Part shown: positions 1 through 64,000 of the stretch, one piece after another
How the letters are laid out: each line of letters begins with the position of its first letter
Numbering within the stretch: position 1 is the stretch's first letter
Source of the DNA: Gammaproteobacteria bacterium
GTDB lineage: Bacteria > Pseudomonadota > Gammaproteobacteria > Steroidobacterales > Woeseiaceae
Assembly (NCBI GenBank): GCA_009937605.1
Contig: JAACFG010000001.1
Coordinates: forward strand, 9,527 to 73,526
Length of the DNA: 64,000 nucleotides
Direction of reading: 5' to 3'
Notes under the pieces: generated by a model
The model's input: the letters and a program-made list of their open reading frames with translations, nothing else
What the model was told of the DNA's origin: nothing
Databases searched by the model: none
Translations under genes and position numbers: made by a program

Positions 1-106
1 ACTCAGGCAGGTAACGCCCCGCCTGGCGCATGATCCACAGCGGTGTCCGGGATACGGGTTCACGCAGCAACGCGCGTAGCAACAAATCGTTTTTGAGTTC
101 GCTCAT
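1..106 (-). CDS. hemE: Uroporphyrinogen decarboxylase, N-terminal 35 codons only (gene runs off the left edge)
   Basis: Reverse-complement translation from the ATG at 106..104 gives [35 protein letters not shown]. This matches the conserved HemE N-terminus (…[11 protein letters not shown]). The start overlaps the pyrF stop as ATGA. Confidence 0.75.
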
Positions 107-822
107 AAGGCTCCAACCTGTTCTGCTATCGATGCCTGCATGGCCTCGGCCGCGGCCCTGGGGCTTCCTGCATCGCGGATCGGACGGCCGACAACGATGT
201 AGTCGCAACCGTTCTGGAATGCGGTCTCGACCGTTACGACGCGCTTCTGGTCGCCGACTGGTTTATTGTCGACAGGACGAATCCCCGGCGAAACCACCAG
301 CAACTTGTCGTCCACGTGCTCACGCAGGGCGGGTACTTCGAGACCGGACGAGATGACGCCGTCACAACCCGACTCCAGACATTGTTTCGCGCGCGACAGG
401 ACCAGGTCGCCGATATTGCAGTCGAAGCCGAGATCGTCGAGGTCACCGCGGTCGAGACTGGTCAATACCGTGACGCCCAGGACCTTGAGACTGTCGCCCT
501 TGTTCTCGGCCGCCGCCTCCATGATCGAGCGATTGCCGTGGACGGTCACAAACGTCGCGCCACGATCCTTGAGTGAGCGAACAGCGGACCCGACGGTTGC
601 CGGAATGTCGAAGAACTTGAGGTCACAGAAGATCTTCTTGTCACGGGCCAGCATCCAGTCGAGCAGGTCGAAGTACTCACCGCTCATCATCAGTTCGAGG
701 CCTATCTTGTAGAAGGTCACCGAATCGCCGAGTTCGTCAGCAAGCTCCCTGGCTCGATCACAGGTCGGGACATCCATCGCGAATATCAGCCTGTCTTTGG
801 CGGGTATGTCTTTGTGCTTCAC
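103..822 (-). CDS. pyrF: Orotidine 5'-phosphate decarboxylase
   Basis: 239-aa ORF. It carries [20 protein letters not shown] and a C-terminal IVVGRPI, which are typical PyrF motifs. Confidence 0.9.
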
Positions 823-905
823 AAGGCTTCCTTTGTTTGCCTGGTCACCGTGGGAGCGCGCCTTGCGCGCGAAGCAACTCGGCGGCCGTCAGGCCGCGCA
901 TTCTA

Positions 906-2021
906 TCAGCCTGCGAGCCCTTCGTGGGCGGCGATCGCGTACCGATCCGTCATGCCCGCAATGTAGTCGGCAATTACGCGCGCCCGCTGCGCTTCATTTC
1001 GACTCGCCGCCTTCTCGGCGAACTCCAGCGGCATCAGGAATGGGTCGCCCGAATATGCCTCGAACAGCTCTCGCACAATCGCCTGCGCGCGCCGCGTCAT
1101 CTCGAGCTTCTGCTCGTGGCGGTAAAGGTGCTTGTTCAGGAAGCGCTTCAGGGACACGTGTTGCTCGTAAATCTCCGGCGACATTTGTACCAGGGACTCA
1201 TCCGCCTCACGGACATCGTCGATCGACGCTACGCCCGACGCTTCGATCCGCCGCTGTGTCTCCTCGATCAGGTCCGTCACGACAGTCCCGATCATGCGGC
1301 GAATGATCTCGTAGATAAGCCGCCGATCCTCGAGATCCGGGTAGTGAGCGCGCACATCCAGGTGCTGCGCTTCGAACAAGGGCTGTTCGCGCAGCTGCTC
1401 GAGGGTAAGCAGGCCAGCGCGGAAGCCGTCGTCGACATCGTGATTGTTGTAGGCGATCGCGTCGGCCAGGTTGGCGATCTGCGCCTCGAGGCCGGGCTGC
1501 CTGCGTTCCAGGAAACGCTCGCCCACATCGCCAAGCTCGCGCGCATTGCGCACCGAGCAGTGCTTCAGGATGCCTTCCCTGGTTTCGAACATCAGGTTCA
1601 GACCCGCGAAATCGGCGTACTTGGCCTCAAGCTTGTCAACGACACGCAAGGATTGCAGGTTGTGCTCGAAACCCCCGTAGTCACGCATACAGGCGTTGAG
1701 CGTGTCTTGCCCGGCATGTCCGAAGGGCGTGTGGCCGAGATCGTGGGCAAGGCAGATGGCTTCCGTCAGGGGTTCGTTGAGGCCAAGGGCGACCGCTACG
1801 GAGCGCCCAATCTGCGACACCTCGAGCGAGTGCGTCAGTCGCGTACGGTAAAGATCGCCTTCGTGGTTGACGAAGACCTGGGTCTTGTAGACAAGGCGCC
1901 GAAATGCGGTCGAATGAATAATGCGGTCGCGGTCGCGCTGGTATTCACCGCGATAAGTCGGAGGTGGCTCATTGTAGCGCCTGCCACGGCTATGCAATTC
2001 GTTAGCGGCGTATGACTTCAT
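906..2021 (-). CDS. dgt: dGTP triphosphohydrolase-like HD-domain protein
   Basis: HD motifs HSLEVSQIG and [13 protein letters not shown] chose the internal MKSYAANE start (M41 of the tracked ORF), because the upstream extension is Arg/Cys-rich junk that overlaps aroB. Confidence 0.85.
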
Positions 2022-3060
2022 CGAGTCGGCCCTGATCGTAGTCCGCCGTAACATGACTGTCGCCGATGGCATCCAGCAGAACGAAGCGCAGCTTCTTGCC
2101 CTGTACCTTCTTGTCGAGACCCATCGCCCCAAGCCAGCCATCCGCGCCTATCGGCGGAGGCTCGACCGGCAAACCTGCGCTTGCAAGCAGGTTCGCCAGG
2201 CGCTCGACATCGCCGGCGGGCAGCCCGCTGAGTTTCGCCGCCATCACCATGCCGGCAGCAACCGCTTCGCCATGCAGCCACTGCCCGTAACCCTGGCAGT
2301 GTTCTATTGCATGACCGAAGGTATGACCGAAATTGAGAACTGCCCTGCGGCCGCCTTCGCGTTCGTCGGCCGCGACGACTTCGGCCTTGATTTCGCAGGA
2401 TCGGCGGATCGCATGCACCAGCGCCTCCGGATTGCGTTGCAGCAGCTCTTCCATGTTTTCCTCGAGCCAGGCAAAGAACCCGGCATCGCAGATCGCGCCA
2501 TGCTTGATCACTTCGGCCAACCCGGCCTTGAGTTCGCGATCTGGCAGCGTTGCCAGTGTTGCCGTATCGATCAGCACAACCTGCGGCTGGTGAAACGCAC
2601 CGATCAGGTTCTTGCCCTTCTCGTGGTTGACGCCGGTCTTACCGCCGACGGACGAGTCAACCTGGGCCAGCAATGTCGTTGGCACCTGGATGAAATTTAC
2701 GCCCCGCAGGTAACAGGCCGCCGCGAAACCGGCAATGTCGCCGACGACACCACCGCCAAGGGCAATAACCGTCGTGTCCCGGTTTGCGCCGGTCTCGACA
2801 AGCCCATCGATGATGGTCTGCATCGTCGACACGGTCTTGTACGCCTCGCCATCCGGCAGATTCACGCTCGCGACATCGCATCCCGAAAGGTTCGGCAGCA
2901 ATTTCTCGTAGTAGAGCGGCGCGACGGTTTCATTGCTCACGACCATACAGTCGGAACCGTGGACAAATTCGGCCAGGTCGAAGCCACCGTCGAGCAGGCC
3001 GCTACCGATGACTATCGGGTAGCTGCGGTCACCAAGATCAACGTGGATGGTGGAAGACAT
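2002..3060 (-). CDS. aroB: 3-dehydroquinate synthase
   Basis: [23 protein letters not shown] start (ATG at 3060..3058). [13 protein letters not shown] nucleotide-binding motif and [12 protein letters not shown] metal site. Sits in aroK-aroB synteny. Confidence 0.95.
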
Positions 3061-3100
3061 AGGGGGAAGATTACCGCATTGTCGCGGCCTATGGCCGCTC

Positions 3101-3613
3101 CTACGTGATGTGCTCGACGATTTCCTTGGCCACCGCGTGGACCCTGCGGCCATCCGTCTCGACCACGAGGTCGGCAACTTCACGGTACAGCGGATCGCGC
3201 TGCCGCAGCAGGTCTTCGAGAATGCCACGCGGATCGCCGCTCTCCAGCAAAGGACGCTGCCGACCTTTTTCGGTCCGAGCGACCTGCTGGTCAACCGTTG
3301 TGTAGAGATACACAACGAATCCACGTCCGCCGAGATGGCTGCGATTTACGGGGCTAAGAACCGCGCCGCCGCCCGTCGCCAGCACCGCGCCATCCAATCT
3401 CGTCAAGTCATCAATCGCTGCAGATTCTCGCTTGCGAAAACCCTCTTCGCCCTCTTTCTCGAAGATGAAGGCAATATCGACTCCCGTACGTGACTCGATT
3501 TCGTCGTCACTATCGACAAACGTCAGGTGCAACGCGCGTGCCAGCTGCCGTCCGACAGCTGATTTACCGGCCCCCATGGGGCCTACGAGGAATATGTTCT
3601 TTGGATGCTTCAT
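3101..3613 (-). CDS. aroK: Shikimate kinase
   Basis: 170 aa with the P-loop [15 protein letters not shown]. Located between pilQ and aroB, as in many gammaproteobacteria. Confidence 0.95.
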
Positions 3614-3617
3614 AAAC

Positions 3618-3643
3618 GAAAGCCAACCCGAAGGTTGGCTTTC
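3618..3643 (-). terminator. Stem-loop between pilQ stop and aroK start (attenuator or processing hairpin)
   Basis: gaaagccaacc-cgaa-ggttggctttc: a perfect 11-bp stem with a 4-nt loop. No strong U-tract follows on the coding strand, so it is probably leaky. Confidence 0.4.
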
Positions 3644-3667
3644 CTGATTCTATAGAGAATGGCCAGC

Positions 3668-5869
3668 TTAGTAGATACTCGAGCCTTCCTCAAGAATTCG
3701 CGGCGTGACGAAGATCAGCAACTCGGCCTTGTTGTCGATCCGCCTCTTGCTACGGAACAATGCACCTACGAACGGAATATCACCGAGATACGGTACTTTC
3801 TTTTCCGCCTCGCGACGCTCTGTCTCGTAGATACCGCCGAGTACGACCGTTTGGCCGTCCGCGACAAGCACCTGCGTTTCAACTGAACGTGTATCAATAC
3901 TCGGTACGGTACCGCCCAGGCCGCCAGTCGAAATGACTTCACCAACGCTATCTTTGTGAACCCTCAGGTCCATAATGATGTTGTTGTCCGGCGTGATCTG
4001 CGGGGTAACTGTCAGCTCCAGTACTGCTTCCTTGAACTGTACGGTCGTTGCACCCGACGAAGCTGACTGCTGGTAAGGAATCTCCACGCCCTGTTTGATC
4101 GTGGCTTCCTTCTGGTTTGCCGTAATTACGCGAGGCGTCGATACAATCTCGCCCTGGCCTTCGGCTTCGAGCGCCGTCAGTTCGAGATCGACCAGGTAGT
4201 CACTCGCGAGTACAGCAAGCGAGAAGCGTCCCGCGGCGTCCGCAATAGGTACATTAACGTTGTAACGGTTCTGGAGCGACGGTACTTCGATCGGGTAGAC
4301 GGTGCCGTTGGCGGGATCCGCCAGGTTGTCCAAAGCGGAGCCGATCATCGTATCCGTACCCGTGCCGGTACCGGAGGTAACGATCAGGTCATTATTGTCT
4401 TCGTTGTAGGCCGTAACACCAAGCCGTATACCGAGGTCGCGGCTGAAGTTATCGTTGACAACCACAATGCGCGACTCGATCAACACCTGCTTGATCGGGA
4501 CATCCAGCGCTCGAACCAATCGGCGAATGTCCTGGAGACGCTCTGCCGTATCCTGCACGAGCAGTGTATTCGTGCGATCGTCAACGGAAACGCTGCCGCG
4601 ATCCGAAATCATGGATCCAGCGCCGCCTGCACCCTCCATCAGCGCAGCCAGGTCAGACGCTTTCGCATAATTAACCTGCAGGTACTCTGAGTAGATAGGT
4701 TCCAGCTCGGCGATCGCCAATTGTGCTTCAAGATCAGCAGTCTCGCGTGCCGCGATTTCTTCGGCCGGCGCTACCATGATGACGTTGCCATTCTGGCGCA
4801 TATCCAGACCCTTCGTCGTCATGACAATATCGAGGGCCTGATCCCACGGAACATTACGCAGACGCAAAGTAACGTTGCCTTGCACCGTGTCTGAAACAAC
4901 GATGTTCTTACCGGAGGTCTCGGCCAGAAGCTGCAATACAGCGCGTGTTTCAATGTCCTGGAAGTTCAGTGTCAGGCGTTGACCCTCATAATCCTTCGTC
5001 TCGGAGAACAGGCTCGACTCGGCGTCGCTGTCTTCCACCGCAGGGTTGATTTCAATCGTAAACTCGTTATCCGACTGGTAGGCAAGCTGCTCGTACTTGC
5101 CATCGGCGGAAATAACAATGCGCGTATCCAGATTGGTGCGCAGTGCGTCAACGGTCGTTACCGGCGTCGCAAAGTCATTAACGTCGAGACGACGCATTAA
5201 CTCAGCAGGCAAGCTCGTGTCTTTGAACACGGCGACTACGCGACCGCCTTCCTGGCGAATGTCGACAGGCGTGGACGGATCGGTGAGGTTAACAATGACG
5301 CGACCGCCACCATCGCGGGTGCGGCGGAAATCAACAGAAGAAATTGCACGGGCGCCTGGCGCTGCGTAGGAACGGGTCTCGGATGCCGGTGCGCTGGCGA
5401 ACTGGGTAGTACCTGCGCTGTAGTCATCTCCATCGCCAAGGGTAACGACAAGGGTATTTCCGCTTACGCGGGTCTGGTACGCAACCATGGTGTCGAGATT
5501 TAGTACGACACGCGTGCGGCCATTGGCCTCTGCTGTCAGTACCGTATCCAGTGGCCCCATATTCACATCACGACGACGTGAAGCAAGGCCGAGCGACGTT
5601 TCCGGCAAGTCGAGTGCGATGCGCGCAGGGTCCTCGATCGTGAAGTCCAGCGGCTCTGGAGCCGTGTCACTCATGATGAGCTTAAGCTCGACGCGGTCGC
5701 CGGGCAGACTCTGCACCTGAATGTCTTGCAACCTGTTACCTTCCTGGGCGCTGGCAAAAGCACCCCAGAAAAGCAACAACGCTGCCTGTGCCAATACGGC
5801 AAACTTCGCTATGCGATGTCCAGCCGTCGGTTTAGTTTTGAGCATCATTCCAATTACTCCCAGTTCCAT
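3668..5869 (-). CDS. pilQ: Type IV pilus secretin
   Basis: 733-aa ORF with a signal-like N-terminus, AMIN-like repeats and a C-terminal secretin domain (…VPYLGDIPFVGALFRSK…LLIFVTPRIL). Last gene of pilMNOPQ. The true start may be M8 or M9 (5848 or 5845). Confidence 0.9.
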   Translation of the reverse strand: MELGVIGMMLKTKPTAGHRIAKFAVLAQAALLLFWGAFASAQEGNRLQDIQVQSLPGDRVELKLIMSDTAPEPLDFTIEDPARIALDLPETSLGLASRRRDVNMGPLDTVLTAEANGRTRVVLNLDTMVAYQTRVSGNTLVVTLGDGDDYSAGTTQFASAPASETRSYAAPGARAISSVDFRRTRDGGGRVIVNLTDPSTPVDIRQEGGRVVAVFKDTSLPAELMRRLDVNDFATPVTTVDALRTNLDTRIVISADGKYEQLAYQSDNEFTIEINPAVEDSDAESSLFSETKDYEGQRLTLNFQDIETRAVLQLLAETSGKNIVVSDTVQGNVTLRLRNVPWDQALDIVMTTKGLDMRQNGNVIMVAPAEEIAARETADLEAQLAIAELEPIYSEYLQVNYAKASDLAALMEGAGGAGSMISDRGSVSVDDRTNTLLVQDTAERLQDIRRLVRALDVPIKQVLIESRIVVVNDNFSRDLGIRLGVTAYNEDNNDLIVTSGTGTGTDTMIGSALDNLADPANGTVYPIEVPSLQNRYNVNVPIADAAGRFSLAVLASDYLVDLELTALEAEGQGEIVSTPRVITANQKEATIKQGVEIPYQQSASSGATTVQFKEAVLELTVTPQITPDNNIIMDLRVHKDSVGEVISTGGLGGTVPSIDTRSVETQVLVADGQTVVLGGIYETERREAEKKVPYLGDIPFVGALFRSKRRIDNKAELLIFVTPRILEEGSSIY

Positions 5870-5876
5870 TCAGGCG

Positions 5877-6416
5877 TTAGTCTGAAAGACCAACAGCGGC
5901 GTCTCTCTCTATATAGCCGCCGATACCATCAGAAATAATTTCCATCAGTGCGATTTCTGATTCAGAAATATCCGTAATTCGTCCGTCGTTCTGTCCCATG
6001 TAGTTACCGGGAACGACGCGGTGAATCAGACCGTCTGAGGTTTGTACAAGGCCATACATCGTTTCACCGATGTAAAGCGTTCCTACCATGCCGAGCGTAT
6101 CGAGTGGAAAGCTCTCGAGGTACTCGCGGCTCCGATCGAGATCCGGACGCGTACCACCGACTCCGGCACCGGTAGCCTGTGGCGTGTCCGGAACAAACGG
6201 CGAACGCAGGCCCTGGACATCCGCGACATACGTAAATGCCTCGTACGGCAAAACTTCGGGCAAAGGAGCGATTCCGTCACCTTCCCGTTGCTTCACTTCG
6301 TTGATGTAAGCGTCCAGTTCATCCATATCACTACTGCAGGCCGTGAGACCGACGGTAGTAAGAATCAATGCCAGCCCGTACCTGATGACTCGTTCAAATT
6401 TTTGGGAAGCCTGCAT
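5877..6416 (-). CDS. pilP: Type IV pilus assembly lipoprotein PilP
   Basis: 179 aa with the lipobox LTAC near the N-terminus. Position between pilO and pilQ. Confidence 0.8.
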   Translation of the reverse strand: MQASQKFERVIRYGLALILTTVGLTACSSDMDELDAYINEVKQREGDGIAPLPEVLPYEAFTYVADVQGLRSPFVPDTPQATGAGVGGTRPDLDRSREYLESFPLDTLGMVGTLYIGETMYGLVQTSDGLIHRVVPGNYMGQNDGRITDISESEIALMEIISDGIGGYIERDAAVGLSD

Positions 6417-7012
6417 TACTGTGCCTCCTCAATATAGCGGTAGGTTTTGGCTGTTACTTCCATACTCAGGTTGTCGTAACCCTGTCCGCCTTCCGGCGTA
6501 ATATTGATGTTGTGCAAGGTCACGATTCGCGGCAGCGCGGCAATACCGCTCACAAAATTGCCAATCTCGTGATAACTGCCCGTCAGGCGAATATTGATCG
6601 GTTTCTCGGCGTAGAAATCTCTCGGGATCTCGGCCTGCGGTACGAATAGTTTTTCCTGCAACCCTGCGGCGAGACCCGTTTGCGAGATGTCGACGATCAG
6701 GCTTGGAATCTCCGTCTCACCCGGAAGCTGCCGGAGCATCGTTCCGAACGACTCTTTGATCTCTTCAAGCTGATCTTCGTAAGCCTGGTAGTTAGCTGCC
6801 TTGTCCTGTTTGTTCTCAAAAGACAAGCGCAGATCAATCTCCGTCGCGCGTTCGCGCTCGAGCTGTGGTGCCTTGTCCTTGACGATGAACCAATAGATTC
6901 CAAGACCCGTTACCAGCACGAATACAATGATTATGACCGCGACGCGGAAAGCCAAAGGCCAGCGGCCGACGTCATTCGCGTCCAGGCTCTGAAGTTCTTC
7001 AACGAGGTTCAT
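6416..7012 (-). CDS. pilO: Type IV pilus assembly protein PilO
   Basis: 198 aa with one N-terminal TM segment and a coiled-coil region. Overlapping junctions with pilN and pilP. Confidence 0.85.
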   Translation of the reverse strand: MNLVEELQSLDANDVGRWPLAFRVAVIIIVFVLVTGLGIYWFIVKDKAPQLERERATEIDLRLSFENKQDKAANYQAYEDQLEEIKESFGTMLRQLPGETEIPSLIVDISQTGLAAGLQEKLFVPQAEIPRDFYAEKPINIRLTGSYHEIGNFVSGIAALPRIVTLHNINITPEGGQGYDNLSMEVTAKTYRYIEEAQ

Positions 7013-7575
7013 TGCATATCCTCCGCATCAGAATTCGGTGGCGTCTGCTTGAGGTAGACAACAAAATTAGACTGACGCGATGCGCCGGACTGCGTGGTTT
7101 CAACCCTTTCGACCTCCGGGTCGCCCAACCACTCCGACGAGTCAATCTGTCTCATCAGCGCGGATACGCGTGTACTCGATTGCGCAACACCGCGAATCTC
7201 GACACGAGACCCCGTCTGTTTCGCACCGGTCAGGTAAACGCCCTCGGGCAATTGCCTGACGAGTTCGTCAAAGAGATGCACGATCTCCGGGCGGCTCTTT
7301 TGCAGCTCTTCAATAATTTCCATGCGTGCGAGACGTCTTTCCTTCTCGCGTTCAAGTCCATCGATCTTCTCAATAGTCAATTCGAGCTCGCGAATCTCAC
7401 TGGTCAGTCGCTGGTTGCGCGCCTGTTGTCCGTCAATCATCTGCGAGTACGCGAGCATCGCCAGCATGACAACTGCAACACCGGCGATAACCGCGCCGCC
7501 CGTTGCGACACCGAAGTCCCGTTGGCGTTTCTTGCGTTCCGCCTCGCGCCAGGGGAGTAGATTAATACTTGGCAT
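7009..7575 (-). CDS. pilN: Type IV pilus assembly protein PilN
   Basis: Characteristic N-terminus MPSINLLPWREAERKKRQ, followed by a TM segment. 4-nt overlap with pilO. Confidence 0.85.
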   Translation of the reverse strand: MPSINLLPWREAERKKRQRDFGVATGGAVIAGVAVVMLAMLAYSQMIDGQQARNQRLTSEIRELELTIEKIDGLEREKERRLARMEIIEELQKSRPEIVHLFDELVRQLPEGVYLTGAKQTGSRVEIRGVAQSSTRVSALMRQIDSSEWLGDPEVERVETTQSGASRQSNFVVYLKQTPPNSDAEDMQ

Positions 7576-8636
7576 TAGTCAAAACTCCTGAGTGCGAGAC
7601 CACAGGCCGTAAGCAGTGCCGTTGCGTCTTTGTGCACACCTTGTGACTTGGCCTTGGATGAGATCTTCATCTGGCCGAGCGGATCACCGACTTCAGTCGG
7701 GATGCCAACGCGGCTTGAGATGACGTCTGCGATTCCCGGAATGTTGGCGCAACCGCCACATACCAGGATCATGTCTGGCTGCTCGCGTCCACCGCCCGAG
7801 GCAAGGTAGAACTGCAGCGAACGGCTAACCTGTTGCGTCATATCGTCAATGAACGGCTCCAGCACTTCGGGCTGGTAGTTCGACGGCAGGCCGCCCTGCT
7901 TCTTCGCACGACCGGCGTCTTCCATCGACAGTCCGTATGTGCGCATGATTTCCTCGGTCAGCTGCTGGCCGCCAAAGTTGAAGTCGCGCGTGTAGACCAC
8001 TTTGAGGTCCGTCAGAACACTAAATGTCGTGCTGGAGGCGCCAATGTCGACGACGGCTACTGCCTGACCCATGCCACCGTCAGGAATCTGGTGACTTAAG
8101 AGGCGGCAGGCATTTTCCAGCGCGAATGCTTCAACGTCGACGATCTGCGTGGCAAGGCCCGCAGCATCGACAGAAGACTGGCGCTGTTCAACGTTTTCTG
8201 TGCGTGTCGCGACAAGCAACACGTCCATCAGCTCGGGATCCTTGTCATTGGGACCGATGACTTCGTAGTCGAAGCTCACCTCTTCCATCGGGAAGGGGAT
8301 GTACTGGTCCGCCTGGATTTCGACTTGACCCTCAAGATCTCGCTCGGAGAGGCTCGAAGGCATCTGGATGACTTTAGTAATGGCCGCATCACCACTGATG
8401 GCGACGGCCACATCGGTAGCCTTGGCTCCCGCACGCTTGACGGCGCGGCGAATGGCCTCACCGACAGCTTTAGCGTCGACGATGGCTTTTTCGCTCACCG
8501 AGCTCGGGGGAGTAGGCTCTGCTGAATAAGACTCGACCCGATAGCGCTTCCCGCTCTGCGAGAGCTCTATCAGCTTCACCGACGACGTCGTTATATCGAG
8601 GCCCAGCAATGGCTGTGATTTTTTGCCAAAAAGCAC
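7575..8636 (-). CDS. pilM: Type IV pilus assembly ATPase-fold protein PilM
   Basis: 353 aa, actin/FtsA-like (LGLDITTSSVKLIEL…). First gene of the pil operon, divergent from ponA. Confidence 0.9.
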   Translation of the reverse strand: MLFGKKSQPLLGLDITTSSVKLIELSQSGKRYRVESYSAEPTPPSSVSEKAIVDAKAVGEAIRRAVKRAGAKATDVAVAISGDAAITKVIQMPSSLSERDLEGQVEIQADQYIPFPMEEVSFDYEVIGPNDKDPELMDVLLVATRTENVEQRQSSVDAAGLATQIVDVEAFALENACRLLSHQIPDGGMGQAVAVVDIGASSTTFSVLTDLKVVYTRDFNFGGQQLTEEIMRTYGLSMEDAGRAKKQGGLPSNYQPEVLEPFIDDMTQQVSRSLQFYLASGGGREQPDMILVCGGCANIPGIADVISSRVGIPTEVGDPLGQMKISSKAKSQGVHKDATALLTACGLALRSFD

Positions 8637-8993
8637 GTGTTTTTCCTTCTAAGTCGGTAAGTTGCGAGTCAAATGTAAGTCGGAACTTAGCAAAGCGATT
8701 TAACTATATATCAATAAAATGTTAAATAAAACGTGACTGTGTTCACGATCCAACAATCCCTATGTTAAGCAGCTGACGGGATGGTTTCCGTGAACCAGTC
8801 GATGTGGCGACCCGAGACTCCTTATTGCAGGCTTCAGCCAGGTATGACTATCATCGCCGCCATATCCTGCTTTGCTGAGCATTTGCCCCAAGAAAGCCAC
8901 ATTCTCGTCATCGGTCGAACACCACGTTACTCTTTAATAAGGCCCTGCTAGGCCTTTAGAATTCGGGGTGTACAGCCGAAAACGACTGTAACT

Positions 8994-11579
8994 ATGCATA
9001 ATTCAACGAAAAAAAAATCCAACTCACGTCACATTAGGCGACATAAGATGATTCGGGCGGTGATTGTCCTTCTCGGATTAGGCGTCATTACGGCCGTTGG
9101 CGCGGTCGCAGGCGTAGTCGGAGCTTATTACTATGTCCAGCCGGGACTGCCGGCCGCAGAGACTATTCGCGATATCCCGCTGCAGATTCCCCTGCGTATA
9201 TTCAGCCGCGATGGCCTCCTGGTCTCCGAGATCGGGGAGCGGCGGCGTATCCTGGTTACTTTCGACGATCTCCCGCAGCACGTGGTCCACGCGTTTGTCG
9301 CGGCTGAGGACCAGCGATTCTTTGTTCACCCGGGCATCGACTACCGCGGTATTCTGCGCGCGTTTGCTCAATTGGCCGCAACGGGTGATATCTCAAGCGG
9401 TGGCAGCACGCTAACGCAGCAGCTTGCTCGCGATTACTTCCTGACACGCGAACAGAAGTTCACTCGCAAGCTGCGCGAGGCATTTCTTGCTTACAAGATC
9501 GAGCAGGAATTCACGAAGGAGCAGATCATGGCGCTGTTCCTGAACAAGATGTTTTTCGGGCAGCGTGCCTACGGTGTCGCGGCGGCGGCGCAGGTCTATT
9601 TCAACAAGAATCTGGCCGACATCAACGAGGCAGAGGCGGCAACGCTGGCCGGTGTGCTGCCCGCACCGTCGCGCTATAACCCTGTCTACAGCGCAGCAAA
9701 CGCCGAGATTCGTCGAGGGTATGTATTGGGACGAATGCTCGACCTCGACTACATCGACGAGTCGGTCTATGAGCAAAACATGGCCTGGCCCATGGAATCA
9801 CGCCTGCATGGAACCGCCGTGGAGCTCAGCGCGCCGTTCGTCGCGGAAATGGTCCGCAGCGAGATGCTCAAGCGCTATGGTGAAGGCACCTATACCGATG
9901 GATACCAGGTCGTCACATCACTGGACTCGCGACTGCAGAAGGCTGCGAACTACTCGCTGCGCAACGGCCTGCTGGAGTTTACGCGGCGCCGCGGCTACAA
10001 GGGTCCGATTCAGAATGTCGAAGTAACAGACGATTTGCTGGCGACGCCATTCGAGGAATGGCCAGTCGAAATTCGTGAACTGCTTGAACAGTATGCGCCC
10101 GGCGGGCTTTCCACTGCGCTGGTTACGGCGGTCAATGAGAACAACAGCGCATCGCTGCTGTTGCGTGCGGGTGTAACGTCCGTGTTGCCGTGGGCTGGAA
10201 TAAAATGGGCGAAGCCGTTCATTGATCGTACGACAACCGGACCGGAGCCTGAGTCCGCGGCCGACGTACTGGCTGTTGGCGACCTTATCTATGTCATGCC
10301 CACCACGATGGGAATTTGGGCGCTTGCGCAGGTGCCCGAAGCGCAGGGCGCGGTCGTTTCGATCGACCCGTTTGATGGCGCAATCAATGCATTGACCGGC
10401 GGTTTCGATTTTACGACCAGTAAGTTCAATCGTGCCCGGCAAGCATTCCGGCAACCGGGCTCGTCCTTTAAACCATTTATCTATTCGGCGGCGCTGGAAC
10501 ATGGCAACACGCCGGCAACCGTTGTTCTCGACGCGCCCGTCGTAATCAACTCCTCGGAGCTCGAAGCCGTCTGGCGCCCGATCAACTACAGCGGTCGCTT
10601 CTATGGTCCGACGCGCATGCGTGAAGCTCTGAAGCGTTCGATGAACCTCGTATCGGTCCGCCTGCTGTTATTTGAGACGGGTGTCGGCAATGCCGTTCGT
10701 CATATAGCGAAGTTCGGTTTCGGCGGTGCCGCCCTGCCCCACAACGGGTCGCTTGCGCTGGGTGGCGGTGCTGCGTCGCCACTCGATATGGCACAGGGCT
10801 ACGCCACGCTTGCCAACGGTGGCCACGCGGTCAAGCCTTACGTGATCGATGCCATCTACGGGCCGGAAGGCGAAACCTTGTACCGCGCCGAACCCGCCAT
10901 CGTCTGTGATGAGTGCGTTCCATCCGACGACCCTGAGCTGGATTTCGACGATGAACTGGTTGCAGAACTGACGCTCGACGAGATGGCGGAGATTGCAACC
11001 GTATACCGGCCCGATGCGACGGCTGCGCCGGAGTTATTCGAAGACGTGGTGCTCGCGCCGCAGGCCGTTTCGCCCCAGAACATCTTTCTCGTGCAGGACA
11101 TGATGCGCGACGTCGTGCGGGCCGGCACTGGTCGCCGTGCCATGGCCCTCGGCCGCAATGACCTCTCCGGCAAGACAGGCACATCGAATGATCGACGCGA
11201 CGCGTGGTTCGGCGGTTTCAACGCTGACATCGCCGCCATTGTCTGGGTCGGATACGACGACGATCTCCCGCTCGGCCCGGGTGAAGAAGGGTCCCGCACC
11301 GCGCTCCCCATCTGGGTCGAATTTGCCCGTATTGCCCTGAACGGTGTCCCCAACAATCAGATGCCAATGCCGGACGGAATCGTCACGGTCCGTATTGATC
11401 GCGAAACCGGCTGTCCCGCGCGCGCTGGCCAGGCAAACGCCATATTTGAGGTGTTCAGGGAGGGTCACGTACCTGTATGCGAGGCTATCGACGACACACC
11501 AAGTATCTTCAATGACGCATCCGGGATCGATCCGGATCCCGAAGAAGAGTTGGGGGAAGACGACGAGTCGATCTTCTGA
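8994..11579 (+). CDS. mrcA: Penicillin-binding protein 1A (bifunctional transglycosylase/transpeptidase)
   Basis: Glycosyltransferase motif AAEDQRFFVHPGIDY. Transpeptidase motifs SSFKPF (SxxK) and SGKTGTSND (KTG). The start could instead be MIRAVIV at 9048. Confidence 0.9.
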   Translation: MHNSTKKKSNSRHIRRHKMIRAVIVLLGLGVITAVGAVAGVVGAYYYVQPGLPAAETIRDIPLQIPLRIFSRDGLLVSEIGERRRILVTFDDLPQHVVHAFVAAEDQRFFVHPGIDYRGILRAFAQLAATGDISSGGSTLTQQLARDYFLTREQKFTRKLREAFLAYKIEQEFTKEQIMALFLNKMFFGQRAYGVAAAAQVYFNKNLADINEAEAATLAGVLPAPSRYNPVYSAANAEIRRGYVLGRMLDLDYIDESVYEQNMAWPMESRLHGTAVELSAPFVAEMVRSEMLKRYGEGTYTDGYQVVTSLDSRLQKAANYSLRNGLLEFTRRRGYKGPIQNVEVTDDLLATPFEEWPVEIRELLEQYAPGGLSTALVTAVNENNSASLLLRAGVTSVLPWAGIKWAKPFIDRTTTGPEPESAADVLAVGDLIYVMPTTMGIWALAQVPEAQGAVVSIDPFDGAINALTGGFDFTTSKFNRARQAFRQPGSSFKPFIYSAALEHGNTPATVVLDAPVVINSSELEAVWRPINYSGRFYGPTRMREALKRSMNLVSVRLLLFETGVGNAVRHIAKFGFGGAALPHNGSLALGGGAASPLDMAQGYATLANGGHAVKPYVIDAIYGPEGETLYRAEPAIVCDECVPSDDPELDFDDELVAELTLDEMAEIATVYRPDATAAPELFEDVVLAPQAVSPQNIFLVQDMMRDVVRAGTGRRAMALGRNDLSGKTGTSNDRRDAWFGGFNADIAAIVWVGYDDDLPLGPGEEGSRTALPIWVEFARIALNGVPNNQMPMPDGIVTVRIDRETGCPARAGQANAIFEVFREGHVPVCEAIDDTPSIFNDASGIDPDPEEELGEDDESIF

Positions 11580-11582
11580 GAG

Positions 11583-12194
11583 ATGGCCAGGAAGCGCAAC
11601 AATGGAACGGAACGTGCGCGCCAGGTGCTTGCGCAGGAAGCTGCGCGCATCATCGTTGATCACGGCATTCGCGACTACCGGGTTGCGAAGCAGAAAGCAG
11701 CCGAACGGCTCGGCGTCAGCTCGCGTGGCTCTCTGCCCGGCAATGCCGAGATAGAAGCGGCGGTTGTCGACCACCTGCAGATTTTCGGCGGCGAATCACA
11801 TGCAGACCTGCTACGCCTGATGCGCACAGCCGCGCTTTCAGCCATGGAACTGTTGGGTGATTTTTCTCCACGGCTGGTCGGCCCTGTGCTGATTGGCACT
11901 GCAGATGACAACTCTGCGGTCAACCTGCACCTGTTCGCGGACAGCGCGGAAATGATCGCTATGGAAATTGGCGACATGGGCATCCAGTTTCGACCGTACG
12001 AGCGCCGGTTAAAGAGTCGCCGGGGACAGGTAGAGCTGTACCCCGGCTTCGAATTCAGTCACTGCAACGAGACGATCCAGGCGACCGTGTTTCCAATCGA
12101 CGGTATTCGCCAGGCACCGATGAGCCCGATTGATGGCAAGCCAATGAAGCGCGTTGACCGTGAAAGTGTTCAAGCTTTGCTTGAACACAAATAA
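11583..12194 (+). CDS. Conserved hypothetical protein (possible degenerate nucleotidyltransferase fold)
   Basis: 203-aa ORF starting 4 nt after the ponA stop. VGPVLIGTADDNSAVNLHLF resembles a minimal NTase G[ST]…D.D strand, but with Asn and His where the catalytic Asp residues should be. Confidence 0.55.
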   Translation: MARKRNNGTERARQVLAQEAARIIVDHGIRDYRVAKQKAAERLGVSSRGSLPGNAEIEAAVVDHLQIFGGESHADLLRLMRTAALSAMELLGDFSPRLVGPVLIGTADDNSAVNLHLFADSAEMIAMEIGDMGIQFRPYERRLKSRRGQVELYPGFEFSHCNETIQATVFPIDGIRQAPMSPIDGKPMKRVDRESVQALLEHK

Positions 12195-12230
12195 GAAGGG
12201 GGACACCTTGAAAGGTGTCCCCCTTCTTAT
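12191..12230. terminator. Bidirectional terminator hairpin shared by the convergent 203-aa gene and gltA
   Basis: ataagaagggggacacct-tgaa-aggtgtcccccttcttat: a perfect 18-bp stem. The + gene's stop codon and the first base of the gltA stop codon (12230..12232) lie within the stem arms. Confidence 0.8.
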
Positions 12231-13522
12231 TAGCGGTCGCCTATCGGCGTGTAATCCCGCGTGTCCGCTCCGATATAAAGCTGCCGCGGACGTGCAATCT
12301 TGCCCTTCGGGTCTGAGATCATCTCGCGCCAGTGCGAAACCCAGCCTACCGAGCGACCAAGCGCGAACATCACCGTAAACATCGACGTCGGGATACCGAG
12401 CGCCTTGTAGATGATGCCGGAGTAGAAGTCGACGTTCGGGTATAGGTTCTTCTCTTTGAAGTAGTCATCACTGAGTGCGACCTGTTCGAGTTCACGAGCA
12501 AGATCAAACAACGGTGTGTCATCGTTGTCGAGAGCATCAAGCACTTTGTGGCACATCTCGCGGATGATCGTCGCGCGCGGATCAAAGTTCTTGTAGACGC
12601 GGTGACCGAAGCCCATCAGGCGGAACGGATCGTCTTTGTCTTTGGCCTTCTCGATGTACTTGCCTATCTGGCTGACATCACCGATCTCCTTAAGCATCTC
12701 GAGCACAGCCTCGTTGGCACCACCGTGCGCCGGGCCCCACAGGGCTGAGATGCCTGCGGCAATGGCCGAGTAAGGGTTGGCGCCCGAACTACCTGCCATG
12801 CGTACCGTCGATGTTGAGCAGTTCTGCTCGTGGTCTGCGTGCAAGATGAACAGCAGGTCGAGTGCCTCGGAGGCGACCGGATTGATTTCGTAGGGCTCTG
12901 CCGGTACAGCGAACAGCATTTGAAGGAGATTGTCGCAATAATTGAGGTCATTGCGCGGATACATGAACGGCTGGCCCGTATTCAGCTTGTAGGCCGCAGC
13001 AGCAATCGTCGGCAACTTTGCGATAATCCGGTGCGAGAAAATCTCCCGGTGATTGCGATTCGAGGCGTCCATCTCGCTGTGGTAGTACGCAGACATTGAA
13101 CCCACGACCGCAGAGAGTTGCGCCATCGGGTGCGCATCGTAGCGAAATCCCTTGAAGAAATTCAGCATGCCCTCGTTGAGCATGGTGTGGCGACGAATTG
13201 TCTCCTCGAAAGACTCCAGCTCGTCCGCCGTAGGCAACTCGCCATTCAGCAACAGGAAGCATACTTCCATGAAGCTCGAATGCGCCGCCAGCTGCTCTAC
13301 CGGGTAACCCCGGTACATAAGAATGCCTTTCTCACCATCAATAAAGGTGATGTCAGACTTGCAGCTGCCCGTCGCAACGAAGCCGGGGTCGTAGGTGAAC
13401 GCGCCCTGCTCTTTATAGAGACGTGCAATGTCGATTACGTCTGGTCCGGTCGTACCGGTATGTACGGGCAACTCGGACTCGGTGCCGTTGGGGCTTATCA
13501 GCCGATATGCATCCTGGCTCAT
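12230..13522 (-). CDS. gltA: Citrate synthase (type II)
   Basis: 430 aa with the signature [14 protein letters not shown] and the HADHEQN active-site region. Confidence 0.95.
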
Positions 13523-13659
13523 GTCTCTCCTCTTATTTTCGTTCTACCAAACCAGTCGAGCATAGCAGAGCGCCCCGCGTAGCGGAGTAGTGGAAGAACA
13601 CTATATTGAGTACCAGGCGGGGGCCGGCGGACAGCCTGCGGCGCGGGTCCGGTACTAGC

Positions 13660-13878
13660 TTATTCGGCCTTCGCGGAGCCCATTCCGTATTTCTTGCGGA
13701 ACTTGTCGACGCGACCGCCAGTATCAACGATCTTCTGCTTGCCGGTGTAAAACGGGTGGCATGAGGAGCACACTTCGATGTGGAGTTCCTCACCGAGCGT
13801 CGAGCGGGTTTCAAACTCGTTGCCGCAACTACAGATCACCTTGATGGGTTCGTAATTGGGGTGGATATCGGCTTTCAT
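13660..13878 (-). CDS. rpmE: 50S ribosomal protein L31 (Zn-ribbon type)
   Basis: [22 protein letters not shown]…[13 protein letters not shown]. Internal start at M56 of the tracked ORF. CxC and CxxC zinc ligands are present. Confidence 0.95.
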
Positions 13879-13960
13879 CTTGGCTCTCCAGAGCACGCTT
13901 CTATGCGAAAAAGGTCGCGTAGGATATAGCGAAGACGCAATCTCCGCAAGCCCCCAATTC

Positions 13961-13995
13961 TTATCCACAGATCCTGTGGATAAGGTTGTGGAAGA
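13961..13995. promoter_or_regulatory. Inverted pair of perfect DnaA boxes with a central GATC, plus a third degenerate box
   Basis: TTATCCACA (13961-13969), gatcc, TGTGGATAA (13975-13983), then tgtggaaga (13987-13995; 2 mismatches). They lie about 10 bp upstream of a sigma70-like -35/-10 pair for rpmE on the minus strand (TTGCGG…TATATC). Confidence 0.6.
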
Positions 13996-14224
13996 AAATT
14001 GAACGAGTGCCGTAAGGTGCGGATTTTCAAGCAGCGACACCAAAATGACTATTTTGTGTCCATTTTTAGAATATTAATAAAAACAACGACTTATAATGCT
14101 TTTGCGACGCACAAAATGAGATGAGTGCCTTCAAATGCTGAAAATACAGTACCCGCTACCGTCTTGTGCATAATTGAACGAGCCCAGGTACTCGGTCGCG
14201 AGCGTGATTTTCGCCCCTGCGTGC

Positions 14225-15379
14225 TCAGGATTTGCGCAAAAATTCGGCCTGCAGGTCATTAAGAAACTGCTGCCCAAGGGCTGTTGCTCGCCAGGAATTC
14301 GAGGCATCGCGCTCGACGAGACCTTTTTCCAGTGGACCAAGCATCGCAGTTTTCAGCTGCTCGCTCGAGAGGCCGGTACGCTCCAGGAACAGGCGCTCGG
14401 GAAAGCCGTCGACAAGACGCAACGCATTAAGCATGAATTCGAACACCAGGTCGTCTTCTGACAGCAATTGCGGCTGTGCGGCAGCGCTACCCTCCTCCAT
14501 TGCCAGCATGTACTGGAGTGGATTGGCGGGTTTGCGGTAGCGCGCGGCGCCGCCGGACCCGCTGATTTTTCCGTGCGCGCCCGCACCCACTGCCAGGTAG
14601 TCGCCAAACAGCCAGTAATTGACGTTATGCCGGCAACGTCGCTTCTCGTCGACGGCCCAGGCTGATACCTCGTACTGCCGATAACCAAGCGACCGCAGTT
14701 TTTGCGCGCCGGCGTCCTGTATCTCGCAGGCGCCCTCTTCCTGTGGCAGTCCGTCGGGCGGTCGTGCGAAAAAGACCGTATTGGGTTCGAGCGTCAGCTC
14801 GTACCAGGAAATGTGTGTCGGGCCCAGTGCCGCCGCTGACTCGATATCGATCGTCGCGGATTCAGTTGTCTGCCCAGGCAGGCCGTTCATCAAGTCAATG
14901 TTGAAGTTGTCGAATCCGGCGGTCACCACGTCTTCGACCGTACGACGAATATCATCGCTGCCGTGAATACGCCCCAGGCGCTTGAGCGCGTCGTCATCAA
15001 AGCTTTGGGCGCCAATTGATAATCGATTGACTCCAGCATCGCGATAAGCCGCAGGCGTCCCGAACTCCACAGTACCCGGGTTTGCTTCCATCGTGACTTC
15101 GGCGTCGGCAGCAACCGAGAAACGCCCGGCCACGCCCTCGAGCAGCCGTCCTATCTCGCCGGGCGAAAAAAGGCTCGGCGTGCCACCGCCAAGAAATATG
15201 CTCTCGATTGTTCGTCCGGCGGCCCTCTCCTTTTCACGATCGAGATCTGCAAGCAGCGCGTCAATGTAACGCTGCTTCGGGGGTGCATCGCCTGCCGTAT
15301 GCGAGTTGAAATCGCAGTATGGGCACTTGCGCACGCACCAGGGCAAATGCGCGTAGAGAGACAGCGGCGGCTCGTTCAC
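14225..15379 (-). CDS. hemW: Radical SAM heme chaperone HemW (HemN-like, not a true coproporphyrinogen oxidase)
   Basis: CxxxCxxC radical-SAM motif CVRKCPYCDF. Length (384 aa) and hemW-rdgB-rph synteny fit. Confidence 0.85.
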   Translation of the reverse strand: MNEPPLSLYAHLPWCVRKCPYCDFNSHTAGDAPPKQRYIDALLADLDREKERAAGRTIESIFLGGGTPSLFSPGEIGRLLEGVAGRFSVAADAEVTMEANPGTVEFGTPAAYRDAGVNRLSIGAQSFDDDALKRLGRIHGSDDIRRTVEDVVTAGFDNFNIDLMNGLPGQTTESATIDIESAAALGPTHISWYELTLEPNTVFFARPPDGLPQEEGACEIQDAGAQKLRSLGYRQYEVSAWAVDEKRRCRHNVNYWLFGDYLAVGAGAHGKISGSGGAARYRKPANPLQYMLAMEEGSAAAQPQLLSEDDLVFEFMLNALRLVDGFPERLFLERTGLSSEQLKTAMLGPLEKGLVERDASNSWRATALGQQFLNDLQAEFLRKS

Positions 15380-15978
15380 GCGTACTTCTGTTGCAACAGA
15401 TCGACGAGCTTTCTGAGTGCCTGCCCACGATGGCTGCGCGCGTTCTTCTCGTCCGCTTCAAGTTCGGCGGAACTACAATAGCAATCGGGCACAAAGAACA
15501 ACGGATCGTAACCGAAGCCGCCATTACCCTGGCGCGCGTGCAGGATTGAGCCTCGCCATTCACCATGCGCGACCAGCGGTGCGCCACCACCCGGCTCAAC
15601 AAACGTCGCGACGCAGTGAAATGCAGCGCCACGATCAGCGATGCCATCGAGCTCGGCGAGTAGTTTGTCGTTGTTCGACTCGTCGTCGCACTCAGGGCCA
15701 GCATAACGCGACGAGTAAACGCCAGGCGCCCCGTCGAGCGCGTCAACCGATAGTCCGGAATCATCGCCAATTGCGGGCAGCCCGGTCGCATCGGACGCGT
15801 GTTGCGCCTTAATGAGTGAGTTCTCGGCGAACGTGGTGCCGGTTTCGTCGGCGTCAGTGACACCGAACTCGGACTGCGCCACGACCTCGATGCCGAGCCC
15901 CCCAAGCAGGCGTGCGATCTCGCGAATCTTGCCCGGATTGCCGGTGGCCATGACGATTTTGGCTGGGCGCTGGCTCAC
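15376..15978 (-). CDS. rdgB: Non-canonical purine NTP pyrophosphatase (RdgB/HAM1)
   Basis: [14 protein letters not shown] motif, 200 aa. 4-nt overlaps with both neighbours. Confidence 0.9.
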
Positions 15979-16700
15979 GAGGTCGCGGCTGTGATCGCCT
16001 CGTTCTGCACGGTGATGATGTCCGCGATGCCCGCGCGCGCAAGACTGATCATGGCGGTAAATTCATCATCGGTGAATGCGTGCCCCTCCGCGGTACCCTG
16101 CACTTCGATGAATCGACTCGCGTCATTCATGACGATGTTCATGTCGGTCTCTGCCTCGGAATCCTCGGGGTAATCAAGGTCGAGAACCGGCATTCCACGA
16201 TAGATTCCGACGGAAACCGCGGCAACCTGTCCGTGCAGGGGGTTCTTCTTGAGCTTTCCGGCTTTCTGCATGCGCTGTATCGCAATGGCCAGCGCAACGT
16301 AAGCACCGCTAATCGATGCCGTTCGTGTACCTCCATCCGCCTGGATGACATCGCAGTCGAGTGTCACTGAGCGTTCACCGAGCGCTTCAAGATCGGTTAC
16401 GGCGCGCAGCGAGCGACCGATTAGCCGCTGTATCTCAAGCGTGCGGCCGCCTTGCTTTCCGCGCGACGCTTCGCGTCCGGAACGTGTGTGCGTCGACCGC
16501 GGCAACATGCCGTATTCGGCCGTCACCCAGCCGCGACCCGTATTGCGCATCCAACCCGGGACGCGCTCTTCGATGCTGGCAGTGCAAAGCACGCGCGTGT
16601 TACCAAACTCGGCAAGCACACTGCCTTCGGCGTGGATCGTAAAATCGGGGGTGAAGCGCAATTCGCGCATCTGTGATGCTTCGCGGCCACTTGGACGCAT
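15975..16700 (-). CDS. rph: Ribonuclease PH
   Basis: [16 protein letters not shown]… and [15 protein letters not shown] motifs, 241 aa. Confidence 0.95.
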
Positions 16701-16741
16701 GTCTAGTCTCCCGGAAAAGGAACAAATAGTTGTCGGCGTAC

Positions 16742-17488
16742 CTAGAGGCCGAGCCAGCGTAATGCCGTACCGGTCGTATTGTCGCTGTAGGGAGAGTTGA
16801 CGTTCAACGCTTTCATGCTGAGCGCCTTCAGGTTCTCAACGAGATTGTCATCGCCCGGATTGCCAATTTCTGCCATATCGGCGTCGCCAAGCCCGGACCA
16901 CAGGCCATCAGAGCAGGCCAGCAGGACATCGCCCGGCTCGAGCGCCTGGCGACTCGTGATGCTCATATCAGGAACCGGAGAGTCGCCGCCAATGCAGCAC
17001 TCAACAAAATTGCGCATCGGATGGTCTTGCGCTTCTTCTTCCGAAATCGCGCCTTCCTGGATCAGGACCTCAACGTGACTGTGATCGCGCGAACGTGTCA
17101 GCACGCTTCGCTCGCGCACCTGGTAGATACGACTATCGCCGATATGCGCCCAAAACGAGCCACCTTCCTGCACCAGGCAAACCGCACACGTGGCACGAGG
17201 TCGAAAATCCACGGCAACGTCGGCGCCCAGTTTTACAACCTCGTCATGCGCCTTCGACAGTGACATGTACAGGAAGCCTTGCGGGTCAAAGATCGGCTGC
17301 ACCGCCTCCATGAACGCCTCCTGAACCGCCCTGAGCCCGGTTTCAGCGGCCTTGGCCCCGTCCGAGTGCCCGCCCATGCCGTCGAAGACCAGCATCAGCG
17401 CCGCTTCGTCGGAGACGACTATTGCCGCTCGATCCTGGTTGTCCTGGCGATCGCCGAGCGCGGAGACTTTTGCGTATTCGATTTGCAT
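16742..17488 (-). CDS. PP2C-family Ser/Thr protein phosphatase
   Basis: NQDR…VFDGMGGH…GDSR…CSDGL metal-binding motifs of PPM phosphatases, 248 aa. Confidence 0.85.
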
Positions 17489-17568
17489 AGACTTCGGTGT
17501 TGTGTGGCCTTCTCTAGCGGCGACAGCTTAGAATGTCCGTCCTTGGAAAAACGTGACGTGGGCATCAG

Positions 17569-18435
17569 ATGTTACACAGTATGACAGGCTTCGCGCGAGA
17601 GTCAGCGGAATCCGCTATCGGCACTCTCACGTGGGAAATTCGCGCAGTCAACCACCGTTACCTCGATGTGCAATTCAAACTGCCGGAGGATCTGCGGCCG
17701 AAGGAACAGGTTTTTCGGCAGCAGGCAAGCTCGTCGCTCGGACGTGGCAAGGTCGAATGCGCGCTCTATTTTCGTCGGGCGTTTGATCAGGACAGCGAGA
17801 TGCAGATCAATACGGAGCTCGTCGAACTCATCGGCCATCGCATTTCCGACCTGACTGCGAAGCTGCCCAACGTGGCGGCAGTTAACCCCATCGAAATCCT
17901 GCGTTGGCCTGGCGTCGTGCAACAATCCGATCTCGAGGTCGAGCCGCTGTTTGCAGAGGCCGGGCAGTTGCTCACCAAAGCCCTGGCAGCAATTGGCGAA
18001 ATGCGATCGAGCGAAGGTGCGCGCATCGGGGACATGCTCGAATCACGCTGCGCCGAGATTGAAGCGATTGCGAAGTCGGTGAGGGCACGCATGCCCGAGG
18101 TGCTCGATGCGGCCCGCGCCAAACAGAAGGAACGCATCGCCAACCTCGACGTGGAGGCTGACCCGGCACGTCTCGAGGTTGAGTTGGCGCTGCTCGCGAC
18201 AAAGATTGATGTCGATGAGGAACTCGATCGACTCGATAGTCACCTCGTTGAAATTCGCGATGCCCTTAAATCGAAGAAGCCCGTCGGCCGTCGCCTCGAC
18301 TTCCTGATGCAGGAACTCAATCGCGAGGCCAATACGCTGGGATCGAAATCGGCCGACACCGAGACGACAAAGGCGGCTGTTGATCTCAAAGTACTGATCG
18401 AGCAAATGCGCGAACAGATTCAGAACGTCGAGTAA
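17569..18435 (+). CDS. yicC: YicC-family stress-induced protein
   Basis: (MLHS)MTGFARE N-terminus and the C-terminal LDFLMQELNREANTLGSKS motif typical of YicC. 288 aa. Confidence 0.85.
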   Translation: MLHSMTGFARESAESAIGTLTWEIRAVNHRYLDVQFKLPEDLRPKEQVFRQQASSSLGRGKVECALYFRRAFDQDSEMQINTELVELIGHRISDLTAKLPNVAAVNPIEILRWPGVVQQSDLEVEPLFAEAGQLLTKALAAIGEMRSSEGARIGDMLESRCAEIEAIAKSVRARMPEVLDAARAKQKERIANLDVEADPARLEVELALLATKIDVDEELDRLDSHLVEIRDALKSKKPVGRRLDFLMQELNREANTLGSKSADTETTKAAVDLKVLIEQMREQIQNVE

Positions 18436-18440
18436 GCAAC

Positions 18441-19061
18441 GTGCAGCAAGACACCGGGAAACTCTTCGTATTTGCCGCGCCTTCCGGTGCGGGCAAGACC
18501 ACCCTTGTCCACGCCGTCGTTACGAAGCATCCGGAACTCCGGTTTTCAATTTCCTACACAACGCGGAAACCGCGCAAGAACGAAGCGGATGGCGTCGACT
18601 ACCTGTTCGTCGACGAGGACGAGTTCATGCGGCTTCGCGATCAGGGCGAGATGCTCGAATACGCCGAAGTCTTCGATAACTACTACGCATCGAGTCGCAG
18701 CCAGGTTGAGAAGCACCTTGCCGACAGCCGCAACGTGATCCTGGAAATCGATTGGCAAGGCGCGCAGCAGGTGCGTGAATCCATGCCCGAATGCGTCACG
18801 ATATTCATCCTGCCACCCTCGGTGGAGGAGCTCGAGCGACGCCTGCGCGATCGGGGCACCGATGCGCCTGAGGTTATCGAGCGGCGCCTGTGCGATGCGC
18901 TCTCGGATATGTCCCACTGGGATGAGTTCGACCATGTCATCATCAATGACGACCTGAACCAGGCGATCGCGGACCTCGAGGATGTCCTGGGCGGAAAAGG
19001 CGAGGCAACCGCGACCTCGAATGCAGCTCTGCGCCGCGCCGTTGAGCGAATCATCGACTAA
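18441..19061 (+). CDS. gmk: Guanylate kinase
   Basis: P-loop APSGAGKTT and the YTTRKPR motif. GTG start at 18441. Confidence 0.9.
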   Translation: MQQDTGKLFVFAAPSGAGKTTLVHAVVTKHPELRFSISYTTRKPRKNEADGVDYLFVDEDEFMRLRDQGEMLEYAEVFDNYYASSRSQVEKHLADSRNVILEIDWQGAQQVRESMPECVTIFILPPSVEELERRLRDRGTDAPEVIERRLCDALSDMSHWDEFDHVIINDDLNQAIADLEDVLGGKGEATATSNAALRRAVERIID

Positions 19062-19166
19062 CTGCTTATAACGATTGCTTATATGGGCTGACGTGGCACC
19101 GGGCGCCTCACCTACAATCCCCGCCTCGTTCAACGCCGCTTTTGGCCCGCCCCCAAGGAAAACACC

Positions 19167-19448
19167 ATGGCTCGTATTACCGTCGAAGACTGCCTCGACA
19201 ACGTCGAAAACATTTTCGAGATGGTGCTTGTCGCCGCGAAACGCGCGCGTCGCATCGCCCATGGCGCAGACCCAATGCTCCCACTGGAAAACGACAAGCC
19301 GACGGTTATCGCACTTCGCGAAATCGCCGACGGGCTTGTGACCTCGTCAATCCTCGAAGAGATTGATCAGCCGGAGGTCGAAGAATTGCTGCAGCCTGAG
19401 GCGACCGACGAAATTCTGCCGGTACGCGGCATCTCGATTGGAGACTAG
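19167..19448 (+). CDS. rpoZ: RNA polymerase omega subunit
   Basis: [30 protein letters not shown] is the canonical RpoZ N-terminus. gmk-rpoZ-spoT synteny. Confidence 0.95.
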
Positions 19449-19496
19449 TCCAGGCGACTAGTCCAAAAACGCCCGCGACCCCGTTACTATGGGGGC

Positions 19497-21653
19497 ATGG
19501 ATTACGCGGCTTCCATCTTGTCCAGACTCCCCGGCGCCTCGCGCAGGGATCACGGCGTGCGCCAGTTGGTTGAGACGCTCGAGTCCTACCTGCCGGATGA
19601 CCAGGTCGCCCAGATCCTGGAGGCCTACGCATTCGGTGAGGCGGCGCACAAAGGCCAGACCCGACAATCGGGCGAAGCCTACATCACGCATCCGGTTGCC
19701 GTTGCCCAGGAACTGGCCGAGATGCATCTCGACTCGGAAGCGATCTGCGCCGCTATATTGCACGATGTCGTAGAGGACACGTCCGCTACACTTGGCGAGA
19801 TACAGGAGAAGTTTGGCGAGGACGTCGCGCAGATTGTCGATGGCGTCAGCAAGCTCGATCAGATTCAGTTCCGCAGCCGCGCTGAAGCCCAGGCCGAGAG
19901 TTTTCGCAAGATGATGCTTGCGATGATCGAGGACATTCGCGTCATCCTTGTAAAGCTGTCAGACCGGTTGCACAACATGCAGACGCTCGGTGCCATGCCG
20001 GCCGTCAAGAAGAAACGAATCGCGCGCGAGACGCTCGACATCTACGCACCCATTGCGAATCGCCTCGGTATCAACCGCCTCAAGGTGCAACTCGAAGACC
20101 TTGGCTTCAAGCACCTGCACCCGTTCCGCTACCGCGTGCTCGAGAACGCGTTGCGCAAAAGCAAGGGCAGCCAGAAACAGATTGTCAAACGCATCTCCGA
20201 TCAATTTGGCAAGGCCATGGCGGAGGACGGTATCGAAGGTCAGGTGATCGGGCGCCAGAAACACCTGTACAGCATCTACAGAAAAATGGCGGAAAAAAAG
20301 CGCCTGCTTTCCGATGTCGTCGATGTGTATGGATTTCGCATAATCGTCGACGATGTCAGCACCTGCTACCAAACGCTGGGCCTCGTTCATCAGCTTTACA
20401 AGCCCATGCCCGGTCGTTTCAAGGACTACATCGCCATCCCACGCATTAACGGCTACCAGTCGCTGCACACAACGCTGTTCGGGCCGAAGGGCTTGCCATT
20501 GGAGGTGCAGATTCGCACTCGCGACATGGACCGCGTTGCTGAGTCGGGCGTTGCGTCGCACTGGATCTACAAGGCCGATGAAAAATCTGATGCGACACCG
20601 CAGCGGCGCGCCCGTGAATGGTTATCGAATCTCGCTGAATTGCAGCAGTCCGGAACATCCGAAGAATTTCTCGAGAGCGTGAGGGTCGACCTGTTCCCGG
20701 ACAAGATCTACGTGTTCACGCCGAAGGGTGACATCATGCCATTACCCAAGGGCGCGACGACCGTCGATTTTGCCTACGCCGTGCATACAGACATCGGTAA
20801 CCGCACCGTGGCCGCGAAGATCAATCGAGGGCTCGTGCCGCTGCGAACACCGCTGCAGAACGGGCAGACCGTGGAGATCGTCACGTCGCGCGGCGCGAAA
20901 CCAAACCCGACCTGGCTGACATTCGTACGCTCCGCCAAGGCAAGAACCGCAATTCGTAATCACATGAAGAACCTGCGCTCGACAGAATCTGTTGATCTGG
21001 GCAAACGCTTGCTCGACAAGTCGCTCAAGGACATCGGCTCGTCGCTGCGCAAGGTTGGCAAGGTACGCATGGGTGAAGCGCTCGAGGAACTCGGCCTGAG
21101 TAGCGCCGAAGATTTATATGAACAGCTCGGACTCGGCGAGCGCCTCTCGCCCCTGACCGCACGTCTTCTCGTAGGCGCCAACGAAGAAGGTGAAACCGAC
21201 GAACAAGTCGCCAGCCTCGTTATTGCCGGCACAGAAGGTATGGTCGTGAGTTATGCCAAGTGCTGCTATCCGCTGCCCGGTGACGACGTGATGGGCTACC
21301 TGACAACCGGGCGCGGCGTTGTAATTCATCGCAACACCTGTGGCAACCTCTCGAACTTCCGCAAGCAGCCCGAAAAGTGGATTGCGGTAAGTTGGGAGAA
21401 GGATGTTGCCCGCGAGTTCCATTGCCAAATCCAGTGCGAGACACGCAACCGCACCGGGGTGCTCGCGGAAGTTGCGGCAACGCTCGCTGACAGTGGCTCG
21501 AACATAGAACAGGTCGAAGTCATTTCACGACACGAAGATGTCTCGGTATTAACATTCCTGCTGCAGGTTCACGATCGTATTCATCTCGCACAAATTATGC
21601 GCAACGTTCGCAAGATGCCCAGCGTCATTCGTGTCTCGCGAGACTGCGCATAA
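19497..21653 (+). CDS. spoT: Bifunctional (p)ppGpp synthetase/hydrolase
   Basis: HD hydrolase motif (LHDVVEDT) and synthetase motif ([19 protein letters not shown]). TGS and C-terminal ACT-like regions. 718 aa. Confidence 0.9.
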
Positions 21654-21679
21654 GCCTTTTCTTTTCTGGACTATTTTTG

Positions 21680-22063
21680 ATGAGCAAAGAGACTATTCAT
21701 ACCGATCGCGCGCCGGCGGCGATCGGCACTTACTCCCAGGCCACCAGGGTCGGTCAGTTCGTATTCCTGTCGGGACAAATCCCGTTTGTGCCGGAAACCA
21801 TGGAAGTTGTCGACGGCGACTTCGCGACACGTGCGCGCCAGGTTTTTGAGAACCTGAAGGCAATTGCGGAGGCTGCGGGCGGGAGCCTCAACGACGCCGT
21901 CAAGATCACTATTTTCCTGACCGACCTCAATGACTTCGCGACCGTAAACGAGGTCATGGCCGAGTTTTGCGACGAACCTTTTCCGGCGCGAGCGGCCGTG
22001 CAGGTCGCGGCGCTTCCCAGGGGCGTCGATATCGAGGCTGACGCCATACTCGCGCTGGCGTAG
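21680..22063 (+). CDS. ridA: RidA/YjgF-family enamine/imine deaminase
   Basis: [11 protein letters not shown]…GQIP…VKITIFL…[17 protein letters not shown] motifs. I preferred the ATG at 21680 over the TTG at 21677. Confidence 0.85.
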
Positions 22064-22071
22064 GAGCGGCA

Positions 22072-24159
22072 TTGCACCCCGAGGGCACGCGGGCCGTGAC
22101 ACCGTTAACGTCCCTGAAAGGCGTCGGTCCGGCGCTCGCGACCAGGCTCGAGAAGCTCGGCCTCAGCAGGGCTGAGGACTTGTTGTTCCTGTTGCCGCTG
22201 CGCTACGAAGATCGAACGCAGCTTGTAAAGATTGGCTCACTCGTTGCGGGCACGCGTTGCCTCGTGACCGGTGAGGTCCTGCTGTCGGAAGTTGCCTTTC
22301 GTGGTCGCCGTAACCTGTTGGTCCGCATCGGTGACGGCAGTGGTCAGCTCACCCTGCGCTTCTTTCATTTTTCGCGACAACAACAGGCGCAGTTCGAGGC
22401 CGGCAAGCACGTCACTTGTTTCGGCGAGGTGCGGCGCAGTTCGTCCGGCTTCGAGATGATCCACCCCGAGTACCGGATACTGCGAGAAGAGCAGGGCGCG
22501 GCGATGAGTGATTCGCTGACACCGATCTATCCGACCACCGAAGGTGTTCAGCAGGGGCGGTTACGTAACCTGACGGACCAGGCGCTGCGCGCCATGGACG
22601 AGGCTCCGCCGGAAGAGCTGCTGCCAGCATCCGTCACCGGGAAACTGGGTATGCCATCGCTGGCCGACGCTATTCGCTACCTGCATCGGCCCCCACCCGA
22701 TGCCGACGTCCAGGTGATGCTCGACGGCAAACATCCCTGCCAACATCGATTGGCGTTTGAAGAGCTGTTGGCGCACTACCTTAGTTTGCGAAGCCTGCGT
22801 GCCCTTGCCGAGACAGAGGACGCAATTGCGCTGACCAAGAACCAGGACCGGGTCGATGACTTTATCGGCGATCTGCCATTCAAATTGACCACTGCGCAGA
22901 AGCGCGTGGTTGATGAGATCCTCACCGACCTGTCGCAACCGCACCCGATGATGCGCCTGATCCAGGGTGATGTCGGCTCGGGGAAAACAGTCGTTGCGGC
23001 AATCGCCTGTCTCAAGGCAATCGCCTGCGGCGTGCAGGCTGCCATTATGGCGCCGACGGAAATTCTCGCCGAGCAGCACTGGCGCAATTTCTCCGACTGG
23101 TTTCGACCACTCGGTATCGAGCCGGCGTGGTTGAGTGGCAGCCAGAAGGCGGCAGCCCGACGCGAATCATTGGCAGCCATCGCGGACGGTAGCGCCAAAC
23201 TGGTCGTTGGAACACATGCATTGTTCCAGGAAGGCGTGGACTTCAGTCAGCTTGCCCTCGTTGTCATCGATGAACAACATCGCTTTGGGGTGCACCAGCG
23301 CATGGCCCTGCGTGATAAAGGTATCGACAGCGCTGGCCACCCACACCAACTCGTGATGACGGCAACACCAATTCCGCGCACGTTGGCTATGGCTGCTTAC
23401 GCCGACCTGGACACGTCCGTAATCGATGAGCTCCCGCCGGGCCGTCAGCCTGTCTCGACAATTGCTGTGCCGGATTCGCGGCGCGGCGAGATTGTGGAAC
23501 GCGTACGAGCGGCCTGTGCCTCCGGCCAGCAGGCCTACTGGGTGTGTCCGCTGATCGAGGAGTCCGAGATCCTGGATTACCAGGCCGCGGAGGCAAGCTA
23601 CCAGATGCTAACCGAGGCGTTGCCCGAGCTACGGGTAGGCCTGGTGCACGGTCGCATGCGCCCGGCCGAAAAAGAGCGCGGTATGCAAGCGTTCAAGGAA
23701 GGGCTAATACAGGTGCTCGTGGCAACGACCGTCATCGAAGTAGGCGTGGACGTGCCGAATGCGAGCCTGATGATTATCGAGAACGCGGAGCGCATGGGGT
23801 TGTCGCAACTCCACCAGCTTCGCGGTCGCGTTGGTCGTGGCGCAGCGCAGAGCCATTGCGTGCTTCTGTACAAGCCGCCTCTGGGGCGTATTGCCAAGGA
23901 ACGGCTTGCTGTATTGCGCGACACCAATGACGGCTTCGTCGTTGCGCAGCGCGACCTCGAACTAAGGGGTCCCGGCGAACTGCTCGGGACGCGCCAGACG
24001 GGCTTGCCCGATTATCGCGTCGCGAACCTCGTGCGCGATGCCGATCTCATGCCGCAGGTACAGATAACAGCAGAGGCAATTCGCAAGTCGTCGACCGAGC
24101 GCGCGGCGGCGATCGTCCGACGCTGGCTTGGCGATGCCGGACGCTACGGCAAAGTGTAG
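22072..24159 (+). CDS. recG: ATP-dependent DNA helicase RecG
   Basis: Walker A GDVGSGKT and DEQH box VIDEQHRFG. N-terminal wedge domain. 695 aa. Confidence 0.9.
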   Translation: MHPEGTRAVTPLTSLKGVGPALATRLEKLGLSRAEDLLFLLPLRYEDRTQLVKIGSLVAGTRCLVTGEVLLSEVAFRGRRNLLVRIGDGSGQLTLRFFHFSRQQQAQFEAGKHVTCFGEVRRSSSGFEMIHPEYRILREEQGAAMSDSLTPIYPTTEGVQQGRLRNLTDQALRAMDEAPPEELLPASVTGKLGMPSLADAIRYLHRPPPDADVQVMLDGKHPCQHRLAFEELLAHYLSLRSLRALAETEDAIALTKNQDRVDDFIGDLPFKLTTAQKRVVDEILTDLSQPHPMMRLIQGDVGSGKTVVAAIACLKAIACGVQAAIMAPTEILAEQHWRNFSDWFRPLGIEPAWLSGSQKAAARRESLAAIADGSAKLVVGTHALFQEGVDFSQLALVVIDEQHRFGVHQRMALRDKGIDSAGHPHQLVMTATPIPRTLAMAAYADLDTSVIDELPPGRQPVSTIAVPDSRRGEIVERVRAACASGQQAYWVCPLIEESEILDYQAAEASYQMLTEALPELRVGLVHGRMRPAEKERGMQAFKEGLIQVLVATTVIEVGVDVPNASLMIIENAERMGLSQLHQLRGRVGRGAAQSHCVLLYKPPLGRIAKERLAVLRDTNDGFVVAQRDLELRGPGELLGTRQTGLPDYRVANLVRDADLMPQVQITAEAIRKSSTERAAAIVRRWLGDAGRYGKV

Positions 24160-24169
24160 AATCGCGCAG

Positions 24170-25072
24170 ATGAAGAGCTCAATCGTCGCCAACTTCGCGC
24201 CCGAGATCACAAGCCAGTTGCGCAACTACGGCAAGCTGATGCGTGTCGATAAACCCATCGGCACCTGGCTATTGCTGTGGCCTACGCTCTGGGCATTGTG
24301 GTTGGCGGGCGAGGGCTCGCCTGACCAGGGGCTGTTCGTGATCTTCGTTGTCGGCGTATTCGTCATGCGTTCAGCAGGATGTGTACTGAATGACTTCGTC
24401 GACCGGAAGATCGATCCGTACGTGGAACGCACACGCACGCGTCCGCTGGCGACTGGTGCCGTGGCGCCATTCGAAGCGCTGACATTGTTCGCTGCACTCG
24501 GGCTGATCGCGATCGGGCTCGCGACGATGCTCAACCCGCAGGCGCAGCTGCTCGCCGTCATCGGTGCCGTACTTACGATCGCCTACCCGTTCATCAAGCG
24601 CTATGTGTCCATCCCGCAGTTTGTGCTTGGTGCGGCCTTCGGCTGGGCGGCGCCCATGGCGTTCGCTGCGCAAACCGGCGGAACGCCGGAGCTTGCCTGG
24701 CTCGTGTTCGGCACCGCGGTGATCTGGGCGGTTATCTACGACACCTTCTACGCGATGGTGGATCGCGAGGACGACATCAAGATTGGCGTTAAATCCACGG
24801 CCGTTCTTTTCGGCGAAGTGGATCTGTTTGTCATCGCCGGTCTGCAGTTGCTCATGCTCCTGGCGCTGATACTCACGGGTTACCGCGCTGAACTCGGATT
24901 CTGGTACTACTTTTCTGTCGCAATTGCCGCCGCCATGATGGCATGGCACCTGTGGCTCGCGCGTGATCGCCAGCCAGCCGGTTGCTTCCAGGCTTTTCTG
25001 AGTAATCACCTGATTGGCATGGTGGTATTCATCGGCATCGCGCTTCACTACACATTCAATCCTGTGGTCTGA
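24170..25072 (+). CDS. ubiA: 4-hydroxybenzoate polyprenyltransferase
   Basis: Asp-rich motifs NDFVDRKIDPYVERT and YDTFYAMVDREDD. Multi-TM. Start taken at MKSSIV, because the longer ORF overlaps the recG stop. Confidence 0.85.
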   Translation: MKSSIVANFAPEITSQLRNYGKLMRVDKPIGTWLLLWPTLWALWLAGEGSPDQGLFVIFVVGVFVMRSAGCVLNDFVDRKIDPYVERTRTRPLATGAVAPFEALTLFAALGLIAIGLATMLNPQAQLLAVIGAVLTIAYPFIKRYVSIPQFVLGAAFGWAAPMAFAAQTGGTPELAWLVFGTAVIWAVIYDTFYAMVDREDDIKIGVKSTAVLFGEVDLFVIAGLQLLMLLALILTGYRAELGFWYYFSVAIAAAMMAWHLWLARDRQPAGCFQAFLSNHLIGMVVFIGIALHYTFNPVV

Positions 25073-25077
25073 TCTAA

Positions 25078-25962
25078 ATGTCCAAGAAAACGGTTTCACT
25101 CGTTCTGGGTAGCGGTGGCGCGCGTGGCCTCGCGCATATCGGGGTCATTCACTGGCTCGAAGAAAACAACTATGAAATTCGGTCGATCAGCGGCGCCTCG
25201 ATTGGCGCATTGGTCGGCGGTATCTACGCGTGCGGTGAGCTCGACGTCTTCGAGAAGTGGGTCCGCGCGATTACGAAGATGCAGATAGTGAAGTTGCTCG
25301 ATGTGTCATGGGGCAAACAGGGCCTGGTCGAAGGCGACCGCGTGATCGATACACTCAAGGAACTCGTGGGCGACCGCAGGATCGAGGATTTGCCGATCAA
25401 GTACACAGCCATCGCGACCAATGTCCGTCGCGAGAAGGAAATCTGGCTCAAGAGTGGGTCCGTATTCGATGCGATTCGCGCATCAATTTCATTGCCGTTG
25501 TTTCTCACCCCGTTTGAGATGAACGGCATGAAACTGCTCGACGGTGGCATTCTTAATCCGGTGCCAATTGCACCAACTTTCGAAGACCACAACGACATCA
25601 CTCTTGCAGTGAATCTCGGCGGAACACCGACAGGCACAGTAACGTCCACGGCGAAGCGTGGCGCGAAAGATGACGACAACTCCGCTGTTGGGCGCTTGCA
25701 GGAAAAGATCAACTCATTCATCGATGATCTGATGAAACGTAGCTCGAGCGGTGATTCCGACGGCTGGACAATGCTCGATATCGCCGACCAGACCTTCGAT
25801 GCCATGCAGGGAACGATCGCGAGGCAAAAACTGGCGACTTATCCGCCGGATCACACCATAGAAATTGCTCGCGACGTTTGTGGCACGCTCGAGTTCGACC
25901 GGGCTAATGAAATGATTGCTCTCGGCTATGACGCGGCAGCACGGAGCCTCGGGCATTCATAA
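25078..25962 (+). CDS. Patatin-like phospholipase (RssA-like)
   Basis: Oxyanion GSGGARG, lipase GxSxG (GASIG) and the DGG catalytic Asp motif (LLDGGILN). Confidence 0.85.
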   Translation: MSKKTVSLVLGSGGARGLAHIGVIHWLEENNYEIRSISGASIGALVGGIYACGELDVFEKWVRAITKMQIVKLLDVSWGKQGLVEGDRVIDTLKELVGDRRIEDLPIKYTAIATNVRREKEIWLKSGSVFDAIRASISLPLFLTPFEMNGMKLLDGGILNPVPIAPTFEDHNDITLAVNLGGTPTGTVTSTAKRGAKDDDNSAVGRLQEKINSFIDDLMKRSSSGDSDGWTMLDIADQTFDAMQGTIARQKLATYPPDHTIEIARDVCGTLEFDRANEMIALGYDAAARSLGHS

Positions 25963-26205
25963 GACCCCGGTTCTCGGGAGGCGCGGCGTTCTGACGCCCT
26001 GACGCGCCAAATTCAACGGTCCGTTGCGAATTTACAACACCCGGCGCGGCGTGCATCAGCCGACATGCTGTTGTACTGTAATGAACTTATGTCGAATCCA
26101 GCTGCCTCAGAGTAAAGAGCATGATGTAAGGGCCGCTGGTCGGCGTAAATATCGAATTGCCGGTTAGTTGCAAAAACGCGACGTTCGGCTTCACAGGAGG
26201 GGGTA

Positions 26206-29130
26206 ATGAAAAATTCAATCGCACTAGCCGGGGTGACTTCCGCCCTGGTCCTCAGTCTTGCCGTGACACCTGCCAATATTGCGCAGGCACAGGAAGCAGA
26301 GGAATTGGAAGAAGTGGTCGTTACAGGATCACGTATTCGGCGCAACCCGCTGGACGAGGCTGTAGCCATCATGGAAATCGGAGCCGACGATATTGAGAGT
26401 ACCGGCTTAACGAACCTGGCCGACGCCTTGCAGCAGTTGCCAATTTCGGGGTCGGCGATCAATTCGCAATTCAACGTTCCCGGTAACTCTGGCTTCCCAC
26501 AGGATGGCTCAGGTATCGGTGCAGGCGCTGCGCAGTTGTCAATTCGTAACGTCAGCGCGAAACGCACCCTGGTGCTTGTCGATGGCAAGCGCTGGATCGC
26601 TGGCGCTTCCGCATCGGGCGTACCGGGCGCTGTTGACCTGAATACAATTCCGGACAACGTTATTCAACGCGTTGAAGTCCTGCAGGACGGCGCGTCCGCC
26701 ATTTACGGATCGGACGCGATCGGTGGCGTCGTCAATGTCATCACAAAGCAGACCTTTGAAGGCTTCCGGCTGGATGCCCAGACCGGCAGCTATATGTCTG
26801 AAGGCGACGGTGAATCCCTTGAGCTCGCAGCGCTGTTTGGCGCCGGCAATGAGACGACGAATCTTGTTCTGAGCCTGAGCTACAAGGACGAGGGCGGTAT
26901 CGAAACGTGGGACCGTGCGCGCTCTGCGTACCCGGTACCGGACACCACGAGCTGCGACGTACCAGGCACACGCTGCTCATCCTTCACGCCGCAGGCACGC
27001 CTTATCTTCGGGCCGAACATCCCGCCAGGCGTCGGCTTCCAGGACATTACGCTGAACGACGGCGTCCTGAATGATGGCGGAGCGAATATTCCGGAATGGG
27101 ACCCCACTGATCCGGATGGTGGCGCTGACTTCCATGCGTTCTCGGCCGCTGATCGTTTTAACTACAACGGTCCGGGCTACAACTTCCTGAGGACACCGAA
27201 CGAGCGCATCAATTTCTATGCGAACGTCCGCCATGAGCTCGCACCAAACGTCACACTGTTTGCGCGCGCGTCATACACGAATCGCTCGTCAGAAACCAAG
27301 GGCGCGCCGGAACCGCTGTGTCTCGGCAACGGCTGCGGAACCCGCATTACCGATAATTTCGTAATCGGAGCGGACAATCCGTACAACTTCACCGGCCTCG
27401 AATTATCGGTAGCAAATGGCAATCTCGAGTTCTTCGGCCGCAGGCCGATCGAGTCTGGTGGCCGCCTGTTCTTCCAGGACGTCAATACCTACATGATCAC
27501 AGCGGGCCTCGAAGGCGAATTCAACGCGGCAGATCGCAACTTCTATTGGGACTTGACGGCAGGCTATGGCGACAACCGCGGCTTCCAGGAGAAGTACAAC
27601 TCGCACAATGCGGCCAAGCTCCAGGTTGCCATGGGTCCACTGGCTGTGTGCGACGCGACGCCAGGTTGTGTGCCGTTCAATTTCTTCGGTGGCCAGGGTC
27701 CGGACGGAACTGGCTCGATCACCGAGGAGATGCTCGATTTCGTGCGCTATACGCAACGCGACTACAGTGAACAGACACTAAAGAATTACGCGTTCAATAT
27801 TGGTGGCGACGTTGTCGAGTTGCCCGGTGGAACGATGGGCTTCGCAGCCGGTTTGGAATATCGCGATCACGCCGGTTCATTCCGACCTGATCCAATTGCG
27901 GCGAGCGGCGATACGGCCGGCATTCCGTCAGGTCCGACAGATGGCGGCTTCGATGTCACCGAGTTTTATGGTGAGCTGAATATTCCCCTGGTTGCAGAAG
28001 CTGCATTTGCTGACATCCTCGAAGTCAGTTTGGCGGCACGATCCTCTGACTACAGTACGTCGGGATCCAAGTCGACCTACAAGGCAAGCGCCTTGTGGCG
28101 GCCCATCGATCAGTTGGGGTTCCGAGCCTCTCTCTCGACAGGCTTCAGGGCACCGGGAATAGGTGAGCTCTTCGGCGGCGCTGCGCGTGAAGATTTCACA
28201 AAGCTCGATCCCTGTGCAGACTACACGGCCACCGAGGGTTCGGATAACGGGGGCCGTGATACACCGCAACCGGCAAATATCCAGGCGAACTGTCAAACGC
28301 TGGGCGTTGATCCCGGTCTTACGCAGATCAACCCGCAGTTGTCCGCACTGTCAACGGGCAATGCTCAGCTTGAGCCTGAGGAATCGGACAACCAGACGTT
28401 TGGTATCGTCTACAGCCCCGCTTGGTCCGAAGGCCTGGCGTGGTCTTCCGGCATGACATTCTCCATCGACTTCTACCGAGTGGAGATTACCGATGCGGTA
28501 CAGGGAATCGCCCCCGGTGATCTTATTGATGCGTGTGTCGCTACCCTCGATGATATCTATTGCGACAACACGCCGCGAACGAGTTCCGGTCAGTTGGACA
28601 CCGTTCGGAACGAGCTGCGGAACATCGGCGCAATCGACGCTTCGGGTTACGACATCATGTTCAGTTACCTGAGCCCGGAAACACGTGCCGGCGCATTCAC
28701 GCTGAGAATCGATGCGACTCACCTGAACGAGTACAAGGAATCGACCAACAATCCGGACGCCTCGATAACGGTCAACGATCTGACGGGAAGGCATCCGGAC
28801 GAGACTTTCTTCCGCGCGTTCCCCGAATGGCGCAGCGTAACAACCCTGGAATGGCTCAAGGATCGATTCACAGGTTCGCTGCGGTTCCGCTGGGTTGATG
28901 AGATGCTCCTCGACAGCGGCAGCACGCTGGATTCTGCGATGTTCACCGACTTGCGCCTGAGCTGGAACCCGGACTGGATGAGTGACGGATTTACATTCAG
29001 TGTCGGCGTGAACAACTTGTTGGATGAGGACCCACCGGTATGCGACGCATGTGGCGTGATCGGCATGAGTCCGGTCTCACACGACCTTCCGGGGCGTGTC
29101 GGCTACCTGCGATTTACCTATCAGAACTGA
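26206..29130 (+). CDS. TonB-dependent outer-membrane receptor, substrate unknown
   Basis: Signal peptide …ANIAQA. Plug (EEVVVTGSRIRRNPLD) and a long barrel with TGFRAPGIGELFGG. The C-terminus …RFTYQN lacks the usual terminal aromatic residue. Confidence 0.85.
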   Translation: MKNSIALAGVTSALVLSLAVTPANIAQAQEAEELEEVVVTGSRIRRNPLDEAVAIMEIGADDIESTGLTNLADALQQLPISGSAINSQFNVPGNSGFPQDGSGIGAGAAQLSIRNVSAKRTLVLVDGKRWIAGASASGVPGAVDLNTIPDNVIQRVEVLQDGASAIYGSDAIGGVVNVITKQTFEGFRLDAQTGSYMSEGDGESLELAALFGAGNETTNLVLSLSYKDEGGIETWDRARSAYPVPDTTSCDVPGTRCSSFTPQARLIFGPNIPPGVGFQDITLNDGVLNDGGANIPEWDPTDPDGGADFHAFSAADRFNYNGPGYNFLRTPNERINFYANVRHELAPNVTLFARASYTNRSSETKGAPEPLCLGNGCGTRITDNFVIGADNPYNFTGLELSVANGNLEFFGRRPIESGGRLFFQDVNTYMITAGLEGEFNAADRNFYWDLTAGYGDNRGFQEKYNSHNAAKLQVAMGPLAVCDATPGCVPFNFFGGQGPDGTGSITEEMLDFVRYTQRDYSEQTLKNYAFNIGGDVVELPGGTMGFAAGLEYRDHAGSFRPDPIAASGDTAGIPSGPTDGGFDVTEFYGELNIPLVAEAAFADILEVSLAARSSDYSTSGSKSTYKASALWRPIDQLGFRASLSTGFRAPGIGELFGGAAREDFTKLDPCADYTATEGSDNGGRDTPQPANIQANCQTLGVDPGLTQINPQLSALSTGNAQLEPEESDNQTFGIVYSPAWSEGLAWSSGMTFSIDFYRVEITDAVQGIAPGDLIDACVATLDDIYCDNTPRTSSGQLDTVRNELRNIGAIDASGYDIMFSYLSPETRAGAFTLRIDATHLNEYKESTNNPDASITVNDLTGRHPDETFFRAFPEWRSVTTLEWLKDRFTGSLRFRWVDEMLLDSGSTLDSAMFTDLRLSWNPDWMSDGFTFSVGVNNLLDEDPPVCDACGVIGMSPVSHDLPGRVGYLRFTYQN

Positions 29131-29156
29131 TAAGACCTTCACAAAAGAAGTAAAGC

Positions 29157-29188
29157 ATCGGCCCCGTAACAGGGGCCGATTGCTTTTT
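29157..29188 (+). terminator. Rho-independent terminator after the TonB-dependent receptor gene
   Basis: atcggcccc-gtaaca-ggggccgat (9-bp GC-rich stem) followed by tgcttttt. Confidence 0.8.
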
Positions 29189-29312
29189 GGACAATGCAAA
29201 ACTGCCGAATGAGTGGTTAAGAGCATGGTGTCGGGTAATTGTCGTGTGATTGCCGTACCTGACAGCGCTAGAATTCGGGAATACTCCTGGTTCACGAGCA
29301 CTGGGCACATTG

Positions 29313-29783
29313 ATGATACTCAAACAGATACGCATCAGCCGGCACCTGTCGCAGGAACAGCTGGCCCAAATATCCGGGCTGAATGTCAGAACGATCCAGC
29401 GAATAGAAAGCGGTCAGAATGCCAGCCTGGAGTCTCTGAAGTGTCTCGCCGCGGCGCTCGAAGTTGATGTTGCGACTTTGAATCAGGAGACATTTTCGAT
29501 GGACAAAGACTCAGGCAATTGGCACGAGCTCCCGCTTTGGCTCAAATGTTGGTTCTTCCTTAACTTCCTCAGCGTTCGTACGACCAGGGGCGTAGCTACA
29601 AGGATCCGAACGGTGTCGCATGTGAGTGGCTTCATCCTGTGCGCGCTGGGCTTCGTCAGTGAACCAGCGCTCGCCGGCGGGCTGATAATGCTTGCGAACG
29701 GCTACCTGTTCTCACTGCTTACCTGGCAGGGGGACAAGTACGGTATCTGGTACGATGGTCACGAAGCGAAAGCTCAGGGGTAG
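29313..29783 (+). CDS. Membrane-associated XRE-family helix-turn-helix protein
   Basis: MILKQIRISRHLSQEQLAQISGLNVRTIQRIESGQNASLESL is a classic HTH_XRE. It is followed by 2-3 hydrophobic segments (LWLKCWFFLNFL…, GFILCALGF…LIMLANGYLFSLL). Confidence 0.7.
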   Translation: MILKQIRISRHLSQEQLAQISGLNVRTIQRIESGQNASLESLKCLAAALEVDVATLNQETFSMDKDSGNWHELPLWLKCWFFLNFLSVRTTRGVATRIRTVSHVSGFILCALGFVSEPALAGGLIMLANGYLFSLLTWQGDKYGIWYDGHEAKAQG

Positions 29784-29784
29784 A

Positions 29785-30144
29785 ATGACCGCTACTGACC
29801 AGAAACGGACGTTAGCAATGACAACAAATCCACAGTGGACACGACACTTTGAGGGCATAGCCGACGAACTGGTTCGCCTGACCATCGCTTGCGATGTACG
29901 GCTAAAAGACCCCGGCGTCATAGAGCGAGTCATTCGCGGCGACATGTCAGTCTGCGGACGCAAGAATGAGATTGGCTTTCAGAAGCTTCAAAAGCTTTTG
30001 ATGGCAACATTCGACTCTCTCGGCAAAGCCATTGATCGTCTCGGGCCGGAAGAGACCCGGGAAATCCGCAGCGCGATTACCGAGTACATGGACAAACGCA
30101 GAGGCGGAGGCAGAGCGGCGGGCGGCGATTCCGATCAAGACTAG
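29785..30144 (+). CDS. Hypothetical protein
   Basis: ORF begins 2 nt after the HTH gene stop (MTATDQ…). No recognisable motifs, and the start is uncertain (alternative MTTNPQ at 29818). Confidence 0.4.
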   Translation: MTATDQKRTLAMTTNPQWTRHFEGIADELVRLTIACDVRLKDPGVIERVIRGDMSVCGRKNEIGFQKLQKLLMATFDSLGKAIDRLGPEETREIRSAITEYMDKRRGGGRAAGGDSDQD

Positions 30145-30150
30145 CCGTAA

Positions 30151-30166
30151 ATTGACCTGAGTCAAT
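30151..30166. promoter_or_regulatory. Perfect FNR/Dnr-type box upstream of the Dnr-like regulator (autoregulation?)
   Basis: ATTGAC-ctga-GTCAAT, with perfectly palindromic arms. The centre lies about 80 bp upstream of the MEKD start codon at 30239. Confidence 0.65.
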
Positions 30167-30238
30167 GCGCCAGACGGTGCCGGGACTAGACTGTGCCCGA
30201 TGATCCGAGTAAACCCCAAGGTGCTAGACTTCCCCAGC

Positions 30239-30922
30239 ATGGAGAAGGACACGGCACAGTATGAAGCGATTCGTCGTCACTACCTGTTTTCAGGTCTCGA
30301 CGAAGACGTTTTCGATGCGCTCGCGGCCGACATCACGGTTGAAGCCTACGACAAAGGCGAGGTGCTGTTTCATCGAGGCGACCCGGCGCAGGCTTTCTTC
30401 TTCATCGAGACTGGCCACGTCGAGCTGAGCCTGATATCTCCCGACGGCCAAAAGAAGACCGTCGAGGTCATCGACCACGACCGAACCTTCGCCGAGGCGT
30501 TGGTGTTCATACGCTCGGGCAAATTTCCGGTCAGTGCCGAAGCGCTGACAGCCACCGTCGTCTATCGAATCCCGAACGACCCGTACCGGACCCTGCTGCA
30601 CAACAACAACGATGCCTGCATGCGCCTGCTCAGTGACGTCTGCCGCCACTTGCACCAGCGCGTCCAGGAAATCGAGCAGCTGACCATCCAGAACGCACGA
30701 AGCCGGCTGTCCAGCTACCTGATCGACCATGCCACCGAGGTCGATGACGACGAGGCGACCATACGCCTTGACCTGCCCAAGCACGTCATCGCATCACGTC
30801 TGTCGATTACGCCCGAGACCCTGTCACGGCTTCTCCGCGTGATGTCCGAGGAGGGCATCCTGACGGTCGACGATCGCCTCATCTTTGTCCACAGCCTCGC
30901 GAGACTGCGCCCCTACGACTGA
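30239..30922 (+). CDS. dnr: Crp/Fnr-family regulator of the Dnr/NnrR (NO-responsive) type
   Basis: cNMP-like domain plus a C-terminal HTH with the E--SR recognition motif (ITPETLSRLL). It lacks the N-terminal Cys cluster of FNR. From memory, it aligns in length and layout with P. aeruginosa Dnr. Start chosen at MEKD; the tracked ORF starts at 30200. Confidence 0.75.
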   Translation: MEKDTAQYEAIRRHYLFSGLDEDVFDALAADITVEAYDKGEVLFHRGDPAQAFFFIETGHVELSLISPDGQKKTVEVIDHDRTFAEALVFIRSGKFPVSAEALTATVVYRIPNDPYRTLLHNNNDACMRLLSDVCRHLHQRVQEIEQLTIQNARSRLSSYLIDHATEVDDDEATIRLDLPKHVIASRLSITPETLSRLLRVMSEEGILTVDDRLIFVHSLARLRPYD

Positions 30923-30931
30923 AATCCCGCC

Positions 30932-30945
30932 TTGACCTAGGTCAT
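30932..30945. promoter_or_regulatory. FNR/Dnr-type box upstream of the heme-copper (NOR-like) operon
   Basis: TTGAC-ctag-GTCAT (one arm mismatch). It lies 10 bp after the dnr stop. The centre is about 55-80 bp upstream of the first small ORF starts (30994 or 31018). Confidence 0.6.
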
Positions 30946-31017
30946 GGAGACCGTGGGCCAGCGAGTTCAGGATGTTGTCGTATAGGCCGCATTGTGCATG
31001 GCTACAGCAGATCGCTT

Positions 31018-31203
31018 ATGAGCATCGTCTATTTCACGCTGGTTGCAGCCCTTCTGTACCTTTTTTCGGACTGGGTACTGCAGCGCGTCGAAGTTGCCGT
31101 GGGCCGGCGCTTCGAGCACCGGTCGCTCATCTTCTTCGCCATCCTGCTGACGCTCGCGCTCACCAGTTTTTCGCTGCTTGGCAACATTACAGGCAGCGCC
31201 TAG
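31018..31203 (+). CDS. Small two-TM membrane protein (unknown), first ORF of the operon
   Basis: MSIVYFTLVAALLYLFSDWVL…SLIFFAILLTLALTSFSLL has two clear hydrophobic helices. Start is uncertain (30994 or 31018). Confidence 0.45.
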   Translation: MSIVYFTLVAALLYLFSDWVLQRVEVAVGRRFEHRSLIFFAILLTLALTSFSLLGNITGSA

Positions 31204-31229
31204 AGAAGCAGGACAAGGGAGGCAAAGAA

Positions 31230-31406
31230 ATGTCTGACCATAACGAAGAAGTCGACGACAACACTCCGGACAATGAGCCGATTCCGCTGATGCAACGGGT
31301 GCTGGATAACCCGTTCCTCCTGCTGTTCTTAGGGATCGCGGTGCCGACGGTCTTTTATCTCATCTGGGGCATCATCGAAATCACCCAGATTCCGATCGCC
31401 GACTGA
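31230..31406 (+). CDS. Small single-TM protein with acidic N-terminus (possible accessory oxidase subunit)
   Basis: RBS-like gggagg upstream. MSDHNEEVDDNTPDNEPIPLMQRVLDNPFLLLFLGIAVPTVFYLIWGIIEI. Its position immediately before subunit II recalls small subunits such as ba3 IIa or CcoQ, which is an inference. Confidence 0.5.
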   Translation: MSDHNEEVDDNTPDNEPIPLMQRVLDNPFLLLFLGIAVPTVFYLIWGIIEITQIPIAD

Positions 31407-31425
31407 ACATTAAGGGGACAGAACC

Positions 31426-31959
31426 ATGGCTATAACACCACCGAGTGAACGGATCTGGTGGAAGGAACCGATCGCAAAGATCGAGCTCTCCTGGATCATC
31501 ATTGCCTTCACATGGGGCCTCATCATGTTCTTCATGATGATCTACTGGCACGGGGCTGGTGAACAGAACCTCTCCAATGAGGCGTACAAGATCAAACCCG
31601 AACGTTTTGCCGAGCACACCCAGGAAATGATTGACGCCTACACAGTGCGCAATGAGAGCGGTTTTCCGGTCGTGCATCCGCCGGCTGGCGACGATATCTA
31701 CCTGACGGGCCGCCTGTATAACTGGTGGCCGATACTCGAGCTGGAGAAAGACCAGACCTACCGCCTGCACCTGTCGTCGACCGATGTGCAACACGGCTTT
31801 TCGTTACAGCCTGTGAACATCAACGTCCAGGTGCACCCGGGCTATGACCTGGTCTTCACGATCAAGCCGGACAGGGCGGGCGAGTACGGCATCGTCTGTA
31901 ACGAATTCTGCGGGATCGGCCACCACCTGATGGTCGGCAAGATCTACGTCGTCGAGTAG
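31426..31959 (+). CDS. Heme-copper oxidase-family subunit II with one TM segment, a cupredoxin domain and an intact CuA site (NorY-like)
   Basis: H123 (VQHGFS) plus C158-N-E-F-C162-GIG-H166-HL-M169 is the complete CuA ligand set. 177 aa with one N-terminal TM segment. The small size is typical of B-family-type subunit II. Confidence 0.85.
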   Translation: MAITPPSERIWWKEPIAKIELSWIIIAFTWGLIMFFMMIYWHGAGEQNLSNEAYKIKPERFAEHTQEMIDAYTVRNESGFPVVHPPAGDDIYLTGRLYNWWPILELEKDQTYRLHLSSTDVQHGFSLQPVNINVQVHPGYDLVFTIKPDRAGEYGIVCNEFCGIGHHLMVGKIYVVE

Positions 31960-31971
31960 GGGAGTACGAAC

Positions 31972-33666
31972 ATGTCAAATAACACAGAATTTCGCACTTG
32001 CCCGACAACCGGCCTCAAGGTTGACCTGGCGGCTGAAAAGCTGATCAAGGTCAACGCAGTGGCCGCCGTCGTGTTCCTCGCAATCGGTGGGCTCTTCGGC
32101 CTGCTCGTCGCGCTGACGCGCTGGCCCGAGGTGCACTTGCTGCCAGCCGATTTCTTCTACCTGGCCCTGACCGCTCACGGTCTCGACGTCCTGCTGGTCT
32201 GGATCATCTTCTTCGAGATGGCCGTACTCTATTTCGCGTCGGCCGTTCTGCTGGGCAGTCGCCTGGCCGCCCCCAAGTTTGCGTGGGCGGGCTTTGTGCT
32301 AATGCTCGTCGGCGCAGTGATTACGAATATCGTCGTCCTGCAGGGCAAATCGAGCGTGATGTTTACGTCCTATGTACCATTGAAAGCCGAACCGGGCTTT
32401 TATCTCGGCATCATCCTGTTCGCCGTCGGTGCTTTGATCGGCTGCTTCGTGTTCTTCGCCACGCTGGTTGTGGCGCGCCAGGAACGAACCTACCAGGGGT
32501 CGATACCTCTGGTGACGTTTGGCGCCATGACGGCCGCTATCATTGCCGTCTTTACTATCGCATCCGGCGCGATCATCCTGATCCCGACGCTGCTCTGGTC
32601 CCTGGGCTACGTGGCCAACATCGACCCGATTCTCTATAAGACCATCTGGTGGGCCATGGGACACTCGTCGCAGCAAATCAACGTCGCTGCGCACGTGTCC
32701 ATCTGGTACGCGATTGCTGCCATGACCTTCGGCGCCAAACCACTGTCCGAGAAAGTCAGCCGCATGGCGTTTCTGATGTACATCCTGTTCCTGCAGATCG
32801 CCAGTGCTCACCACATGCTGGTGGAACCCGGGTTCAGCTCGGAATGGAAGATCTTCAACACGAGTTACGCCATGTACCTGGCCGTCCTCGGCAGCATGGT
32901 CCATGGCATGACCGTTCCCGGTTCGATCGAAGCGGCCCAGCGCTCGCGCGGCCTGAACAAGGGTATGTTCGAGTGGCTGCGCAAAGCGCCGTGGGGCAAC
33001 CCGGCGTTTGCCGGCATGTTCATGTCGCTCGTGTTCTTCGGGTTTATCGGCGGTATCTCCGGCGTGGTCATGGGAACCGAGCAGATCAACCTGATCATGC
33101 ACAACACGCTCTACGTTCCAGGTCACTTCCATGGCACTGTTGTGGCAGGCACGACGCTCGCGTTCATGGCGATCACCTATTACCTGGTGCCGCTGATCTT
33201 CCGCCGTGAGCTCATGTTCATGAAGCTGGCGAAGCTGCAGCCGTATGTGTTCGGTATCGGTGTTGCCGGCATCTCGGTATTCATGATGGGCGCCGGCACA
33301 CTTGGCGTTTCCCGCCGTCACTGGGACATGCAGTTCGCCGATGCGGTCCTGCCATTCGACTACCCCTCTGCCGCGTTCCTGATGATGGGTCTCAACGGTA
33401 TGTCAGCGGTACTCGCGGCGGTCGGCGGCATCATGTTTGTCGTTGTAGTGGTCGGTTCCGTGTTCTTCGGCCGCAAACTGGAGAAGGACGAGAAGCCGAG
33501 CTATCCGGAAGTGCCACCGCAATCCGCGGCGGTTGCCCAGCACGGCAGCGCTGAGTCCCTGAAGATTCCGGGCACGACGATGCTCGTCGCGATCTTCTTC
33601 ATCGCCTTTGTGCTGTACTACTTCGTTAACTGGAAATACCTGTCGGAGATCTGGCCTCTGAGCTAG
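31972..33666 (+). CDS. Heme-copper oxidase-family subunit I, B-family-like, lacking the cross-linked Tyr (NorS/sNOR-like candidate nitric oxide reductase)
   Basis: All six canonical His are present: H69 (LTAHG), H231 (WWAMGH), H280/H281 (ASAHHM) and H385/H387 (PGHFHG). The H+4 position is Gln235 (HSSQQ), where ba3 has HPIVY. Confidence 0.8.
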   Translation: MSNNTEFRTCPTTGLKVDLAAEKLIKVNAVAAVVFLAIGGLFGLLVALTRWPEVHLLPADFFYLALTAHGLDVLLVWIIFFEMAVLYFASAVLLGSRLAAPKFAWAGFVLMLVGAVITNIVVLQGKSSVMFTSYVPLKAEPGFYLGIILFAVGALIGCFVFFATLVVARQERTYQGSIPLVTFGAMTAAIIAVFTIASGAIILIPTLLWSLGYVANIDPILYKTIWWAMGHSSQQINVAAHVSIWYAIAAMTFGAKPLSEKVSRMAFLMYILFLQIASAHHMLVEPGFSSEWKIFNTSYAMYLAVLGSMVHGMTVPGSIEAAQRSRGLNKGMFEWLRKAPWGNPAFAGMFMSLVFFGFIGGISGVVMGTEQINLIMHNTLYVPGHFHGTVVAGTTLAFMAITYYLVPLIFRRELMFMKLAKLQPYVFGIGVAGISVFMMGAGTLGVSRRHWDMQFADAVLPFDYPSAAFLMMGLNGMSAVLAAVGGIMFVVVVVGSVFFGRKLEKDEKPSYPEVPPQSAAVAQHGSAESLKIPGTTMLVAIFFIAFVLYYFVNWKYLSEIWPLS

Positions 33667-33673
33667 GCAAATA

Positions 33674-34468
33674 ATGGATTATTTCCGTTTGCTTGTAGTC
33701 GTTTGTATCGTGGCCGGCGTTTCTGCCGGCCACGCTGCGACTGGGGCGCAGTCATACGACCGCAAAGACGCGCTCGAGATCAGCCAGGGCGCCATCGGGC
33801 GTGAACTCGACAACTACTCGCTGCGTGACGTCGATGGACAACCGTTTGACCTGGCACGGTTTCGTGGCAAGCCGCTGGTCATCAGTATGATTTACACAAG
33901 CTGTTACCACATCTGCCCGACGATTACCCGCAACCTCGGCGATACTATCGACGTCGCCCAGGAAGCGCTGGGTGAAGATGCGTTCTCCGTAATCACGGTG
34001 GGCTTCGACTGGAAAGTAGACACCCCGGAGCGCATGCGCAGTTTTGCCGCGGGCCTCGGTATGGATGACGTCCCGAACTGGCACTTTCTCGCGACCGAAG
34101 CACTTGTCGTCGACAAGCTAAGCGAAAACCTTGGCTTTTTGTTCTACCCCAGTGCGAAGGGCTTCGATCACCTGGCACAGGCAACCGTCATCGATGCTGA
34201 AGGCGAGATCTATCGCCAGGTGTATGGCGTCGACGTCGAGACCACAGCGATTGTCGAGCCACTCAAGGAACTTGTGTTCAACACACCACGAAGTGCCGGG
34301 TTCATCGAGCACTGGATGAGCACCTTCAGACTGTTCTGCACGGTTTACGATCCGAACAGCGACCGTTATCGCTTCGACTACTCCATTTTCATGGCGATAA
34401 TCGTCGGCGTCCTGTGTCTCGGCATGGTCGCCATATTCATCATCAGGGAATGGCGGCACGCACGCTAG
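33674..34468 (+). CDS. senC: SCO1/SenC-family copper chaperone with an additional C-terminal TM anchor
   Basis: Signal or anchor at the N-terminus. Thioredoxin-fold CxxxC (CYHICP) and a downstream His (GFDHLAQATVID). C-terminal hydrophobic FMAIIVGVLCLGMVAIFII. Confidence 0.8.
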   Translation: MDYFRLLVVVCIVAGVSAGHAATGAQSYDRKDALEISQGAIGRELDNYSLRDVDGQPFDLARFRGKPLVISMIYTSCYHICPTITRNLGDTIDVAQEALGEDAFSVITVGFDWKVDTPERMRSFAAGLGMDDVPNWHFLATEALVVDKLSENLGFLFYPSAKGFDHLAQATVIDAEGEIYRQVYGVDVETTAIVEPLKELVFNTPRSAGFIEHWMSTFRLFCTVYDPNSDRYRFDYSIFMAIIVGVLCLGMVAIFIIREWRHAR

Positions 34469-34475
34469 GAACGAT

Positions 34476-36011
34476 ATGGCATTGATCAAACGTGCCCTGG
34501 CACGCGCGTTCACCAGGTGCGAGGCGGTATTCGAGTACGCGTTCGGCCAGCGAAACAACCCTTTCGTCTGGCTGGGAGCGCTCGGCTGGTATTTCTACTG
34601 GATCGTCGCAGCTACCGGCGTCTACCTGTATATCTTCTTTGACACTGGCGTCACTGATGCCTATGCGTCGGTCGAGTACATCACCAACGAACAGTGGTAC
34701 GCGGCCGGCTTGATGCGCAGCCTGCACCGCTACGCATCCGATGCCCTGGTCGTCGTCATTGTCCTGCACATCTTCCGTGAGTTCGCCCATGATCGCCTGC
34801 GTGGCAGGCGCTTTTTTGCCTGGCTGACCGGCGTGCCGCTGCTCGCCTTTATCTACATCTGCGGCATCAGTGGCTACTGGCTGGTGTGGGACCAACTGGC
34901 ACAGTACATAGCAATAGCAACCACCGAGTGGCTCGACACCTTACCCATGTTTGGTGAGCCCATCGCCAATAACTTCCTCAACAACACCACGCTCGGCGGC
35001 CGCTTCTTCACGCTGATGGTATTCATTCATATCTTTGGGCCGCTGTTCATGCTGCTGTTGATGTGGGTACACATCCAGCGGCACTCCGGCGCGCGGGTGA
35101 ACCCGCCCAAAGAACTGGCAATCGGCACAATGGTCATGCTCGTGGTGCTGTCATTTGTTTACCCGGCCGTCAGCCAGGGTCCGGCCGACCTCGACTTGGT
35201 GCCGACGGACGTCGGACTCGACTGGTTCTACCTCGCTGCGTATCCATTGCTCGACATTGTGCCTGGCGGGCAGCTCTGGCTGTATATCGTCGGTGGCCTC
35301 GTGTTGCTGGCACTGCTTCCCTGGGCGCCACCCGCTAAGCCCGTCAAACCTGCCCTGGTCAATCTCGACAATTGCAACGGCTGTACGCGTTGCTTCGACG
35401 ACTGCCCGTTCGGCGCCATTTCCATGGTGCCGCGTAGTGACGGACGCGCCTATGATGTTGAGCCGGTCGTCAACGCCGCAAACTGCACCAGTTGCGGCAT
35501 ATGTGCCGGATCCTGCCCGACGTCCACACCGTTCCGGCGCGCGGTCCCGATCCAGCCCGGTATCGAACTGCCCGATCGAACGATCGGCGCCTTACGTGAA
35601 GAACTCATTGCGGAACCGGACACAGAAGCCGCGGGACCGCGGGTACTCGTCTTCGGCTGCGACACGAGCAATGTCGATGAATTGCACGGGGACGGCACGC
35701 GCGTGATCAAGCTGCCGTGCGTCGGCATGCTGCCGCCATCTTTCGTCGACTTTGCCCTGTCGCGCCGCTTCGCGGACGGCGTCATGATTGCCGGCTGTGC
35801 CGAGTGCGACTGCTACCATCGCCTGGGCAACGAATGGACCATGGCTCGCATGGCGGGCGAGCGAGATCCATATCTGCGCAAGCGCGTAGATACGCGCCGT
35901 CTGTCATTGAACTGGTTGCCGCGCAATGCGGGACGCCGGCGCAGAAAGGCCCTTGAGGCGTTCCACTCGGCGTTGGCCGGCATTGACCTGAAGGAGACAG
36001 ACGATGAATAG
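34476..36011 (+). CDS. Fusion protein: cytochrome b (N-terminal, di-heme-like) + 2x[4Fe-4S] ferredoxin + MvhD/FlpD-like domain
   Basis: Cytochrome b-like His pairs (RSLHRYASDALVVVIVLHIFREF; FFTLMVFIHIFGPLFMLLLMWVHIQRH). CNGCTRCFDDCP and CTSCGICAGSCP cluster motifs. C-terminal FGCD…KLPCVGML…ADGVMIAGCAECDCYH matches the hydrogenase delta-subunit-like domain. Confidence 0.8.
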   Translation: MALIKRALARAFTRCEAVFEYAFGQRNNPFVWLGALGWYFYWIVAATGVYLYIFFDTGVTDAYASVEYITNEQWYAAGLMRSLHRYASDALVVVIVLHIFREFAHDRLRGRRFFAWLTGVPLLAFIYICGISGYWLVWDQLAQYIAIATTEWLDTLPMFGEPIANNFLNNTTLGGRFFTLMVFIHIFGPLFMLLLMWVHIQRHSGARVNPPKELAIGTMVMLVVLSFVYPAVSQGPADLDLVPTDVGLDWFYLAAYPLLDIVPGGQLWLYIVGGLVLLALLPWAPPAKPVKPALVNLDNCNGCTRCFDDCPFGAISMVPRSDGRAYDVEPVVNAANCTSCGICAGSCPTSTPFRRAVPIQPGIELPDRTIGALREELIAEPDTEAAGPRVLVFGCDTSNVDELHGDGTRVIKLPCVGMLPPSFVDFALSRRFADGVMIAGCAECDCYHRLGNEWTMARMAGERDPYLRKRVDTRRLSLNWLPRNAGRRRRKALEAFHSALAGIDLKETDDE

Positions 36012-36495
36012 ACTCGTACAGGTCGTCCTCTACGCCGCATTTGCGGTGGGCATCGGGTACTTCTCCCTGTCGCCGCCGTACCAGTATGCGGACGAGGAGA
36101 TGGCGTCGATCAAGCTGTCACTCAGCCACGCCGCCAAGCGCGTCGAAGACTGCGTCAAGCTGACACCCGACGAAATCAACAGGCGCGCCCTCGCAGGCGA
36201 GCCGATATCCGAGTGTGGCCGCGAACGCCTGCCGCTGACGATCGAGCTGGAGATAGACGGAGTCATCGTGTTCCGCGATGAGCCGCTGCCGTCAGGCCTG
36301 TGGAGCGACGGCCCGGCATCGGTCTACGAGCGCTTCGAGCTTGCACCCGGCCCCCACATTATTACCGCCAGGCTTCGCGATACCGCGCGCGAGCATGGCT
36401 GGGATTACTCACACAGTGACGAGGTAGTGCTCTTGCCCGGGCGCTATTTCTCGATTACGTTCCGGGCCGAGACGGGAGGTTTCAGGTACCGATGA
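36004..36495 (+). CDS. Hypothetical membrane-anchored protein
   Basis: 8-nt overlap with the upstream gene and an ATGA overlap with the hemerythrin gene. N-terminal TM segment (VVLYAAFAVGIGYF). No recognisable motif. Confidence 0.6.
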   Translation: MNRLVQVVLYAAFAVGIGYFSLSPPYQYADEEMASIKLSLSHAAKRVEDCVKLTPDEINRRALAGEPISECGRERLPLTIELEIDGVIVFRDEPLPSGLWSDGPASVYERFELAPGPHIITARLRDTAREHGWDYSHSDEVVLLPGRYFSITFRAETGGFRYR

Positions 36496-36884
36496 CTTTA
36501 ATAGCCTGGAGAAACGAGTTCAGCGTCGGTGTCGATGCGGTCGATCATGAGCATCGCGAGATGATTGCGCTAATCAATGAGCTCGACGAAGCGATGCAGG
36601 ACGACGCCAGCCAGGCGACCGTCGTCGAAGCACTTGGTGAAATTTATGCCCGGATCTCAGCCCACTTCGCGCTCGAGGAAAAGACGATGCGCGATGCGCG
36701 CTACAGCCAGCTTGCCGAGCACAAGCAGGACCACGAGCAGCTACTCGATGAGCTGCTCGATGTGATTGACAGTGTCGACGATGAAGGCCGCTACGATCGA
36801 GCGGACTTGTCGAGGAGCCTCGACCGCTGGTTTTCGGACCACTTTCGAACACACGATGCCAGGCTGCATCACGAGTTAGGTTGA
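36492..36884 (+). CDS. Bacteriohemerythrin-like di-iron protein
   Basis: Hemerythrin ligand pattern: VDHEHREM, HFALEE, HKQDHEQL, FSDHFRTHDARL. 130 aa. Confidence 0.85.
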   Translation: MTLIAWRNEFSVGVDAVDHEHREMIALINELDEAMQDDASQATVVEALGEIYARISAHFALEEKTMRDARYSQLAEHKQDHEQLLDELLDVIDSVDDEGRYDRADLSRSLDRWFSDHFRTHDARLHHELG

Positions 36885-36934
36885 TCGGTAACGGTCCGAA
36901 TAACACCTTGAAGGAACCAGCCTCCTCAGCGAGG

Positions 36935-36962
36935 GCGACGGTGCTGCAAGCAGCACCGTCGC
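36935..36962. terminator. Bidirectional hairpin between the convergent hemerythrin gene and nirS
   Basis: gcgacggtgctgc-aa-gcagcaccgtcgc: 13-nt perfectly complementary arms. Confidence 0.6.
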
Positions 36963-37008
36963 GGCTGACAGGAGACCAATCGTATTGCGTTTCATGGTCT
37001 CTTTTCCT

Positions 37009-41368
<4,360 letters not shown>

Positions 41369-41430
41369 GTACTTTCCCATGACTCGGGCAGTTCGAATAC
41401 TGAATTGTCCCCCTTTGGTGCGCGGCAACC

Positions 41431-41444
41431 ATGATCTAGGTCAA
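41431..41444. promoter_or_regulatory. FNR/Dnr-type box upstream of the TonB-receptor-nirS transcription unit
   Basis: On the minus strand this reads TTGAC-ctag-ATCAT, with the same CTAG core as the box at 30932. The centre is about 70 bp upstream of the 41368 start codon. Confidence 0.6.
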
Positions 41445-41470
41445 GGCCAAACGGCGGCTTTCACCTAAAT

Positions 41471-42139
41471 TTATGCTCGGGCTATGGCAAATGCGCTGAC
41501 GCTGCTCGCGCCAGCCCGCCGCAATACTCTCGCGAGGTGATGTACAGTCGCGCCGGTCGTGATGACGTCGTCGACGATCAACACGTGTTTCGCGGGCAGT
41601 GAGCTGCGCACAACGAAGGCACCGCGCAGGTTCCGCGCCCGTTCACGAGCACTCAAACCCGACTGAAACGGCGTCGCGCGGACTCTCCTCACGTTGCGCA
41701 GCAACGGTACCCCAAGGTTCTTGGCTACGGGTCCCGCGATCTCGTCTGCCTGGTTGAAGCCGCGCAACCATCGCCGCCGCCAATGGAGCGGCACGGGAAG
41801 AACCGCATCGATGTCATCGGGGAGACGCTGGCATTCCCGACAAAGCAGTTCCGCCAGCCCCGGCCCATAGAAAAGCTTGCGCCGAAACTTCAGCGCCTTG
41901 ATCGCGGCATCCACGGGAAACTCGTAGGCCAGCGGCGCTACGTCGTACACCAGTGGCGATGACACCGGTGGCGGCGGCGAGTTGATTCGCGGCAGGTCCC
42001 CATCGCAACCCTTGCAGACGTATTGCTCAGGAGGCTCGGTTCGTATGCCGCAAAAGACACAGCGCAGCGGCATGACCGCATTCTCCAGGGCTCGCAGTAG
42101 CATGGCGTCAGTATCGGCCGGCCGCCACTGGTCAACCAT
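41471..42139 (-). CDS. comF: ComF-family phosphoribosyltransferase-domain protein
   Basis: N-terminal Cys4 (CVFCG…CKGCDG) and a C-terminal PRTase motif VLIVDDVITTGAT. Confidence 0.85.
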   Translation of the reverse strand: MVDQWRPADTDAMLLRALENAVMPLRCVFCGIRTEPPEQYVCKGCDGDLPRINSPPPPVSSPLVYDVAPLAYEFPVDAAIKALKFRRKLFYGPGLAELLCRECQRLPDDIDAVLPVPLHWRRRWLRGFNQADEIAGPVAKNLGVPLLRNVRRVRATPFQSGLSARERARNLRGAFVVRSSLPAKHVLIVDDVITTGATVHHLARVLRRAGASSVSAFAIARA

Positions 42140-42186
42140 CCGCTAATCGCCGCGGCTTGCCCAGTAAAGCGTGCTACGGTTCGCGC

Positions 42187-43026
42187 ATGCTTCGCCTGCG
42201 AGACATTCAACGCCGCTTCGATTGCGCCGCCGCGACCTTTGACGACAGCGATTTCGTCCACGAGGTGACGCGAGACGGGCTGGCCGCACGCCTGGAACCG
42301 CTGCTGCTCGAGCCGACAACCATTCTCGACCTCGGATCGGCGACGGGTGCCACCGGTCGCCTGCTCCGCAAGCGTTTTAAGCGAGCTCACATTGTCTCCC
42401 TGGACCTCAGTCAGCCAATGCTCAAACAGGGACAACGGCAAAAGTCGTGGTTTTCGCGAGCTTCGTTCGTCCAGGGCGATGCCAGTCACCTGCCATTCGC
42501 GGATTCCTCTTTCGACATGGTTGTCACCAACCAGTTGCTGCCCTGGGCGCCGGAGTTGCAGCCCGTGCTTGAGGAGGTCGCCCGTGTGTTGGTACCGGGC
42601 GGGGTCTTCGCTTTCGCCACGCTCGGGCCCGATAGCCTGCGGGAAGTTGCACAAGCCTGGGCGAGTGTTGACAGTGGCATTCATGTCAATCGCTTTGCGG
42701 ACATGCATGACCTCGGTGACGGCCTCGTCAGGGCCGGATTGAGCGATCCGGTACTCGATGTTGACCGCCTGAGTGTTTGCTACGAAAGCGCTGACAAGCT
42801 GTTCGCGGACCTGACCCGGGCTGGAGCGCGGAACGCCCTTGCTGACCGCGCGCGCGGCCTGACAGGACGCCGCTCATTTGCCGCCATGGCCGCCGCGCTG
42901 GCTGATTCGCAGGGCAAAATCACGCTGGAACTGGAGCTCGTTTACGGCCATTGCTGGGGCGCGGGCCCCAAAAATGACCCCGAAAACTACCGAATTGACG
43001 CAAATCAGATTCCGAGGCGTCGCTAA
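42187..43026 (+). CDS. bioC: Malonyl-ACP O-methyltransferase (SAM-dependent, BioC-like)
   Basis: IQRRFDCAAATFDDSDF…ILDLGSATG (SAM motif I)…SFDMVVTNQLLPW. ATG at 42187 preferred over the TTG at 42157. Confidence 0.7.
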   Translation: MLRLRDIQRRFDCAAATFDDSDFVHEVTRDGLAARLEPLLLEPTTILDLGSATGATGRLLRKRFKRAHIVSLDLSQPMLKQGQRQKSWFSRASFVQGDASHLPFADSSFDMVVTNQLLPWAPELQPVLEEVARVLVPGGVFAFATLGPDSLREVAQAWASVDSGIHVNRFADMHDLGDGLVRAGLSDPVLDVDRLSVCYESADKLFADLTRAGARNALADRARGLTGRRSFAAMAAALADSQGKITLELELVYGHCWGAGPKNDPENYRIDANQIPRRR

Positions 43027-43257
43027 GCTCTTGTTAAATAAGATTTAATCTCAACAAGAATCCGGGGCTCAGCATTGCATGGCTGTCGCGATTTCAGTAA
43101 ACTGCGCGAGCTTTTTTGACCGGCACGGCGGTCAAACCGGCCGAAAAGCGAATCTCCGGCATGACCGGGCCAGCAGGACGCTGGCGATCCCAGTATTCGC
43201 GACTTCCGGAAATTGAAATGATTGCGATCGTGGCGACGGTTGCAGGGTGGACAAGTA

Positions 43258-45648
43258 ATGATACGAAAATCGTTCCTGAGCCTGGTGGGCCTGGTTCTGG
43301 CAAGCACGGCGAAAGCCGACTGGGCGCTCAACATGCCCAGGGGCGTAACCGATCTCAGCGTCGAGACGTTCGAACTGCACATGATGGTCTTCTGGTGGTG
43401 CGTTGCCATCGGGGTCGTCGTTTTCGGCGTCATGATCATCTCGCTGTTCAAGCACAGAAAGTCGAAAGGCGCGGAACCTGCGTCGTTCTCTCACAGTACG
43501 GTTGCGGAGGTCATCTGGACGGCGATTCCCGTTGTCATACTGCTGATCATGGCGGTGCCGGCAGCGGAGACGATGATCCGGCTCGAAGATTCCCGCGACC
43601 CTGATATATCCATCGTGGTCACGGGCTACCAATGGAAGTGGCACTACAAATACCAGGACGAAGGCATTGAGTTCTACTCGAGCCTCGCGCGCCCGAGCCT
43701 GGCCGCCCGTCCGAAGCAATCGGGCGTCGACGTGAACAGCGTTGAGAACTACCTGCTTGAAGTTGACCGCCCCCTGGTCGTGCCGAGGGGCGCAAAAGTT
43801 CGCGTGCTGCTGACATCAAATGACGTCATCCACTCGTGGTGGGTTCCTGATTTGGCAATCAAGAAAGACGCTATTCCAGGCATCGTTAACGAAACCTGGT
43901 TCAACGCCAATGAAACCGGCACTTTTCGCGGCCAGTGCGCCGAGTTGTGCGGCAAGGATCACGGCTACATGCCGGTCGTTGTCGAAGTGGTTGAGCCCGA
44001 GGCCTACCAGGCCTGGGTCAACACCCACAGTGATGGCGAAGAAAGACTCGCCAGCACACACGACGCACACGCCGCGGACCACGACGAACATGGCCCCGAG
44101 AAGGGCATCAAGCGCTGGTTGTTCTCAACCAACCACAAAGACATTGGCACGATGTACCTCATCTTCAGCCTCGTCATGTTCTTTGTTGGCGGCGCAATGG
44201 CGATGGTCATTCGCTCGGAACTAGCTGTCCCGGGCCTGCAATTCGTTCATCCGGAGTTCTTCAACTCGATGACCACGATGCACGCTTTGATCATGGTCTT
44301 CGGCGCAGTAATGCCGGCCTTCGTTGGCCTCGCCAACTGGATGATCCCGCTGATGATCGGCGCACCCGACATGGCGCTGCCACGCATGAACAACTGGTCG
44401 TTCTGGATCCTGCCGGTCGCGTTCGGCATCCTGCTTTCGACGCTCCTTATGCCGGGCGGCGCTCCTGCCAGTGGCTGGACGATGTACCCGCCGCTCGTCC
44501 TTCAGACCGGCGATGCGTTCCCGTTCCTGATTTTCTCCGTCCACCTGATGGGCATCTCGTCGATCATGGGCTCCATCAACGTGATCGTGACGATCATCAA
44601 CATGCGCGCGCCTGACATGACGCTGCTCAAGATGCCGATGTTTGTGTGGACCTGGCTGATTACCGCGTATCTGTTGATCGCCGTGATGCCGGTACTGGCT
44701 GGCGCGGTTACCATGCTGCTGACCGACCAGTTCTTCGGCACGAGCTTCTTCCTCGCGGCCGGCGGTGGCGATCCCGTCATGTTCCAGCACATCTTCTGGT
44801 TCTTCGGGCACCCCGAGGTCTACATCATGATTCTGCCGGCCTTCGGTGTCGTATCAGAAATCATCCCGACGTTCTCGCGCAAGAAACTGTTCGGTCACGA
44901 CTCGATGGTATACGCGGCATCGTGTATCGCATTCCTGTCGTTCATCGTCTGGGCGCACCACATGTTCACGGTGGGCATGCCGTTAACGGGCCAGCTGTTC
45001 TTCATGTTCGCGACAATGCTCATCGCTGTTCCGACCGGTGTGAAGATTTTCAACTGGGTTGCGACGATGTGGCGCGGCTCGATGACGTTCGAGACGCCGA
45101 TGCTGTTCTCGCTGGCATTCGTCTTCCTGTTCACAATCGGTGGTTTCTCCGGCCTGATGCTCGCGATCCAGCCAGCGGATGTGCAGTACCACGACAGCTA
45201 TTTCGTTGTGGCTCACTTCCACTACGTACTGGTCCCGGGTTCGGTCTTCGCGATCATGGCGGGCGCCTACTACTGGCTCCCGAAGTGGACCGGCCATATG
45301 TATAACGAGGGTCTCGGCAAGCTGCACTTCTGGACCTCGACGATCTTCGTGAACCTCACGTTCTTCCCAATGCACTTCCTTGGGCTGGCCGGCATGCCGC
45401 GTCGTATCCCGGACTACTCAACCCAGTTCACGGACTTCAACACGATCGCCAGTGTCGGCGCCATTGGCTTCGGCCTGTCGCAATTGCTGTTCGTGCTTGT
45501 GATTTTGACCGCAAAGAAGGGCGCCAAGGCGACCGACCGGGTTTGGGAAGGTTCGCACGGTCTCGAATGGACGGTACCGTCGCCGGCGCCGTGGCACACG
45601 TTTACGACGCCGCCGAAAGCGCGCATCGCTAACGAATCTTTCGAGTAG
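43258..45648 (+). CDS. aa3-type cytochrome c oxidase subunit II and subunit I encoded as one uninterrupted ORF
   Basis: N-terminal part: signal peptide, 2 TM segments and CuA (HSWWVPDL…CAELCGKDHGYM). From about residue 270: STHDAHAADHDEHGPEKGIKRWLFSTNHKDIGTMYL… is a full CoxA. I verified codon by codon that there is no stop between them (43981-44160). Confidence 0.8.
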   Translation: MIRKSFLSLVGLVLASTAKADWALNMPRGVTDLSVETFELHMMVFWWCVAIGVVVFGVMIISLFKHRKSKGAEPASFSHSTVAEVIWTAIPVVILLIMAVPAAETMIRLEDSRDPDISIVVTGYQWKWHYKYQDEGIEFYSSLARPSLAARPKQSGVDVNSVENYLLEVDRPLVVPRGAKVRVLLTSNDVIHSWWVPDLAIKKDAIPGIVNETWFNANETGTFRGQCAELCGKDHGYMPVVVEVVEPEAYQAWVNTHSDGEERLASTHDAHAADHDEHGPEKGIKRWLFSTNHKDIGTMYLIFSLVMFFVGGAMAMVIRSELAVPGLQFVHPEFFNSMTTMHALIMVFGAVMPAFVGLANWMIPLMIGAPDMALPRMNNWSFWILPVAFGILLSTLLMPGGAPASGWTMYPPLVLQTGDAFPFLIFSVHLMGISSIMGSINVIVTIINMRAPDMTLLKMPMFVWTWLITAYLLIAVMPVLAGAVTMLLTDQFFGTSFFLAAGGGDPVMFQHIFWFFGHPEVYIMILPAFGVVSEIIPTFSRKKLFGHDSMVYAASCIAFLSFIVWAHHMFTVGMPLTGQLFFMFATMLIAVPTGVKIFNWVATMWRGSMTFETPMLFSLAFVFLFTIGGFSGLMLAIQPADVQYHDSYFVVAHFHYVLVPGSVFAIMAGAYYWLPKWTGHMYNEGLGKLHFWTSTIFVNLTFFPMHFLGLAGMPRRIPDYSTQFTDFNTIASVGAIGFGLSQLLFVLVILTAKKGAKATDRVWEGSHGLEWTVPSPAPWHTFTTPPKARIANESFE

Positions 45649-45651
45649 AAC

Positions 45652-45762
45652 GTGGACGAGAAGGAGCGCAAAAAGAACATTCGCCGCACGACGCTGATCG
45701 TCGTGGCGGTTGCTCTCGCGTTCTACGTCGGCTTCATCATGATGGGCGTGCTGCGTTCCTGA
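45652..45762 (+). CDS. Possible small membrane protein between coxA and cox11
   Basis: GTG-started 36-codon [39 protein letters not shown]: a basic N-terminus plus one TM segment. It fills the coxA-cox11 gap exactly. It is below the ORF-track length cutoff. Confidence 0.4.
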
Positions 45763-45763
45763 T

Positions 45764-46291
45764 ATGCATCGTAATCTCGTAACATCGTTGTTGGTGGTCG
45801 TTGTCGGAGCGTTTGCTTTCGGCTACGCGCTCGTGCCGCTTTACGACGTGTTCTGCGAGATCACGGGCTTCGGCGGTCGCACCAATGCGGAAGCCGTGGC
45901 CAGGGTTGAGGCGCCGGACCTGTCGCGCGAGATTCGGATTGAGTTCGTCACGACGATCAACTCGTACGCACCATTCGAGTTCGGAGCCGACGCGGACAGC
46001 ATGATGGTCAACCCGGGCAAGATGTACTTCGCGACGTTTACCGCGAAGAATCTGACCGACAAGGACAAGGTTGCCCAGGCCGTGCCGAGCGTTGCACCCG
46101 GGGCGGCCGCGGAACACTTCGTGAAGATCGAGTGTTTTTGCTTCGACCAGCAGGAATTCCTCGCGAACGAAGAGCGGGCCATGCCACTGCAGTTCATTGT
46201 CGATCCGGACCTGCCGGATTACGTAGACACCATTACCCTGCAATACACATTCTTCGACACCGCTCCTGTGGCGTCGAATAAAAAATACTGA
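45764..46291 (+). CDS. ctaG: Cytochrome c oxidase assembly protein Cox11/CtaG
   Basis: N-terminal TM segment and the copper-binding CFCF motif ([11 protein letters not shown]). 175 aa. Confidence 0.9.
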
Positions 46292-46310
46292 CAAGTACCT
46301 GAGAATCATC

Positions 46311-47180
46311 ATGACCACTCACACAGACGAACATTATTACGTCCCACACGGCAGCCACTGGCCCGTTGTCGGCTCAATCGGCCTGCTGTTCCTGATGACT
46401 GGCGTATCAAGCTGGTTGAACGGCGCGGATTTTGGCTTCTACGTAATGCTGGTGGGCTTTGCCATACTCATCTTTATGATTACTGGCTGGTTCGGCACGG
46501 TGATCGGCGAAAGCCAGAGCGGTCTGTACAACGCACAGGTAGACAAGTCTTTCCGTCAGGGCATGTTCTGGTTCATCTTCTCGGAGGTCATGTTCTTCGC
46601 GGCCTTCTTCGGCGCGCTGTTCTACGCACGCAATATGTCGATTCCCTGGCTTGGCGGCGACAGCAACAACTTTTTTACAAACCTGCTCTTGTGGGAAGGC
46701 TACGAAAGCACCTGGCCGACCAACGGCCCGGGGAACGTTGGCGGAGAATACGAGATAATGCCGCCGTTCGGCCTGCCGCTGATCAACACGGCGCTGCTGC
46801 TAACGTCATCGATCACGGTGACGATCGCACACCACGCACTGATCGAGGGCAGGCGTGCGCAGCTGAAGCTGTTCCTCGCTGCCACGTTCCTGCTTGGCTT
46901 CATATTCGTCTACCTGCAAGGCGTCGAGTACATCCATGCCTACCAGGACCTGAACCTGAAGCTCACGTCAGGCATCTACGGATCGACGTTCTTCATGCTG
47001 ACCGGCTTCCACGGCATGCACGTGACGATTGGCGCCATCATGCTGACGATCATGTTCTTCCGTGTATTGAAGGGGCACTTCACAGCGGAGAACCATTTCG
47101 CGTTCGAGGCTGTCGCCTGGTACTGGCACTTTGTCGACGTTGTCTGGATCGGCCTGTACGTCTTCGTCTACTGGATGTAA
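46311..47180 (+). CDS. coxC: Cytochrome c oxidase subunit III
   Basis: 289 aa, 7 TM segments. TGFHGMHVTIGAIML and WYWHFVDVVW motifs. Confidence 0.9.
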   Translation: MTTHTDEHYYVPHGSHWPVVGSIGLLFLMTGVSSWLNGADFGFYVMLVGFAILIFMITGWFGTVIGESQSGLYNAQVDKSFRQGMFWFIFSEVMFFAAFFGALFYARNMSIPWLGGDSNNFFTNLLLWEGYESTWPTNGPGNVGGEYEIMPPFGLPLINTALLLTSSITVTIAHHALIEGRRAQLKLFLAATFLLGFIFVYLQGVEYIHAYQDLNLKLTSGIYGSTFFMLTGFHGMHVTIGAIMLTIMFFRVLKGHFTAENHFAFEAVAWYWHFVDVVWIGLYVFVYWM

Positions 47181-47184
47181 TTCG

Positions 47185-47206
47185 AACGGGCGCTTCGGCG
47201 CCCGTT
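47185..47206. terminator. Bidirectional hairpin between coxC and the convergent small TM gene
   Basis: aacgggcgc-ttcg-gcgcccgtt: a 9-bp GC-rich stem with a UUCG loop, followed by a T-rich tract on the + strand. Confidence 0.65.
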
Positions 47207-47215
47207 TCGTTCTTG

Positions 47216-47404
47216 TCAGGGCTGTATCCAGCCGCCCAGGTAGGATACGACCAGGAACAGGATGAGAATGGCGGAGAGTGCTACGCGAATGCGTAACGCA
47301 CGCTGGATTTTTTCAGAATCGTGGTTCTTCCCGGACAGGTAGAACAACCCCGAACCAAGGCTGATAATGATCGCAGCCAGTAGAATAAAAACGATGGACT
47401 TCAT
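47216..47404 (-). CDS. Twin-TM small protein (DUF2909-like) commonly found in cox clusters
   Basis: MKSIVFILLAAIIISLGSGLFYL…ALSAILILFLVVSYLGGW, 62 aa. Internal start of the tracked 151-aa ORF. Confidence 0.6.
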   Translation of the reverse strand: MKSIVFILLAAIIISLGSGLFYLSGKNHDSEKIQRALRIRVALSAILILFLVVSYLGGWIQP

Positions 47405-47416
47405 AGTCGATTCACA

Positions 47417-48151
47417 TTGGACAGGGGCGGGCAGTATATCGTGAACACCGGGACGAAAAAGCAACTGCCGAGCTGGCTTCCGCTCGTCGTCGGCGCGCTG
47501 CTCGTCGCCCAGTTCGCCGGGCTGGGCGCCTGGCAAATCAGCCGCGGGCTCGAGAAACGAGCGGACCAACAGATGTTCCGCGATGAGACCGGATTCGCCT
47601 CCTGGCATGATGGCATGGAAGTCCGGCCGTTCCAGCGAATCAAAGCAACCGGCAGCTACGATGGCGCCCACCAGGTACTGCTCGAGAACATTATCGTTAA
47701 CAGCCGCTATGGCTACTACGTGATCACGCCATTGGTCGGTCTCGATGGCGAGCCCGTTCTGCTCGTCAACCGCGGCTGGATCGAGAAGACCACTGAACCG
47801 CTGGACATGACGCGCCTCGACGTTCCACCCGGGCGCGTGACAGTGCGTGGCCGGGCGGGATCACTACCACGAGCCGGAATGAAGATGGGCGAAGCCTTCC
47901 GGCCCGGGCAGGATTGGCCGATGGAGGCTGTCTATCCATCGACAGAGGAGGTAGCCGTGGCGCTCGGCACCGACGTCCAGCCATTTGTCCTGCTTATGGA
48001 TCATGAGGAAGACAGCGGCTTCTTCCGTCACTGGGTGCCGACCGAGTTCGGTCCTGGCAAGCACTTCGGCTACGCGCTGCAGTGGTTTGCCATGGCCGCT
48101 GTCCTGTCCGGCCTCCTGGCCTGGAACTACCGTAAGAAGCGCTTCAAGTAA
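47417..48151 (+). CDS. SURF1-family cytochrome oxidase assembly protein
   Basis: N-terminal TM segment followed by GLGAWQISRGLEKR (the SURF1 'WQ..R' motif), and a C-terminal TM segment YALQWFAMAAV. The start is TTG 47417 or GTG 47441. Confidence 0.8.
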   Translation: MDRGGQYIVNTGTKKQLPSWLPLVVGALLVAQFAGLGAWQISRGLEKRADQQMFRDETGFASWHDGMEVRPFQRIKATGSYDGAHQVLLENIIVNSRYGYYVITPLVGLDGEPVLLVNRGWIEKTTEPLDMTRLDVPPGRVTVRGRAGSLPRAGMKMGEAFRPGQDWPMEAVYPSTEEVAVALGTDVQPFVLLMDHEEDSGFFRHWVPTEFGPGKHFGYALQWFAMAAVLSGLLAWNYRKKRFK

Positions 48152-48726
48152 TGGCTACCGAAAAGAAAGGCAAGGGTCGCGTACAGCTTTTGCTGATTGC
48201 CGCCATATTCCTGGGGCCGCTGGCGCTCGCTGCGTACCTGTACTTTGTGGGCCAGGACCTGACTCCGGCGGGCCGCACAAACAACGGCGCACTGCTGCAA
48301 CCGATTACTAACCTGAAGGATGGCGTACCGGGATCACCACTCCATGCGCATAACGATGGTTACTGGGTGCTCCTGTACGCCAATGACGGTCTGTGCGACG
48401 ACGCTTGCGCACACTCGTTATATACGCTGCGACAGTCCCGGCTAATGCTCGGCAGGGAAATGGACCGGCTGGTCCGTGTTTTCTTGCACGGAGATACGGC
48501 GCCCGATACAGTGCTGCTTGCCGACGAAAACGGTGGCCTGGTGGTAATCAATGACGGCGCGCTCAGAGTGCTGCTGGATAAGAAAAAGCCCGCAGCCCTC
48601 GAGGCCGGCGGCTATTACCTCATCGATCCGCTCGGAAACCTGGTTATATATTTCCGACCGGATATCGACCCAAGCGCCATGGTCGAGGACATCAAGCATC
48701 TTCTTGAGTTATCGCGCATCGGCTGA
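48151..48726 (+). CDS. Hypothetical membrane-anchored protein of cox clusters (thioredoxin/Sco-like CxxxC?)
   Basis: N-terminal TM segment. LLYANDGLCDDACAHSL resembles a degenerate Sco-type CxxxC. Its position between surf1 and the heme O synthase gene matches that of similar unnamed genes. Confidence 0.55.
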   Translation: MATEKKGKGRVQLLLIAAIFLGPLALAAYLYFVGQDLTPAGRTNNGALLQPITNLKDGVPGSPLHAHNDGYWVLLYANDGLCDDACAHSLYTLRQSRLMLGREMDRLVRVFLHGDTAPDTVLLADENGGLVVINDGALRVLLDKKKPAALEAGGYYLIDPLGNLVIYFRPDIDPSAMVEDIKHLLELSRIG

Positions 48727-49638
48727 ATGGACAATGCATTGAACACGAGAGTAGAGGCCTACATCGCCTGGCGCGATTACTACGAGCTGACCAAGCCGCG
48801 TGTCGTCATGTTGATCGTATTCACGGCAATCGTCGGTATGTTTGTTTCTGTGCCCGGCTGGCCCGGCGCCATGCCACTCATTTTTGGCACGCTCGGCATT
48901 GGGCTCGCGTCATCGTCGGCTGCAGTCTACAACCACGTGCTTGATGCGCGCATCGACATCCAGATGATGCGCACGCGGGGTCGCCCGTTGCCGCAAGGCA
49001 AGTTGACAGAGAGGTCCGCAATCACGTTTGCGACCGTGCTGTGCATCATCTCAATGCTGATCCTCTGGTTCCTCGTGAACCCGCTGACAGCGATCCTCAC
49101 TTTCTGTTCACTGATTGGCTATGCGGTCGTTTACACAGCATGGTTAAAGCGCGCGACGCCGCAAAATATTGTGATCGGTGGGGCGGCGGGTGCTGCGCCG
49201 CCCGTTCTCGGCTGGACGTCAGTGACCAACCAGGTCGAAGCCGGGGCCTTGCTGATGTTCCTTATCGTGTTCGTGTGGACACCACCGCACTTCTGGGCGC
49301 TGGCGATCGCGCGCAAGGAAGAGTACGCCAAGGTCGACATCCCGATGTTGCCCGTCACGCATGGTGAGGCGTACACGCGACTCAATATTCTGCTGTATAC
49401 GATCCTGCTCGTACTCGTCACGATCCTGCCGTACCTGATCGGCATGAGTGGCATTATCTACCTGCTGGTCGCGCTCGTGCTCGACGCGTACTTCCTGTAC
49501 TACGCCATCCAGATGTACCGAGTGCGTGACGACATGGAATTGCCGATGAAGACCTTCAAGTTCTCCATCAGCTATCTAGGGTTCCTGTTCGCAGCGCTGC
49601 TCGTCGATCACTACCTGTTGTTCCAGATCAGCCTGTAG
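48727..49638 (+). CDS. cyoE: Protoheme IX farnesyltransferase (heme O synthase)
   Basis: YYELTKPRVV…, UbiA-family Asp-rich motif NHVLDARID, multi-TM, 303 aa. Confidence 0.9.
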   Translation: MDNALNTRVEAYIAWRDYYELTKPRVVMLIVFTAIVGMFVSVPGWPGAMPLIFGTLGIGLASSSAAVYNHVLDARIDIQMMRTRGRPLPQGKLTERSAITFATVLCIISMLILWFLVNPLTAILTFCSLIGYAVVYTAWLKRATPQNIVIGGAAGAAPPVLGWTSVTNQVEAGALLMFLIVFVWTPPHFWALAIARKEEYAKVDIPMLPVTHGEAYTRLNILLYTILLVLVTILPYLIGMSGIIYLLVALVLDAYFLYYAIQMYRVRDDMELPMKTFKFSISYLGFLFAALLVDHYLLFQISL

Positions 49639-49647
49639 GAGGCCGTA

Positions 49648-49884
49648 ATGGCGCATGCAAGATTACGCTGGCCCGCATGGGTCCTCGCGCTCGACATCGT
49701 CGGCACATTCCTCGTCGGTCTCGGTATCTACGGCCAGGTTGCCAGCGGGCCTCTCCCTTTCGCCGAGCTCATGGACCTGCGAGCACTTGCCGTGCCAATG
49801 ATTATTCTTGGCGCCCTGATGGTGGCACCGCTCGTCTTCATGACGATCTCTCAGCTTAGGTCTGCCGACAAGATCGACGACTAG
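49648..49884 (+). CDS. Small two-TM membrane protein, unknown
   Basis: 78-aa ORF 9 nt after cyoE, with two hydrophobic helices (WVLALDIVGTFLVGLGIY; VPMIILGALMVAPLVFM). Confidence 0.45.
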   Translation: MAHARLRWPAWVLALDIVGTFLVGLGIYGQVASGPLPFAELMDLRALAVPMIILGALMVAPLVFMTISQLRSADKIDD

Positions 49885-49950
49885 GTGTGATCTCTCAATA
49901 GGTTGTTCTTTCGGTATCTTCCGTTGACGATACCTGACATTTGCGCACAA

Positions 49951-50061
49951 GGACGAGGAGTAACAGGTAGCCGAACACGCCTCGCGTGTTCCGTCCTTGC
50001 CGCGTAGTTTTGTCCTTTTGCCAGCTCGGCTATGGATTCGGCTACCTGTTACTCCCCGTCC
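49951..50061. repeat. 111-bp element bounded by 25-bp inverted arms, with an internal 8-bp hairpin
   Basis: Left arm ggacgaggagtaacaggtagccgaa (49951-49975). Right arm ttcggctacctgttactccccgtcc (50037-50061). The arms match at 24 of 25 positions, including 19 perfect. The inner hairpin gaacacgc-ctc-gcgtgttc (49973-49991) shares its first 3 nt with the end of the left arm. Confidence 0.7.
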
Positions 50062-50135
50062 ATAAACATGGCACGGAACCGGCGCACGAACCCGAGATTC
50101 GGCTTAGCGATCGCGATGCGAAGGTTCTTTCTGGT

Positions 50136-52376
50136 TCACGCCCGGCGCCTGAGCTGGTCGCCAATCGGTAGCGTCCGGATGCGCTTTCCTGTCGCCGCAA
50201 ATATCGCGTTGGTCAGCGCAGGGGCCGCCGATGGCAGCCCTATTTCACCGACGCCGGTCGGAATATCGTTGAATGGCAGGATGTGGGTCTCGAACTTCGC
50301 CGGGAACGCGGCAATTCGGGCCAGCGGATAATTGTCGAAGTTCGATTGTTCCACCTGGCCATCCTTGACCGTGATTTCCAGCCCCAGCGCAGTACTCAGA
50401 CCGTCGATCGTGCCGCCTTCGAGCTGCGCCGCAACGGCGTTTGGGTGGACCGCAAGACCGCAGTCGATCGCTGCGACGATGCGCTCTATGGTCAGTTCAC
50501 CCGCGTCACTTACGGTAACCTCCATCGCATGCGCCGCGTAGCCACCGAACGTAAAGTGAGTGGCGAAGCCAATGCCGCGACCTTTCGGTAGTTCTTGCGT
50601 GTAGTCGATCCGTTCGGCGACAAAATCGACAAGGCGCGCGAGGCGACCCGGATTGAACGTAGGCCCACCGTGGTTGCTGTAGCCGAGCTCGCGATCTTCG
50701 CCGAGCATTTCCAGTCGCAGCTGCAGCGGGTCCTGCCCGGTTTCGTGCGCGATCTCATCGAGGAAGCTTTGGACGACAAAAGCATTGGCCGTATGGGCCG
50801 GTGCTCGCCAGGAACCTCTCGGCAGGCCGATGGCATTGTGGAAGTATTCCAGGCGCATGTTGTCGACCATGCGGCGAGGGAAGTCATCCGGATACAACTC
50901 CGGCGTCCACAATTCATCATCCGGCTTGTTCGGGCGACGATAGTGTTTGCTGCCGCTCGCAAGTCGCTGCGTCCACGCGACCACTTTGCCATCGTCATCG
51001 AGGCCAGCTCGCATCTCGTGCAGGCCGCCCGGTCGATAGAAGTCGTTCCTCATGTCGTCCTCGCGCGACCACAGGAGTTGTATCGGCCACCCGGTTCGCT
51101 GCGAGATCAGCGTCGCCTCGGTGACATAGTCGACCGGCATCCGACGGCCGAAGCCGCCGCCAACGCGCGTCATGTCGACGTGGATGTTTTCGCGCGGCAA
51201 GCCCGTTACCCTGGCGGCCGCTCGCGACGCGCCGCTCGGCATCTGGGTCGGAACGATGACGTGACAACGGTCTTCCTGCACGTACGCGTAGCAGTTCTGC
51301 GGTTCCATGGGTGCGTGCGCGACAAACGGTATCCGGTACCGATGCTCGACAACCTTCGTGGCGTCGGCCATCGCGCTGTCAAAGTTGCCGTCATCGAGAA
51401 CGACCTGGCCGCGAGTCTGCAGCATCGCCTCGTTTTCCTGCCAGAACTTGTTACTGCTGTCGTCCGCACTCGGGCTTTCCTGCCACTTGATGTCCAGGGC
51501 GGCCTTACCCTCCATCGCCGCCCACGTCGACGTGGCAACCACGGCAACGCCGCTTGCCAATAGAAAATAGGGCTCGCCCATCTTCGGGCCCTCGATAGCA
51601 AACACATCGAGTACGCCTTCAATCTGCCGAGCGCGGCTATCGTCGAATGACTCGACACCGGCGTTCAGAACAGGCGCTCGCGCAATTGCGGCGTAACGCA
51701 TGTCTGGCCGGATCGTGTCCGTGCCGTATTTCGCCCGGCCCGTAACAATTTCGAACGCGTCAACCGTTTTCCTGCGCGACCCGACGATTCGATAATCGTC
51801 TACGCTCTTTAATTCTGGCGGTTCATCCGGCAGGTCGAGTTGCGCCGCATCTGCAATCAGGCTGCCGTACGAAATCTCAACGCCCGCTGCGCTGCACAGC
51901 ACGACGCCCGGCCGGGTCGTGCACTGTGCCGGATCGACACCAATACGTGCCGCGGCCGCCCGCACCAGCTGCTGGCGCGCGATAGCTCCGACCTCGCGCA
52001 TGTAATCCCAGTTGTCTGTCAGGCCCGTGCTGCCACCAACACCCTGGCCACCGTATTTCCAGGTGTAGCCGTCCTCGGTCTTAACGATGCCGAGAGGCAT
52101 CTGCCGGACGCTGACCTTGGACCACTCAGCATCCAGTTCCTCGGCCACCAGCATCGGTAGTGCCGTGCGTATTCCCTGGCCTATTTCCGGCTGATTGCTG
52201 CCGATGATGACGTTGCCGTCGGCATCGATCTGCACGAAGAAGCCGATCATGCGCTCCCGGTCGCCCTCGGCCAACGCGGCGGCCGGTATTCCGATAACGA
52301 GGCTGCCGGCTACGCCGATACCCATGACAATGAACTCGCGACGGTTCAGCCGGACTTCCTGCCTGCGGGCACTCAC
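50136..52376 (-). CDS. Molybdopterin-dependent aldehyde/isoquinoline oxidoreductase large (beta) subunit, Tat-exported
   Basis: Twin-arginine signal RLNRREFIVMG…AAALA. 746 aa of xanthine-dehydrogenase-family a/b hammerhead and MoCo-binding type. 4-nt overlap with the 2Fe-2S subunit gene. Confidence 0.8.
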   Translation of the reverse strand: MSARRQEVRLNRREFIVMGIGVAGSLVIGIPAAALAEGDRERMIGFFVQIDADGNVIIGSNQPEIGQGIRTALPMLVAEELDAEWSKVSVRQMPLGIVKTEDGYTWKYGGQGVGGSTGLTDNWDYMREVGAIARQQLVRAAAARIGVDPAQCTTRPGVVLCSAAGVEISYGSLIADAAQLDLPDEPPELKSVDDYRIVGSRRKTVDAFEIVTGRAKYGTDTIRPDMRYAAIARAPVLNAGVESFDDSRARQIEGVLDVFAIEGPKMGEPYFLLASGVAVVATSTWAAMEGKAALDIKWQESPSADDSSNKFWQENEAMLQTRGQVVLDDGNFDSAMADATKVVEHRYRIPFVAHAPMEPQNCYAYVQEDRCHVIVPTQMPSGASRAAARVTGLPRENIHVDMTRVGGGFGRRMPVDYVTEATLISQRTGWPIQLLWSREDDMRNDFYRPGGLHEMRAGLDDDGKVVAWTQRLASGSKHYRRPNKPDDELWTPELYPDDFPRRMVDNMRLEYFHNAIGLPRGSWRAPAHTANAFVVQSFLDEIAHETGQDPLQLRLEMLGEDRELGYSNHGGPTFNPGRLARLVDFVAERIDYTQELPKGRGIGFATHFTFGGYAAHAMEVTVSDAGELTIERIVAAIDCGLAVHPNAVAAQLEGGTIDGLSTALGLEITVKDGQVEQSNFDNYPLARIAAFPAKFETHILPFNDIPTGVGEIGLPSAAPALTNAIFAATGKRIRTLPIGDQLRRRA

Positions 52377-60271: not shown

Positions 60272-61723
60272 ATGAACTGGACGGTCGTACAACGCATCCT
60301 CGGCTTGCTGCTAATGATGTTCAGCCTGACGATGCTGCCCCCGGTTCTGTTTAGCTTCTATTACGACGATCATTCCTGGCTTCCGTTTGTTGAGGGCTTC
60401 GGACTGACGCTGGCTTCGGGCCTCCTTTGCTGGCTGCCGGTCCACCGGTCGAAGAAAGACCTGCGCCTGCGCGACGGCTTTCTCGTCGTCGCTGCATTCT
60501 GGACCGTCCTCGGGACATTCGGTGCGGCACCGCTGTACTTTTCAGATGTGCTGTCCCTGTCTGTTACGGACGCCGTATTCGAGTCGATGTCCGGTCTAAC
60601 GACGACCGGTGCCACTGTCCTTACGGGTCTTGACGAACTGCCGGTGTCGATCCTTTACTACCGGCAACAGCTACAGTGGCTCGGCGGCATGGGTATCATC
60701 GTTTTGGCCGTTGCGGTTCTTCCGATGCTTGGAGTGGGTGGTATGCAGCTGTATCGCGCTGAAACGCCCGGGCCGGTCAAGGACACCAAGTTAACGCCGC
60801 GAATCACTGAGACCGCCAAAGCGCTGTGGTACGTCTACCTCGCATTCACAATCACGTGCATGATCGGATATCGCATCGCCGGCATGGGGTGGTTCGACGC
60901 GCTTTGTCATTCGTTCTCGACAGTGGCCATCGGCGGCTTTTCAACACATGACGCAAGCATCGCGTATTTCGATAGTGCGGCTGTCGACCTGGTCGCCGTG
61001 TTCTTCATGTTCGTCGCCGGCATCAACTTCTCATTGCACTTTTTCGCCTGGCGCTATGTCTCCATTAGGCACTATTTCCAGGATCAGGAATTTCGAGCGT
61101 ACAGTTTCGTTCTGCTCGTCGTGTCAACAGTCGTGATCGGTTCACTATTCATCTATCGCGGGTTCGCGGATCCAGTCGACACATTCCTGAATGGGCTGTT
61201 TCAGTCGGTGTCCATTGCCACGACAACCGGGTTCACGACAGAGAACTTCGCCATCTGGCCCGCCGCAATACCGGTGCTGCTGATCTTCTCGAGTTTTATC
61301 GGTGGCTCGGCTGGCTCGACGGCTGGCGGCATCAAGGTGATTCGCTGGCTGCTCGTTTATAAGCAGGGCGTTCGCGAAATCGCCCGGCTCGTCCACCCGA
61401 GTGCCGAGATACCCGTGAAACTCGGTAACAAAGCGGTATCGTCCCGCGTTGTCGAGGCGGTCTGGGGGTTTTTCTCCGTCTACATTATTGTCTTCGGAGC
61501 CATGATGCTTGCGATGATGGCAACCGGGCTGGACCAGGTTACGGCTTTTTCAGCCGTGGCCGCTACGCTCAATAACCTCGGCCCCGGCCTCGGCGGTGTC
61601 GCGTCCGGGTTTATGGACTTGAGTGACGTGGCGAAGTGGATATCGGTTGCCGGTATGTTGCTTGGACGTCTCGAGATCTTCACGCTGCTCGTTCTGATTA
61701 CGCCAACATTCTGGCGCACTTGA
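60272..61723 (+). CDS. trkH: Trk potassium uptake system membrane component
   Basis: 483 aa, multi-TM with repeated selectivity-filter-like segments (SGLTTTGATV, STVAIGGFS, SIATTTGFTT, NNLGPGLGG). Confidence 0.9.
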   Translation: MNWTVVQRILGLLLMMFSLTMLPPVLFSFYYDDHSWLPFVEGFGLTLASGLLCWLPVHRSKKDLRLRDGFLVVAAFWTVLGTFGAAPLYFSDVLSLSVTDAVFESMSGLTTTGATVLTGLDELPVSILYYRQQLQWLGGMGIIVLAVAVLPMLGVGGMQLYRAETPGPVKDTKLTPRITETAKALWYVYLAFTITCMIGYRIAGMGWFDALCHSFSTVAIGGFSTHDASIAYFDSAAVDLVAVFFMFVAGINFSLHFFAWRYVSIRHYFQDQEFRAYSFVLLVVSTVVIGSLFIYRGFADPVDTFLNGLFQSVSIATTTGFTTENFAIWPAAIPVLLIFSSFIGGSAGSTAGGIKVIRWLLVYKQGVREIARLVHPSAEIPVKLGNKAVSSRVVEAVWGFFSVYIIVFGAMMLAMMATGLDQVTAFSAVAATLNNLGPGLGGVASGFMDLSDVAKWISVAGMLLGRLEIFTLLVLITPTFWRT

Positions 61724-61726
61724 GCT

Positions 61727-62236
61727 TTGGGCGCAGGGCGAACCCAGAACCGAATTGATCGCATTAGTATTGCGTCCGGCCGTGTGGCCGCCTGGCTCAC
61801 GCTCGTCATGGTCGTCGTCACGTTCGTAGTCGTCATCATGCGCTACGCGTTTGATGCGGGTTTTATCTGGGTACAAGAATCCGTTGTCTGGATGCATGCC
61901 GTGGTGTTTATGCTCGGTGCCGCGTACACCCTGCAAGCCGAGGAGCATGTGCGTGTCGATGTCCTTTACCGCACTATGAGTGAGCGACGACGCGCGTGGG
62001 TGGATCTCGTCGGGGTTATCATCTTCCTGTTACCCGTGTGCCTGTTCCTTGGCTGGAATTCGTTCGACTTTGTCACGCAGTCCTGGAGTCTCCGGGAATC
62101 CTCTCGTGAATCCGGCGGGCTGCCATATCCGTTTGTCCCGATGCTCAAGTCAGTCCTGTTACTGATGCCACTAAGCGTTGCGTTGCAGGGTTTGTCACTG
62201 GCCCTCAAATCACTCAAAACGCTGCGAGGCCGGTAA
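61727..62236 (+). CDS. TRAP transporter small permease (DctQ family)
   Basis: 4-TM pattern and the typical IWVQESVVWMHA…VRVDVLY motif. TTG start, so the boundary is uncertain. Confidence 0.75.
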   Translation: MGAGRTQNRIDRISIASGRVAAWLTLVMVVVTFVVVIMRYAFDAGFIWVQESVVWMHAVVFMLGAAYTLQAEEHVRVDVLYRTMSERRRAWVDLVGVIIFLLPVCLFLGWNSFDFVTQSWSLRESSRESGGLPYPFVPMLKSVLLLMPLSVALQGLSLALKSLKTLRGR

Positions 62237-62239
62237 GCG

Positions 62240-63613
62240 ATGGAGTGGGTTGCGGCAGTCATGTTTCTTACGGTCATTCTCGTATTGCTTGCCGGCTTCC
62301 CGGTCGCCTTCACGCTGGGCGGGACTGCGTTGATATTTGCCGGCCTCGGCATTATCGGAGGCGGCTTTAACGAGGCGCTGCTGCTTGGCCTGCCGAATCG
62401 TGTCTTCGGCGTAATGACGAACGAAACCCTTATGGCCGTGCCGCTCTTCGTGTTCATGGGCGTCACGCTGGAGCGTGCGCGCATCGCCGAGGAATTGCTC
62501 GAGACTCTTAGCGGCCTCTTCGGATCCTTACGCGGCGGTCTCGGGATATCTGTGACGATTGTCGGGATGATGCTTGCAGCCAGTACCGGCATCGTCGGGG
62601 CGACCGTTGTGACGATGGGGCTGTTGTCTTTGCCCACGATGCTCAAGCGCGGTTACGCACCCGAGATCGCGAGCGGGACGATCTGCGCATCGGGCACGCT
62701 GGGTCAAATCATTCCGCCGTCGATTATCCTGGTGATGCTCGGTGATGTGATGACAACGGCGTACCAGCAAGCGCAGCTGGAGATGGGAGTCTACTCACCC
62801 AAAACGGTCTCGGTCGGCGACCTGTTCGCCGGGGCGTTGATTCCGGGTCTGCTGCTTGTCTTGCTGTATGTCATTTACATCCTGATCACTGCGTGGTTTC
62901 GGCCGCACACCATGCCCGCGCATCGTATTGACGATGGGCAGTCGATCACCCTGTGGCAGGTTTTGAGGGCGTTGGCGCCGCCGTTGATCCTGATTTTTGC
63001 CGTGCTTGGTTCGATCCTCATGGGGCTCGCGACGCCCACCGAGGCCGCCGGCGTTGGCGCCATGGGCGCCCTGCTGCTCGCCTTGCTGCGGCGCCAGCTG
63101 AACGTAGGCCGCTTGCAGGACATCATGCGCGCTACATTGCGCATCAGCAGCATGGTTTTCATGATTCTGATCGGCGCGTCGATCTTCTCGCTGGTCTTCC
63201 GCGGTTACGGCGGCGACGACGGCGTACGGGCTGTTCTCGAGTCATTACCGGGCGGGATCGTCGGGGCCGTCATCGTCGTGATGCTCGTGATGTTCCTGCT
63301 GGGCTTCGTGCTCGACTTTATCGAAATCACCTTTGTGGTTGTCCCCATTGTGGGGCCGGTGCTGCTCGCCATGGGCCTCGACCCCGTTTGGCTGGGAATC
63401 ATGATTGCAATCAACCTGCAGACATCATTCCTGACACCGCCGTTCGGCTTTGCCCTGTTCTATTTGCGCGGAGTTGCGCCACCGTCAGTCACTACCGGCC
63501 ACATCTATCGGGGCGCGGTACCGTTCGTTGCGATTCAGTTGTTTGCGTTGTTGCTAATAGCGCTGTTCCCGGAGCTCGTCACGTGGCTCCCGGACAGGAT
63601 CTATAACAGCTAG
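62240..63613 (+). CDS. TRAP transporter large permease (DctM family)
   Basis: 457 aa with 12 or more TM segments. Typical DctM segments (PLFVFMGV…, TLGQIIPPSI, GVGAMGALLLA). Confidence 0.9.
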   Translation: MEWVAAVMFLTVILVLLAGFPVAFTLGGTALIFAGLGIIGGGFNEALLLGLPNRVFGVMTNETLMAVPLFVFMGVTLERARIAEELLETLSGLFGSLRGGLGISVTIVGMMLAASTGIVGATVVTMGLLSLPTMLKRGYAPEIASGTICASGTLGQIIPPSIILVMLGDVMTTAYQQAQLEMGVYSPKTVSVGDLFAGALIPGLLLVLLYVIYILITAWFRPHTMPAHRIDDGQSITLWQVLRALAPPLILIFAVLGSILMGLATPTEAAGVGAMGALLLALLRRQLNVGRLQDIMRATLRISSMVFMILIGASIFSLVFRGYGGDDGVRAVLESLPGGIVGAVIVVMLVMFLLGFVLDFIEITFVVVPIVGPVLLAMGLDPVWLGIMIAINLQTSFLTPPFGFALFYLRGVAPPSVTTGHIYRGAVPFVAIQLFALLLIALFPELVTWLPDRIYNS

Positions 63614-63631
63614 CTTCGGCGCCGTCGCGCG

Positions 63632-64000
63632 CTACCAGTACGCGCTGACTTTTGAAAGCTGTCTCTCCGCCTCCTGCGCGACCGCGACCGCGTCACCGCC
63701 TTTTTTTGCAACCAGGAGGGTGAGCAGGGATTCGACCACCGCCAGCGCACCCGTGAATGAATGATAGAAGGTGTTGGACCGATTCTGCGCAATAATCGTA
63801 TGTCCCGCCGCATTCGCCACAGGTGACACCACACTGTCCGTGATCGCGATGATATTCGCTTTGGCGTCTGCCGCGTAGGAAACCGCATCGATCGTTAACT
63901 GCGTGTACGGCGGAAACGAGATAACCAGCAGACTGTCCTGCTCGCCGATACCACGAAGCTGGTCTGCGAAAATCCCTGCTCGCGTATCCACGATACGGCA
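63632..64000 (-). CDS. RpiR/MurR-family regulator, C-terminal SIS domain only (gene continues past the right edge)
   Basis: SIS-like segment LLVISFPPYTQLTIDAVSYAADAKANIIAITDS. The frame stays open to position 64000. Confidence 0.6.
   Translation of the reverse strand, partial: CRIVDTRAGIFADQLRGIGEQDSLLVISFPPYTQLTIDAVSYAADAKANIIAITDSVVSPVANAAGHTIIAQNRSNTFYHSFTGALAVVESLLTLLVAKKGGDAVAVAQEAERQLSKVSAYW

Follow-up and report, generated by a model that had tools for sequence, protein, structure and literature searches.

Which enzyme is encoded by an eight-gene operon that converges on nirS in a Woeseiaceae gammaproteobacterium from marine sediment, and what might its unusual accessory genes contribute? 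The window analysed here is a stretch of 64,000 nucleotides, and all positions refer to it. The evidence makes it probable that the locus is the operon of an eNOR-family nitric oxide reductase with a respiratory or detoxifying role. This enzyme type has already been described; for its tightly conserved partner genes, roles are proposed here.

Gene content and layout of the locus

The features of the locus are as follows.
30152..30165, unstranded: FNR/Dnr-type box TTGACCTGAGTCAA, perfect match, intergenic, 35 nt before the ATG at 30200
30200..30922, plus strand: regulator gene, Crp/Fnr-family transcription factor, Dnr/NnrR-like
30932..30945, unstranded: FNR/Dnr-type box TTGACCTAGGTCAT, one mismatch, in front of the operon
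30994..31203, plus strand: small membrane protein, 69 aa, two TM helices, GTG start (ORF, hydropathy)
31230..31406, plus strand: small single-TM protein, 58 aa (GGGAGG ribosome-binding site, hydropathy)
31426..31959, plus strand: probable eNOR subunit II, 177 aa, COX2/cupredoxin (Pfam COX2 9.8e-06)
31972..33666, plus strand: probable eNOR subunit I (catalytic), 564 aa (Pfam COX1 1.6e-67)
33674..34468, plus strand: Sco/SenC copper chaperone, 264 aa, CYHICP (Pfam SCO1-SenC 4.2e-14, hydropathy)
34476..36011, plus strand: fusion protein, 511 aa, Cytochrome_B, two Fer4 and FlpD/MvhD (Pfam/NCBIfam domain calls)
36004..36495, plus strand: 163-aa protein (ORF without Pfam or NCBIfam match)
36492..36884, plus strand: bacteriohemerythrin, 130 aa (NCBIfam NF033749, Pfam Hemerythrin)
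36935..36962, unstranded: perfect inverted repeat, 12-13 bp stem, between the convergent units (sequence, fold)
37009..39150, minus strand: NirS, cd1 nitrite reductase, 713 aa (Pfam Cytochrom_D1 2.4e-147 and two cytochrome c domains)
39188..41428, minus strand: TonB-dependent receptor, directly upstream of nirS (Pfam Plug, TonB_dep_Rec)
41431..41444, minus strand: third FNR/Dnr-type box TTGACCTAGATCAT, in front of the TonB-receptor/nirS unit

All eight operon ORFs were confirmed on the plus strand, and the domain calls agree with the content listed in the original prediction. The intergenic distances are, in order, 26, 19, 12, 7 and 7 nt, followed by overlaps of 8 and 4 nt, which is close to the tight spacing described earlier for the genes from subunit II to hemerythrin. 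Tight or overlapping spacing, conserved gene order and a strong hairpin after the hemerythrin gene all speak for a single eight-gene unit. The two small upstream TM ORFs are genuine genes, and both are called as such on an independent 3.7-Mb contig; in the 69-aa ORF, an in-frame ATG at 31018 would give a protein of 61 aa. The 58-aa protein is positioned like subunit IIa/CbaC of B-family enzymes, and Thermus, Thermomicrobium and Defluviimonas have analogous small ORFs ahead of subunit II. B-family-type clusters normally carry such a small TM subunit before subunit II, which is at odds with the listing of these proteins as extras. Subunit II has one TM helix and a cupredoxin domain, with NCBIfam CoxB/NosZ C-terminal matches and a complete CuA motif (H...CNEFCGIGHHLM, pattern H...C-x-E-x-C-x3-H-x2-M). 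The Sco/SenC protein has TM segments at both its N- and C-terminus and probably serves in CuA assembly. An aa3 oxidase cluster is also present 6 kb from the operon.

Active site and family of subunit I

Subunit I is derived from the B family of heme-copper oxidases. Its closest solved relative is the ba3 oxidase of Thermus thermophilus (E about 1e-47), with which the enzyme shares 6-His metal/heme ligation, a CuA subunit II and a one-helix subunit IIa. In a HMMER alignment, GHSSQQIN of subunit I aligns gap-free to GHPIVYFW of helix VI of ba3 and therefore places Gln235 on Tyr237. The cross-link (catalytic) Tyr is absent, as had been noticed at the outset, and all six His ligands are kept. The sole other conserved Tyr of helix VII, Y270, is in the channel region, 10 residues ahead of the His pair. 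K-channel-like residues are present (S308/H311/T314/Y246), including a Ser at the position of ba3 S309. Unlike ba3, the enzyme has Gln for Tyr237, V for Y244 and H for T312, and so is predicted to reduce NO and not O2. The B-family origin, the CuA subunit II and the missing cross-link Tyr bear out the earlier view of an NO-reductase kind of heme-copper-oxidase-family enzyme.

The residue at the Tyr position has been reported as diagnostic, with Q in eNOR, N in sNOR and Y in oxidases (PMC8756737 Table A4). A Ser at the position of ba3 S309 is reported to be kept in eNOR and absent from sNOR (PMC11214002). Because subunit I has Gln at the first position and Ser at the second, it is assigned to eNOR and not to sNOR, the type named in the original prediction; the basis of this assignment is the reported diagnostic residue together with proxy sequences. 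The phylogeny of subunit I, suggested earlier as a check, groups the protein at 96.5% bootstrap in a Gln-type clade with plasmid genes of Thermus and Thermomicrobium and with a haloarchaeal gene, apart from a Tyr-retaining sister clade; the tree is neighbour-joining only and is drawn from proxy sequences that stand in for the R. marinus and M. magnetotacticum eNOR and the Nitrosomonas sNOR. The Thermus gene carries the His/Lys heme-ligand variant described in the eNOR paper.

The Gln at the Tyr position and the six His ligands are shared with the R. marinus eNOR and the M. magnetotacticum 'cytochrome a1-like' hemoprotein. The K-channel-like residues with the Ser at ba3 position 309, the CuA subunit II and a small subunit encoded upstream are further likenesses to the eNOR family, as are the frequent adjacency of nir genes and, in related loci, the association with genes for heme o synthase and Sco. 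The enzyme family had been described as essentially uncharacterised; however, the R. marinus eNOR has been purified and reduces NO, shows no O2 reductase activity with several donors, and is active with TMPD/ascorbate alone. For the enzyme encoded in the window, NO reductase activity is predicted from family membership and context.

Accessory genes and their conservation

The fusion protein combines an N-terminal part with cytochrome b helices A-F, four heme-ligand His and a PEWY-like LDWF with a C-terminal part that has a cytoplasmic 2x[4Fe-4S] ferredoxin domain and an MvhD/FlpD domain. A profile search against the PDB matched cytochrome b6 (6e-21), MvhD (6e-10) and the ferredoxin domains of FwdF/HdrA; in this search the alignment to bc1 cytochrome b extends to about residue 300, and subunit IV and cytochrome b 257-311 match the fusion at the LDWF region. 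The heme-ligand His are invariant, as are D249/W250 in the PEWY-like motif. The AF2 model of the fusion is poor (pLDDT 52). Helices A-F, both heme-ligand His pairs and the Qo motif are as in bc1/b6f cytochrome b, whereas a Rieske protein and a cytochrome c1 or f are missing from the operon, and the helices G-H region following the Qi-side face in bc1 is replaced by the cytoplasmic FeS domains. The C-terminal half resembles the ferredoxin and MvhD end of HdrA2; unlike MvhD/HdrA modules, it has no hydrogenase or heterodisulfide reductase partners at the operon.

The 163-aa protein has an N-terminal TM anchor and a beta-sandwich (AF2 pLDDT 80); its H42, C50 and C71 are invariant. It has no family match in Pfam or NCBIfam and no Foldseek PDB match below E 0.01, and every one of its 708 homologues is annotated 'hypothetical'. 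The hemerythrin is a cytoplasmic bacteriohemerythrin that scores 98.7 bits against NF033749 (cut-off 84) and has all seven di-iron ligands (H, HxxxE, HxxxH, HxxxxD).

Gene-neighbourhood frequency, a further check suggested earlier, was measured in 80 species-level genomes of Gamma- and Alphaproteobacteria with a subunit I at least 68% identical. Downstream of subunit I, the same order is kept for Sco in 78 loci, the fusion in 76, the 163-aa protein in 71 and the hemerythrin in 66, and most gaps are contig ends. Among 82 related loci, the same four genes are present in 80, 78, 73 and 68, respectively, the 58-aa protein in 80, and the 69-aa protein upstream of the operon in 45. The order of the accessory genes is also kept on a plasmid of a cultured Defluviimonas, and the fusion accompanies a 55%-identical eNOR as well. 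The hemerythrin, the 163-aa protein and the small TM subunits had been regarded as extras of this locus; the conserved order of the first two across about 80 genomes removes that distinction for them, and only the direct Dnr/nirS adjacency is confined to a subset of loci (Dnr-like matches in 17/82, cd1-type matches in 19/82). Most related loci carry a ctaB/heme o synthase gene between those for subunit I and Sco; unlike these relatives, the window's operon is without ctaB. Compared with the rest of the eNOR family, this proteobacterial clade adds the fusion, the anchored beta-sandwich protein and the bacteriohemerythrin. These three are missing from the Thermus, Thermomicrobium and haloarchaeal eNOR loci and are therefore dispensable for catalysis.

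Cytochrome b/[Fe-S] genes in an eNOR operon are already known from a 2026 preprint on Ferrigenium straubiae, which has reported their expression under denitrifying conditions and proposed a respiratory supercomplex (bioRxiv 10.64898/2026.01.22.701106). Like the present operon, that of Ferrigenium encodes eNOR II, eNOR I, sco1, a function-unknown 'scaffold' protein and cytochrome b/[Fe-S] proteins. In contrast, one of the latter has FAD and NADH domains, whereas the window's fusion ends in MvhD with no flavin domain, and the preprint does not mention hemerythrin. It calls the cytochrome b genes unusual, but in the clade sampled here they are near-universal.

Regulation, proposed function and alternative readings

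The regulator matches Pfam cNMP_binding (1.1e-18) and HTH_Crp_2 (1.8e-12), and none of the NCBIfam equivalogs searched reaches its cut-off. It has no N-terminal Cys cluster, and its recognition helix contains E-x-x-S-R. A search with the pattern TTGAY-N4-RTCAA placed three FNR/Dnr-type boxes, all at promoter positions. The Dnr-type box before the operon, the Crp/Fnr regulator beside it and the convergent nirS were all located where they had been predicted. The box at 30152-30165 may point to autoregulation. In 38 of 77 related loci a box stands at the equivalent position, mostly as a perfect palindrome; by a hand calculation, not tool output, chance would yield about 0.001 perfect boxes per locus. 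Low-O2 induction and an FNR-type box would suit a high-affinity oxidase equally well. The hairpin between the operon and nirS (-35.7 kcal/mol, z -5.0, 0/200 shuffles as good) is likely a bidirectional terminator. NirS carries a signal of the lipoprotein type and, at its N-terminus, an additional cytochrome c domain. The gap from the TonB receptor to nirS is 37 nt, with the same arrangement in related locus L001, and the two genes probably share one transcription unit. The convergent nirS/operon layout is also found in L001 and L005. In addition, nirS and nap adjoin a 55%-identical eNOR, nirS and nirK adjoin the Thermus eNOR, and nir genes are repeatedly adjacent to eNOR across phyla.

In the proposed mechanism, the 58-aa subunit, the CuA subunit II and subunit I would form the core enzyme, with CuA loaded by Sco. 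Electrons would pass from CuA through a low-spin heme to a binuclear heme/non-heme-metal site, where Gln235 replaces the Tyr needed for O2 reduction and 2 NO would be converted to N2O; protons from the cytoplasm could come via the K-channel-like polar row. Near-identical TTGACCT-N2-RTCA boxes probably let the Dnr-like regulator activate its own gene, the operon and the TonB-receptor/nirS unit in response to low O2 or NO. With these three units switched on together, NO made by NirS, the putative producer for eNOR, would then be removed at once. The accessory roles are likewise predicted from sequence. For the fusion, the likeliest role is that of a dedicated partner in electron transfer, either a Rieske-less, bc1-like quinol-oxidising protein or a transmembrane wire, that would link the enzyme to the quinone pool or to a cytoplasmic carrier. 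The 163-aa protein would be anchored in the membrane on the periplasmic side, as a subunit or an assembly factor, and the hemerythrin, a di-iron protein that would bind O2/NO in the cytoplasm, would act as sensor, buffer or O2 supply. An electron-donor role for the fusion, the 163-aa protein and the hemerythrin is offered as a proposal; their absence from other eNOR loci and the activity of the R. marinus enzyme with TMPD/ascorbate alone weigh against it.

An sNOR-type enzyme of the norSY-senC-orf1 family of ammonia oxidisers would have the same B-family origin, CuA subunit II, missing Tyr, small upstream subunit and directly downstream SenC/Sco, as also seen in the Bacillus cbaCBA-senC-cbaD cluster. 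This identity is nevertheless very improbable, given the Gln where Asn defines sNOR, the S309-equivalent Ser that sNOR lacks, and the place of the protein in the Gln-type group; sNOR forms a separate clade in published trees. The gene after Sco differs too, being a cytochrome b/FeS/MvhD fusion where B-family/sNOR-like clusters have a 6-TM protein of about 190 aa and a Tyr-containing B-family-type Methylobacterium cluster has a Caa3_CtaG unrelated to the fusion. A high-affinity, B-family-like terminal O2 reductase for microoxic use, with NO reduction as a side activity, has been argued for the N. europaea sNOR. Such a role would fit the ba3 oxidase as nearest solved structure, the FNR-type control that also suits microaerobic oxidases, the Tyr-retaining sister clade and the O2-binding hemerythrin encoded in the operon. 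It is unlikely here, since the cross-link position is without Tyr and Y270 lies in the channel region, the R. marinus eNOR did not reduce O2, nir genes recur beside eNOR across phyla, and an aa3 oxidase cluster is already at hand.

Within an eNOR operon, Sco, the fusion, the 163-aa protein and the hemerythrin could also constitute a maturation module and not an electron-transfer chain, a somewhat less remote though still unlikely reading. The module would insert copper or iron, or would sustain the O2-dependent synthesis of heme a/As when O2 is very low; the hemerythrin would then supply O2, and the FeS domains electrons. Heme a synthase is a heme-b membrane protein with a ferredoxin-type donor (Cox15/Yah1), a need that counts in favour of this reading. 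Known assembly genes stand alongside (Sco in the operon, ctaB in most related loci), and eNOR uses heme As, while the O2 needed for heme a synthesis is a stated puzzle for anoxic growth. Against it, there is no experimental hint of such a module, and the membrane domain of the fusion has not a CtaA/Cox15 fold but that of a cytochrome b of the bc1/b6 type, including a Qo-like motif. CtaA-like genes also occur together with the fusion in 6 loci, so that the fusion is not a simple replacement, and eNOR loci without the fusion still carry CtaA-CtaB.

Layout of the operon and its surroundings

The gene content described in the original prediction is all present. A Crp/Fnr-family regulator gene precedes eight tightly spaced genes, and nirS converges on them.

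Features of the operon and its immediate surroundings (position, strand, description)
30200-30922, plus strand: Crp/Fnr-family regulator, preceding the eight tightly spaced genes
30994-31203, plus strand: 69-aa protein with two helices by hydropathy; GTG start, in-frame ATG at 31018
31230-31406, plus strand: 58-aa protein with one helix by hydropathy
31426-31959, plus strand: subunit II, 177 aa, a cupredoxin with the full CuA motif; matches to COX2, CoxB and the NosZ CuA domain
31972-33666, plus strand: subunit I, 564 aa, COX1 family
33674-34468, plus strand: Sco/SenC protein, 264 aa
34476-36011, plus strand: fusion of Cytochrome_B, two Fer4 and FlpD/MvhD domains, 511 aa
36004-36495, plus strand: 163-aa protein without family match
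36492-36884, plus strand: bacteriohemerythrin, 130 aa
36935-36962, between the hemerythrin and nirS stops: perfect inverted repeat, 12-13-bp stem, -35.7 kcal/mol, z -5.0
37009-39150, minus strand: nirS, convergent with the operon

The intergenic gaps of the eight operon genes are, in order, 26, 19, 12, 7, and 7 nt; at the last two junctions the genes overlap, by 8 and 4 nt. The CuA motif of subunit II, read from the sequence, is H...CNEFCGIGHHLM. The inverted repeat at 36935-36962 (13 nt) lacks a distinct U-run; a bidirectional terminator is its probable role. The 713-aa NirS carries a lipoprotein-type signal (LALGAC), and one additional cytochrome c domain stands N-terminal to its usual c and d1 domains. 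A TonB-dependent receptor gene precedes nirS with a spacing of 37 nt, and the two, which lie within 37009-41444 on the minus strand, look like one regulated unit. The pairing of the TonB receptor with nirS also occurs in the 93%-identical related locus L001. On a 3.7-Mb contig encoding a 93%-identical subunit I, the regulator, all eight operon genes and the convergent pair of nirS and TonB receptor recur, with different genes farther upstream.

Just 5' of the regulator gene (29250-30144), an XRE-type HTH protein of 177 aa with a hydrophobic C-terminal half is encoded, and a 150-aa ORF without family match overlaps its gene. An A-family (aa3-type) oxidase cluster lies at 43222-49638, in which subunits II and I are fused as one 808-aa ORF followed by ctaG, cox3, SURF1, a 191-aa ORF without family match, and ctaB.

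Assignment of subunit I to the eNOR family

Among solved structures, the ba3 oxidase of Thermus thermophilus is the best relative of subunit I (E ~1e-47). Helix VI aligns with that of ba3 without gaps (WWAMGHSSQQIN vs. WWTGHPIVYFW), and Gln235 falls on the cross-linked Tyr237 of ba3, at H+4 of the CuB/FeB His (H231-S-S-Q-Q235 vs. H233-P-I-V-Y237). The catalytic Tyr is thus missing from subunit I, as had been proposed. Gln also occupies this column in every proteobacterial relative and in the proteins of Thermus, Thermomicrobium, and Natrarchaeobius. The six His ligands H69, H231, H280, H281, H385, and H387 (two for the low-spin heme, one for the high-spin heme, and three for CuB/FeB) are invariant and match H72, H233, H282, H283, H384, and H386 of ba3, respectively. 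Among the K-channel-like residues, S308, T314, and Y246 fall on S309, T315, and Y248 of ba3, and T312 is replaced by H311.

The residue at the cross-link Tyr position has been reported as diagnostic of the family, being Y in O2 reductases, E in cNOR and qNOR, N in sNOR, and Q in eNOR (PMC8756737 Table A4, after Hemp and Gennis, 2008). A 2024 PNAS study states that K-channel-like residues resembling the B family, including Ser309, are conserved in eNOR, that the B-family Ser309 is kept in eNOR and bNOR and absent from sNOR, and that sNOR has a Glu at another channel position (PMC11214002). A His/Lys heme-ligand variant has been described in some eNORs.

Public proteins, reduced to representatives at 50% identity, gave three groups of relatives. 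The Gln-type group comprises the window protein, the public relative P0121 (55% identity), and a Natrarchaeobius protein (39%). The Gln type further includes plasmid genes with 44-46% identity from T. thermophilus TTHNAR1 and Thermomicrobium roseum, of which the TTHNAR1 gene carries the His/Lys heme-ligand variant. A sister group from Hodarchaeales and Thermoproteota keeps the Tyr in the motif GHT.QY.N, and a third group consists of the canonical B-family oxidases with GHPxVYFW; all B-family representatives have Y at this column. In a neighbor-joining tree with bootstrap distances computed with numpy, the Gln-type sequences were monophyletic in 96.5% of 200 bootstraps and stood apart from the GHPxVYFW oxidases, the eNOR side consisting of proxies. 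The proteobacterial clade holding the window protein was recovered in 100% of 200 bootstraps in this tree, in which proxy sequences stood for the reference eNORs. Nesting inside the B-family O2 reductases, which had been named as a possible refutation, was not seen in this proxy-based tree.

On the basis of the diagnostic Gln235, the S309-equivalent Ser and the position in the Gln-type clade, subunit I is filed as eNOR and not as sNOR, an assignment that draws on the published diagnostic residue and on proxies for the Rhodothermus marinus and Magnetospirillum magnetotacticum references. The sNOR label of the original prediction is rejected, since the residue at the Tyr position is Gln and not the diagnostic Asn and the S309-equivalent Ser is kept. 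The His-Tyr cross-link cofactor of ba3-type B-family O2 reductases is likewise missing, the Tyr of GHPxVYFW being replaced by Gln. Plasmid-borne proteins of Geobacillus, Deinococcus, Burkholderia, Methylobacterium, and Brevibacillus were considered as possible sNORs, and all have the Tyr motif of ordinary B-family oxidases. The published sNOR cluster has the order norS-norY-senC-orf1, orf1 encoding a 6-TM protein of ~190 aa. Subunit II, subunit I, and Sco occur in matching order in the window, and the next gene encodes the 511-aa fusion, which is unrelated to the Caa3_CtaG-type gene downstream in a Tyr-containing, B-family-type Methylobacterium cluster; orf1 itself was compared by its published description.

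The earlier view that the enzyme family is essentially uncharacterized holds for sNOR and not for eNOR. The eNOR of R. marinus has been purified; its NO turnover is 0.68 per s at 25 C, O2 is not a substrate, and the enzyme contains heme As, whose presence in both heme sites is a criterion of the family. The 'cytochrome a1-like' protein of M. magnetotacticum is another member. By family membership, the window core would have NO reductase activity.

The nearest subunit I proteins are a 100%-identical one from a gammaproteobacterial MAG and others of 87-92% identity from Woeseiaceae MAGs, with annotations that read cytochrome c oxidase subunit I or 'cbb3-type'; the NCBI name of the exact protein is 'cytochrome C oxidase subunit I'. 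In the public relatives P0129, P0133, P0127, and P0143 and in the related locus L091 (Hodarchaeales and Thermoproteota included), the Tyr is kept together with an eNOR-like Gln at H+3 and Asn at H+6, and the Asgard locus of this GHT.QY.N sister clade has core genes only. The clade may be an evolutionary intermediate from B-family oxidases to eNOR. Three other heme-copper relatives (P0182, P0193, and P0201, one of them from Dehalococcoidia) have Tyr in place of the high-spin heme His and of one member of the HH pair. With H-x-x-H-Y in their helix VI, this ligand set matches no family considered.

The accessory genes, their conservation and possible roles

One genome per GTDB species was scanned, which gave at least 600 matches. 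The best 80 loci were kept, all with at least 68% identity in subunit I and all from Gamma- and Alphaproteobacteria, with no ammonia-oxidizer sNOR, Bacillus bNOR or R. marinus eNOR among them. The window proteins were then compared by tblastn with 82 loci, made up of these 80 and two other contigs.

Homologues of the operon proteins in related loci (tblastn; 82 loci = best 80 of at least 600 matches plus two other contigs; in brackets, the 80 best genome loci alone)
Subunit II: 82/82
58-aa protein: 80/82
Sco: 80/82 (78/80)
Cytochrome b/FeS/MvhD fusion: 78/82 (76/80)
163-aa protein: 73/82 (71/80)
Hemerythrin: 68/82 (66/80)
69-aa protein: 45/82

The accessory set had been called unusual, a description at odds with the recurrence of the fusion, the 163-aa protein and the hemerythrin in the same order in 78, 73, and 68 of the 82 loci (best 80 of at least 600 matches plus two contigs). 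Across these 82 loci the order from the 58-aa protein to the hemerythrin is constant with isolated exceptions only (the hemerythrin lies upstream in locus L072, and two matches to the 69-aa protein are displaced), and absent homologues mostly reflect contig ends. The cultured Defluviimonas sp. SAOS-178_SWC has the same operon on a plasmid, with the generic annotations 'cytochrome b N-terminal domain-containing protein', 'hypothetical', and 'hemerythrin family protein'. In a metagenome lineage, a 55%-identical eNOR is followed by Sco, a 715-aa cytochrome b/Fer4/FlpD fusion and UbiA, and nirS and napA adjoin. The locus of this eNOR also carries a second, very divergent COX1-like gene of 497 aa (L088/L089, 5844-7337; Pfam COX1 only 3.8e-07), located directly 5' of small subunit and subunit II genes and beside nirS, a multiheme cytochrome and napA/napD.

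Loci of Thermus, Thermomicrobium, and haloarchaea have the core only, with CtaA-CtaB in addition in Thermomicrobium. The accessory module therefore belongs to a single bacterial branch of eNORs, and catalysis as such does not require it. On plasmid 4 of T. thermophilus TTHNAR1 (locus L084), a 41-aa ORF, subunit II, and subunit I lie between nirS/nirK and an Rrf2 (NsrR-like) regulator, and this eNOR-type core on a Thermus megaplasmid is annotated as a cbb3-type oxidase. A preprint on Ferrigenium straubiae has described a common operon of eNOR II, eNOR I, heme o synthase, sco1, and a 'scaffold' protein, has called two additional cytochrome b/[Fe-S] genes unusual and proposed a supercomplex, and has found eNOR in the proteome during denitrifying Fe(II) oxidation (bioRxiv 10.64898/2026.01.22.701106). 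Hemerythrin is not mentioned in that preprint, whereas the window operon encodes one.

The AF2 model of the fusion, made from a shallow alignment of sequences at least 69% identical, was poor (pLDDT 52), and sequence profiles against the PDB were used in its place. Cytochrome b6 is matched by the first 200 residues (6e-21), and mitochondrial and bacterial cytochrome b align up to residue ~300, that is, helices A-F. Both His pairs are invariant, with 14-residue spacing within each, and L248-D249-W250-F251 stands at the position of the bc1 PEWY motif, D249 and W250 being invariant. The protein has six helices, a positively charged N-terminus, two CxxCxxCxxxCP clusters, and an MvhD domain (matches to 9sw2_D and 5odc_D). 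From the number of helices and the charge of the N-terminus, the FeS clusters and the MvhD domain are predicted to be cytoplasmic. No Rieske protein or cytochrome c1 is encoded in the operon. The 163-aa protein is modeled as an N-terminal anchor helix followed by a beta-sandwich (AF2 pLDDT 80), and its invariant residues include His42, Cys50, and Cys71. A Foldseek search of the model against the PDB gave only generic beta-sandwich matches with E >0.01 and no significant neighbor. All seven di-iron ligands are present in the hemerythrin, which lacks a signal peptide.

In most relatives an extra ctaB (heme o synthase) gene lies between subunit I and Sco, for example at 8754-9623 in locus L003, 8743-9654 in L044, and 10721-11602 in L083. 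The gene is absent from the window operon, and it is also missing from some other Woeseiaceae loci. The only ctaB of the window is that of the aa3 cluster (48727-49638), which shares only 36% identity with the in-operon copies of the relatives, and ctaA was not found anywhere within the 64-kb window. A UbiA gene at 24128-25072 was considered as a displaced eNOR ctaB and rejected, the match covering only 29 residues. The in-operon paralogue is a candidate for the prenyltransferase behind the longer side chain of heme As.

The best-supported reading is that the operon encodes an FNR/Dnr-controlled NO reductase that clears NO from the adjacent NirS. An O2-reductase role is unlikely, as the cross-link Tyr is missing and the R. 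marinus eNOR reduces no O2. Sco proteins are CuA chaperones, and Sco would thus serve eNOR in that capacity. The fusion, judged by its domains, would most simply be a dedicated electron-transfer partner that connects the enzyme with the quinone pool or with a cytoplasmic carrier. A real alternative is that the second half of the operon, from Sco on, is a maturation module; this half travels with ctaB and Sco, and O2 is required for heme a synthesis. Replacement of heme a synthase by the fusion is weakened by its bc1/b6-type membrane domain and by CtaA-like genes that lie beside the fusion-containing operon in 6 loci (best 80 of at least 600 matches plus two contigs).

A more elaborate and rather doubtful possibility is that the fusion, the 163-aa protein and the hemerythrin form with eNOR a bc1-independent supercomplex that splits quinol electrons between NO and cytoplasmic FeS centers. 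Quinol would be oxidized at a Rieske-less Qo-like site of the fusion; one electron would pass through CuA to NO, and the second would cross the membrane via the b hemes to the cytoplasmic FeS centers. The cytoplasmic branch could then be an electron-bifurcation-like route reducing a cytoplasmic acceptor or, alternatively, might serve the hemerythrin, which could, for example, hold or deliver trace O2 for heme a synthesis or scavenge cytoplasmic NO. If true, such a complex would be a new wiring of a denitrification enzyme and could explain how eNOR obtains its electrons and undergoes maturation where sediment is near-anoxic. The accessory module is uncharacterized yet well defined, and it offers a concrete handle on the electron source and energy conservation of eNOR and on the maturation of a heme a enzyme at very low O2.

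Regulation and significance in Woeseiaceae

Three near-identical FNR/Dnr-type boxes (TTGAY-N4-RTCAA) occupy promoter positions: TTGACCTGAGTCAA stands 5' of the regulator gene, TTGACCTAGGTCAT in the interval from this gene to the operon, and TTGACCTAGATCAT, on the minus strand, 5' of the TonB-receptor gene. Across the whole window 11 boxes were found against 5.8 expected, a number that alone is not significant. The significance of the boxes comes instead from their position and their conservation across genomes. A box with at most one mismatch, mostly a perfect palindrome, precedes the operon in 38 of 77 related loci (from the best 80 of at least 600 matches), and a perfect box is expected by chance at ~0.001 per 380-bp region by our own calculation.

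Members of the Dnr/NnrR branch have the Crp/Fnr fold without the FNR Cys cluster, an E-x-x-S-R helix, boxes resembling TTGAT-N4-ATCAA, and NO/heme sensing. The window regulator has the Crp/Fnr domains, lacks the FNR Cys cluster, and has the recognition helix ETLSR, and cognate boxes are present. No curated NCBIfam equivalog reached its cut-off with this protein, so that a Dnr-type identity, judged from these motifs, is plausible only. The proposed Dnr/nirS setting is accordingly retained in part: a box precedes the operon, the regulator adjoins it and nirS converges on it, but the Dnr branch itself stays at the level of plausibility. Near the operon, Dnr-like genes occur in 17 and cd1-type genes in 19 of the 82 loci (best 80 of at least 600 matches plus two contigs); the Dnr/nirS linkage is therefore lineage-specific, and FNR-type control is widespread.

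Woeseiaceae rank with the most abundant marine-sediment bacteria and have been described as truncated denitrifiers and net N2O producers, with their NO reductase published as NorBC. In estuarine sediments, eNOR has been reported as the most abundant and most transcribed nor type. A Woeseiaceae eNOR operon beside nirS and under probable FNR/Dnr-type control helps to explain this abundance and transcription. The literature already covers the eNOR family, including NO reduction by it and its abundance in sediments. In the literature searched, no paper linking eNOR with Woeseiaceae was found, and an eNOR operon placed explicitly beside nirS in this family is new on that basis. Also new are the fusion/163-aa protein/hemerythrin module, near-universal in a large proteobacterial eNOR clade (best 80 of at least 600 matches), and the conserved FNR-type box before the operon. 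The exact proteins are already in public databases under misleading names, and with eNOR subunit I named cytochrome C oxidase subunit I, a capacity for N2O production is hidden by annotation.

What the first reader, a model, noticed from the sequence alone, without database searches (positions are those of the whole stretch)
32662..32676. Active-site helix VI reads H-S-S-Q-Q: Gln occupies the position of the cross-linked Tyr (O2 reductases) or the FeB-ligating Glu (cNOR)
All six canonical heme and CuB His ligands are present (H69, H231, H280, H281, H385, H387). The residue four positions after the first CuB His is Gln235. In T. thermophilus ba3 this position is the His233-Tyr237 cross-link partner. 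In P. aeruginosa cNOR it is Glu211, a ligand of FeB (His207+4). A neutral amide here fits neither paradigm. It raises two questions: which metal (Cu or Fe) occupies the site, and how protons and electrons are delivered.
Basis: partly seen in the sequence, partly recalled or inferred. Interest (0 to 1): 0.7.

Follow-up and report, generated by a model that had tools for sequence, protein, structure and literature searches.

The report
Known eNOR nitric oxide reductase signature
The glutamine that replaces the catalytic tyrosine in this oxidase-like gene is real and strictly conserved, but it is the published hallmark of the eNOR family of nitric oxide reductases, so the gene is an ordinary member of a known denitrification enzyme family that databases mislabel as a cytochrome oxidase.

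Summary
Bases 32662-32676 encode H231-S-S-Q-Q235 in a 564-aa heme-copper oxidoreductase subunit I (31972..33666, +). All six metal-ligand His are present, and Gln235 aligns to Tyr237 of T. thermophilus ba3. Gln235 is invariant in 443/443 relatives at 41-100% identity.

The reading "fits neither paradigm" is out of date. A Gln at this site is the published diagnostic of the eNOR family (Hemp & Gennis 2008, as cited in PMC8756737). The Rhodothermus marinus eNOR has been purified; it reduces NO and not O2 (PMC11214002).

The window gene meets every eNOR feature I could test:
- an adjacent CuA subunit II;
- conserved K-channel-like residues;
- a monophyletic Gln clade with haloarchaeal, Chloroflexi and Thermus members;
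- a neighbouring nirS;
- FNR/Dnr-type boxes upstream.

Electrons most likely enter through CuA and protons through a cytoplasmic K-type channel. The active-site metal (Fe or Cu) is unresolved, both here and in the main text of the key paper.

One detail may be new. All 443 Gln-class proteins also carry Tyr299 on helix VIII, and the canonical Thr that H-bonds a CuB ligand is hydrophobic in the members examined. I could not measure the geometry.

Verdict: already known, low interest.

The parts
32662..32676 (+). H231-S-S-Q234-Q235 motif on helix VI. H231 is a ligand of the active-site metal. Q235 occupies the position of the cross-link Tyr; this is the eNOR diagnostic.
   Evidence: Q235 is invariant in 443/443. 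The diagnostic status comes from PMC8756737.
31972..33666 (+). eNOR subunit I, 564 aa, heme-copper oxidoreductase catalytic subunit. Metal ligands: H69, H231, H280, H281, H385, H387. K-channel-like residues: Y246, S308, H311, T314.
   Evidence: Pfam COX1 1.6e-67. Best PDB sequence and fold match is ba3. AF2 model pLDDT 83, pTM 0.87. Conservation.
32866..32868 (+). Tyr299 at the first turn of helix VIII. Invariant in the Gln class and never Tyr in the Tyr-bearing relatives. It lies two residues before Met301, which aligns with ba3 Thr302, the H-bond partner of CuB ligand H282.
   Evidence: The Thr302-His282 H-bond is from PMC10766771. Its role is inferred; the geometry was not measured.
31426..31959 (+). 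eNOR subunit II, 177 aa: one TM helix plus a cupredoxin domain with a complete CuA site (H123, C158, C162, H166, M169; E160 in the C-x-E-x-C motif). E20 aligns with ba3 E15(II), the K-channel entrance.
   Evidence: Pfam COX2. CuA motif present in 83/83 loci. CuA ligands invariant in 81/81 and E20 in 80/81.
31230..31406 (+). Small single-TM protein of 58 aa directly upstream of subunit II. Its position matches that of ba3 subunit IIa (inferred).
   Evidence: tblastn finds it in 81-82 of 83 related loci at the same position. No family match.
31018..31203 (+). Small 2-TM ORF of 61 aa, the first gene after the FNR-type box. Function unknown.
   Evidence: Conserved in 45 related loci. No family match.
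30932..30945 (+). FNR/Dnr-type box TTGACCTAGGTCAT upstream of the operon.
   Evidence: Five matches in the window against 0.97 expected. The box lies within 600 nt upstream of the small subunit gene in 58/78 related loci, against a background of 0.087 per kb.
30200..30922 (+). Crp/Fnr-family transcription regulator, with its own box TTGACCTGAGTCAA at 30152-30165.
   Evidence: Pfam cNMP_binding plus HTH_Crp_2. Box.
33674..34468 (+). SCO1/SenC copper chaperone, presumably for CuA assembly (inferred).
   Evidence: Pfam SCO1-SenC 4.2e-14. Present in 75/83 related loci.
34476..36011 (+). Fusion protein: cytochrome b6-like di-heme membrane domain, extra TM helices, 2x[4Fe-4S], and an MvhD/FlpD-like domain. 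Role unknown; possibly electron input or maturation.
   Evidence: Present in 71/83 related loci.
36004..36495 (+). Conserved hypothetical membrane-anchored protein of 163 aa.
   Evidence: No Pfam or NCBIfam match. Present in 69/83 related loci.
36492..36884 (+). Bacteriohemerythrin, the last gene of the operon.
   Evidence: NCBIfam bact_hemeryth 2.6e-28. Present in 65/83 related loci.
37009..39150 (-). NirS cytochrome cd1 nitrite reductase, which produces NO. It has two N-terminal c-type heme domains (CXXCH at residues 62 and 217).
   Evidence: Pfam Cytochrom_D1 2.4e-147 plus two cytochrome c domains. CXXCH motifs.
41431..41444 (-). FNR/Dnr-type box TTGACCTAGATCAT upstream of the TonB-dependent receptor gene (39188..41428, -), which precedes nirS.

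Best explanation
The gene is the catalytic subunit of an eNOR-type nitric oxide reductase. eNOR is a B-family-derived heme-copper oxidoreductase that reduces 2 NO to N2O during denitrification. Shown here: the fold, the six His ligands, Gln235 at the cross-link Tyr site, the CuA subunit II, the conserved K-channel-like residues, the operon, the nirS neighbour and the FNR/Dnr boxes. Inferred mechanism: electrons from a periplasmic donor enter at CuA in subunit II, pass to the low-spin heme (ligands H69/H387), and then reach the high-spin heme (H385) and the non-heme metal held by H231, H280 and H281. NO reduction needs only two electrons, so the redox-active His-Tyr cofactor is dispensable, and without it the enzyme cannot carry out four-electron O2 reduction. 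Protons are taken from the cytoplasm along E20(II), T314, Y246, H311 and S308 up to Gln235/Gln234, which would make the reaction electrogenic. Gln235 acts as a neutral H-bonding or weakly ligating residue at the metal site. The metal is expected to be Fe, by analogy with other NORs, but this is unproven. Expression is driven by a Dnr/FNR-type regulator together with nirS.
For: - Q235 aligns to ba3 Y237. A Gln at this site is the published eNOR diagnostic (PMC8756737).
- Purified R. marinus eNOR reduces NO (0.68 per s), does not reduce O2, and contains heme As (PMC11214002).
- Q235 is invariant in 443/443 relatives, with synonymous codon turnover.
- The Gln class is monophyletic (91% NJ bootstrap). 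It contains a haloarchaeal, Chloroflexi (including an Ardenticatenales MAG) and a Thermus protein.
- 21 of 118 Thermus-type relatives have Lys in place of H387. This is the His/Lys variant that PMC11214002 ascribes to 'some eNORs'.
- The CuA ligands are invariant in subunit II.
- The K-channel equivalents are conserved: S308, Y246 and H311 are invariant, position 314 is mostly T or S, and E20(II) is present in 80/81. This matches the published prediction.
- nirS lies adjacent.
- FNR/Dnr boxes occur upstream of the regulator gene, the operon and the nirS unit, and upstream of the operon in 58/78 relatives.
- eNOR is reported as the most abundant and most expressed nor clade in estuarine sediments where Woeseiales-dominated Pseudomonadota lead the net N2O producers (PMC13592168). 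The closest relatives of the window protein are Woeseiaceae MAGs.
Against: - No activity data exist for this protein or for any proteobacterial eNOR that I could find.
- I could not obtain the sequence of the characterised R. marinus enzyme (Rmar_0161) or of the Magnetospirillum enzyme. Membership therefore rests on the diagnostic residue plus lineages that the literature names as eNOR-bearing.
- The window operon lacks the heme o synthase gene found in 64/83 relatives, and no heme a synthase was seen in the window, so the heme type is unknown.
- The metal identity is untested.
- The proton pathway is inferred from alignment only. No coordinates were available to me from the model.
Confidence: 0.9

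Rival explanations
1. It is a B-family (ba3-type) terminal oxidase that still reduces O2, either without the cross-linked Tyr or with a relocated Tyr (Tyr299 on helix VIII) taking over, as the helix-VII Tyr does in cbb3 oxidases.
For: The best sequence and fold matches are ba3 oxidases. A Tyr (Y299) is invariant in all 443 Gln-class proteins and absent from the Tyr-bearing relatives. It lies next to the position of the Thr that H-bonds a CuB ligand. Databases annotate the protein as a cytochrome c oxidase.
Against: Purified R. marinus eNOR showed no O2 reduction with several donors (PMC11214002). The authors report no evidence for a migrated Tyr able to form a cross-linked cofactor. No Tyr sits 6-7 residues before the HH pair, where I recall the cbb3 Tyr to be; those residues are Leu274 and Gln275 (sequence). 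The gene neighbours nirS and shares its FNR/Dnr-type box.
Confidence: 0.04
2. It is an NO-handling enzyme used mainly for detoxification or sensing, or it acts on another small molecule (for example NO dismutation or N2O reduction), rather than serving as a respiratory, energy-conserving NOR.
For: The reported turnover of eNOR is low (0.68 per s). The operon carries a hemerythrin and an unusual cytochrome b-FeS-MvhD fusion of unknown role. Only 16/83 related loci have nirS within 8 kb.
Against: N2O was the measured product of the purified eNOR, and R. marinus denitrifies with eNOR as its only recognised NOR. The conserved K-channel-like residues argue for coupling to the membrane potential. 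nirS is adjacent here and shares the same box.
Confidence: 0.05
3. It is a decaying or non-functional oxidase paralogue in which the catalytic Tyr was lost by drift.
For: The catalytic Tyr is missing, and a complete aa3-type oxidase cluster lies 10 kb away in the same window.
Against: Q235 and about 100 other positions are invariant across 41-100% identity in several phyla. Codons turn over synonymously. A multi-gene operon and its promoter box are conserved in most of 83 loci.
Confidence: 0.01

Closest known systems
eNOR family of nitric oxide reductases (Hemp & Gennis 2008; Murali et al. 2024, PMC11214002; R. marinus Rmar_0161 is the characterised member)
   Same: Gln at the cross-link Tyr position. 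All six His ligands. An adjacent CuA cupredoxin subunit II. K-channel-like residues, including the Ser equivalent to ba3 S309. A phylogenetic position next to B-family-type O2 reductases. A denitrification context.
   Different: Nothing that was tested contradicts membership. This operon lacks the heme o synthase gene present in most proteobacterial relatives. Both low-spin heme ligands are His, not the His/Lys variant. The direct comparison with Rmar_0161 was not possible.
B-family O2 reductase (T. thermophilus cytochrome ba3, PDB 1EHK/1XME)
   Same: Closest solved structure (TM 0.77, 26-27% identity). Same metal-ligand His residues, a CuA subunit II, a small IIa-like subunit, and a single K-type channel.
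   Different: Tyr237 is replaced by Gln235. Thr302, the partner of CuB ligand H282, is replaced by Met301. Thr312 is replaced by His311. Tyr299 is new. The enzyme is expected to reduce NO, not O2.
cNOR / qNOR (P. aeruginosa NorBC; C. necator pHG1 NorB)
   Same: Same superfamily and the same predicted reaction. The residue at His+4 on helix VI is the family-defining one.
   Different: cNOR and qNOR have Glu there as a fourth FeB ligand (H-L-W-V-E). They use a cytochrome c subunit or a fused N-terminal domain instead of CuA. [quoted passage not shown]
sNOR and bNOR (CuANOR of Bacillus azotoformans)
   Same: NORs related to the B-family that carry a neutral amide side chain at this site. So a neutral amide here is not unique to eNOR. 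bNOR is reported to be electrogenic (PMC11214002).
   Different: They carry Asn rather than Gln (Table A4 of PMC8756737) and form separate clades.
Archaeal 'H-x-x-Q-Y' oxidases (Hodarchaeales and Thermoproteota; possibly the 'K family' of the FIND preprint 10.1101/592808)
   Same: Nearest relatives at 35-46% identity. They share Q234, N237, Y246, S308 and H311. The joint clade has 94% NJ bootstrap support.
   Different: They keep Tyr at position 235, have V/L/I at 299 and mostly L at 304, and are presumably O2 reductases.

Membership tests
eNOR | Gln at the position of the His-cross-linked Tyr (His+4 on helix VI) | tested here: met
   Q235 aligns to ba3 Y237 in the HMMER and L-INS-i alignments. 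The diagnostic status is stated in PMC8756737.
eNOR | Heme-copper oxidoreductase subunit I with all six canonical His ligands | tested here: met
   Pfam COX1. H69, H231, H280, H281, H385 and H387. Fold match to ba3.
eNOR | Adjacent cupredoxin subunit II with an intact CuA site | tested here: met
   The gene at 31426..31959 has H123, C158, C162, H166 and M169. The motif is present in 83/83 related loci.
eNOR | Conserved K-channel-like residues, including the Ser equivalent to ba3 S309 | tested here: met
   S308, Y246 and H311 are invariant; position 314 is mostly T or S; E20(II) is present in 80/81.
eNOR | Groups with recognised eNORs and apart from Tyr-bearing O2 reductases | tested here: met
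   NJ tree: the Gln class is monophyletic at 91% and includes a haloarchaeal, Chloroflexi and a Thermus (His/Lys variant) protein. These are lineage proxies only.
eNOR | Sequence relationship to the biochemically characterised enzymes (R. marinus Rmar_0161; M. magnetotacticum 'cytochrome a1-like' protein) | not tested
   Neither sequence surfaced in three homology searches, the genome scan or the plasmid search.
eNOR | No conserved Tyr that could replace the cross-link Tyr | tested here: inconclusive
   No Tyr sits 6-7 residues before the HH pair, where I recall the cbb3 Tyr to be (L274/Q275). However, Tyr299 on helix VIII is invariant and class-specific, and its distance to the site could not be measured. 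PMC11214002 reports no migrated cross-link Tyr.
eNOR | Reduces NO to N2O and does not reduce O2 | not testable with these tools
   Known only for R. marinus eNOR.
eNOR | Heme a-type (As) cofactors, with heme o/a synthase genes often in the operon | tested here: inconclusive
   A heme o synthase gene lies between subunit I and Sco in 64/83 relatives but not in the window. The window's ctaB sits in the aa3 cluster at 48727..49638. No ctaA was seen.
B-family O2 reductase | Tyr at His+4 on helix VI forming the His-Tyr cofactor | tested here: not met
   The residue is Gln235.
cNOR / qNOR | Glu at His+4 as the fourth FeB ligand, plus a cytochrome c subunit or a fused N-terminal domain | tested here: not met
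   The residue is Gln, not Glu. The partner subunit is a CuA cupredoxin.
sNOR / bNOR | Asn at this position | tested here: not met
   The residue is Gln235 (Table A4).
gNOR | One active-site His replaced by Asp, and a subunit II lacking CuA ligands | tested here: not met
   All three active-site His and all CuA ligands are present.
nNOR | cNOR-like active site (Glu) and a His/Met-ligated low-spin heme | tested here: not met
   Q235, with H69 and H387 both His.

The most novel reading that the evidence does not exclude
The eNOR site may keep copper rather than iron. Its ligand set is the same neutral three-His set as CuB, with only a neutral amide (Gln235) added. No NorQ/NorD-type iron-insertion genes were seen in the window operon. 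If the metal is copper, this would be a dedicated, probably electrogenic, heme-copper NO reductase. In that reading, Gln235 and the class-specific Tyr299 (which appears where the canonical Thr partner of a metal-ligand His has been lost) would form the proton-delivery and H-bond network that replaces the His-Tyr cofactor. That would break the proposed rule 'CuB for O2, FeB for NO'.
Probability: 0.2. Interest if true: 0.6.

Novelty: already known. Interest (0 to 1): 0.2.

Why it matters
The finding has practical value for annotation. [quoted passage not shown] At least 571 GTDB species representatives encode a relative of this protein. A 2026 study reports eNOR as the most abundant and most expressed nor clade in estuarine sediments (PMC13592168). 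Correct annotation therefore changes greenhouse-gas budgets inferred from metagenomes. Mechanistically, eNOR is a natural experiment in turning an O2 reductase into an NO reductase with very few changes. Here only Y235Q, X299Y and X304A separate all 443 members from their Tyr-bearing relatives. The family may also conserve energy through a retained proton channel. The metal identity and the role of Tyr299 remain open.

Tried and rejected
- I tried to reach the characterised R. marinus and Magnetospirillum eNOR sequences through three homology searches, a GTDB genome scan and a plasmid tblastn. None returned them by name, so membership rests on lineage proxies.
- The profile-versus-sequence comparison (hhalign) of the eNOR alignment with C. 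necator qNOR was uninformative (probability 0.4%). MAFFT mis-registered helix VI of qNOR. The Glu equivalence therefore rests on the His+4 register and on published Table A4.
- The strict FNR consensus TTGAT-N4-ATCAA gave only chance-level matches. The relaxed Dnr-type pattern was the informative one.
- Structure prediction returns no coordinates, so I could not measure any distance around Gln235 or Tyr299.
- The sigma-70 promoter scan was at or below chance.
- Literature searches for an eNOR cryo-EM structure and for 'Glu211/His207' found nothing in the held library.
- Rejected ideas: a pseudogene (conservation rules it out); a register shift bringing Tyr246 to the catalytic position (it aligns to ba3 Tyr248); Glu285 as an eNOR-specific acidic ligand (Asp/Glu occupies this position in nearly all B-type and Tyr-class relatives too).
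Full report
OBSERVATION. Window bases 32662-32676 (CAC TCG TCG CAG CAA) encode H231-S-S-Q-Q235 in a 564-aa ORF at 31972..33666 on the + strand. The protein is a heme-copper oxidoreductase (HCO) subunit I (Pfam COX1, E=1.6e-67). Its closest solved relatives are the B-family cytochrome ba3 oxidases of Thermus thermophilus (E about 1e-47). In the HMMER alignment to 1ehk_A, whose residue numbers are the native ones, GHSSQQ lies over G232-H233-P-I-V-Y237. The other five ligand His (H69, H280, H281, H385, H387) lie over ba3 H72, H282, H283, H384 and H386. An independent L-INS-i alignment with ba3, 12 B-type sequences and 5 close Tyr-bearing relatives gives the same register for H233, Y237, H282 and H283. 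An AlphaFold2 model built from 70 sequences (pLDDT 83, pTM 0.87) matches ba3 best by Foldseek (TM 0.77, 26-27% identity).

CONSERVATION. Gln235 is invariant in all sampled Gln-class homologues. These comprise 120 close proteins (85% identity or more), 80 GTDB species representatives (70-91%), 119 Chloroflexi-type proteins, 118 proteins from Thermus, Armatimonadota, Anaerolineae and Burkholderiales, and named proteins from a Defluviimonas plasmid, a T. thermophilus NAR1 megaplasmid, Thermomicrobium roseum and the haloarchaeon Natrarchaeobius. In total this is 443/443 at 41-100% identity. Across 84 loci the codon is CAG 77 times and CAA 7 times. The nucleotides drift while the amino acid is held, which is purifying selection. 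The extended signature is G-H-x-x-Q-Q-[IV]-N.

WHAT IT IS. The literature already names this feature. Schwartz et al. [quoted passage not shown] Their Table A4, modified from Hemp & Gennis 2008, lists the residue at this site as Y for O2 reductases, E for cNOR and qNOR, N for sNOR and CuANOR, D for gNOR and Q for eNOR. Murali et al. 2024 (PMC11214002) purified the eNOR of Rhodothermus marinus. It reduces NO (kcat 0.68 per s at 25 C), does not reduce O2 with several donors, and carries heme As in both heme sites. [quoted passage not shown]

MEMBERSHIP TESTS. Each of these features could be checked here.
- Subunit II (31426..31959) has a complete CuA site (H123, C158, C162, H166, M169). The ligands are invariant in 81/81 related loci, and the C-x3-C-x3-H-x2-M motif is present in 83/83.
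- The K-channel equivalents are conserved. S308 (ba3 S309), Y246 (Y248) and H311 (T312) are invariant, position 314 (T315) is mostly T or S, and E20 of subunit II is present in 80/81.
- The T. thermophilus NAR1 homologue reads GHFK at the second low-spin ligand, as do 21 of 118 of its relatives. This matches the His/Lys variant described for eNOR.
- In a neighbour-joining tree with 200 bootstraps, the Gln class is monophyletic (91%). Tyr-bearing archaeal 'H-x-x-Q-Y' proteins form the grade immediately outside it (joint clade 94%), and canonical B-type oxidases lie further out. This agrees with the FIND preprint, which says that eNOR clusters closely with a 'K family' of O2 reductases.
- One test could not be run. 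Neither Rmar_0161 nor the Magnetospirillum protein appeared in any search, so direct comparison with a characterised enzyme is missing.

CONTEXT. The gene sits in an operon that is conserved across 83 related loci:
- a small single-TM protein in the position of ba3 subunit IIa (81 loci);
- subunit II (83);
- subunit I (83);
- a heme o synthase in 64 relatives, absent from the window;
- Sco (75);
- a cytochrome b6-like / 2x[4Fe-4S] / MvhD-like fusion (71);
- a hypothetical protein (69);
- a bacteriohemerythrin (65).

Directly downstream on the opposite strand lies nirS, whose product makes the NO substrate. A Crp/Fnr-family regulator lies upstream. A Dnr/FNR-type box, TTGAY-N4-RTCAW, occurs five times in the window against 0.97 expected. 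Three of these sites are informative: before the regulator gene (30152), before the operon (30932), and before the TonB-receptor/nirS unit (41431). The same box lies within 600 nt upstream of the operon in 58 of 78 related loci, against a background of 0.087 per kb. No other NOR, nosZ or nar gene was found in the window. The nearest relatives are Woeseiaceae and other Gammaproteobacteria MAGs. A 2026 study reports eNOR as the most abundant and most expressed nor clade in estuarine sediments whose net N2O producers are led by Woeseiales-dominated Pseudomonadota.

MECHANISM. The parts list above is shown; the following is inferred. Electrons enter at CuA from a periplasmic donor, pass to the low-spin heme (H69/H387), and reach the binuclear site formed by the high-spin heme (H385) and the metal held by H231, H280 and H281. 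Two NO molecules are reduced to N2O. This is a two-electron reaction, so the redox-active His-Tyr cofactor is not required, and its absence explains the loss of O2 reduction. Protons arrive from the cytoplasm through the K-type channel that ends at Gln235/Gln234, which would make the reaction electrogenic.

- The electron route is answered by the invariant CuA site.
- The proton route is answered provisionally by the conserved channel residues.
- The metal question is not answered. The main text of PMC11214002 contains no metal analysis and treats FeB in the new NOR families as a pattern still to be verified. As I recall, the Bacillus CuANOR, which has Asn at this site, contains non-heme iron. 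A neutral amide would therefore be compatible with FeB, but this rests on memory and is not a test.

A POSSIBLY NEW DETAIL. I compared the 443 Gln-class proteins with 11 'H-x-x-Q-Y' relatives and 12 B-type oxidases. Eight positions are at least 97% conserved in the Gln class while at most one 'H-x-x-Q-Y' relative carries that residue. Only three of them are invariant (443/443) and have a residue that does not appear in the listed residues of either outgroup: Q235 (Tyr elsewhere), Y299 (V/L/I or F/V/T elsewhere) and A304 (L/V/S/I elsewhere). Y299 is the second residue of helix VIII in the model. In aa3 and ba3 oxidases a conserved Thr/Ser on helix VIII (bovine T309, ba3 T302) H-bonds a CuB His ligand (H290, H282) (PMC10766771 and PMC10598403). 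In the careful alignment ba3 T302 falls on Met301, and that position is hydrophobic in all eight Gln-class members shown. So the second sphere around ligand H280 appears to have been remodelled together with the Tyr-to-Gln change. I could not measure whether Tyr299 reaches Gln235 or H280, because no coordinates were available. Murali et al. state that they found no migrated Tyr able to form a cross-link, and the purified enzyme does not reduce O2. A restored oxidase cofactor is therefore unlikely; an H-bonding or proton-donating role is possible.

VERDICT. The gene is a typical, database-mislabelled proteobacterial eNOR. Interest is low. Its residual value lies in annotation, in the still-open metal question, and in the Tyr299/Met301 co-variation.

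Noticed in passing
window 32866-32874 (Y299, A300, M301 of subunit I): Tyr299 is invariant in all 443 Gln-class proteins and is never Tyr in the 23 Tyr-bearing relatives. Met301 aligns with ba3 Thr302, the canonical H-bond partner of a CuB His ligand, so that Thr has been lost. Ala304 is the only other fully class-specific invariant. The papers I could read do not mention this.
   Followed up: partly
window 37009..39150 (-): The NirS has two N-terminal c-type heme domains (CXXCH at residues 62 and 217) before the d1 domain, giving 713 aa. PMC8756737 states that a C1-C2-NirS architecture is unique to Chloroflexi. This is a di-cytochrome NirS in a Woeseiaceae-like gammaproteobacterium next to an eNOR, and similar NirS proteins (58-66% identity) occur in some related loci. 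I did not test whether the first domain is homologous to their C1.
   Followed up: partly
window 34476..36011 (+): A 511-aa fusion comprises a cytochrome b6-like di-heme domain (H84/H98 and H185/H199), further TM helices, two [4Fe-4S] motifs and an MvhD/FlpD-like domain. It is conserved directly downstream of eNOR-Sco in 71/83 loci and is followed by a hypothetical protein (69/83) and a hemerythrin (65/83). Its role in eNOR function, whether electron input, maturation or sensing, is unknown.
   Followed up: partly
window 43222..45648 (+): In the aa3-type oxidase cluster, coxB (CuA motif at residue 239) reads straight into coxA (GHPEVY at residue 529) with no stop codon. This gives one 808-aa ORF, an apparent natural fusion of subunits II and I. 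It is followed by ctaG (45764..46291), coxC (46311..47180), surf1 (47417..48151) and ctaB (48727..49638). I did not check whether relatives share the fusion.
   Followed up: no
L082 (T. thermophilus NAR1 plasmid 4, NZ_LR027520.1) and L084: The Thermus denitrification megaplasmid carries nar, nirS, a multicopper-oxidase (NirK-like) gene and an eNOR with a His/Lys low-spin heme ligand. No norCB is annotated in the 47 kb inspected. eNOR may be the NOR of this strain.
   Followed up: partly
representative proteins P0182, P0193, P0201, P0248: A set of distant homologues, one of them from Dehalococcoidia, reads H-[VI]-[NY]-H-Y-P on helix VI. They appear to have Tyr in place of the first His of the HH pair and in place of the high-spin heme ligand His (Y-H and Y-x-H). 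This is either an alignment artefact or an HCO lineage with altered metal ligands.
   Followed up: no
window 31018..31203 (+) and 31230..31406 (+): Two small membrane-protein genes precede subunit II. One is a 61-aa 2-TM ORF conserved in 45 loci. The other is a 58-aa single-TM protein with an acidic N-terminus, conserved in 81-82 loci. Neither has a family match. The second sits where ba3 has subunit IIa.
   Followed up: partly
public annotation of P0001, P0022, P0027, L081-L083: [quoted passage not shown] NCBIfam has no model that reaches its cutoff for this protein: the best hit is CtaD at 74 bits against a cutoff of 671.
   Followed up: yes

Follow-up and report, generated by a model that had tools for sequence, protein, structure and literature searches.

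Of the nitric oxide reductases found in nature, the eNOR enzymes are reported to belong to the commonest and, as such, to be a major biological source of the greenhouse gas N2O (Murali et al. 2024). They are recognised by the replacement of an active-site Tyr by Gln, a diagnostic that PMC8756737 takes from Hemp & Gennis 2008, and NO reductase activity and heme As have been shown only for the enzyme of R. marinus (PMC11214002). In that study the eNOR reduced NO with TMPD/ascorbate, and a cytochrome b, ferredoxin or FlpD partner goes unmentioned; since TMPD/ascorbate sufficed, any such partner is dispensable for catalysis in vitro. In the sNOR/bNOR clusters of Bacillus and nitrifiers, the gene directly after senC (cbaD/'orf1') encodes a six-helix membrane protein of ~190 aa that lacks FeS domains, and the HCO carries Asn in place of Tyr (PMC3475470). 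The order in N. europaea is norS (NE0684), norY (NE0683), senC (NE0682) and the unnamed NE0681, as given in a transcriptome supplement. A May 2026 preprint on Ferrigenium straubiae describes an operon of the type studied here (eNOR II, eNOR I, heme o synthase, sco1 ...), calls its cyt b/FeS genes 'rather unusual', and sees in them peculiarities of a single genus and possible markers (bioRxiv 10.64898/2026.01.22.701106). Our search of the literature for an MvhD-cytochrome b fusion with heme-copper or sNOR enzymes returned nothing, and it was an eNOR-directed search that led to this preprint.

The locus described here lies in a 64,000-nt stretch of a gammaproteobacterial contig, which is referred to as the window; all coordinates are those of the window. 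Upstream of the cluster is a gene for a Crp/Fnr-family regulator (30200..30922, + strand; cNMP_binding and HTH_Crp_2 domains), a homologue of which occurs in the flanks of 23/87 loci. The cluster then begins with a small subunit of 58 aa with a single TM helix (31230..31406, +), an analogue of ba3 IIa/cbaC that is preceded by the SD sequence AAGGGAGG; in relatives, too, a conserved gene for 58-64 aa precedes that of subunit II. Subunit II itself (31426..31959, +) consists of one TM helix and a cupredoxin domain, whose CuA motif reads CNEFCGIGHHLM, and gave partial matches to PF00116 and TIGR02866. Subunit I (31972..33666, +; PF00115 at 1.6e-67) is a B-family-related HCO which matches T. thermophilus ba3 at 6.6e-48 but the A family at only ~1e-10; it retains the His sextet and, in the alignment, has the Gln of 'GHSSQQIN' at the position of the ba3 cross-link Tyr Y237. 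The linked HCOs of 70 loci all show H[SA][SA]QQ[IV]N. Because this HCO is B-family-like and its active-site Tyr is replaced by Gln, the CuA enzyme is, by its sequence signatures, an eNOR nitric oxide reductase and not a generic oxidase. A preliminary description of this DNA had recognised a CuA-type HCO here; the CuA site is upheld, but the identity of the enzyme as an eNOR had been missed. The sNOR arrangement (norSY-senC-orf1, with the target gene introduced below as 'orf1') was considered and rejected, as the HCO of the window has Gln and the target is a 511-aa cyt b-FeS protein, even though 'orf1' and the target both follow senC immediately in clusters of CuA-type NORs.

Next in the operon is a SCO1/SenC copper chaperone (33674..34468, +; PF02630 at 4.2e-14; CxxxC motif 'CYHIC'), and, after a gap of 7 nt, the target ORF (34476..36011, +), which encodes 511 aa from an ATG start to a TAG stop. 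It is followed by an overlapping ORF, u163 (36004..36495, +), and by a bacteriohemerythrin (36492..36884, +; NF033749, 98.7 bits, above cut-off), i.e., a cytoplasmic di-iron O2/NO-binding protein, which overlaps u163 by 4 nt and is the last gene of the operon. Convergent with the operon is a gene for the cytochrome cd1 nitrite reductase NirS (37009..39150, - strand; Cytochrom_D1 at 2.4e-147), with extra N-terminal cytochrome c domains, which is the source of NO; a NirS-like gene was found in the flanks of 24/87 loci. A scan for FNR/Dnr boxes gave 2 matches against 1.6 expected, none of them near the operon, and a promoter and terminator scan yielded nothing informative. The window also holds an aa3 cluster with its own Sco protein and no such cyt b-FeS protein.

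The N-terminal part of the target (34476..35345, +; aa 1-290) is a bc-type di-heme cytochrome b comprising helices A-F, as indicated by Pfam, an alignment with cytochrome b6, hydropathy and Foldseek. Cytochrome_B (PF00033) matched aa 33-200 at 1.8e-19 (70.8 bits against a cut-off of 27.2), Cytochrom_B_N_2 (PF13631) matched at 2.6e-12, and a sequence search of the PDB found cytochrome b6 (6rqf_I) at 4.9e-22. In the b6 alignment the His pairs H84/H98 and H185/H199, with 13 residues between partners, fall on the heme ligands, such that H84/H185 would bind the P-side heme and H98/H199 the N-side heme; all four were kept in 105-106/106 of the diverse relatives over which ligand conservation was scored. 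Hydropathy and the positive-inside rule give six TM helices with both termini inside, and the membrane part superposes on helices A-F of bc1 cytochrome b over 285-320 columns with a TM of ~0.55 (Foldseek). The likeness to bc1/b6f thus covers the fold of helices A-F and the four His for two b hemes, and it extends to a b6-like cd-helix 'WDQ' and a PEWY-like ef-loop motif, 'LDWFY'. This variant of the PEWY motif (L-D249-W-F-Y) is present in 105/106 relatives, and the P-side pocket contains D139 together with D249 of the motif (105-106/106). The P-side loops are acidic, the ef loop having 0 K/R and 5 D/E.

However, the target differs from bc1/b6f in several respects. It lacks helices G and H and conserved Qi-site residues, its N-side face is continued covalently by FeS domains, and it is tied genetically to a terminal reductase and not to the general respiratory chain. 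It also lacks a co-encoded Rieske protein or cytochrome c1/f, as Pfam annotation of 11 related loci and of the cluster in the window shows neither; NirS excepted, no other cytochrome c gene appears in the cluster listings.

The membrane domain is followed by a predicted cytoplasmic 2x[4Fe-4S] ferredoxin domain (35346..35573, +; aa 291-366). Fer4_7 (PF12838) and Fer4_9 (PF13187) both exceed their cut-offs over aa 299-350, and two CxxCxxCxxxCP motifs (C300/303/306/310-P311 and C337/340/343/347-P348) have their Cys kept in 104-106/106 relatives. The remainder of the protein (35574..36011, +; aa 367-511 plus the stop codon) is an MvhD/FlpD-like domain, matched by FlpD (PF02662) over aa 407-500 at 3e-12 (47.1 bits against a cut-off of 22.3) and by MvhD (5odc_D) at 7e-8 in a PDB sequence search and at 1.1e-8 in the alignment of the Cys. 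C415, C441 and C446 align with the Cys of the MvhD motifs MCSG, GGC and DCH, whereas the N-terminal Cys-rich loop of MvhD is represented by the single C395, so the MvhD Cys pattern is matched only in part. C446 is less conserved (82/106 relatives) than the other ligands of the target (104-106/106). By analogy with MvhD, the domain probably binds one further FeS cluster, of the [2Fe-2S] type. A cytoplasmic location is predicted for both FeS domains, and is supported by the topology and a high-confidence AF2 model. By its sequence the target is a two-heme cytochrome b fused to three predicted cytoplasmic FeS sites, and since the heme and FeS ligands are kept in 104-106/106 relatives (C446 apart) this architecture is a selected one and not a product of chance. 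These results bear out the preliminary description in its N-terminal cytochrome b, whose His pairs align with the b6 ligands, in its two Cys motifs in the middle and, with domain HMMs now supporting all three modules, in its MvhD-like C-terminus, except that the full Cys pattern claimed for the latter was not found; the side of the membrane faced by the FeS and MvhD domains, which it had left to be predicted, is by prediction the cytoplasmic one.

The ferredoxin and MvhD domains also occur together elsewhere: the HdrA2 C-terminus (NF040770) matched the pair as a unit over aa 293-506, and three Cys of the target align with MvhD, so that the target resembles MvhD as well as the Fer4-MvhD di-domain of the HdrA2/QmoB C-terminus. 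In contrast to these proteins, the target is fused to a membrane cytochrome b, has no HdrA flavoprotein, hydrogenase or Qmo partner, and is found in aerobic or denitrifying Proteobacteria, not in methanogens or sulfate reducers. The product names at NCBI and JGI, the FlpD match and the partial HdrA2 similarity would make it a 'hydrogenase iron-sulfur subunit', a reading to which we give practically no credence. The HdrA2 match reaches 72 bits against a cut-off of 1100, the name has been carried over from one domain only, and no hydrogenase, HdrABC or Qmo gene was present in the ~90 neighbourhoods examined; on this genomic context the hydrogenase-subunit identity was rejected. Thousands of database entries are thus misnamed 'hydrogenase iron-sulfur subunit' or 'F420-reducing hydrogenase delta subunit'.

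The three modules anticipated by the preliminary description are all there, but the unit is larger, as it takes in u163 as a fourth module plus SenC. The start of u163 overlaps the stop of the target by 8 nt, with an AAGGAG SD sequence inside the 3' end of the target. It consists of an N-terminal TM helix followed by a predicted periplasmic Ig-like beta-sandwich. While u163 is a separate gene in this window, it is fused to the target in 57/150 representatives, and it was present at 81/84 loci. Its AF2 model has a pLDDT of 94.3; that of a fused target-u163 member (pLDDT 94.3, pTM 0.93) places a seventh TM helix after FlpD and then an all-beta domain. No Pfam family, FixG_C included, matched u163 at E <= 0.01, a Foldseek comparison of its model with the PDB found only generic Ig-like, CARDB and CBM20 beta-sandwiches (best E-value 9e-3), and conservation across 106 relatives revealed no Cys, His or Met metal site. 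Given a beta-sandwich devoid of redox ligands, u163 is probably a docking or structural domain. A variant with a c-type heme was also sought, and no CxxCH beyond the ferredoxin motifs was found in the representatives and close homologues; one published relative, RME88945.1, is reported to have a c-type cytochrome domain.

Relatives of the target occur in at least 590 species genomes. At 70/70 informative loci, i.e., those with enough upstream DNA, the genes for eNOR subunits II and I and for SenC precede the target, a linkage counted from the side of the partner. The same cluster is also carried by a plasmid (NZ_CP156080.1) of the isolate Defluviimonas sp. SAOS-178_SWC. Despite rearrangement, the linkage to SenC is kept in Thermodesulfobacteriota, in SAR324 and in two further distant members, and at the distant loci an HCO is present wherever the contig extends far enough. 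The neighbours are thus not random, a question the preliminary description had raised: one HCO family recurs at all 70 informative loci and in four distant lineages. A five-cofactor membrane module is encoded with eNOR at every locus examined, across several phyla, and its fusions to SenC, to a periplasmic domain or to NAD(P)H reductases occur in separate lineages. As adjacency to eNOR held in every genome region checked, the target is probably the dedicated electron-transfer or maturation partner of eNOR, and we regard its role as a dedicated eNOR-associated transmembrane redox module as highly probable. It is a concrete candidate for eNOR's missing electron-input or maturation machinery.

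Evidence on the direction of electron flow comes from sister variants; the 150 representatives were classed with phmmer. In these variants, Fer2-FNR or diflavin NAD(P)H reductase modules replace Fer4-FlpD, on cyt b domains that are 45-48% identical, have the same LDWFYL motif and occupy the same operon position after SenC. Modules of the Fer2-FNR and diflavin types pass electrons from NAD(P)H to an acceptor; NOX, FRE, phthalate dioxygenase reductase and CPR are examples. Flow from quinol to NAD(P)+ would be uphill as well as against the membrane potential. The NAD(P)H-flavin paralogues therefore favour flow from cytoplasm to periplasm. The sister variants share with NOX/FRE a path from cytoplasmic NAD(P)H through flavin and two b hemes to an outside acceptor, but the protein of the window differs in having FeS input modules instead of flavin.

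On this basis we tentatively prefer a reading in which electrons run from the cytoplasm to the periplasm with eNOR CuA as the acceptor; it is plausible rather than established, and we infer cofactor occupancy, direction, donor and acceptor alike. The target and the overlapping u163 would form an eNOR-associated transmembrane electron wire, built on a six-TM cytochrome b of the bc1/b6f type with one b heme by each membrane face. Below the inner heme the chain would go on into two [4Fe-4S] clusters and the MvhD-type cluster, while u163 would contribute a seventh helix back to the periplasm, ending in the beta-sandwich. A low-potential cytoplasmic donor, here a ferredoxin-like partner and in the sister variants NAD(P)H acting through the fused flavin module, would reduce the MvhD-type cluster, from which electrons would pass via the two [4Fe-4S] clusters to the inner and then the outer heme b. 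They would be handed over in the periplasm to CuA of eNOR subunit II, either directly or via quinone in the Qo-like pocket, and eNOR would spend them on NO from the adjacent NirS. That no alternative electron donor is encoded in the cluster listings speaks for this wire. The strict conservation of D139 and D249 suggests a quinone site, but quinol oxidation would fit equally well. It also weighs against the wire that outward electron flow dissipates membrane potential, and that the target gene is placed after assembly genes (heme o synthase, SenC).

The same pocket could also serve the opposite direction, from the quinol pool to the cytoplasm, which the preliminary description had suggested; this direction is not the best supported, as the NAD(P)H-flavin paralogues point outward, and we consider it unlikely. 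Quinol would be oxidised at a Qo-like P-side site and its electrons passed over the two hemes to the cytoplasmic FeS clusters and an acceptor such as hemerythrin, which by analogy would constitute a pmf-generating redox loop like NarI-NarH, HdrE-HdrD, DsrM-DsrK or QmoC. In those systems, too, two membrane b hemes join a P-side site to cytoplasmic FeS clusters, but they have a NarI-type cytochrome b fold unrelated to the bc-type fold of the target, and they bring quinol electrons inwards to a known cytoplasmic catalytic site, none of which is encoded with the target. The elements of the Qo pocket (cd-helix 'WD', 'DWFY', helices E and F) are kept in 105-106/106 members and in all variants, and CuA has a midpoint potential similar to that of the Rieske cluster, both of which count for the inward route. 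No Rieske-type first acceptor is encoded, however, and no bc-type Qo site is known that functions in its absence. In the NAD(P)H-flavin variants electrons would moreover have to run uphill, from quinol at ~+90 mV to NAD(P)+ at -320 mV, against the membrane potential. Hemerythrin is co-encoded at 77/84 loci, which counts for the route, but absent from the distant clusters (L083-L086), which counts against it, as does the fact that the clusters encode neither an HdrA-like protein nor any other catalytic partner in the cytoplasm. The best NCBIfam matches of the target, which again speak for the route, are the quinol-linked ExtP (NF040969, 91.5 against 290) and ExtQ (NF040970, 22 against 150), both below cut-off. 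Taken furthest, the route would have the Qo-like site bifurcate, one electron going to eNOR CuA and the other into a low-potential branch of FeS clusters or NAD(P)+; the Ferrigenium preprint proposes this as a 'quinol:NAD+ oxidoreductase' supercomplex (bioRxiv 10.64898/2026.01.22.701106).

We think such a Rieske-less bifurcation of the Qo type quite improbable. One quinol electron would go to eNOR CuA, pulled by the strongly exergonic reduction of NO to N2O, and the second over the two b hemes to low-potential FeS/MvhD or flavin. If true, NO respiration would yield reduced ferredoxin or NAD(P)H. Energy would then be coupled to denitrification in a new way, and autotrophs, Fe(II) oxidisers for example, would have a means of reverse electron flow.

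The position of the gene also allows a role in assembly. In this case the target would be a maturation reductase carrying cytoplasmic electrons to the periplasmic face for assembly of the CuA site, and perhaps FeB, of eNOR, by reducing Cu(II) or Fe(III) (to Cu(I) and Fe(II), respectively) or by keeping the thiols of SenC/Sco reduced. Its closest working analogies would be the cupric reductase CcoG in cbb3 assembly and the eukaryotic FRE/STEAP metalloreductases (NADPH-flavin-heme b). We consider this possible, with an appreciable but minor chance of being correct. It accords with the overall layout of the protein, since CcoG, which also serves an HCO, likewise joins TM helices to a pair of [4Fe-4S] clusters in the cytoplasm and an Ig-like beta domain in the periplasm. 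The layout of CcoG on which this likeness is based was reportedly described by Marckmann et al. in PNAS in 2019. The likeness to CcoG and to NOX/FRE is one of layout only, as the target has no Pfam match to FixG_C or to the ferric-reductase domain, and u163 has no conserved metal site, FixG_C or Cu-chaperone fold.

Gene order argues for the maturation reductase. The target is directly downstream of SenC at 83/84 loci, after heme o synthase and SenC and not beside the structural genes, one representative (P0237) is a SenC-cyt b-Fer4 fusion, and at one locus (L088) a diflavin variant is embedded among PCuAC (LpqE-like), CtaG and SenC. The acidic P-side loops noted above are likewise in keeping with it. 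Against this, the aa3 cluster of the window, ba3 and sNOR/bNOR have CuA and Sco without such a protein, so that a generic role in CuA assembly cannot explain the exclusive link to eNOR. A five-cofactor chain would also be heavy for an assembly factor, and the relative reported with a c-type cytochrome domain fits respiratory electron transfer better.

Expression data from Ferrigenium touch on the same question. A likely homologue was detected in the proteome of cells that were denitrifying and oxidising Fe(II), which counts for the wire, and the scores given, in units not stated, are 26.2 and 23.9 for the two cyt b-like proteins, compared with 31.6 (eNOR I and II) and 24.7 (Sco1) (bioRxiv 10.64898/2026.01.22.701106). 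The protein and transcript levels are near those of Sco1, unlike eNOR I/II, and the scores below eNOR I/II would suit an accessory factor better than a stoichiometric subunit, which favours maturation over the wire. By their descriptions, the 'Cytbc1CCC-like protein 2' of Ferrigenium (IMG 2878407323) resembles the target family and 'protein 1' (IMG 2878407319) corresponds to the Fer2-FNR variant found here. The preprint differs from our analysis in reporting no FlpD domain, u163 fusion, SenC fusion or family-wide linkage to eNOR, and in proposing the reverse direction, from quinol to NAD+. The electron route had been called undescribed in the preliminary description, which largely holds, save for the cyt b/FeS genes of a single eNOR operon remarked on in this preprint.

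Should the tentatively preferred outward wire be correct and a cytoplasmic reductant feed eNOR, NO reduction would draw on neither the quinone pool nor bc1 nor cytochrome c. Models of denitrification would then have to assume different energetics, and the link of eNOR to 'aerobic denitrifiers' and to NO detoxification would be accounted for. The target gene could mark eNOR clusters, which are routinely mis-annotated as cytochrome oxidases. Homologues of u163 are named 'hypothetical protein' everywhere in the databases.

The open reading frame at 34476-36011 (+) is a genuine gene of 511 aa whose three-module architecture lies far beyond chance. All of the domains previously picked out by eye passed every curated Pfam threshold, i.e., cytochrome b at aa 33-200 (Cytochrome_B, PF00033, 70.8 bits against a cut-off of 27.2; Cytochrom_B_N_2, 47.5 bits), a di-cluster 2x[4Fe-4S] ferredoxin at aa 299-350 (Fer4_7 and Fer4_9) and FlpD at aa 407-500 (PF02662, 47.1 bits against 22.3). 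Among solved structures, the N-terminal part matched spinach cytochrome b6 (6rqf_I, 4.9e-22) and the C-terminal part MvhD (5odc_D, 7e-8). The cytochrome b/b6 histidine pairs claimed in the preliminary description were borne out, with H84/H98 and H185/H199 aligning with the b6 heme ligands, and both CxxCxxCxxxCP motifs that it placed in the middle part are present. Its MvhD cysteine pattern held in part: C415, C441 and C446 align with MvhD cysteines, while the N-terminal Cys loop is reduced to the single C395. Across an alignment of 106 relatives (22-58% identity to its first sequence), the four histidines, the eight ferredoxin cysteines and C395, C415 and C441 are conserved in 104-106 members, and C446 in 82. 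Judged from its sequence, the protein would be a two-heme membrane cytochrome b connected to redox modules in the cytoplasm.

Hydropathy and the positive-inside rule give six transmembrane (TM) helices, the short K/R-rich loops (HDRLRGRR; HIQRHSGARVNPPKE) facing one way and the long acidic ones the opposite way. To our knowledge, every solved bc1 and b6f structure has its cytochrome b N-terminus on the cytoplasmic (N) side; because of this and the six-helix topology, the ferredoxin and FlpD domains are predicted to be cytoplasmic, as would be expected of FeS domains without a Tat signal, and the topology prediction suggested earlier for placing them thus points to the cytoplasm. An AlphaFold2 model of P0121, a fused family member (57% identical), is of very high confidence (mean pLDDT 94.3, pTM 0.93), and its residues 1 to ~285 can be superposed on the complete bc1 cytochrome b across 285-320 columns, spanning helices A-F including the ef region, which forms the Qo pocket. 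We take the target segment 'LDWFYLAAYPLLDIVPGG' to be the counterpart of the 'PEWYFLFAYAILRSIPNK' region of cytochrome b; its D249 is conserved in 105 of 106 members, D139 (in the 'WD' of the cd-helix) is conserved in all 106, and no Qi-type residues are conserved in this alignment. Two conserved arginines, R112 and R202, lie on the N-side face.

The functional unit appears, from gene organisation and fusions, to be larger than first described and to include the downstream ORF u163 (36004-36495, +), which overlaps the target stop by 8 nt and has an AAGGAG Shine-Dalgarno (SD) sequence inside the target 3' end. Many family members of ~690-720 aa carry a C-terminal extension homologous to u163 (41% identity, 7e-38, for P0121; 27%, 5e-15, for a Thermodesulfobacteriota member), and among the best 150 cluster representatives 57 have cytochrome b, Fer4, FlpD and u163 as a single chain and 52 the three-module form without u163. 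The u163 model comprises one TM helix and an all-beta domain (pLDDT 94.3), the latter being predicted to be periplasmic because it is placed after the cytoplasmic FlpD domain. No Pfam family was found for u163, a 'hypothetical protein' in every source; a structural search returned generic Ig-like sandwiches as sole matches, and a conserved Cys, His or Met ligand set was not found in the 106-relative alignment. We read it as a putative docking or structural domain.

The operon runs on the + strand from a Crp/Fnr regulator (30200-30922), the first gene listed, through a 58-aa TM small subunit (31230-31406), CuA subunit II (31426-31959), heme-copper oxidoreductase (HCO) subunit I (31972-33666), SenC (33674-34468, directly before the target), the target and u163 to a bacteriohemerythrin (36492-36884), which overlaps u163 by 4 nt. 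Subunit I is B-family-like (T. thermophilus ba3 6.6e-48 versus ~1e-10 for A-family enzymes) and keeps all six histidines, and the cross-link tyrosine, ba3 Tyr237, is matched by the Gln of 'GHSSQQIN'. Such a Gln is diagnostic of eNOR, a CuA-type nitric oxide reductase (PMC8756737, citing Hemp & Gennis 2008), and the R. marinus enzyme is a bona fide NO reductase without O2 reduction (PMC11214002). The target therefore belongs to an eNOR cluster, and the CuA-type HCO claimed beside it can be recognised as eNOR. An identity as the norSY-senC-orf1 (sNOR) cluster of ammonia oxidisers was rejected, with Gln found instead of Asn; sNOR/bNOR clusters have Tyr replaced by Asn and a six-TMH protein of ~190 aa after senC (PMC3475470), whereas the post-SenC protein here has 511 aa. 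The cytochrome cd1 nitrite reductase NirS (37009-39150, -; Cytochrom_D1 2.4e-147) is convergent with the operon, and the eNOR cluster adjoins this NO-producing enzyme.

A pattern scan covering a single genome from each GTDB species identified a relative in at least 590 genomes. Co-occurrence was assessed at the 80 best loci and others, with homologues of each window gene located by phmmer. In place of the random neighbours that the preliminary description had named as refuting its reading, subunit I, subunit II and SenC were found at 70/70 loci having at least 3.6 kb upstream, and the linked subunit I carried H[SA][SA]QQ[IV]N at all 70 loci with a readable motif. SenC was adjacent at 83, u163 present at 81 and hemerythrin at 77 of 84 loci, the hemerythrin being conserved in these proteobacterial loci and absent from distant clusters; a NirS-like gene lay within the flanks of 24/87. 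Distant members (29-40% identity), which come from Thermodesulfobacteriota, SAR324 and metagenome contigs of no assigned origin, all lie beside SenC, and all but one beside COX1, the contig of the exception stopping just upstream; one is arranged convergently, and the linkage thus persists through rearrangement. At the loci examined, the target is encoded obligatorily with eNOR and SenC. An identical cluster on the isolate plasmid NZ_CP156080.1 (Defluviimonas sp.) has generic annotation names throughout and an HCO mislabelled cbb3-type. Cluster gene listings held no cytochrome c genes but NirS, and none held Rieske protein, Hdr, Qmo or hydrogenase genes, the last leaving the database name 'hydrogenase iron-sulfur subunit' as a domain-transfer artefact.

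The same cytochrome b domain (45-48% identical, LDWFYL motif shared) occurs in other fusions. It is joined to [2Fe-2S] Fer2, FAD_binding_6 and NAD_binding_1 in P0176, to a diflavin module (flavodoxin, FAD_binding_1 and NAD_binding_1) in P0161 and to u163 alone in P0228, and is preceded by an N-terminal SenC in P0237. These variants lie directly after SenC, P0228 two genes further on; both with upstream contig reach (L088, L090) have HCO genes in their clusters, and variant clusters sometimes hold a Fer4-FlpD copy, PCuAC, CtaG, NnrS or a COX1-like protein. The fusions therefore indicate a constant periplasmic half and an interchangeable cytoplasmic half. Ferrigenium-type eNOR clusters (L088, 1695-10484; L090, 4521-9732; L089) have two cytochrome b paralogues each, the first cyt b-Fer2-FNR or cyt b-diflavin, the second cyt b+u163 without FeS module or a Fer4-FlpD copy, along with a COX1-like 'scaffold' protein, PCuAC, CtaG and NnrS.

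Such genes have been noticed in one eNOR operon, and to that extent the earlier term 'undescribed' does not stand. A May 2026 preprint on Ferrigenium straubiae (bioRxiv 10.64898/2026.01.22.701106) gives the order eNOR II, eNOR I, heme o synthase and sco1, then a cyt b+[Fe-S]+FAD+NADH protein, 'scaffold', PerM and a cyt b+[Fe-S] protein; it terms both cyt b genes 'rather unusual', reports that their products occur in the proteome and puts forward a quinol:NAD+ oxidoreductase supercomplex. By their description, these proteins probably match the target family. The eNOR paper (PMC11214002) mentions no cytochrome b, ferredoxin or FlpD partner, and an appendix table of the Chloroflexi eNOR paper includes, uncommented, one protein with cytochrome b6, DMSOR_beta-like, FlpD and cytochrome c domains. 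The family-wide, phylum-spanning eNOR linkage, the MvhD domain of this family, u163 as a fourth module that can be fused, and the fusion with SenC along with the direction argument were not found in searchable literature.

We consider it likely that the target is a dedicated eNOR-associated transmembrane redox module, for which we infer cofactor content, electron direction and partners. Its probable cofactors (an MvhD-type cluster, two [4Fe-4S] clusters, inner and outer heme b) would form a chain crossing the membrane between the cytoplasm and the conserved periplasmic pocket. Electrons would pass from the MvhD-type cluster through the two [4Fe-4S] clusters to the inner and then the outer heme b, i.e., from cytoplasm to periplasm, and reach the CuA centre of eNOR directly or via a quinone in the Qo-like pocket; this specific route from a cytoplasmic reductant to CuA is offered tentatively. 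In NAD(P)H-flavin modules of both types, electrons leave NAD(P)H for an acceptor, as in NOX, FRE, phthalate dioxygenase reductase and CPR, and transfer from quinol to NAD(P)+ is ~400 mV uphill and against the membrane potential, which favours flow towards the periplasm, opposite to the route from quinol pool to cytoplasmic FeS relay that had been suggested. The CuA of eNOR is the favoured acceptor because the link is exclusive to eNOR and not shared by other Sco-using CuA oxidases, such as that of the aa3 cluster in the same window, which has no linked target-type protein. Hmp and NorVW are NO-detoxifying systems fed directly by NAD(P)H, and the proposed route would likewise draw on cytoplasmic reductant; it would be roughly electroneutral overall if the eNOR protons come from the cytoplasm. 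Oxidation of quinol with inward flow to a sink in the cytoplasm, or the Qo-type bifurcation proposed in the preprint, would fit the strictly conserved Qo-like residues, but with unfavourable energetics and a Rieske-type acceptor lacking we regard the two jointly as quite unlikely.

The target might instead act in maturation, as a reductase that supports the assembly of CuA/FeB or re-reduces SenC, a role in which it would resemble CcoG, which has a similar layout. Although other CuA enzymes do without such a protein and u163 has no metal site, which makes this role somewhat unlikely, it is consistent with a gene located behind heme o synthase and SenC, with the fusion to SenC, with the copper-chaperone surroundings in L088 and with the Ferrigenium expression values (cyt b-like 26.2 and 23.9, near Sco1 at 24.7; eNOR I/II 31.6).

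The conserved product at 31230-31406 is the single-TM peptide of 58 aa, which has a strong SD (AAGGGAGG), and not the 144-aa ORF (30972-31406) enclosing it; it is probably the small third subunit of ba3-type enzymes, and a second peptide of 60-64 aa often lies upstream in relatives. SenC begins with a hydrophobic anchor and ends with a second hydrophobic segment, 'IFMAIIVGVLCLGMVAIFII', which a conserved-looking 'FCTVYDPNSDRYRFDYS' stretch precedes; this is unusual in a Sco protein. In NirS (713 aa) the cd1 domain is preceded by two additional cytochrome c domains at the N-terminus (Cytochrom_C at aa 52-134 and Cytochrome_CBB3 at aa 205-279), which could be periplasmic electron carriers near eNOR. 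The bacteriohemerythrin may sense or buffer NO/O2, donate iron or serve FlpD as a cytoplasmic partner. TonB-dependent receptors flank the eNOR/NirS locus (26206-29130, +; 39188-41428, -), the NirS-adjoining one being kept in L002 and L006, and in L001 a FecCD/ABC set for iron or heme uptake lies close by; these may reflect a link to metal or heme supply.

In most relatives a heme o synthase lies between eNOR subunit I and SenC (~0.9 kb gap; e.g., loci L001 and L087); none lies there in the window (33666-33674), where the sole copy belongs to the aa3 cluster (48727-49638). A true UbiA (4-hydroxybenzoate octaprenyltransferase, 332 bits) is encoded at 24128-25072, and the organism therefore makes ubiquinone. 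The aa3-type cluster contains an 808-aa ORF (43222-45648, +) with CoxB at aa 47-267 (TIGR02866, 195 bits) and CtaD at aa 299-799 (TIGR02891, 680 bits) and no stop between them, apparently a fusion of subunits II and I (or else an artefact of sequencing), followed by COX3 (46311-47180), SURF1 (47417-48151) and the heme o synthase. Locus L020 (CAWKAE010000009.1), labelled 'uncultured Halobacteria archaeon', has a cluster 58% identical to the gammaproteobacterial one, a mismatch that suggests mis-binning or recent transfer.

Follow-up and report, generated by a model that had tools for sequence, protein, structure and literature searches.

The canonical proteobacterial operon for an aa3-type (A-family) cytochrome c oxidase has the order coxB-coxA-ctaG-coxC, together with SURF1 and ctaB, and is found in this form in other members of Woeseia and the Woeseiaceae. 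In A-family oxidases, the CuA domain is periplasmic and the N-terminus of subunit I is cytoplasmic. The locus described here has the same gene order as these operons and contains all of their domains. Once 43 nt are restored to its assembled sequence, the tail of CoxB, a spacer containing GGAG, and the beginning of CoxA (MTTAV…HGP.KG..RWLF.TNHKDIG) also match those of the Woeseiaceae aa3 operons. The only difference is that this assembly lacks the 43-nt block carrying the coxB stop codon, the ribosome-binding site, and the coxA start codon, which leaves the two genes in one uninterrupted open reading frame. The headline of a preliminary description of this DNA, that the frame encodes a genuine fusion with a paradoxical topology, is not supported, since the stop and start codons are present at this site in every other assembly and sequencing run of the population in which it was found.

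Two kinds of described phenomena bear on such a reading frame. Continuous cox1/2 reading frames occur in the mitochondria of Acanthamoeba castellanii, Dictyostelium discoideum, and the Pleosporales (PMC5626475, refs 69-71 therein), and the present locus resembles them in having subunits I and II in a single frame. In the mitochondrial cases, however, COX1 precedes COX2 and the arrangement is conserved within lineages, whereas here COX2 precedes COX1 and the arrangement is confined to one metagenome-assembled genome (MAG). On grounds of both order and conservation, this reading frame is not a member of the natural cox1/2-type fusions. The second phenomenon is the misassembly of metagenomes, for which strain mixtures are a recognised source and which includes erroneous indels (PMC9661791, metaMIC). 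The small-indel misassemblies described there likewise involve a block indel private to one assembly, a polymorphic site, and coexisting strains. The present case differs from them in that the deletion starts at a single-nucleotide polymorphism (SNP) and is exactly one k long, a signature that we infer here and did not find described in the literature on misassembly.

The coxB-coxA Reading Frame as Assembled

The window, by which we mean the whole 64,000-nt stretch of DNA analysed, lies on contig C230 of a Woeseiaceae MAG from marine sediment (G000; 232 contigs, 86.6% complete). Positions 43258–45648 of its forward strand form a single open frame of 796 codons, which begins with the ATG at 43258 (a TTG at 43222 is an alternative upstream start), contains no internal stop, and ends with the stop codon at 45646–45648. 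Pfam assigns to its product the COX2_TM domain (PF02790) at aa 21–102, the COX2 domain (PF00116) at aa 118–245, and the COX1 domain (PF00115) at aa 295–736, the last with an E-value of 6.5e-159 and covering positions 1–435 of the 436 in the model. The NCBIfam profile for CoxB (TIGR02866) scores 194.8 bits against a cut-off of 147.7, and that for CtaD/CoxA (TIGR02891), which matches aa 287–787, reaches 680.6 bits where the cut-off is 670.75. By these family profiles the subunit II half and the subunit I half, the latter matched to the model of the 12-TM heme-copper subunit I, are both complete, in one frame. The CoxB part carries the CuA ligand motif CAELCGKDHGYM, which follows the family pattern H…CxELCGxxHxxM, and has hydrophobic segments at aa 37–67 and 79–110, where the family has two N-terminal transmembrane helices. 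Seen against the data presented below, coxB is represented on the forward strand by codons 1–268 (43258–44061), with its last two codons and its stop codon absent; the breakpoint falls between 44061 and 44062; and coxA runs on the same strand from codon 7 (GAC, Asp) to its stop codon (44062–45648), with its start codon absent.

The properties of the junction itself are those given in the preliminary description, which had quoted the junction peptide correctly and reported a single 796-codon frame. There is no stop codon, and in-frame ATG, GTG, and TTG codons are absent between the GTG at 43987 (codon 244), which is inside the end of the cupredoxin domain, and the TTG at 44119 (codon 288), which encodes the L of RWLFSTNHKDIG inside the conserved CoxA N-terminus. 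The first in-frame ATG after this TTG, at 44152, is also within the conserved CoxA N-terminus. As had been stated, the linker lacks a hydrophobic segment; it is strongly hydrophilic (highest Kyte-Doolittle mean −0.08, for 19-aa windows starting at approximately aa 241–285), and it contains no recognisable processing site. The topological argument built on these features is sound: a periplasmic CuA domain and a cytoplasmic N-terminus of subunit I would be joined with no transmembrane segment between them. The TGATG at 44031–44035 (forward strand), to which attention had been drawn, is indeed out of frame, and it is a chance occurrence rather than an overlap of stop and start codons, because the peptide read across it in frame, HSDGEERLAS, extends CoxB with the tail that relatives have. 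A sequencing error consisting of two indels near this TGATG was considered and rejected, given that this in-frame reading matches the CoxB tails of relatives and that the real stop and start codons are in the missing block. Initiation of coxA at the TTG at 44119 or at a non-canonical codon was likewise set aside as unnecessary, an ATG being present in the block.

The Junction in Other Data From the Same Population

Two sets of independent data cover the site. Logan contigs of four public runs from four studies (X1–X4) were aligned to positions 43600–44500 of the window, and they show no differences from it on either side of 44061/44062 (the contig from X3, for example, aligns over 43633–44061 and 44062–44283). 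In X1, X3, and X4, 43 letters are inserted between positions 44061 and 44062, while in X2 contigs with loose ends enter the same 43-nt block from the left and from the right. Coverage of the junction in these four runs is wholly explained by contigs that carry the block, and the direct 44061/44062 junction was not found in any of their contigs. In addition, exact look-up of genes close to the site, namely that for CtaG and a 191-aa gene at 48151, retrieved loci from eight independent assemblies, six from JGI (3300045292, 3300041081, 3300041024, 3300041076, 3300045368, and 3300045268) and two from ENA (ERZ23498692 and ERZ23499532). All 11 of the loci that span the site in these eight assemblies align to the window in two blocks, one ending at 44061 and the other starting at 44062, with exactly 43 nt extra between them. 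Most of the 11 are 99.8–99.96% identical to the window; identity is lower in L062 (97–98%) and, for its left flank, in L056 (91%).

The block has the sequence [A/C]AGAATTAATTCGGAGTACTAGGGTATGACTACTGCAGTAGTA and can be read in three parts. Its 5′ part, [A/C]AG AAT TAA, supplies the last two coxB codons and the stop codon, so that CoxB ends with …EERLASTH[K/Q]N. Its middle part is a 16-nt spacer containing GGAG, a Shine-Dalgarno sequence that serves as the ribosome-binding site. Its 3′ part, ATG ACT ACT GCA GTA GTA, supplies the first six coxA codons (MTTAVV), after which the sequence continues as DAHAADHDEHGPEKGIKRW…. The separate CoxB product with its own stop codon, which is lacking in the window, is thus found in all eight independent assemblies, with TAA after …RLASTH[K/Q]N, as are the ATG of coxA and the GGAG upstream of it. 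Gene calls on the site-spanning loci consist of a CoxB of 270 aa and a CoxA of 534 aa, the latter beginning with MTTAVVDAHAADHDEHGPEKG (MTTAVVDAH…). Because 43 equals 3 × 14 + 1, the frames of coxB and coxA differ in the population, and it is the loss of the block that places both in one frame.

Searches for the fused form gave results that differ in weight. Exact look-up of the fused protein identified no assembly on record that has it. For the 60-mer at 44032–44091, in which every 31-mer spans the junction, no run was listed, a weak negative in that only two words were sampled, while the flanks of the junction occur in at least 20 runs. Neither the junction nor the left flank had an exact match among the JGI metagenome contigs and GTDB genomes searched, a result that is uninformative because records close to the window may be missing from the searched sets.

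The Junction in Relatives

The preliminary description had proposed a comparison of the junction in the closest genomes and an inspection of reads, and such comparisons, with the independent assemblies and runs above and with the relatives below, favour sequence error among the three readings that it offered. A junction query (aa 215–330 of the fused product) was compared with 153 other species of the genus, and in none of them is the coxB/coxA junction open; an uninterrupted match was obtained in the source MAG only. In 31 species, coxB and coxA share a frame but are separated by TAA or TAG, and the other matching species gave two separate matches. The usual junction in these relatives consists of a CoxB tail ending in …DGEAKLASAQ* or …DGDAKLASAQ*, a spacer with GGAG, and a CoxA beginning MTTAVADAH…HGPxKGxxRWLFSTNHKDIG. 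The 43-nt block restores this pattern to the present locus: CoxB ends in …LAS..*, the spacer reads CGGAGTA…GGTATG, and CoxA starts with MTTAV…. Elsewhere in the order, some families have a CoxB with a C-terminal cytochrome c domain (caa3 type, CxxCH), a domain found in no CoxB of this genus.

Several apparent fusions in other genomes and collections were followed up and dismissed. Equal open-frame lengths hinted at fusions in seven genomes of relatives, among them members of sister families (G040, G027, G031, G025, G016, G113, and G165), and the DNA shows stops between the genes in all of them, the two doubtful cases G113 and G165 included; open-frame length is no guide to fusion here. In a collection of 5.8 billion proteins, those combining COX2 with COX1 were rejected as genuine fusions; they are singletons, the best of them 59–61% identical, and come mostly from very long contigs, and two of the three that were read (P0002 and P0003) contain out-of-frame stretches typical of frameshift errors. 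The same collection contains no near-identical fused protein, the window’s own included. As a separate observation, in the MAG of another species (G021) a 22-nt stretch of coxB is perfectly duplicated in tandem, and the spacer is missing from the coxB/coxA junction, where there is a 59-nt gap. This gap would fit either recurrent artefacts or a deletion-prone locus.

Origin of the 43-nt Gap

Judged on these sequence comparisons, the coxB-coxA fusion is very probably an assembly artefact in which 43 nt between 44061 and 44062 have been lost. All other assemblies and runs carry the stop and start codons in the block, which implies that the oxidase is an ordinary one; in the organism itself, coxB and coxA would be two ordinary adjacent genes of an aa3-type oxidase operon with the proposed order coxB, coxA, small ORF, ctaG, coxC, SURF1, ctaB. 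The position of the gap suggests how it may have arisen. The window and six near-identical contigs have only three polymorphic sites in approximately 2 kb around the junction, and the missing block begins with one of the three, a base that is A in two assemblies and C in the others. In run X2, two contigs at the edge of the block agree at 0.98, and both the A and the C alleles appear to coexist there. With SNPs as dense as they are locally, a breakpoint would abut one by chance in roughly 0.3–0.6% of cases. No microhomology was found at the breakpoint, which is neutral between an artefact and a real deletion.

The length of the gap may be informative as well. Overlaps between contig ends of the source MAG are 94 nt long in 23 pairs, which implies a final k of 95, and have a secondary peak at 42 nt. 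An overlap of 42 nt is k − 1 for k = 43, so that the length of the gap matches a plausible assembly k, although with three pairs in the peak this is thin evidence; k lists that include 43 are in common use with MEGAHIT. The gap may thus have formed at a SNP bubble in a strain-mixed population, where a multi-k de Bruijn assembler working at k = 43 would have joined the unitigs on either side of the bubble as if they overlapped by k − 1. If the unitigs flanking a bubble were concatenated in this way, the expected product would be a deletion with its first base at the SNP and a length of exactly k. This mechanism, which we infer from the geometry of the gap, and the value of k would remain provisional parts of the explanation. 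We know of no documented assembler bug that yields exactly such a result.

Deletions of a similar kind occur in other assemblies of this population. In a comparison of approximately 61 kb of the contig with 30 independent loci, no indel other than the 43-nt gap was private to the source MAG. Four of the other loci have private deletions of their own. L071 lacks 110 nt of a class A penicillin-binding protein gene, and L081 lacks 70 nt of a TonB-dependent receptor gene, at a site flanked by the 5-nt direct repeat CTACC; in L065 the loss is 148 nt of nirS, and in L063 it is 127 nt of a molybdopterin oxidoreductase gene. The four lengths are not multiples of three, and each deletion disrupts a conserved gene. 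A scan of the source MAG for perfect short tandem duplications of the artefact type gave ordinary repeats only.

Alternative Explanations

Against an artefact stands the consideration that a de Bruijn assembler normally should not create a junction that lacks k-mer support. The 43-nt deletion might then be real and private to the strain that dominates the source sample, a reading that we regard as unlikely. Such a strain would make a read-through protein in which the CuA domain is outside and the N-terminus of subunit I must be inside with no transmembrane segment between them, making the native topology impossible and inactivating the aa3 oxidase, so that the cell would use its other terminal oxidase or oxidases and denitrification. 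In keeping with this, junctions in short-read de Bruijn assemblies are normally supported by reads, and neither N runs nor scaffolding gaps occur in the MAG; contig C208 carries a second locus for an A-family oxidase, with a subunit I that is 40% identical, and NirS and eNOR are encoded in the window, such that loss of the oxidase could be tolerated in anoxic sediment. The CTACC repeats flanking the 70-nt deletion in L081 are also of a kind often seen at real deletions. However, the deletion was found in none of the eight assemblies and none of the four runs of the population, not even as a minor contig, although these sequences are mostly at least 99.8% identical to the window, and the two sampled junction words were in no listed run. 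Its left edge would have to have fallen on a SNP bubble by chance, with a length that happens to fit a plausible assembly k, and the downstream assembly genes show no decay. That one Woeseiaceae strain really carries the deletion and also expresses an in-frame CoxB-CoxA read-through protein is quite unlikely. Were this so, the strain would be a natural experiment on the direct attachment of a periplasmic CuA domain to the N-terminus of subunit I, which is cytoplasmic, with the aa3 oxidase either inactivated or rescued by proteolysis or by internal initiation at the TTG at 44119.

A functional fusion, cleaved after translation or inserted in an unusual manner and thus a bacterial counterpart of the mitochondrial cox1/2 frames, is exceedingly improbable. 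The completeness of both domains, with full-length family scores in one frame, and the existence of continuous cox1/2 frames in the mitochondria of Acanthamoeba, Dictyostelium, and Pleosporales (PMC5626475) speak for it. Yet the arrangement is not conserved, being absent from the 153 other species and from all near-identical assemblies; in the known mitochondrial fusions COX1 comes before COX2, the reverse of the order here and one that the topology allows; the linker provides neither a transmembrane segment nor a recognisable processing site; and the other COX2+COX1 proteins that were read in the collection do not look genuine. Among the readings offered in the preliminary description, sequence error has thus gained support from the 43 nt present elsewhere, while a genuine paradoxical fusion has lost it, with no instance in 153 species.

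Implications for Annotation

With an assembly artefact as the preferred explanation, the biological weight of the locus is small, as it would be an ordinary aa3-type oxidase operon in a Woeseiaceae bacterium. Its consequences for databases are more immediate, because the MAG is a species representative and automatic annotation will report from it a fused COX2-COX1 protein that the population does not have. Moreover, individual assemblies of this strain-mixed sediment population each have private block deletions of 43–148 nt by which core genes are broken or fused. A fusion, a pseudogene, or a “missing start codon” that is known from one MAG alone consequently needs to be checked in independent assemblies or reads before it is interpreted.

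The Remainder of the Operon

The rest of the operon, all on the forward strand, is undamaged. Between coxA and ctaG lies a 36-codon reading frame (45652–45762) with a GTG start, whose translation is a peptide with a single transmembrane segment. This gene was called in the JGI assemblies that cover 45652–45762 and is absent from the calls on two ENA loci. It is followed by ctaG/cox11 (45764–46291; Pfam CtaG_Cox11, E 9.7e-47), encoding a copper-insertion assembly factor, by coxC for subunit III (46311–47180; Pfam COX3, E 3.6e-57), and by a gene for a SURF1-family assembly factor (47417–48151; Pfam SURF1, E 2.1e-32), each of them intact. The undamaged part also includes a gene for a transmembrane, thioredoxin-like protein and an intact gene for a UbiA-family prenyltransferase (48727–49638; Pfam UbiA, E 1.4e-66), which, to judge from its position in the operon, is probably the heme O synthase CtaB/CyoE.

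Block deletions and indels in related assemblies

Four blocks, of 110, 70, 148 and 127 nt, are each missing from a single JGI contig of the population to which the window belongs, and each is present in the window and in all other contigs. All four lie within genes: the 110-nt block (window 9286-9395; absent from L071) in a class A PBP gene, the 70-nt block (28475-28544; absent from L081) in a TonB-dependent receptor gene, the 148-nt block (38158-38305; absent from L065) in nirS, and the 127-nt block (51251-51377; absent from L063) in a molybdopterin oxidoreductase gene. None of the four lengths is a multiple of three, and the 70-nt block missing from L081 is flanked by a direct repeat, CTACC.

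The coxB/coxA locus of G021, a MAG of a different species in the same genus (L022; contig C164, 7500-10900, minus strand), is also anomalous. Its coxB contains a perfect 22-nt tandem duplication, in which the unit TCTTCTGGTGGTGCGTCGCGAT is present twice, and a 59-nt gap has removed the coxB stop codon, the spacer and the coxA start; pieces of coxA occur in differing frames on a second contig of this genome, C163. These anomalies look like the same class of misassembly, involving blocks of sequence, at the same locus as in the window.

Smaller length differences occur at window 34635-34641, an indel hotspot within the cytochrome b/FeS gene adjoining eNOR. The contig L077 carries five additional nucleotides there, which split the gene into products of 80 and 432 aa, while L078 has 21 nt fewer than the window.

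Apparent fusions in public collections

Five public oxidase proteins close to that of the window (P0002, P0003, P0013, P0016 and P0023) contain or end in long out-of-frame stretches, e.g., …LPAALPRAGRHAAP…. The source contigs of P0002 and P0003 are 0.5-1 Mb in length, a size that points to long-read assemblies with indel errors, and the COX2+COX1 architectures in the public protein collection are probably only apparent, originating from such errors. In the genome search, matches to coxB and coxA were assigned equal open-frame lengths despite intervening stop codons (e.g., in the genomes G040, G113 and G165), so open-frame length alone is unusable as evidence of fusion.

Other oxidases and a small ORF

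In three genomes from other families of the order (G040, G027 and G031; loci L016-L018), CoxB bears a C-terminal cytochrome c domain, with the motifs CSACH, CAACH and CLVCH, and these oxidases are therefore of the caa3 type, whereas no such domain is present on CoxB in the window's own genus. Between coxA and ctaG in the window lies a 36-codon ORF (45652-45762, plus strand) with a GTG start and one transmembrane helix, whose product may be a minor subunit of the oxidase or a peptide involved in its assembly; the JGI assemblies covering the site include it among their gene calls, and the two ENA loci do not. The genome also contains a second A-family heme-copper oxidase locus, on contig C208 (2028-7887; L013, L014), whose subunits I and II share 40% and 25% identity, respectively, with those of the window oxidase.
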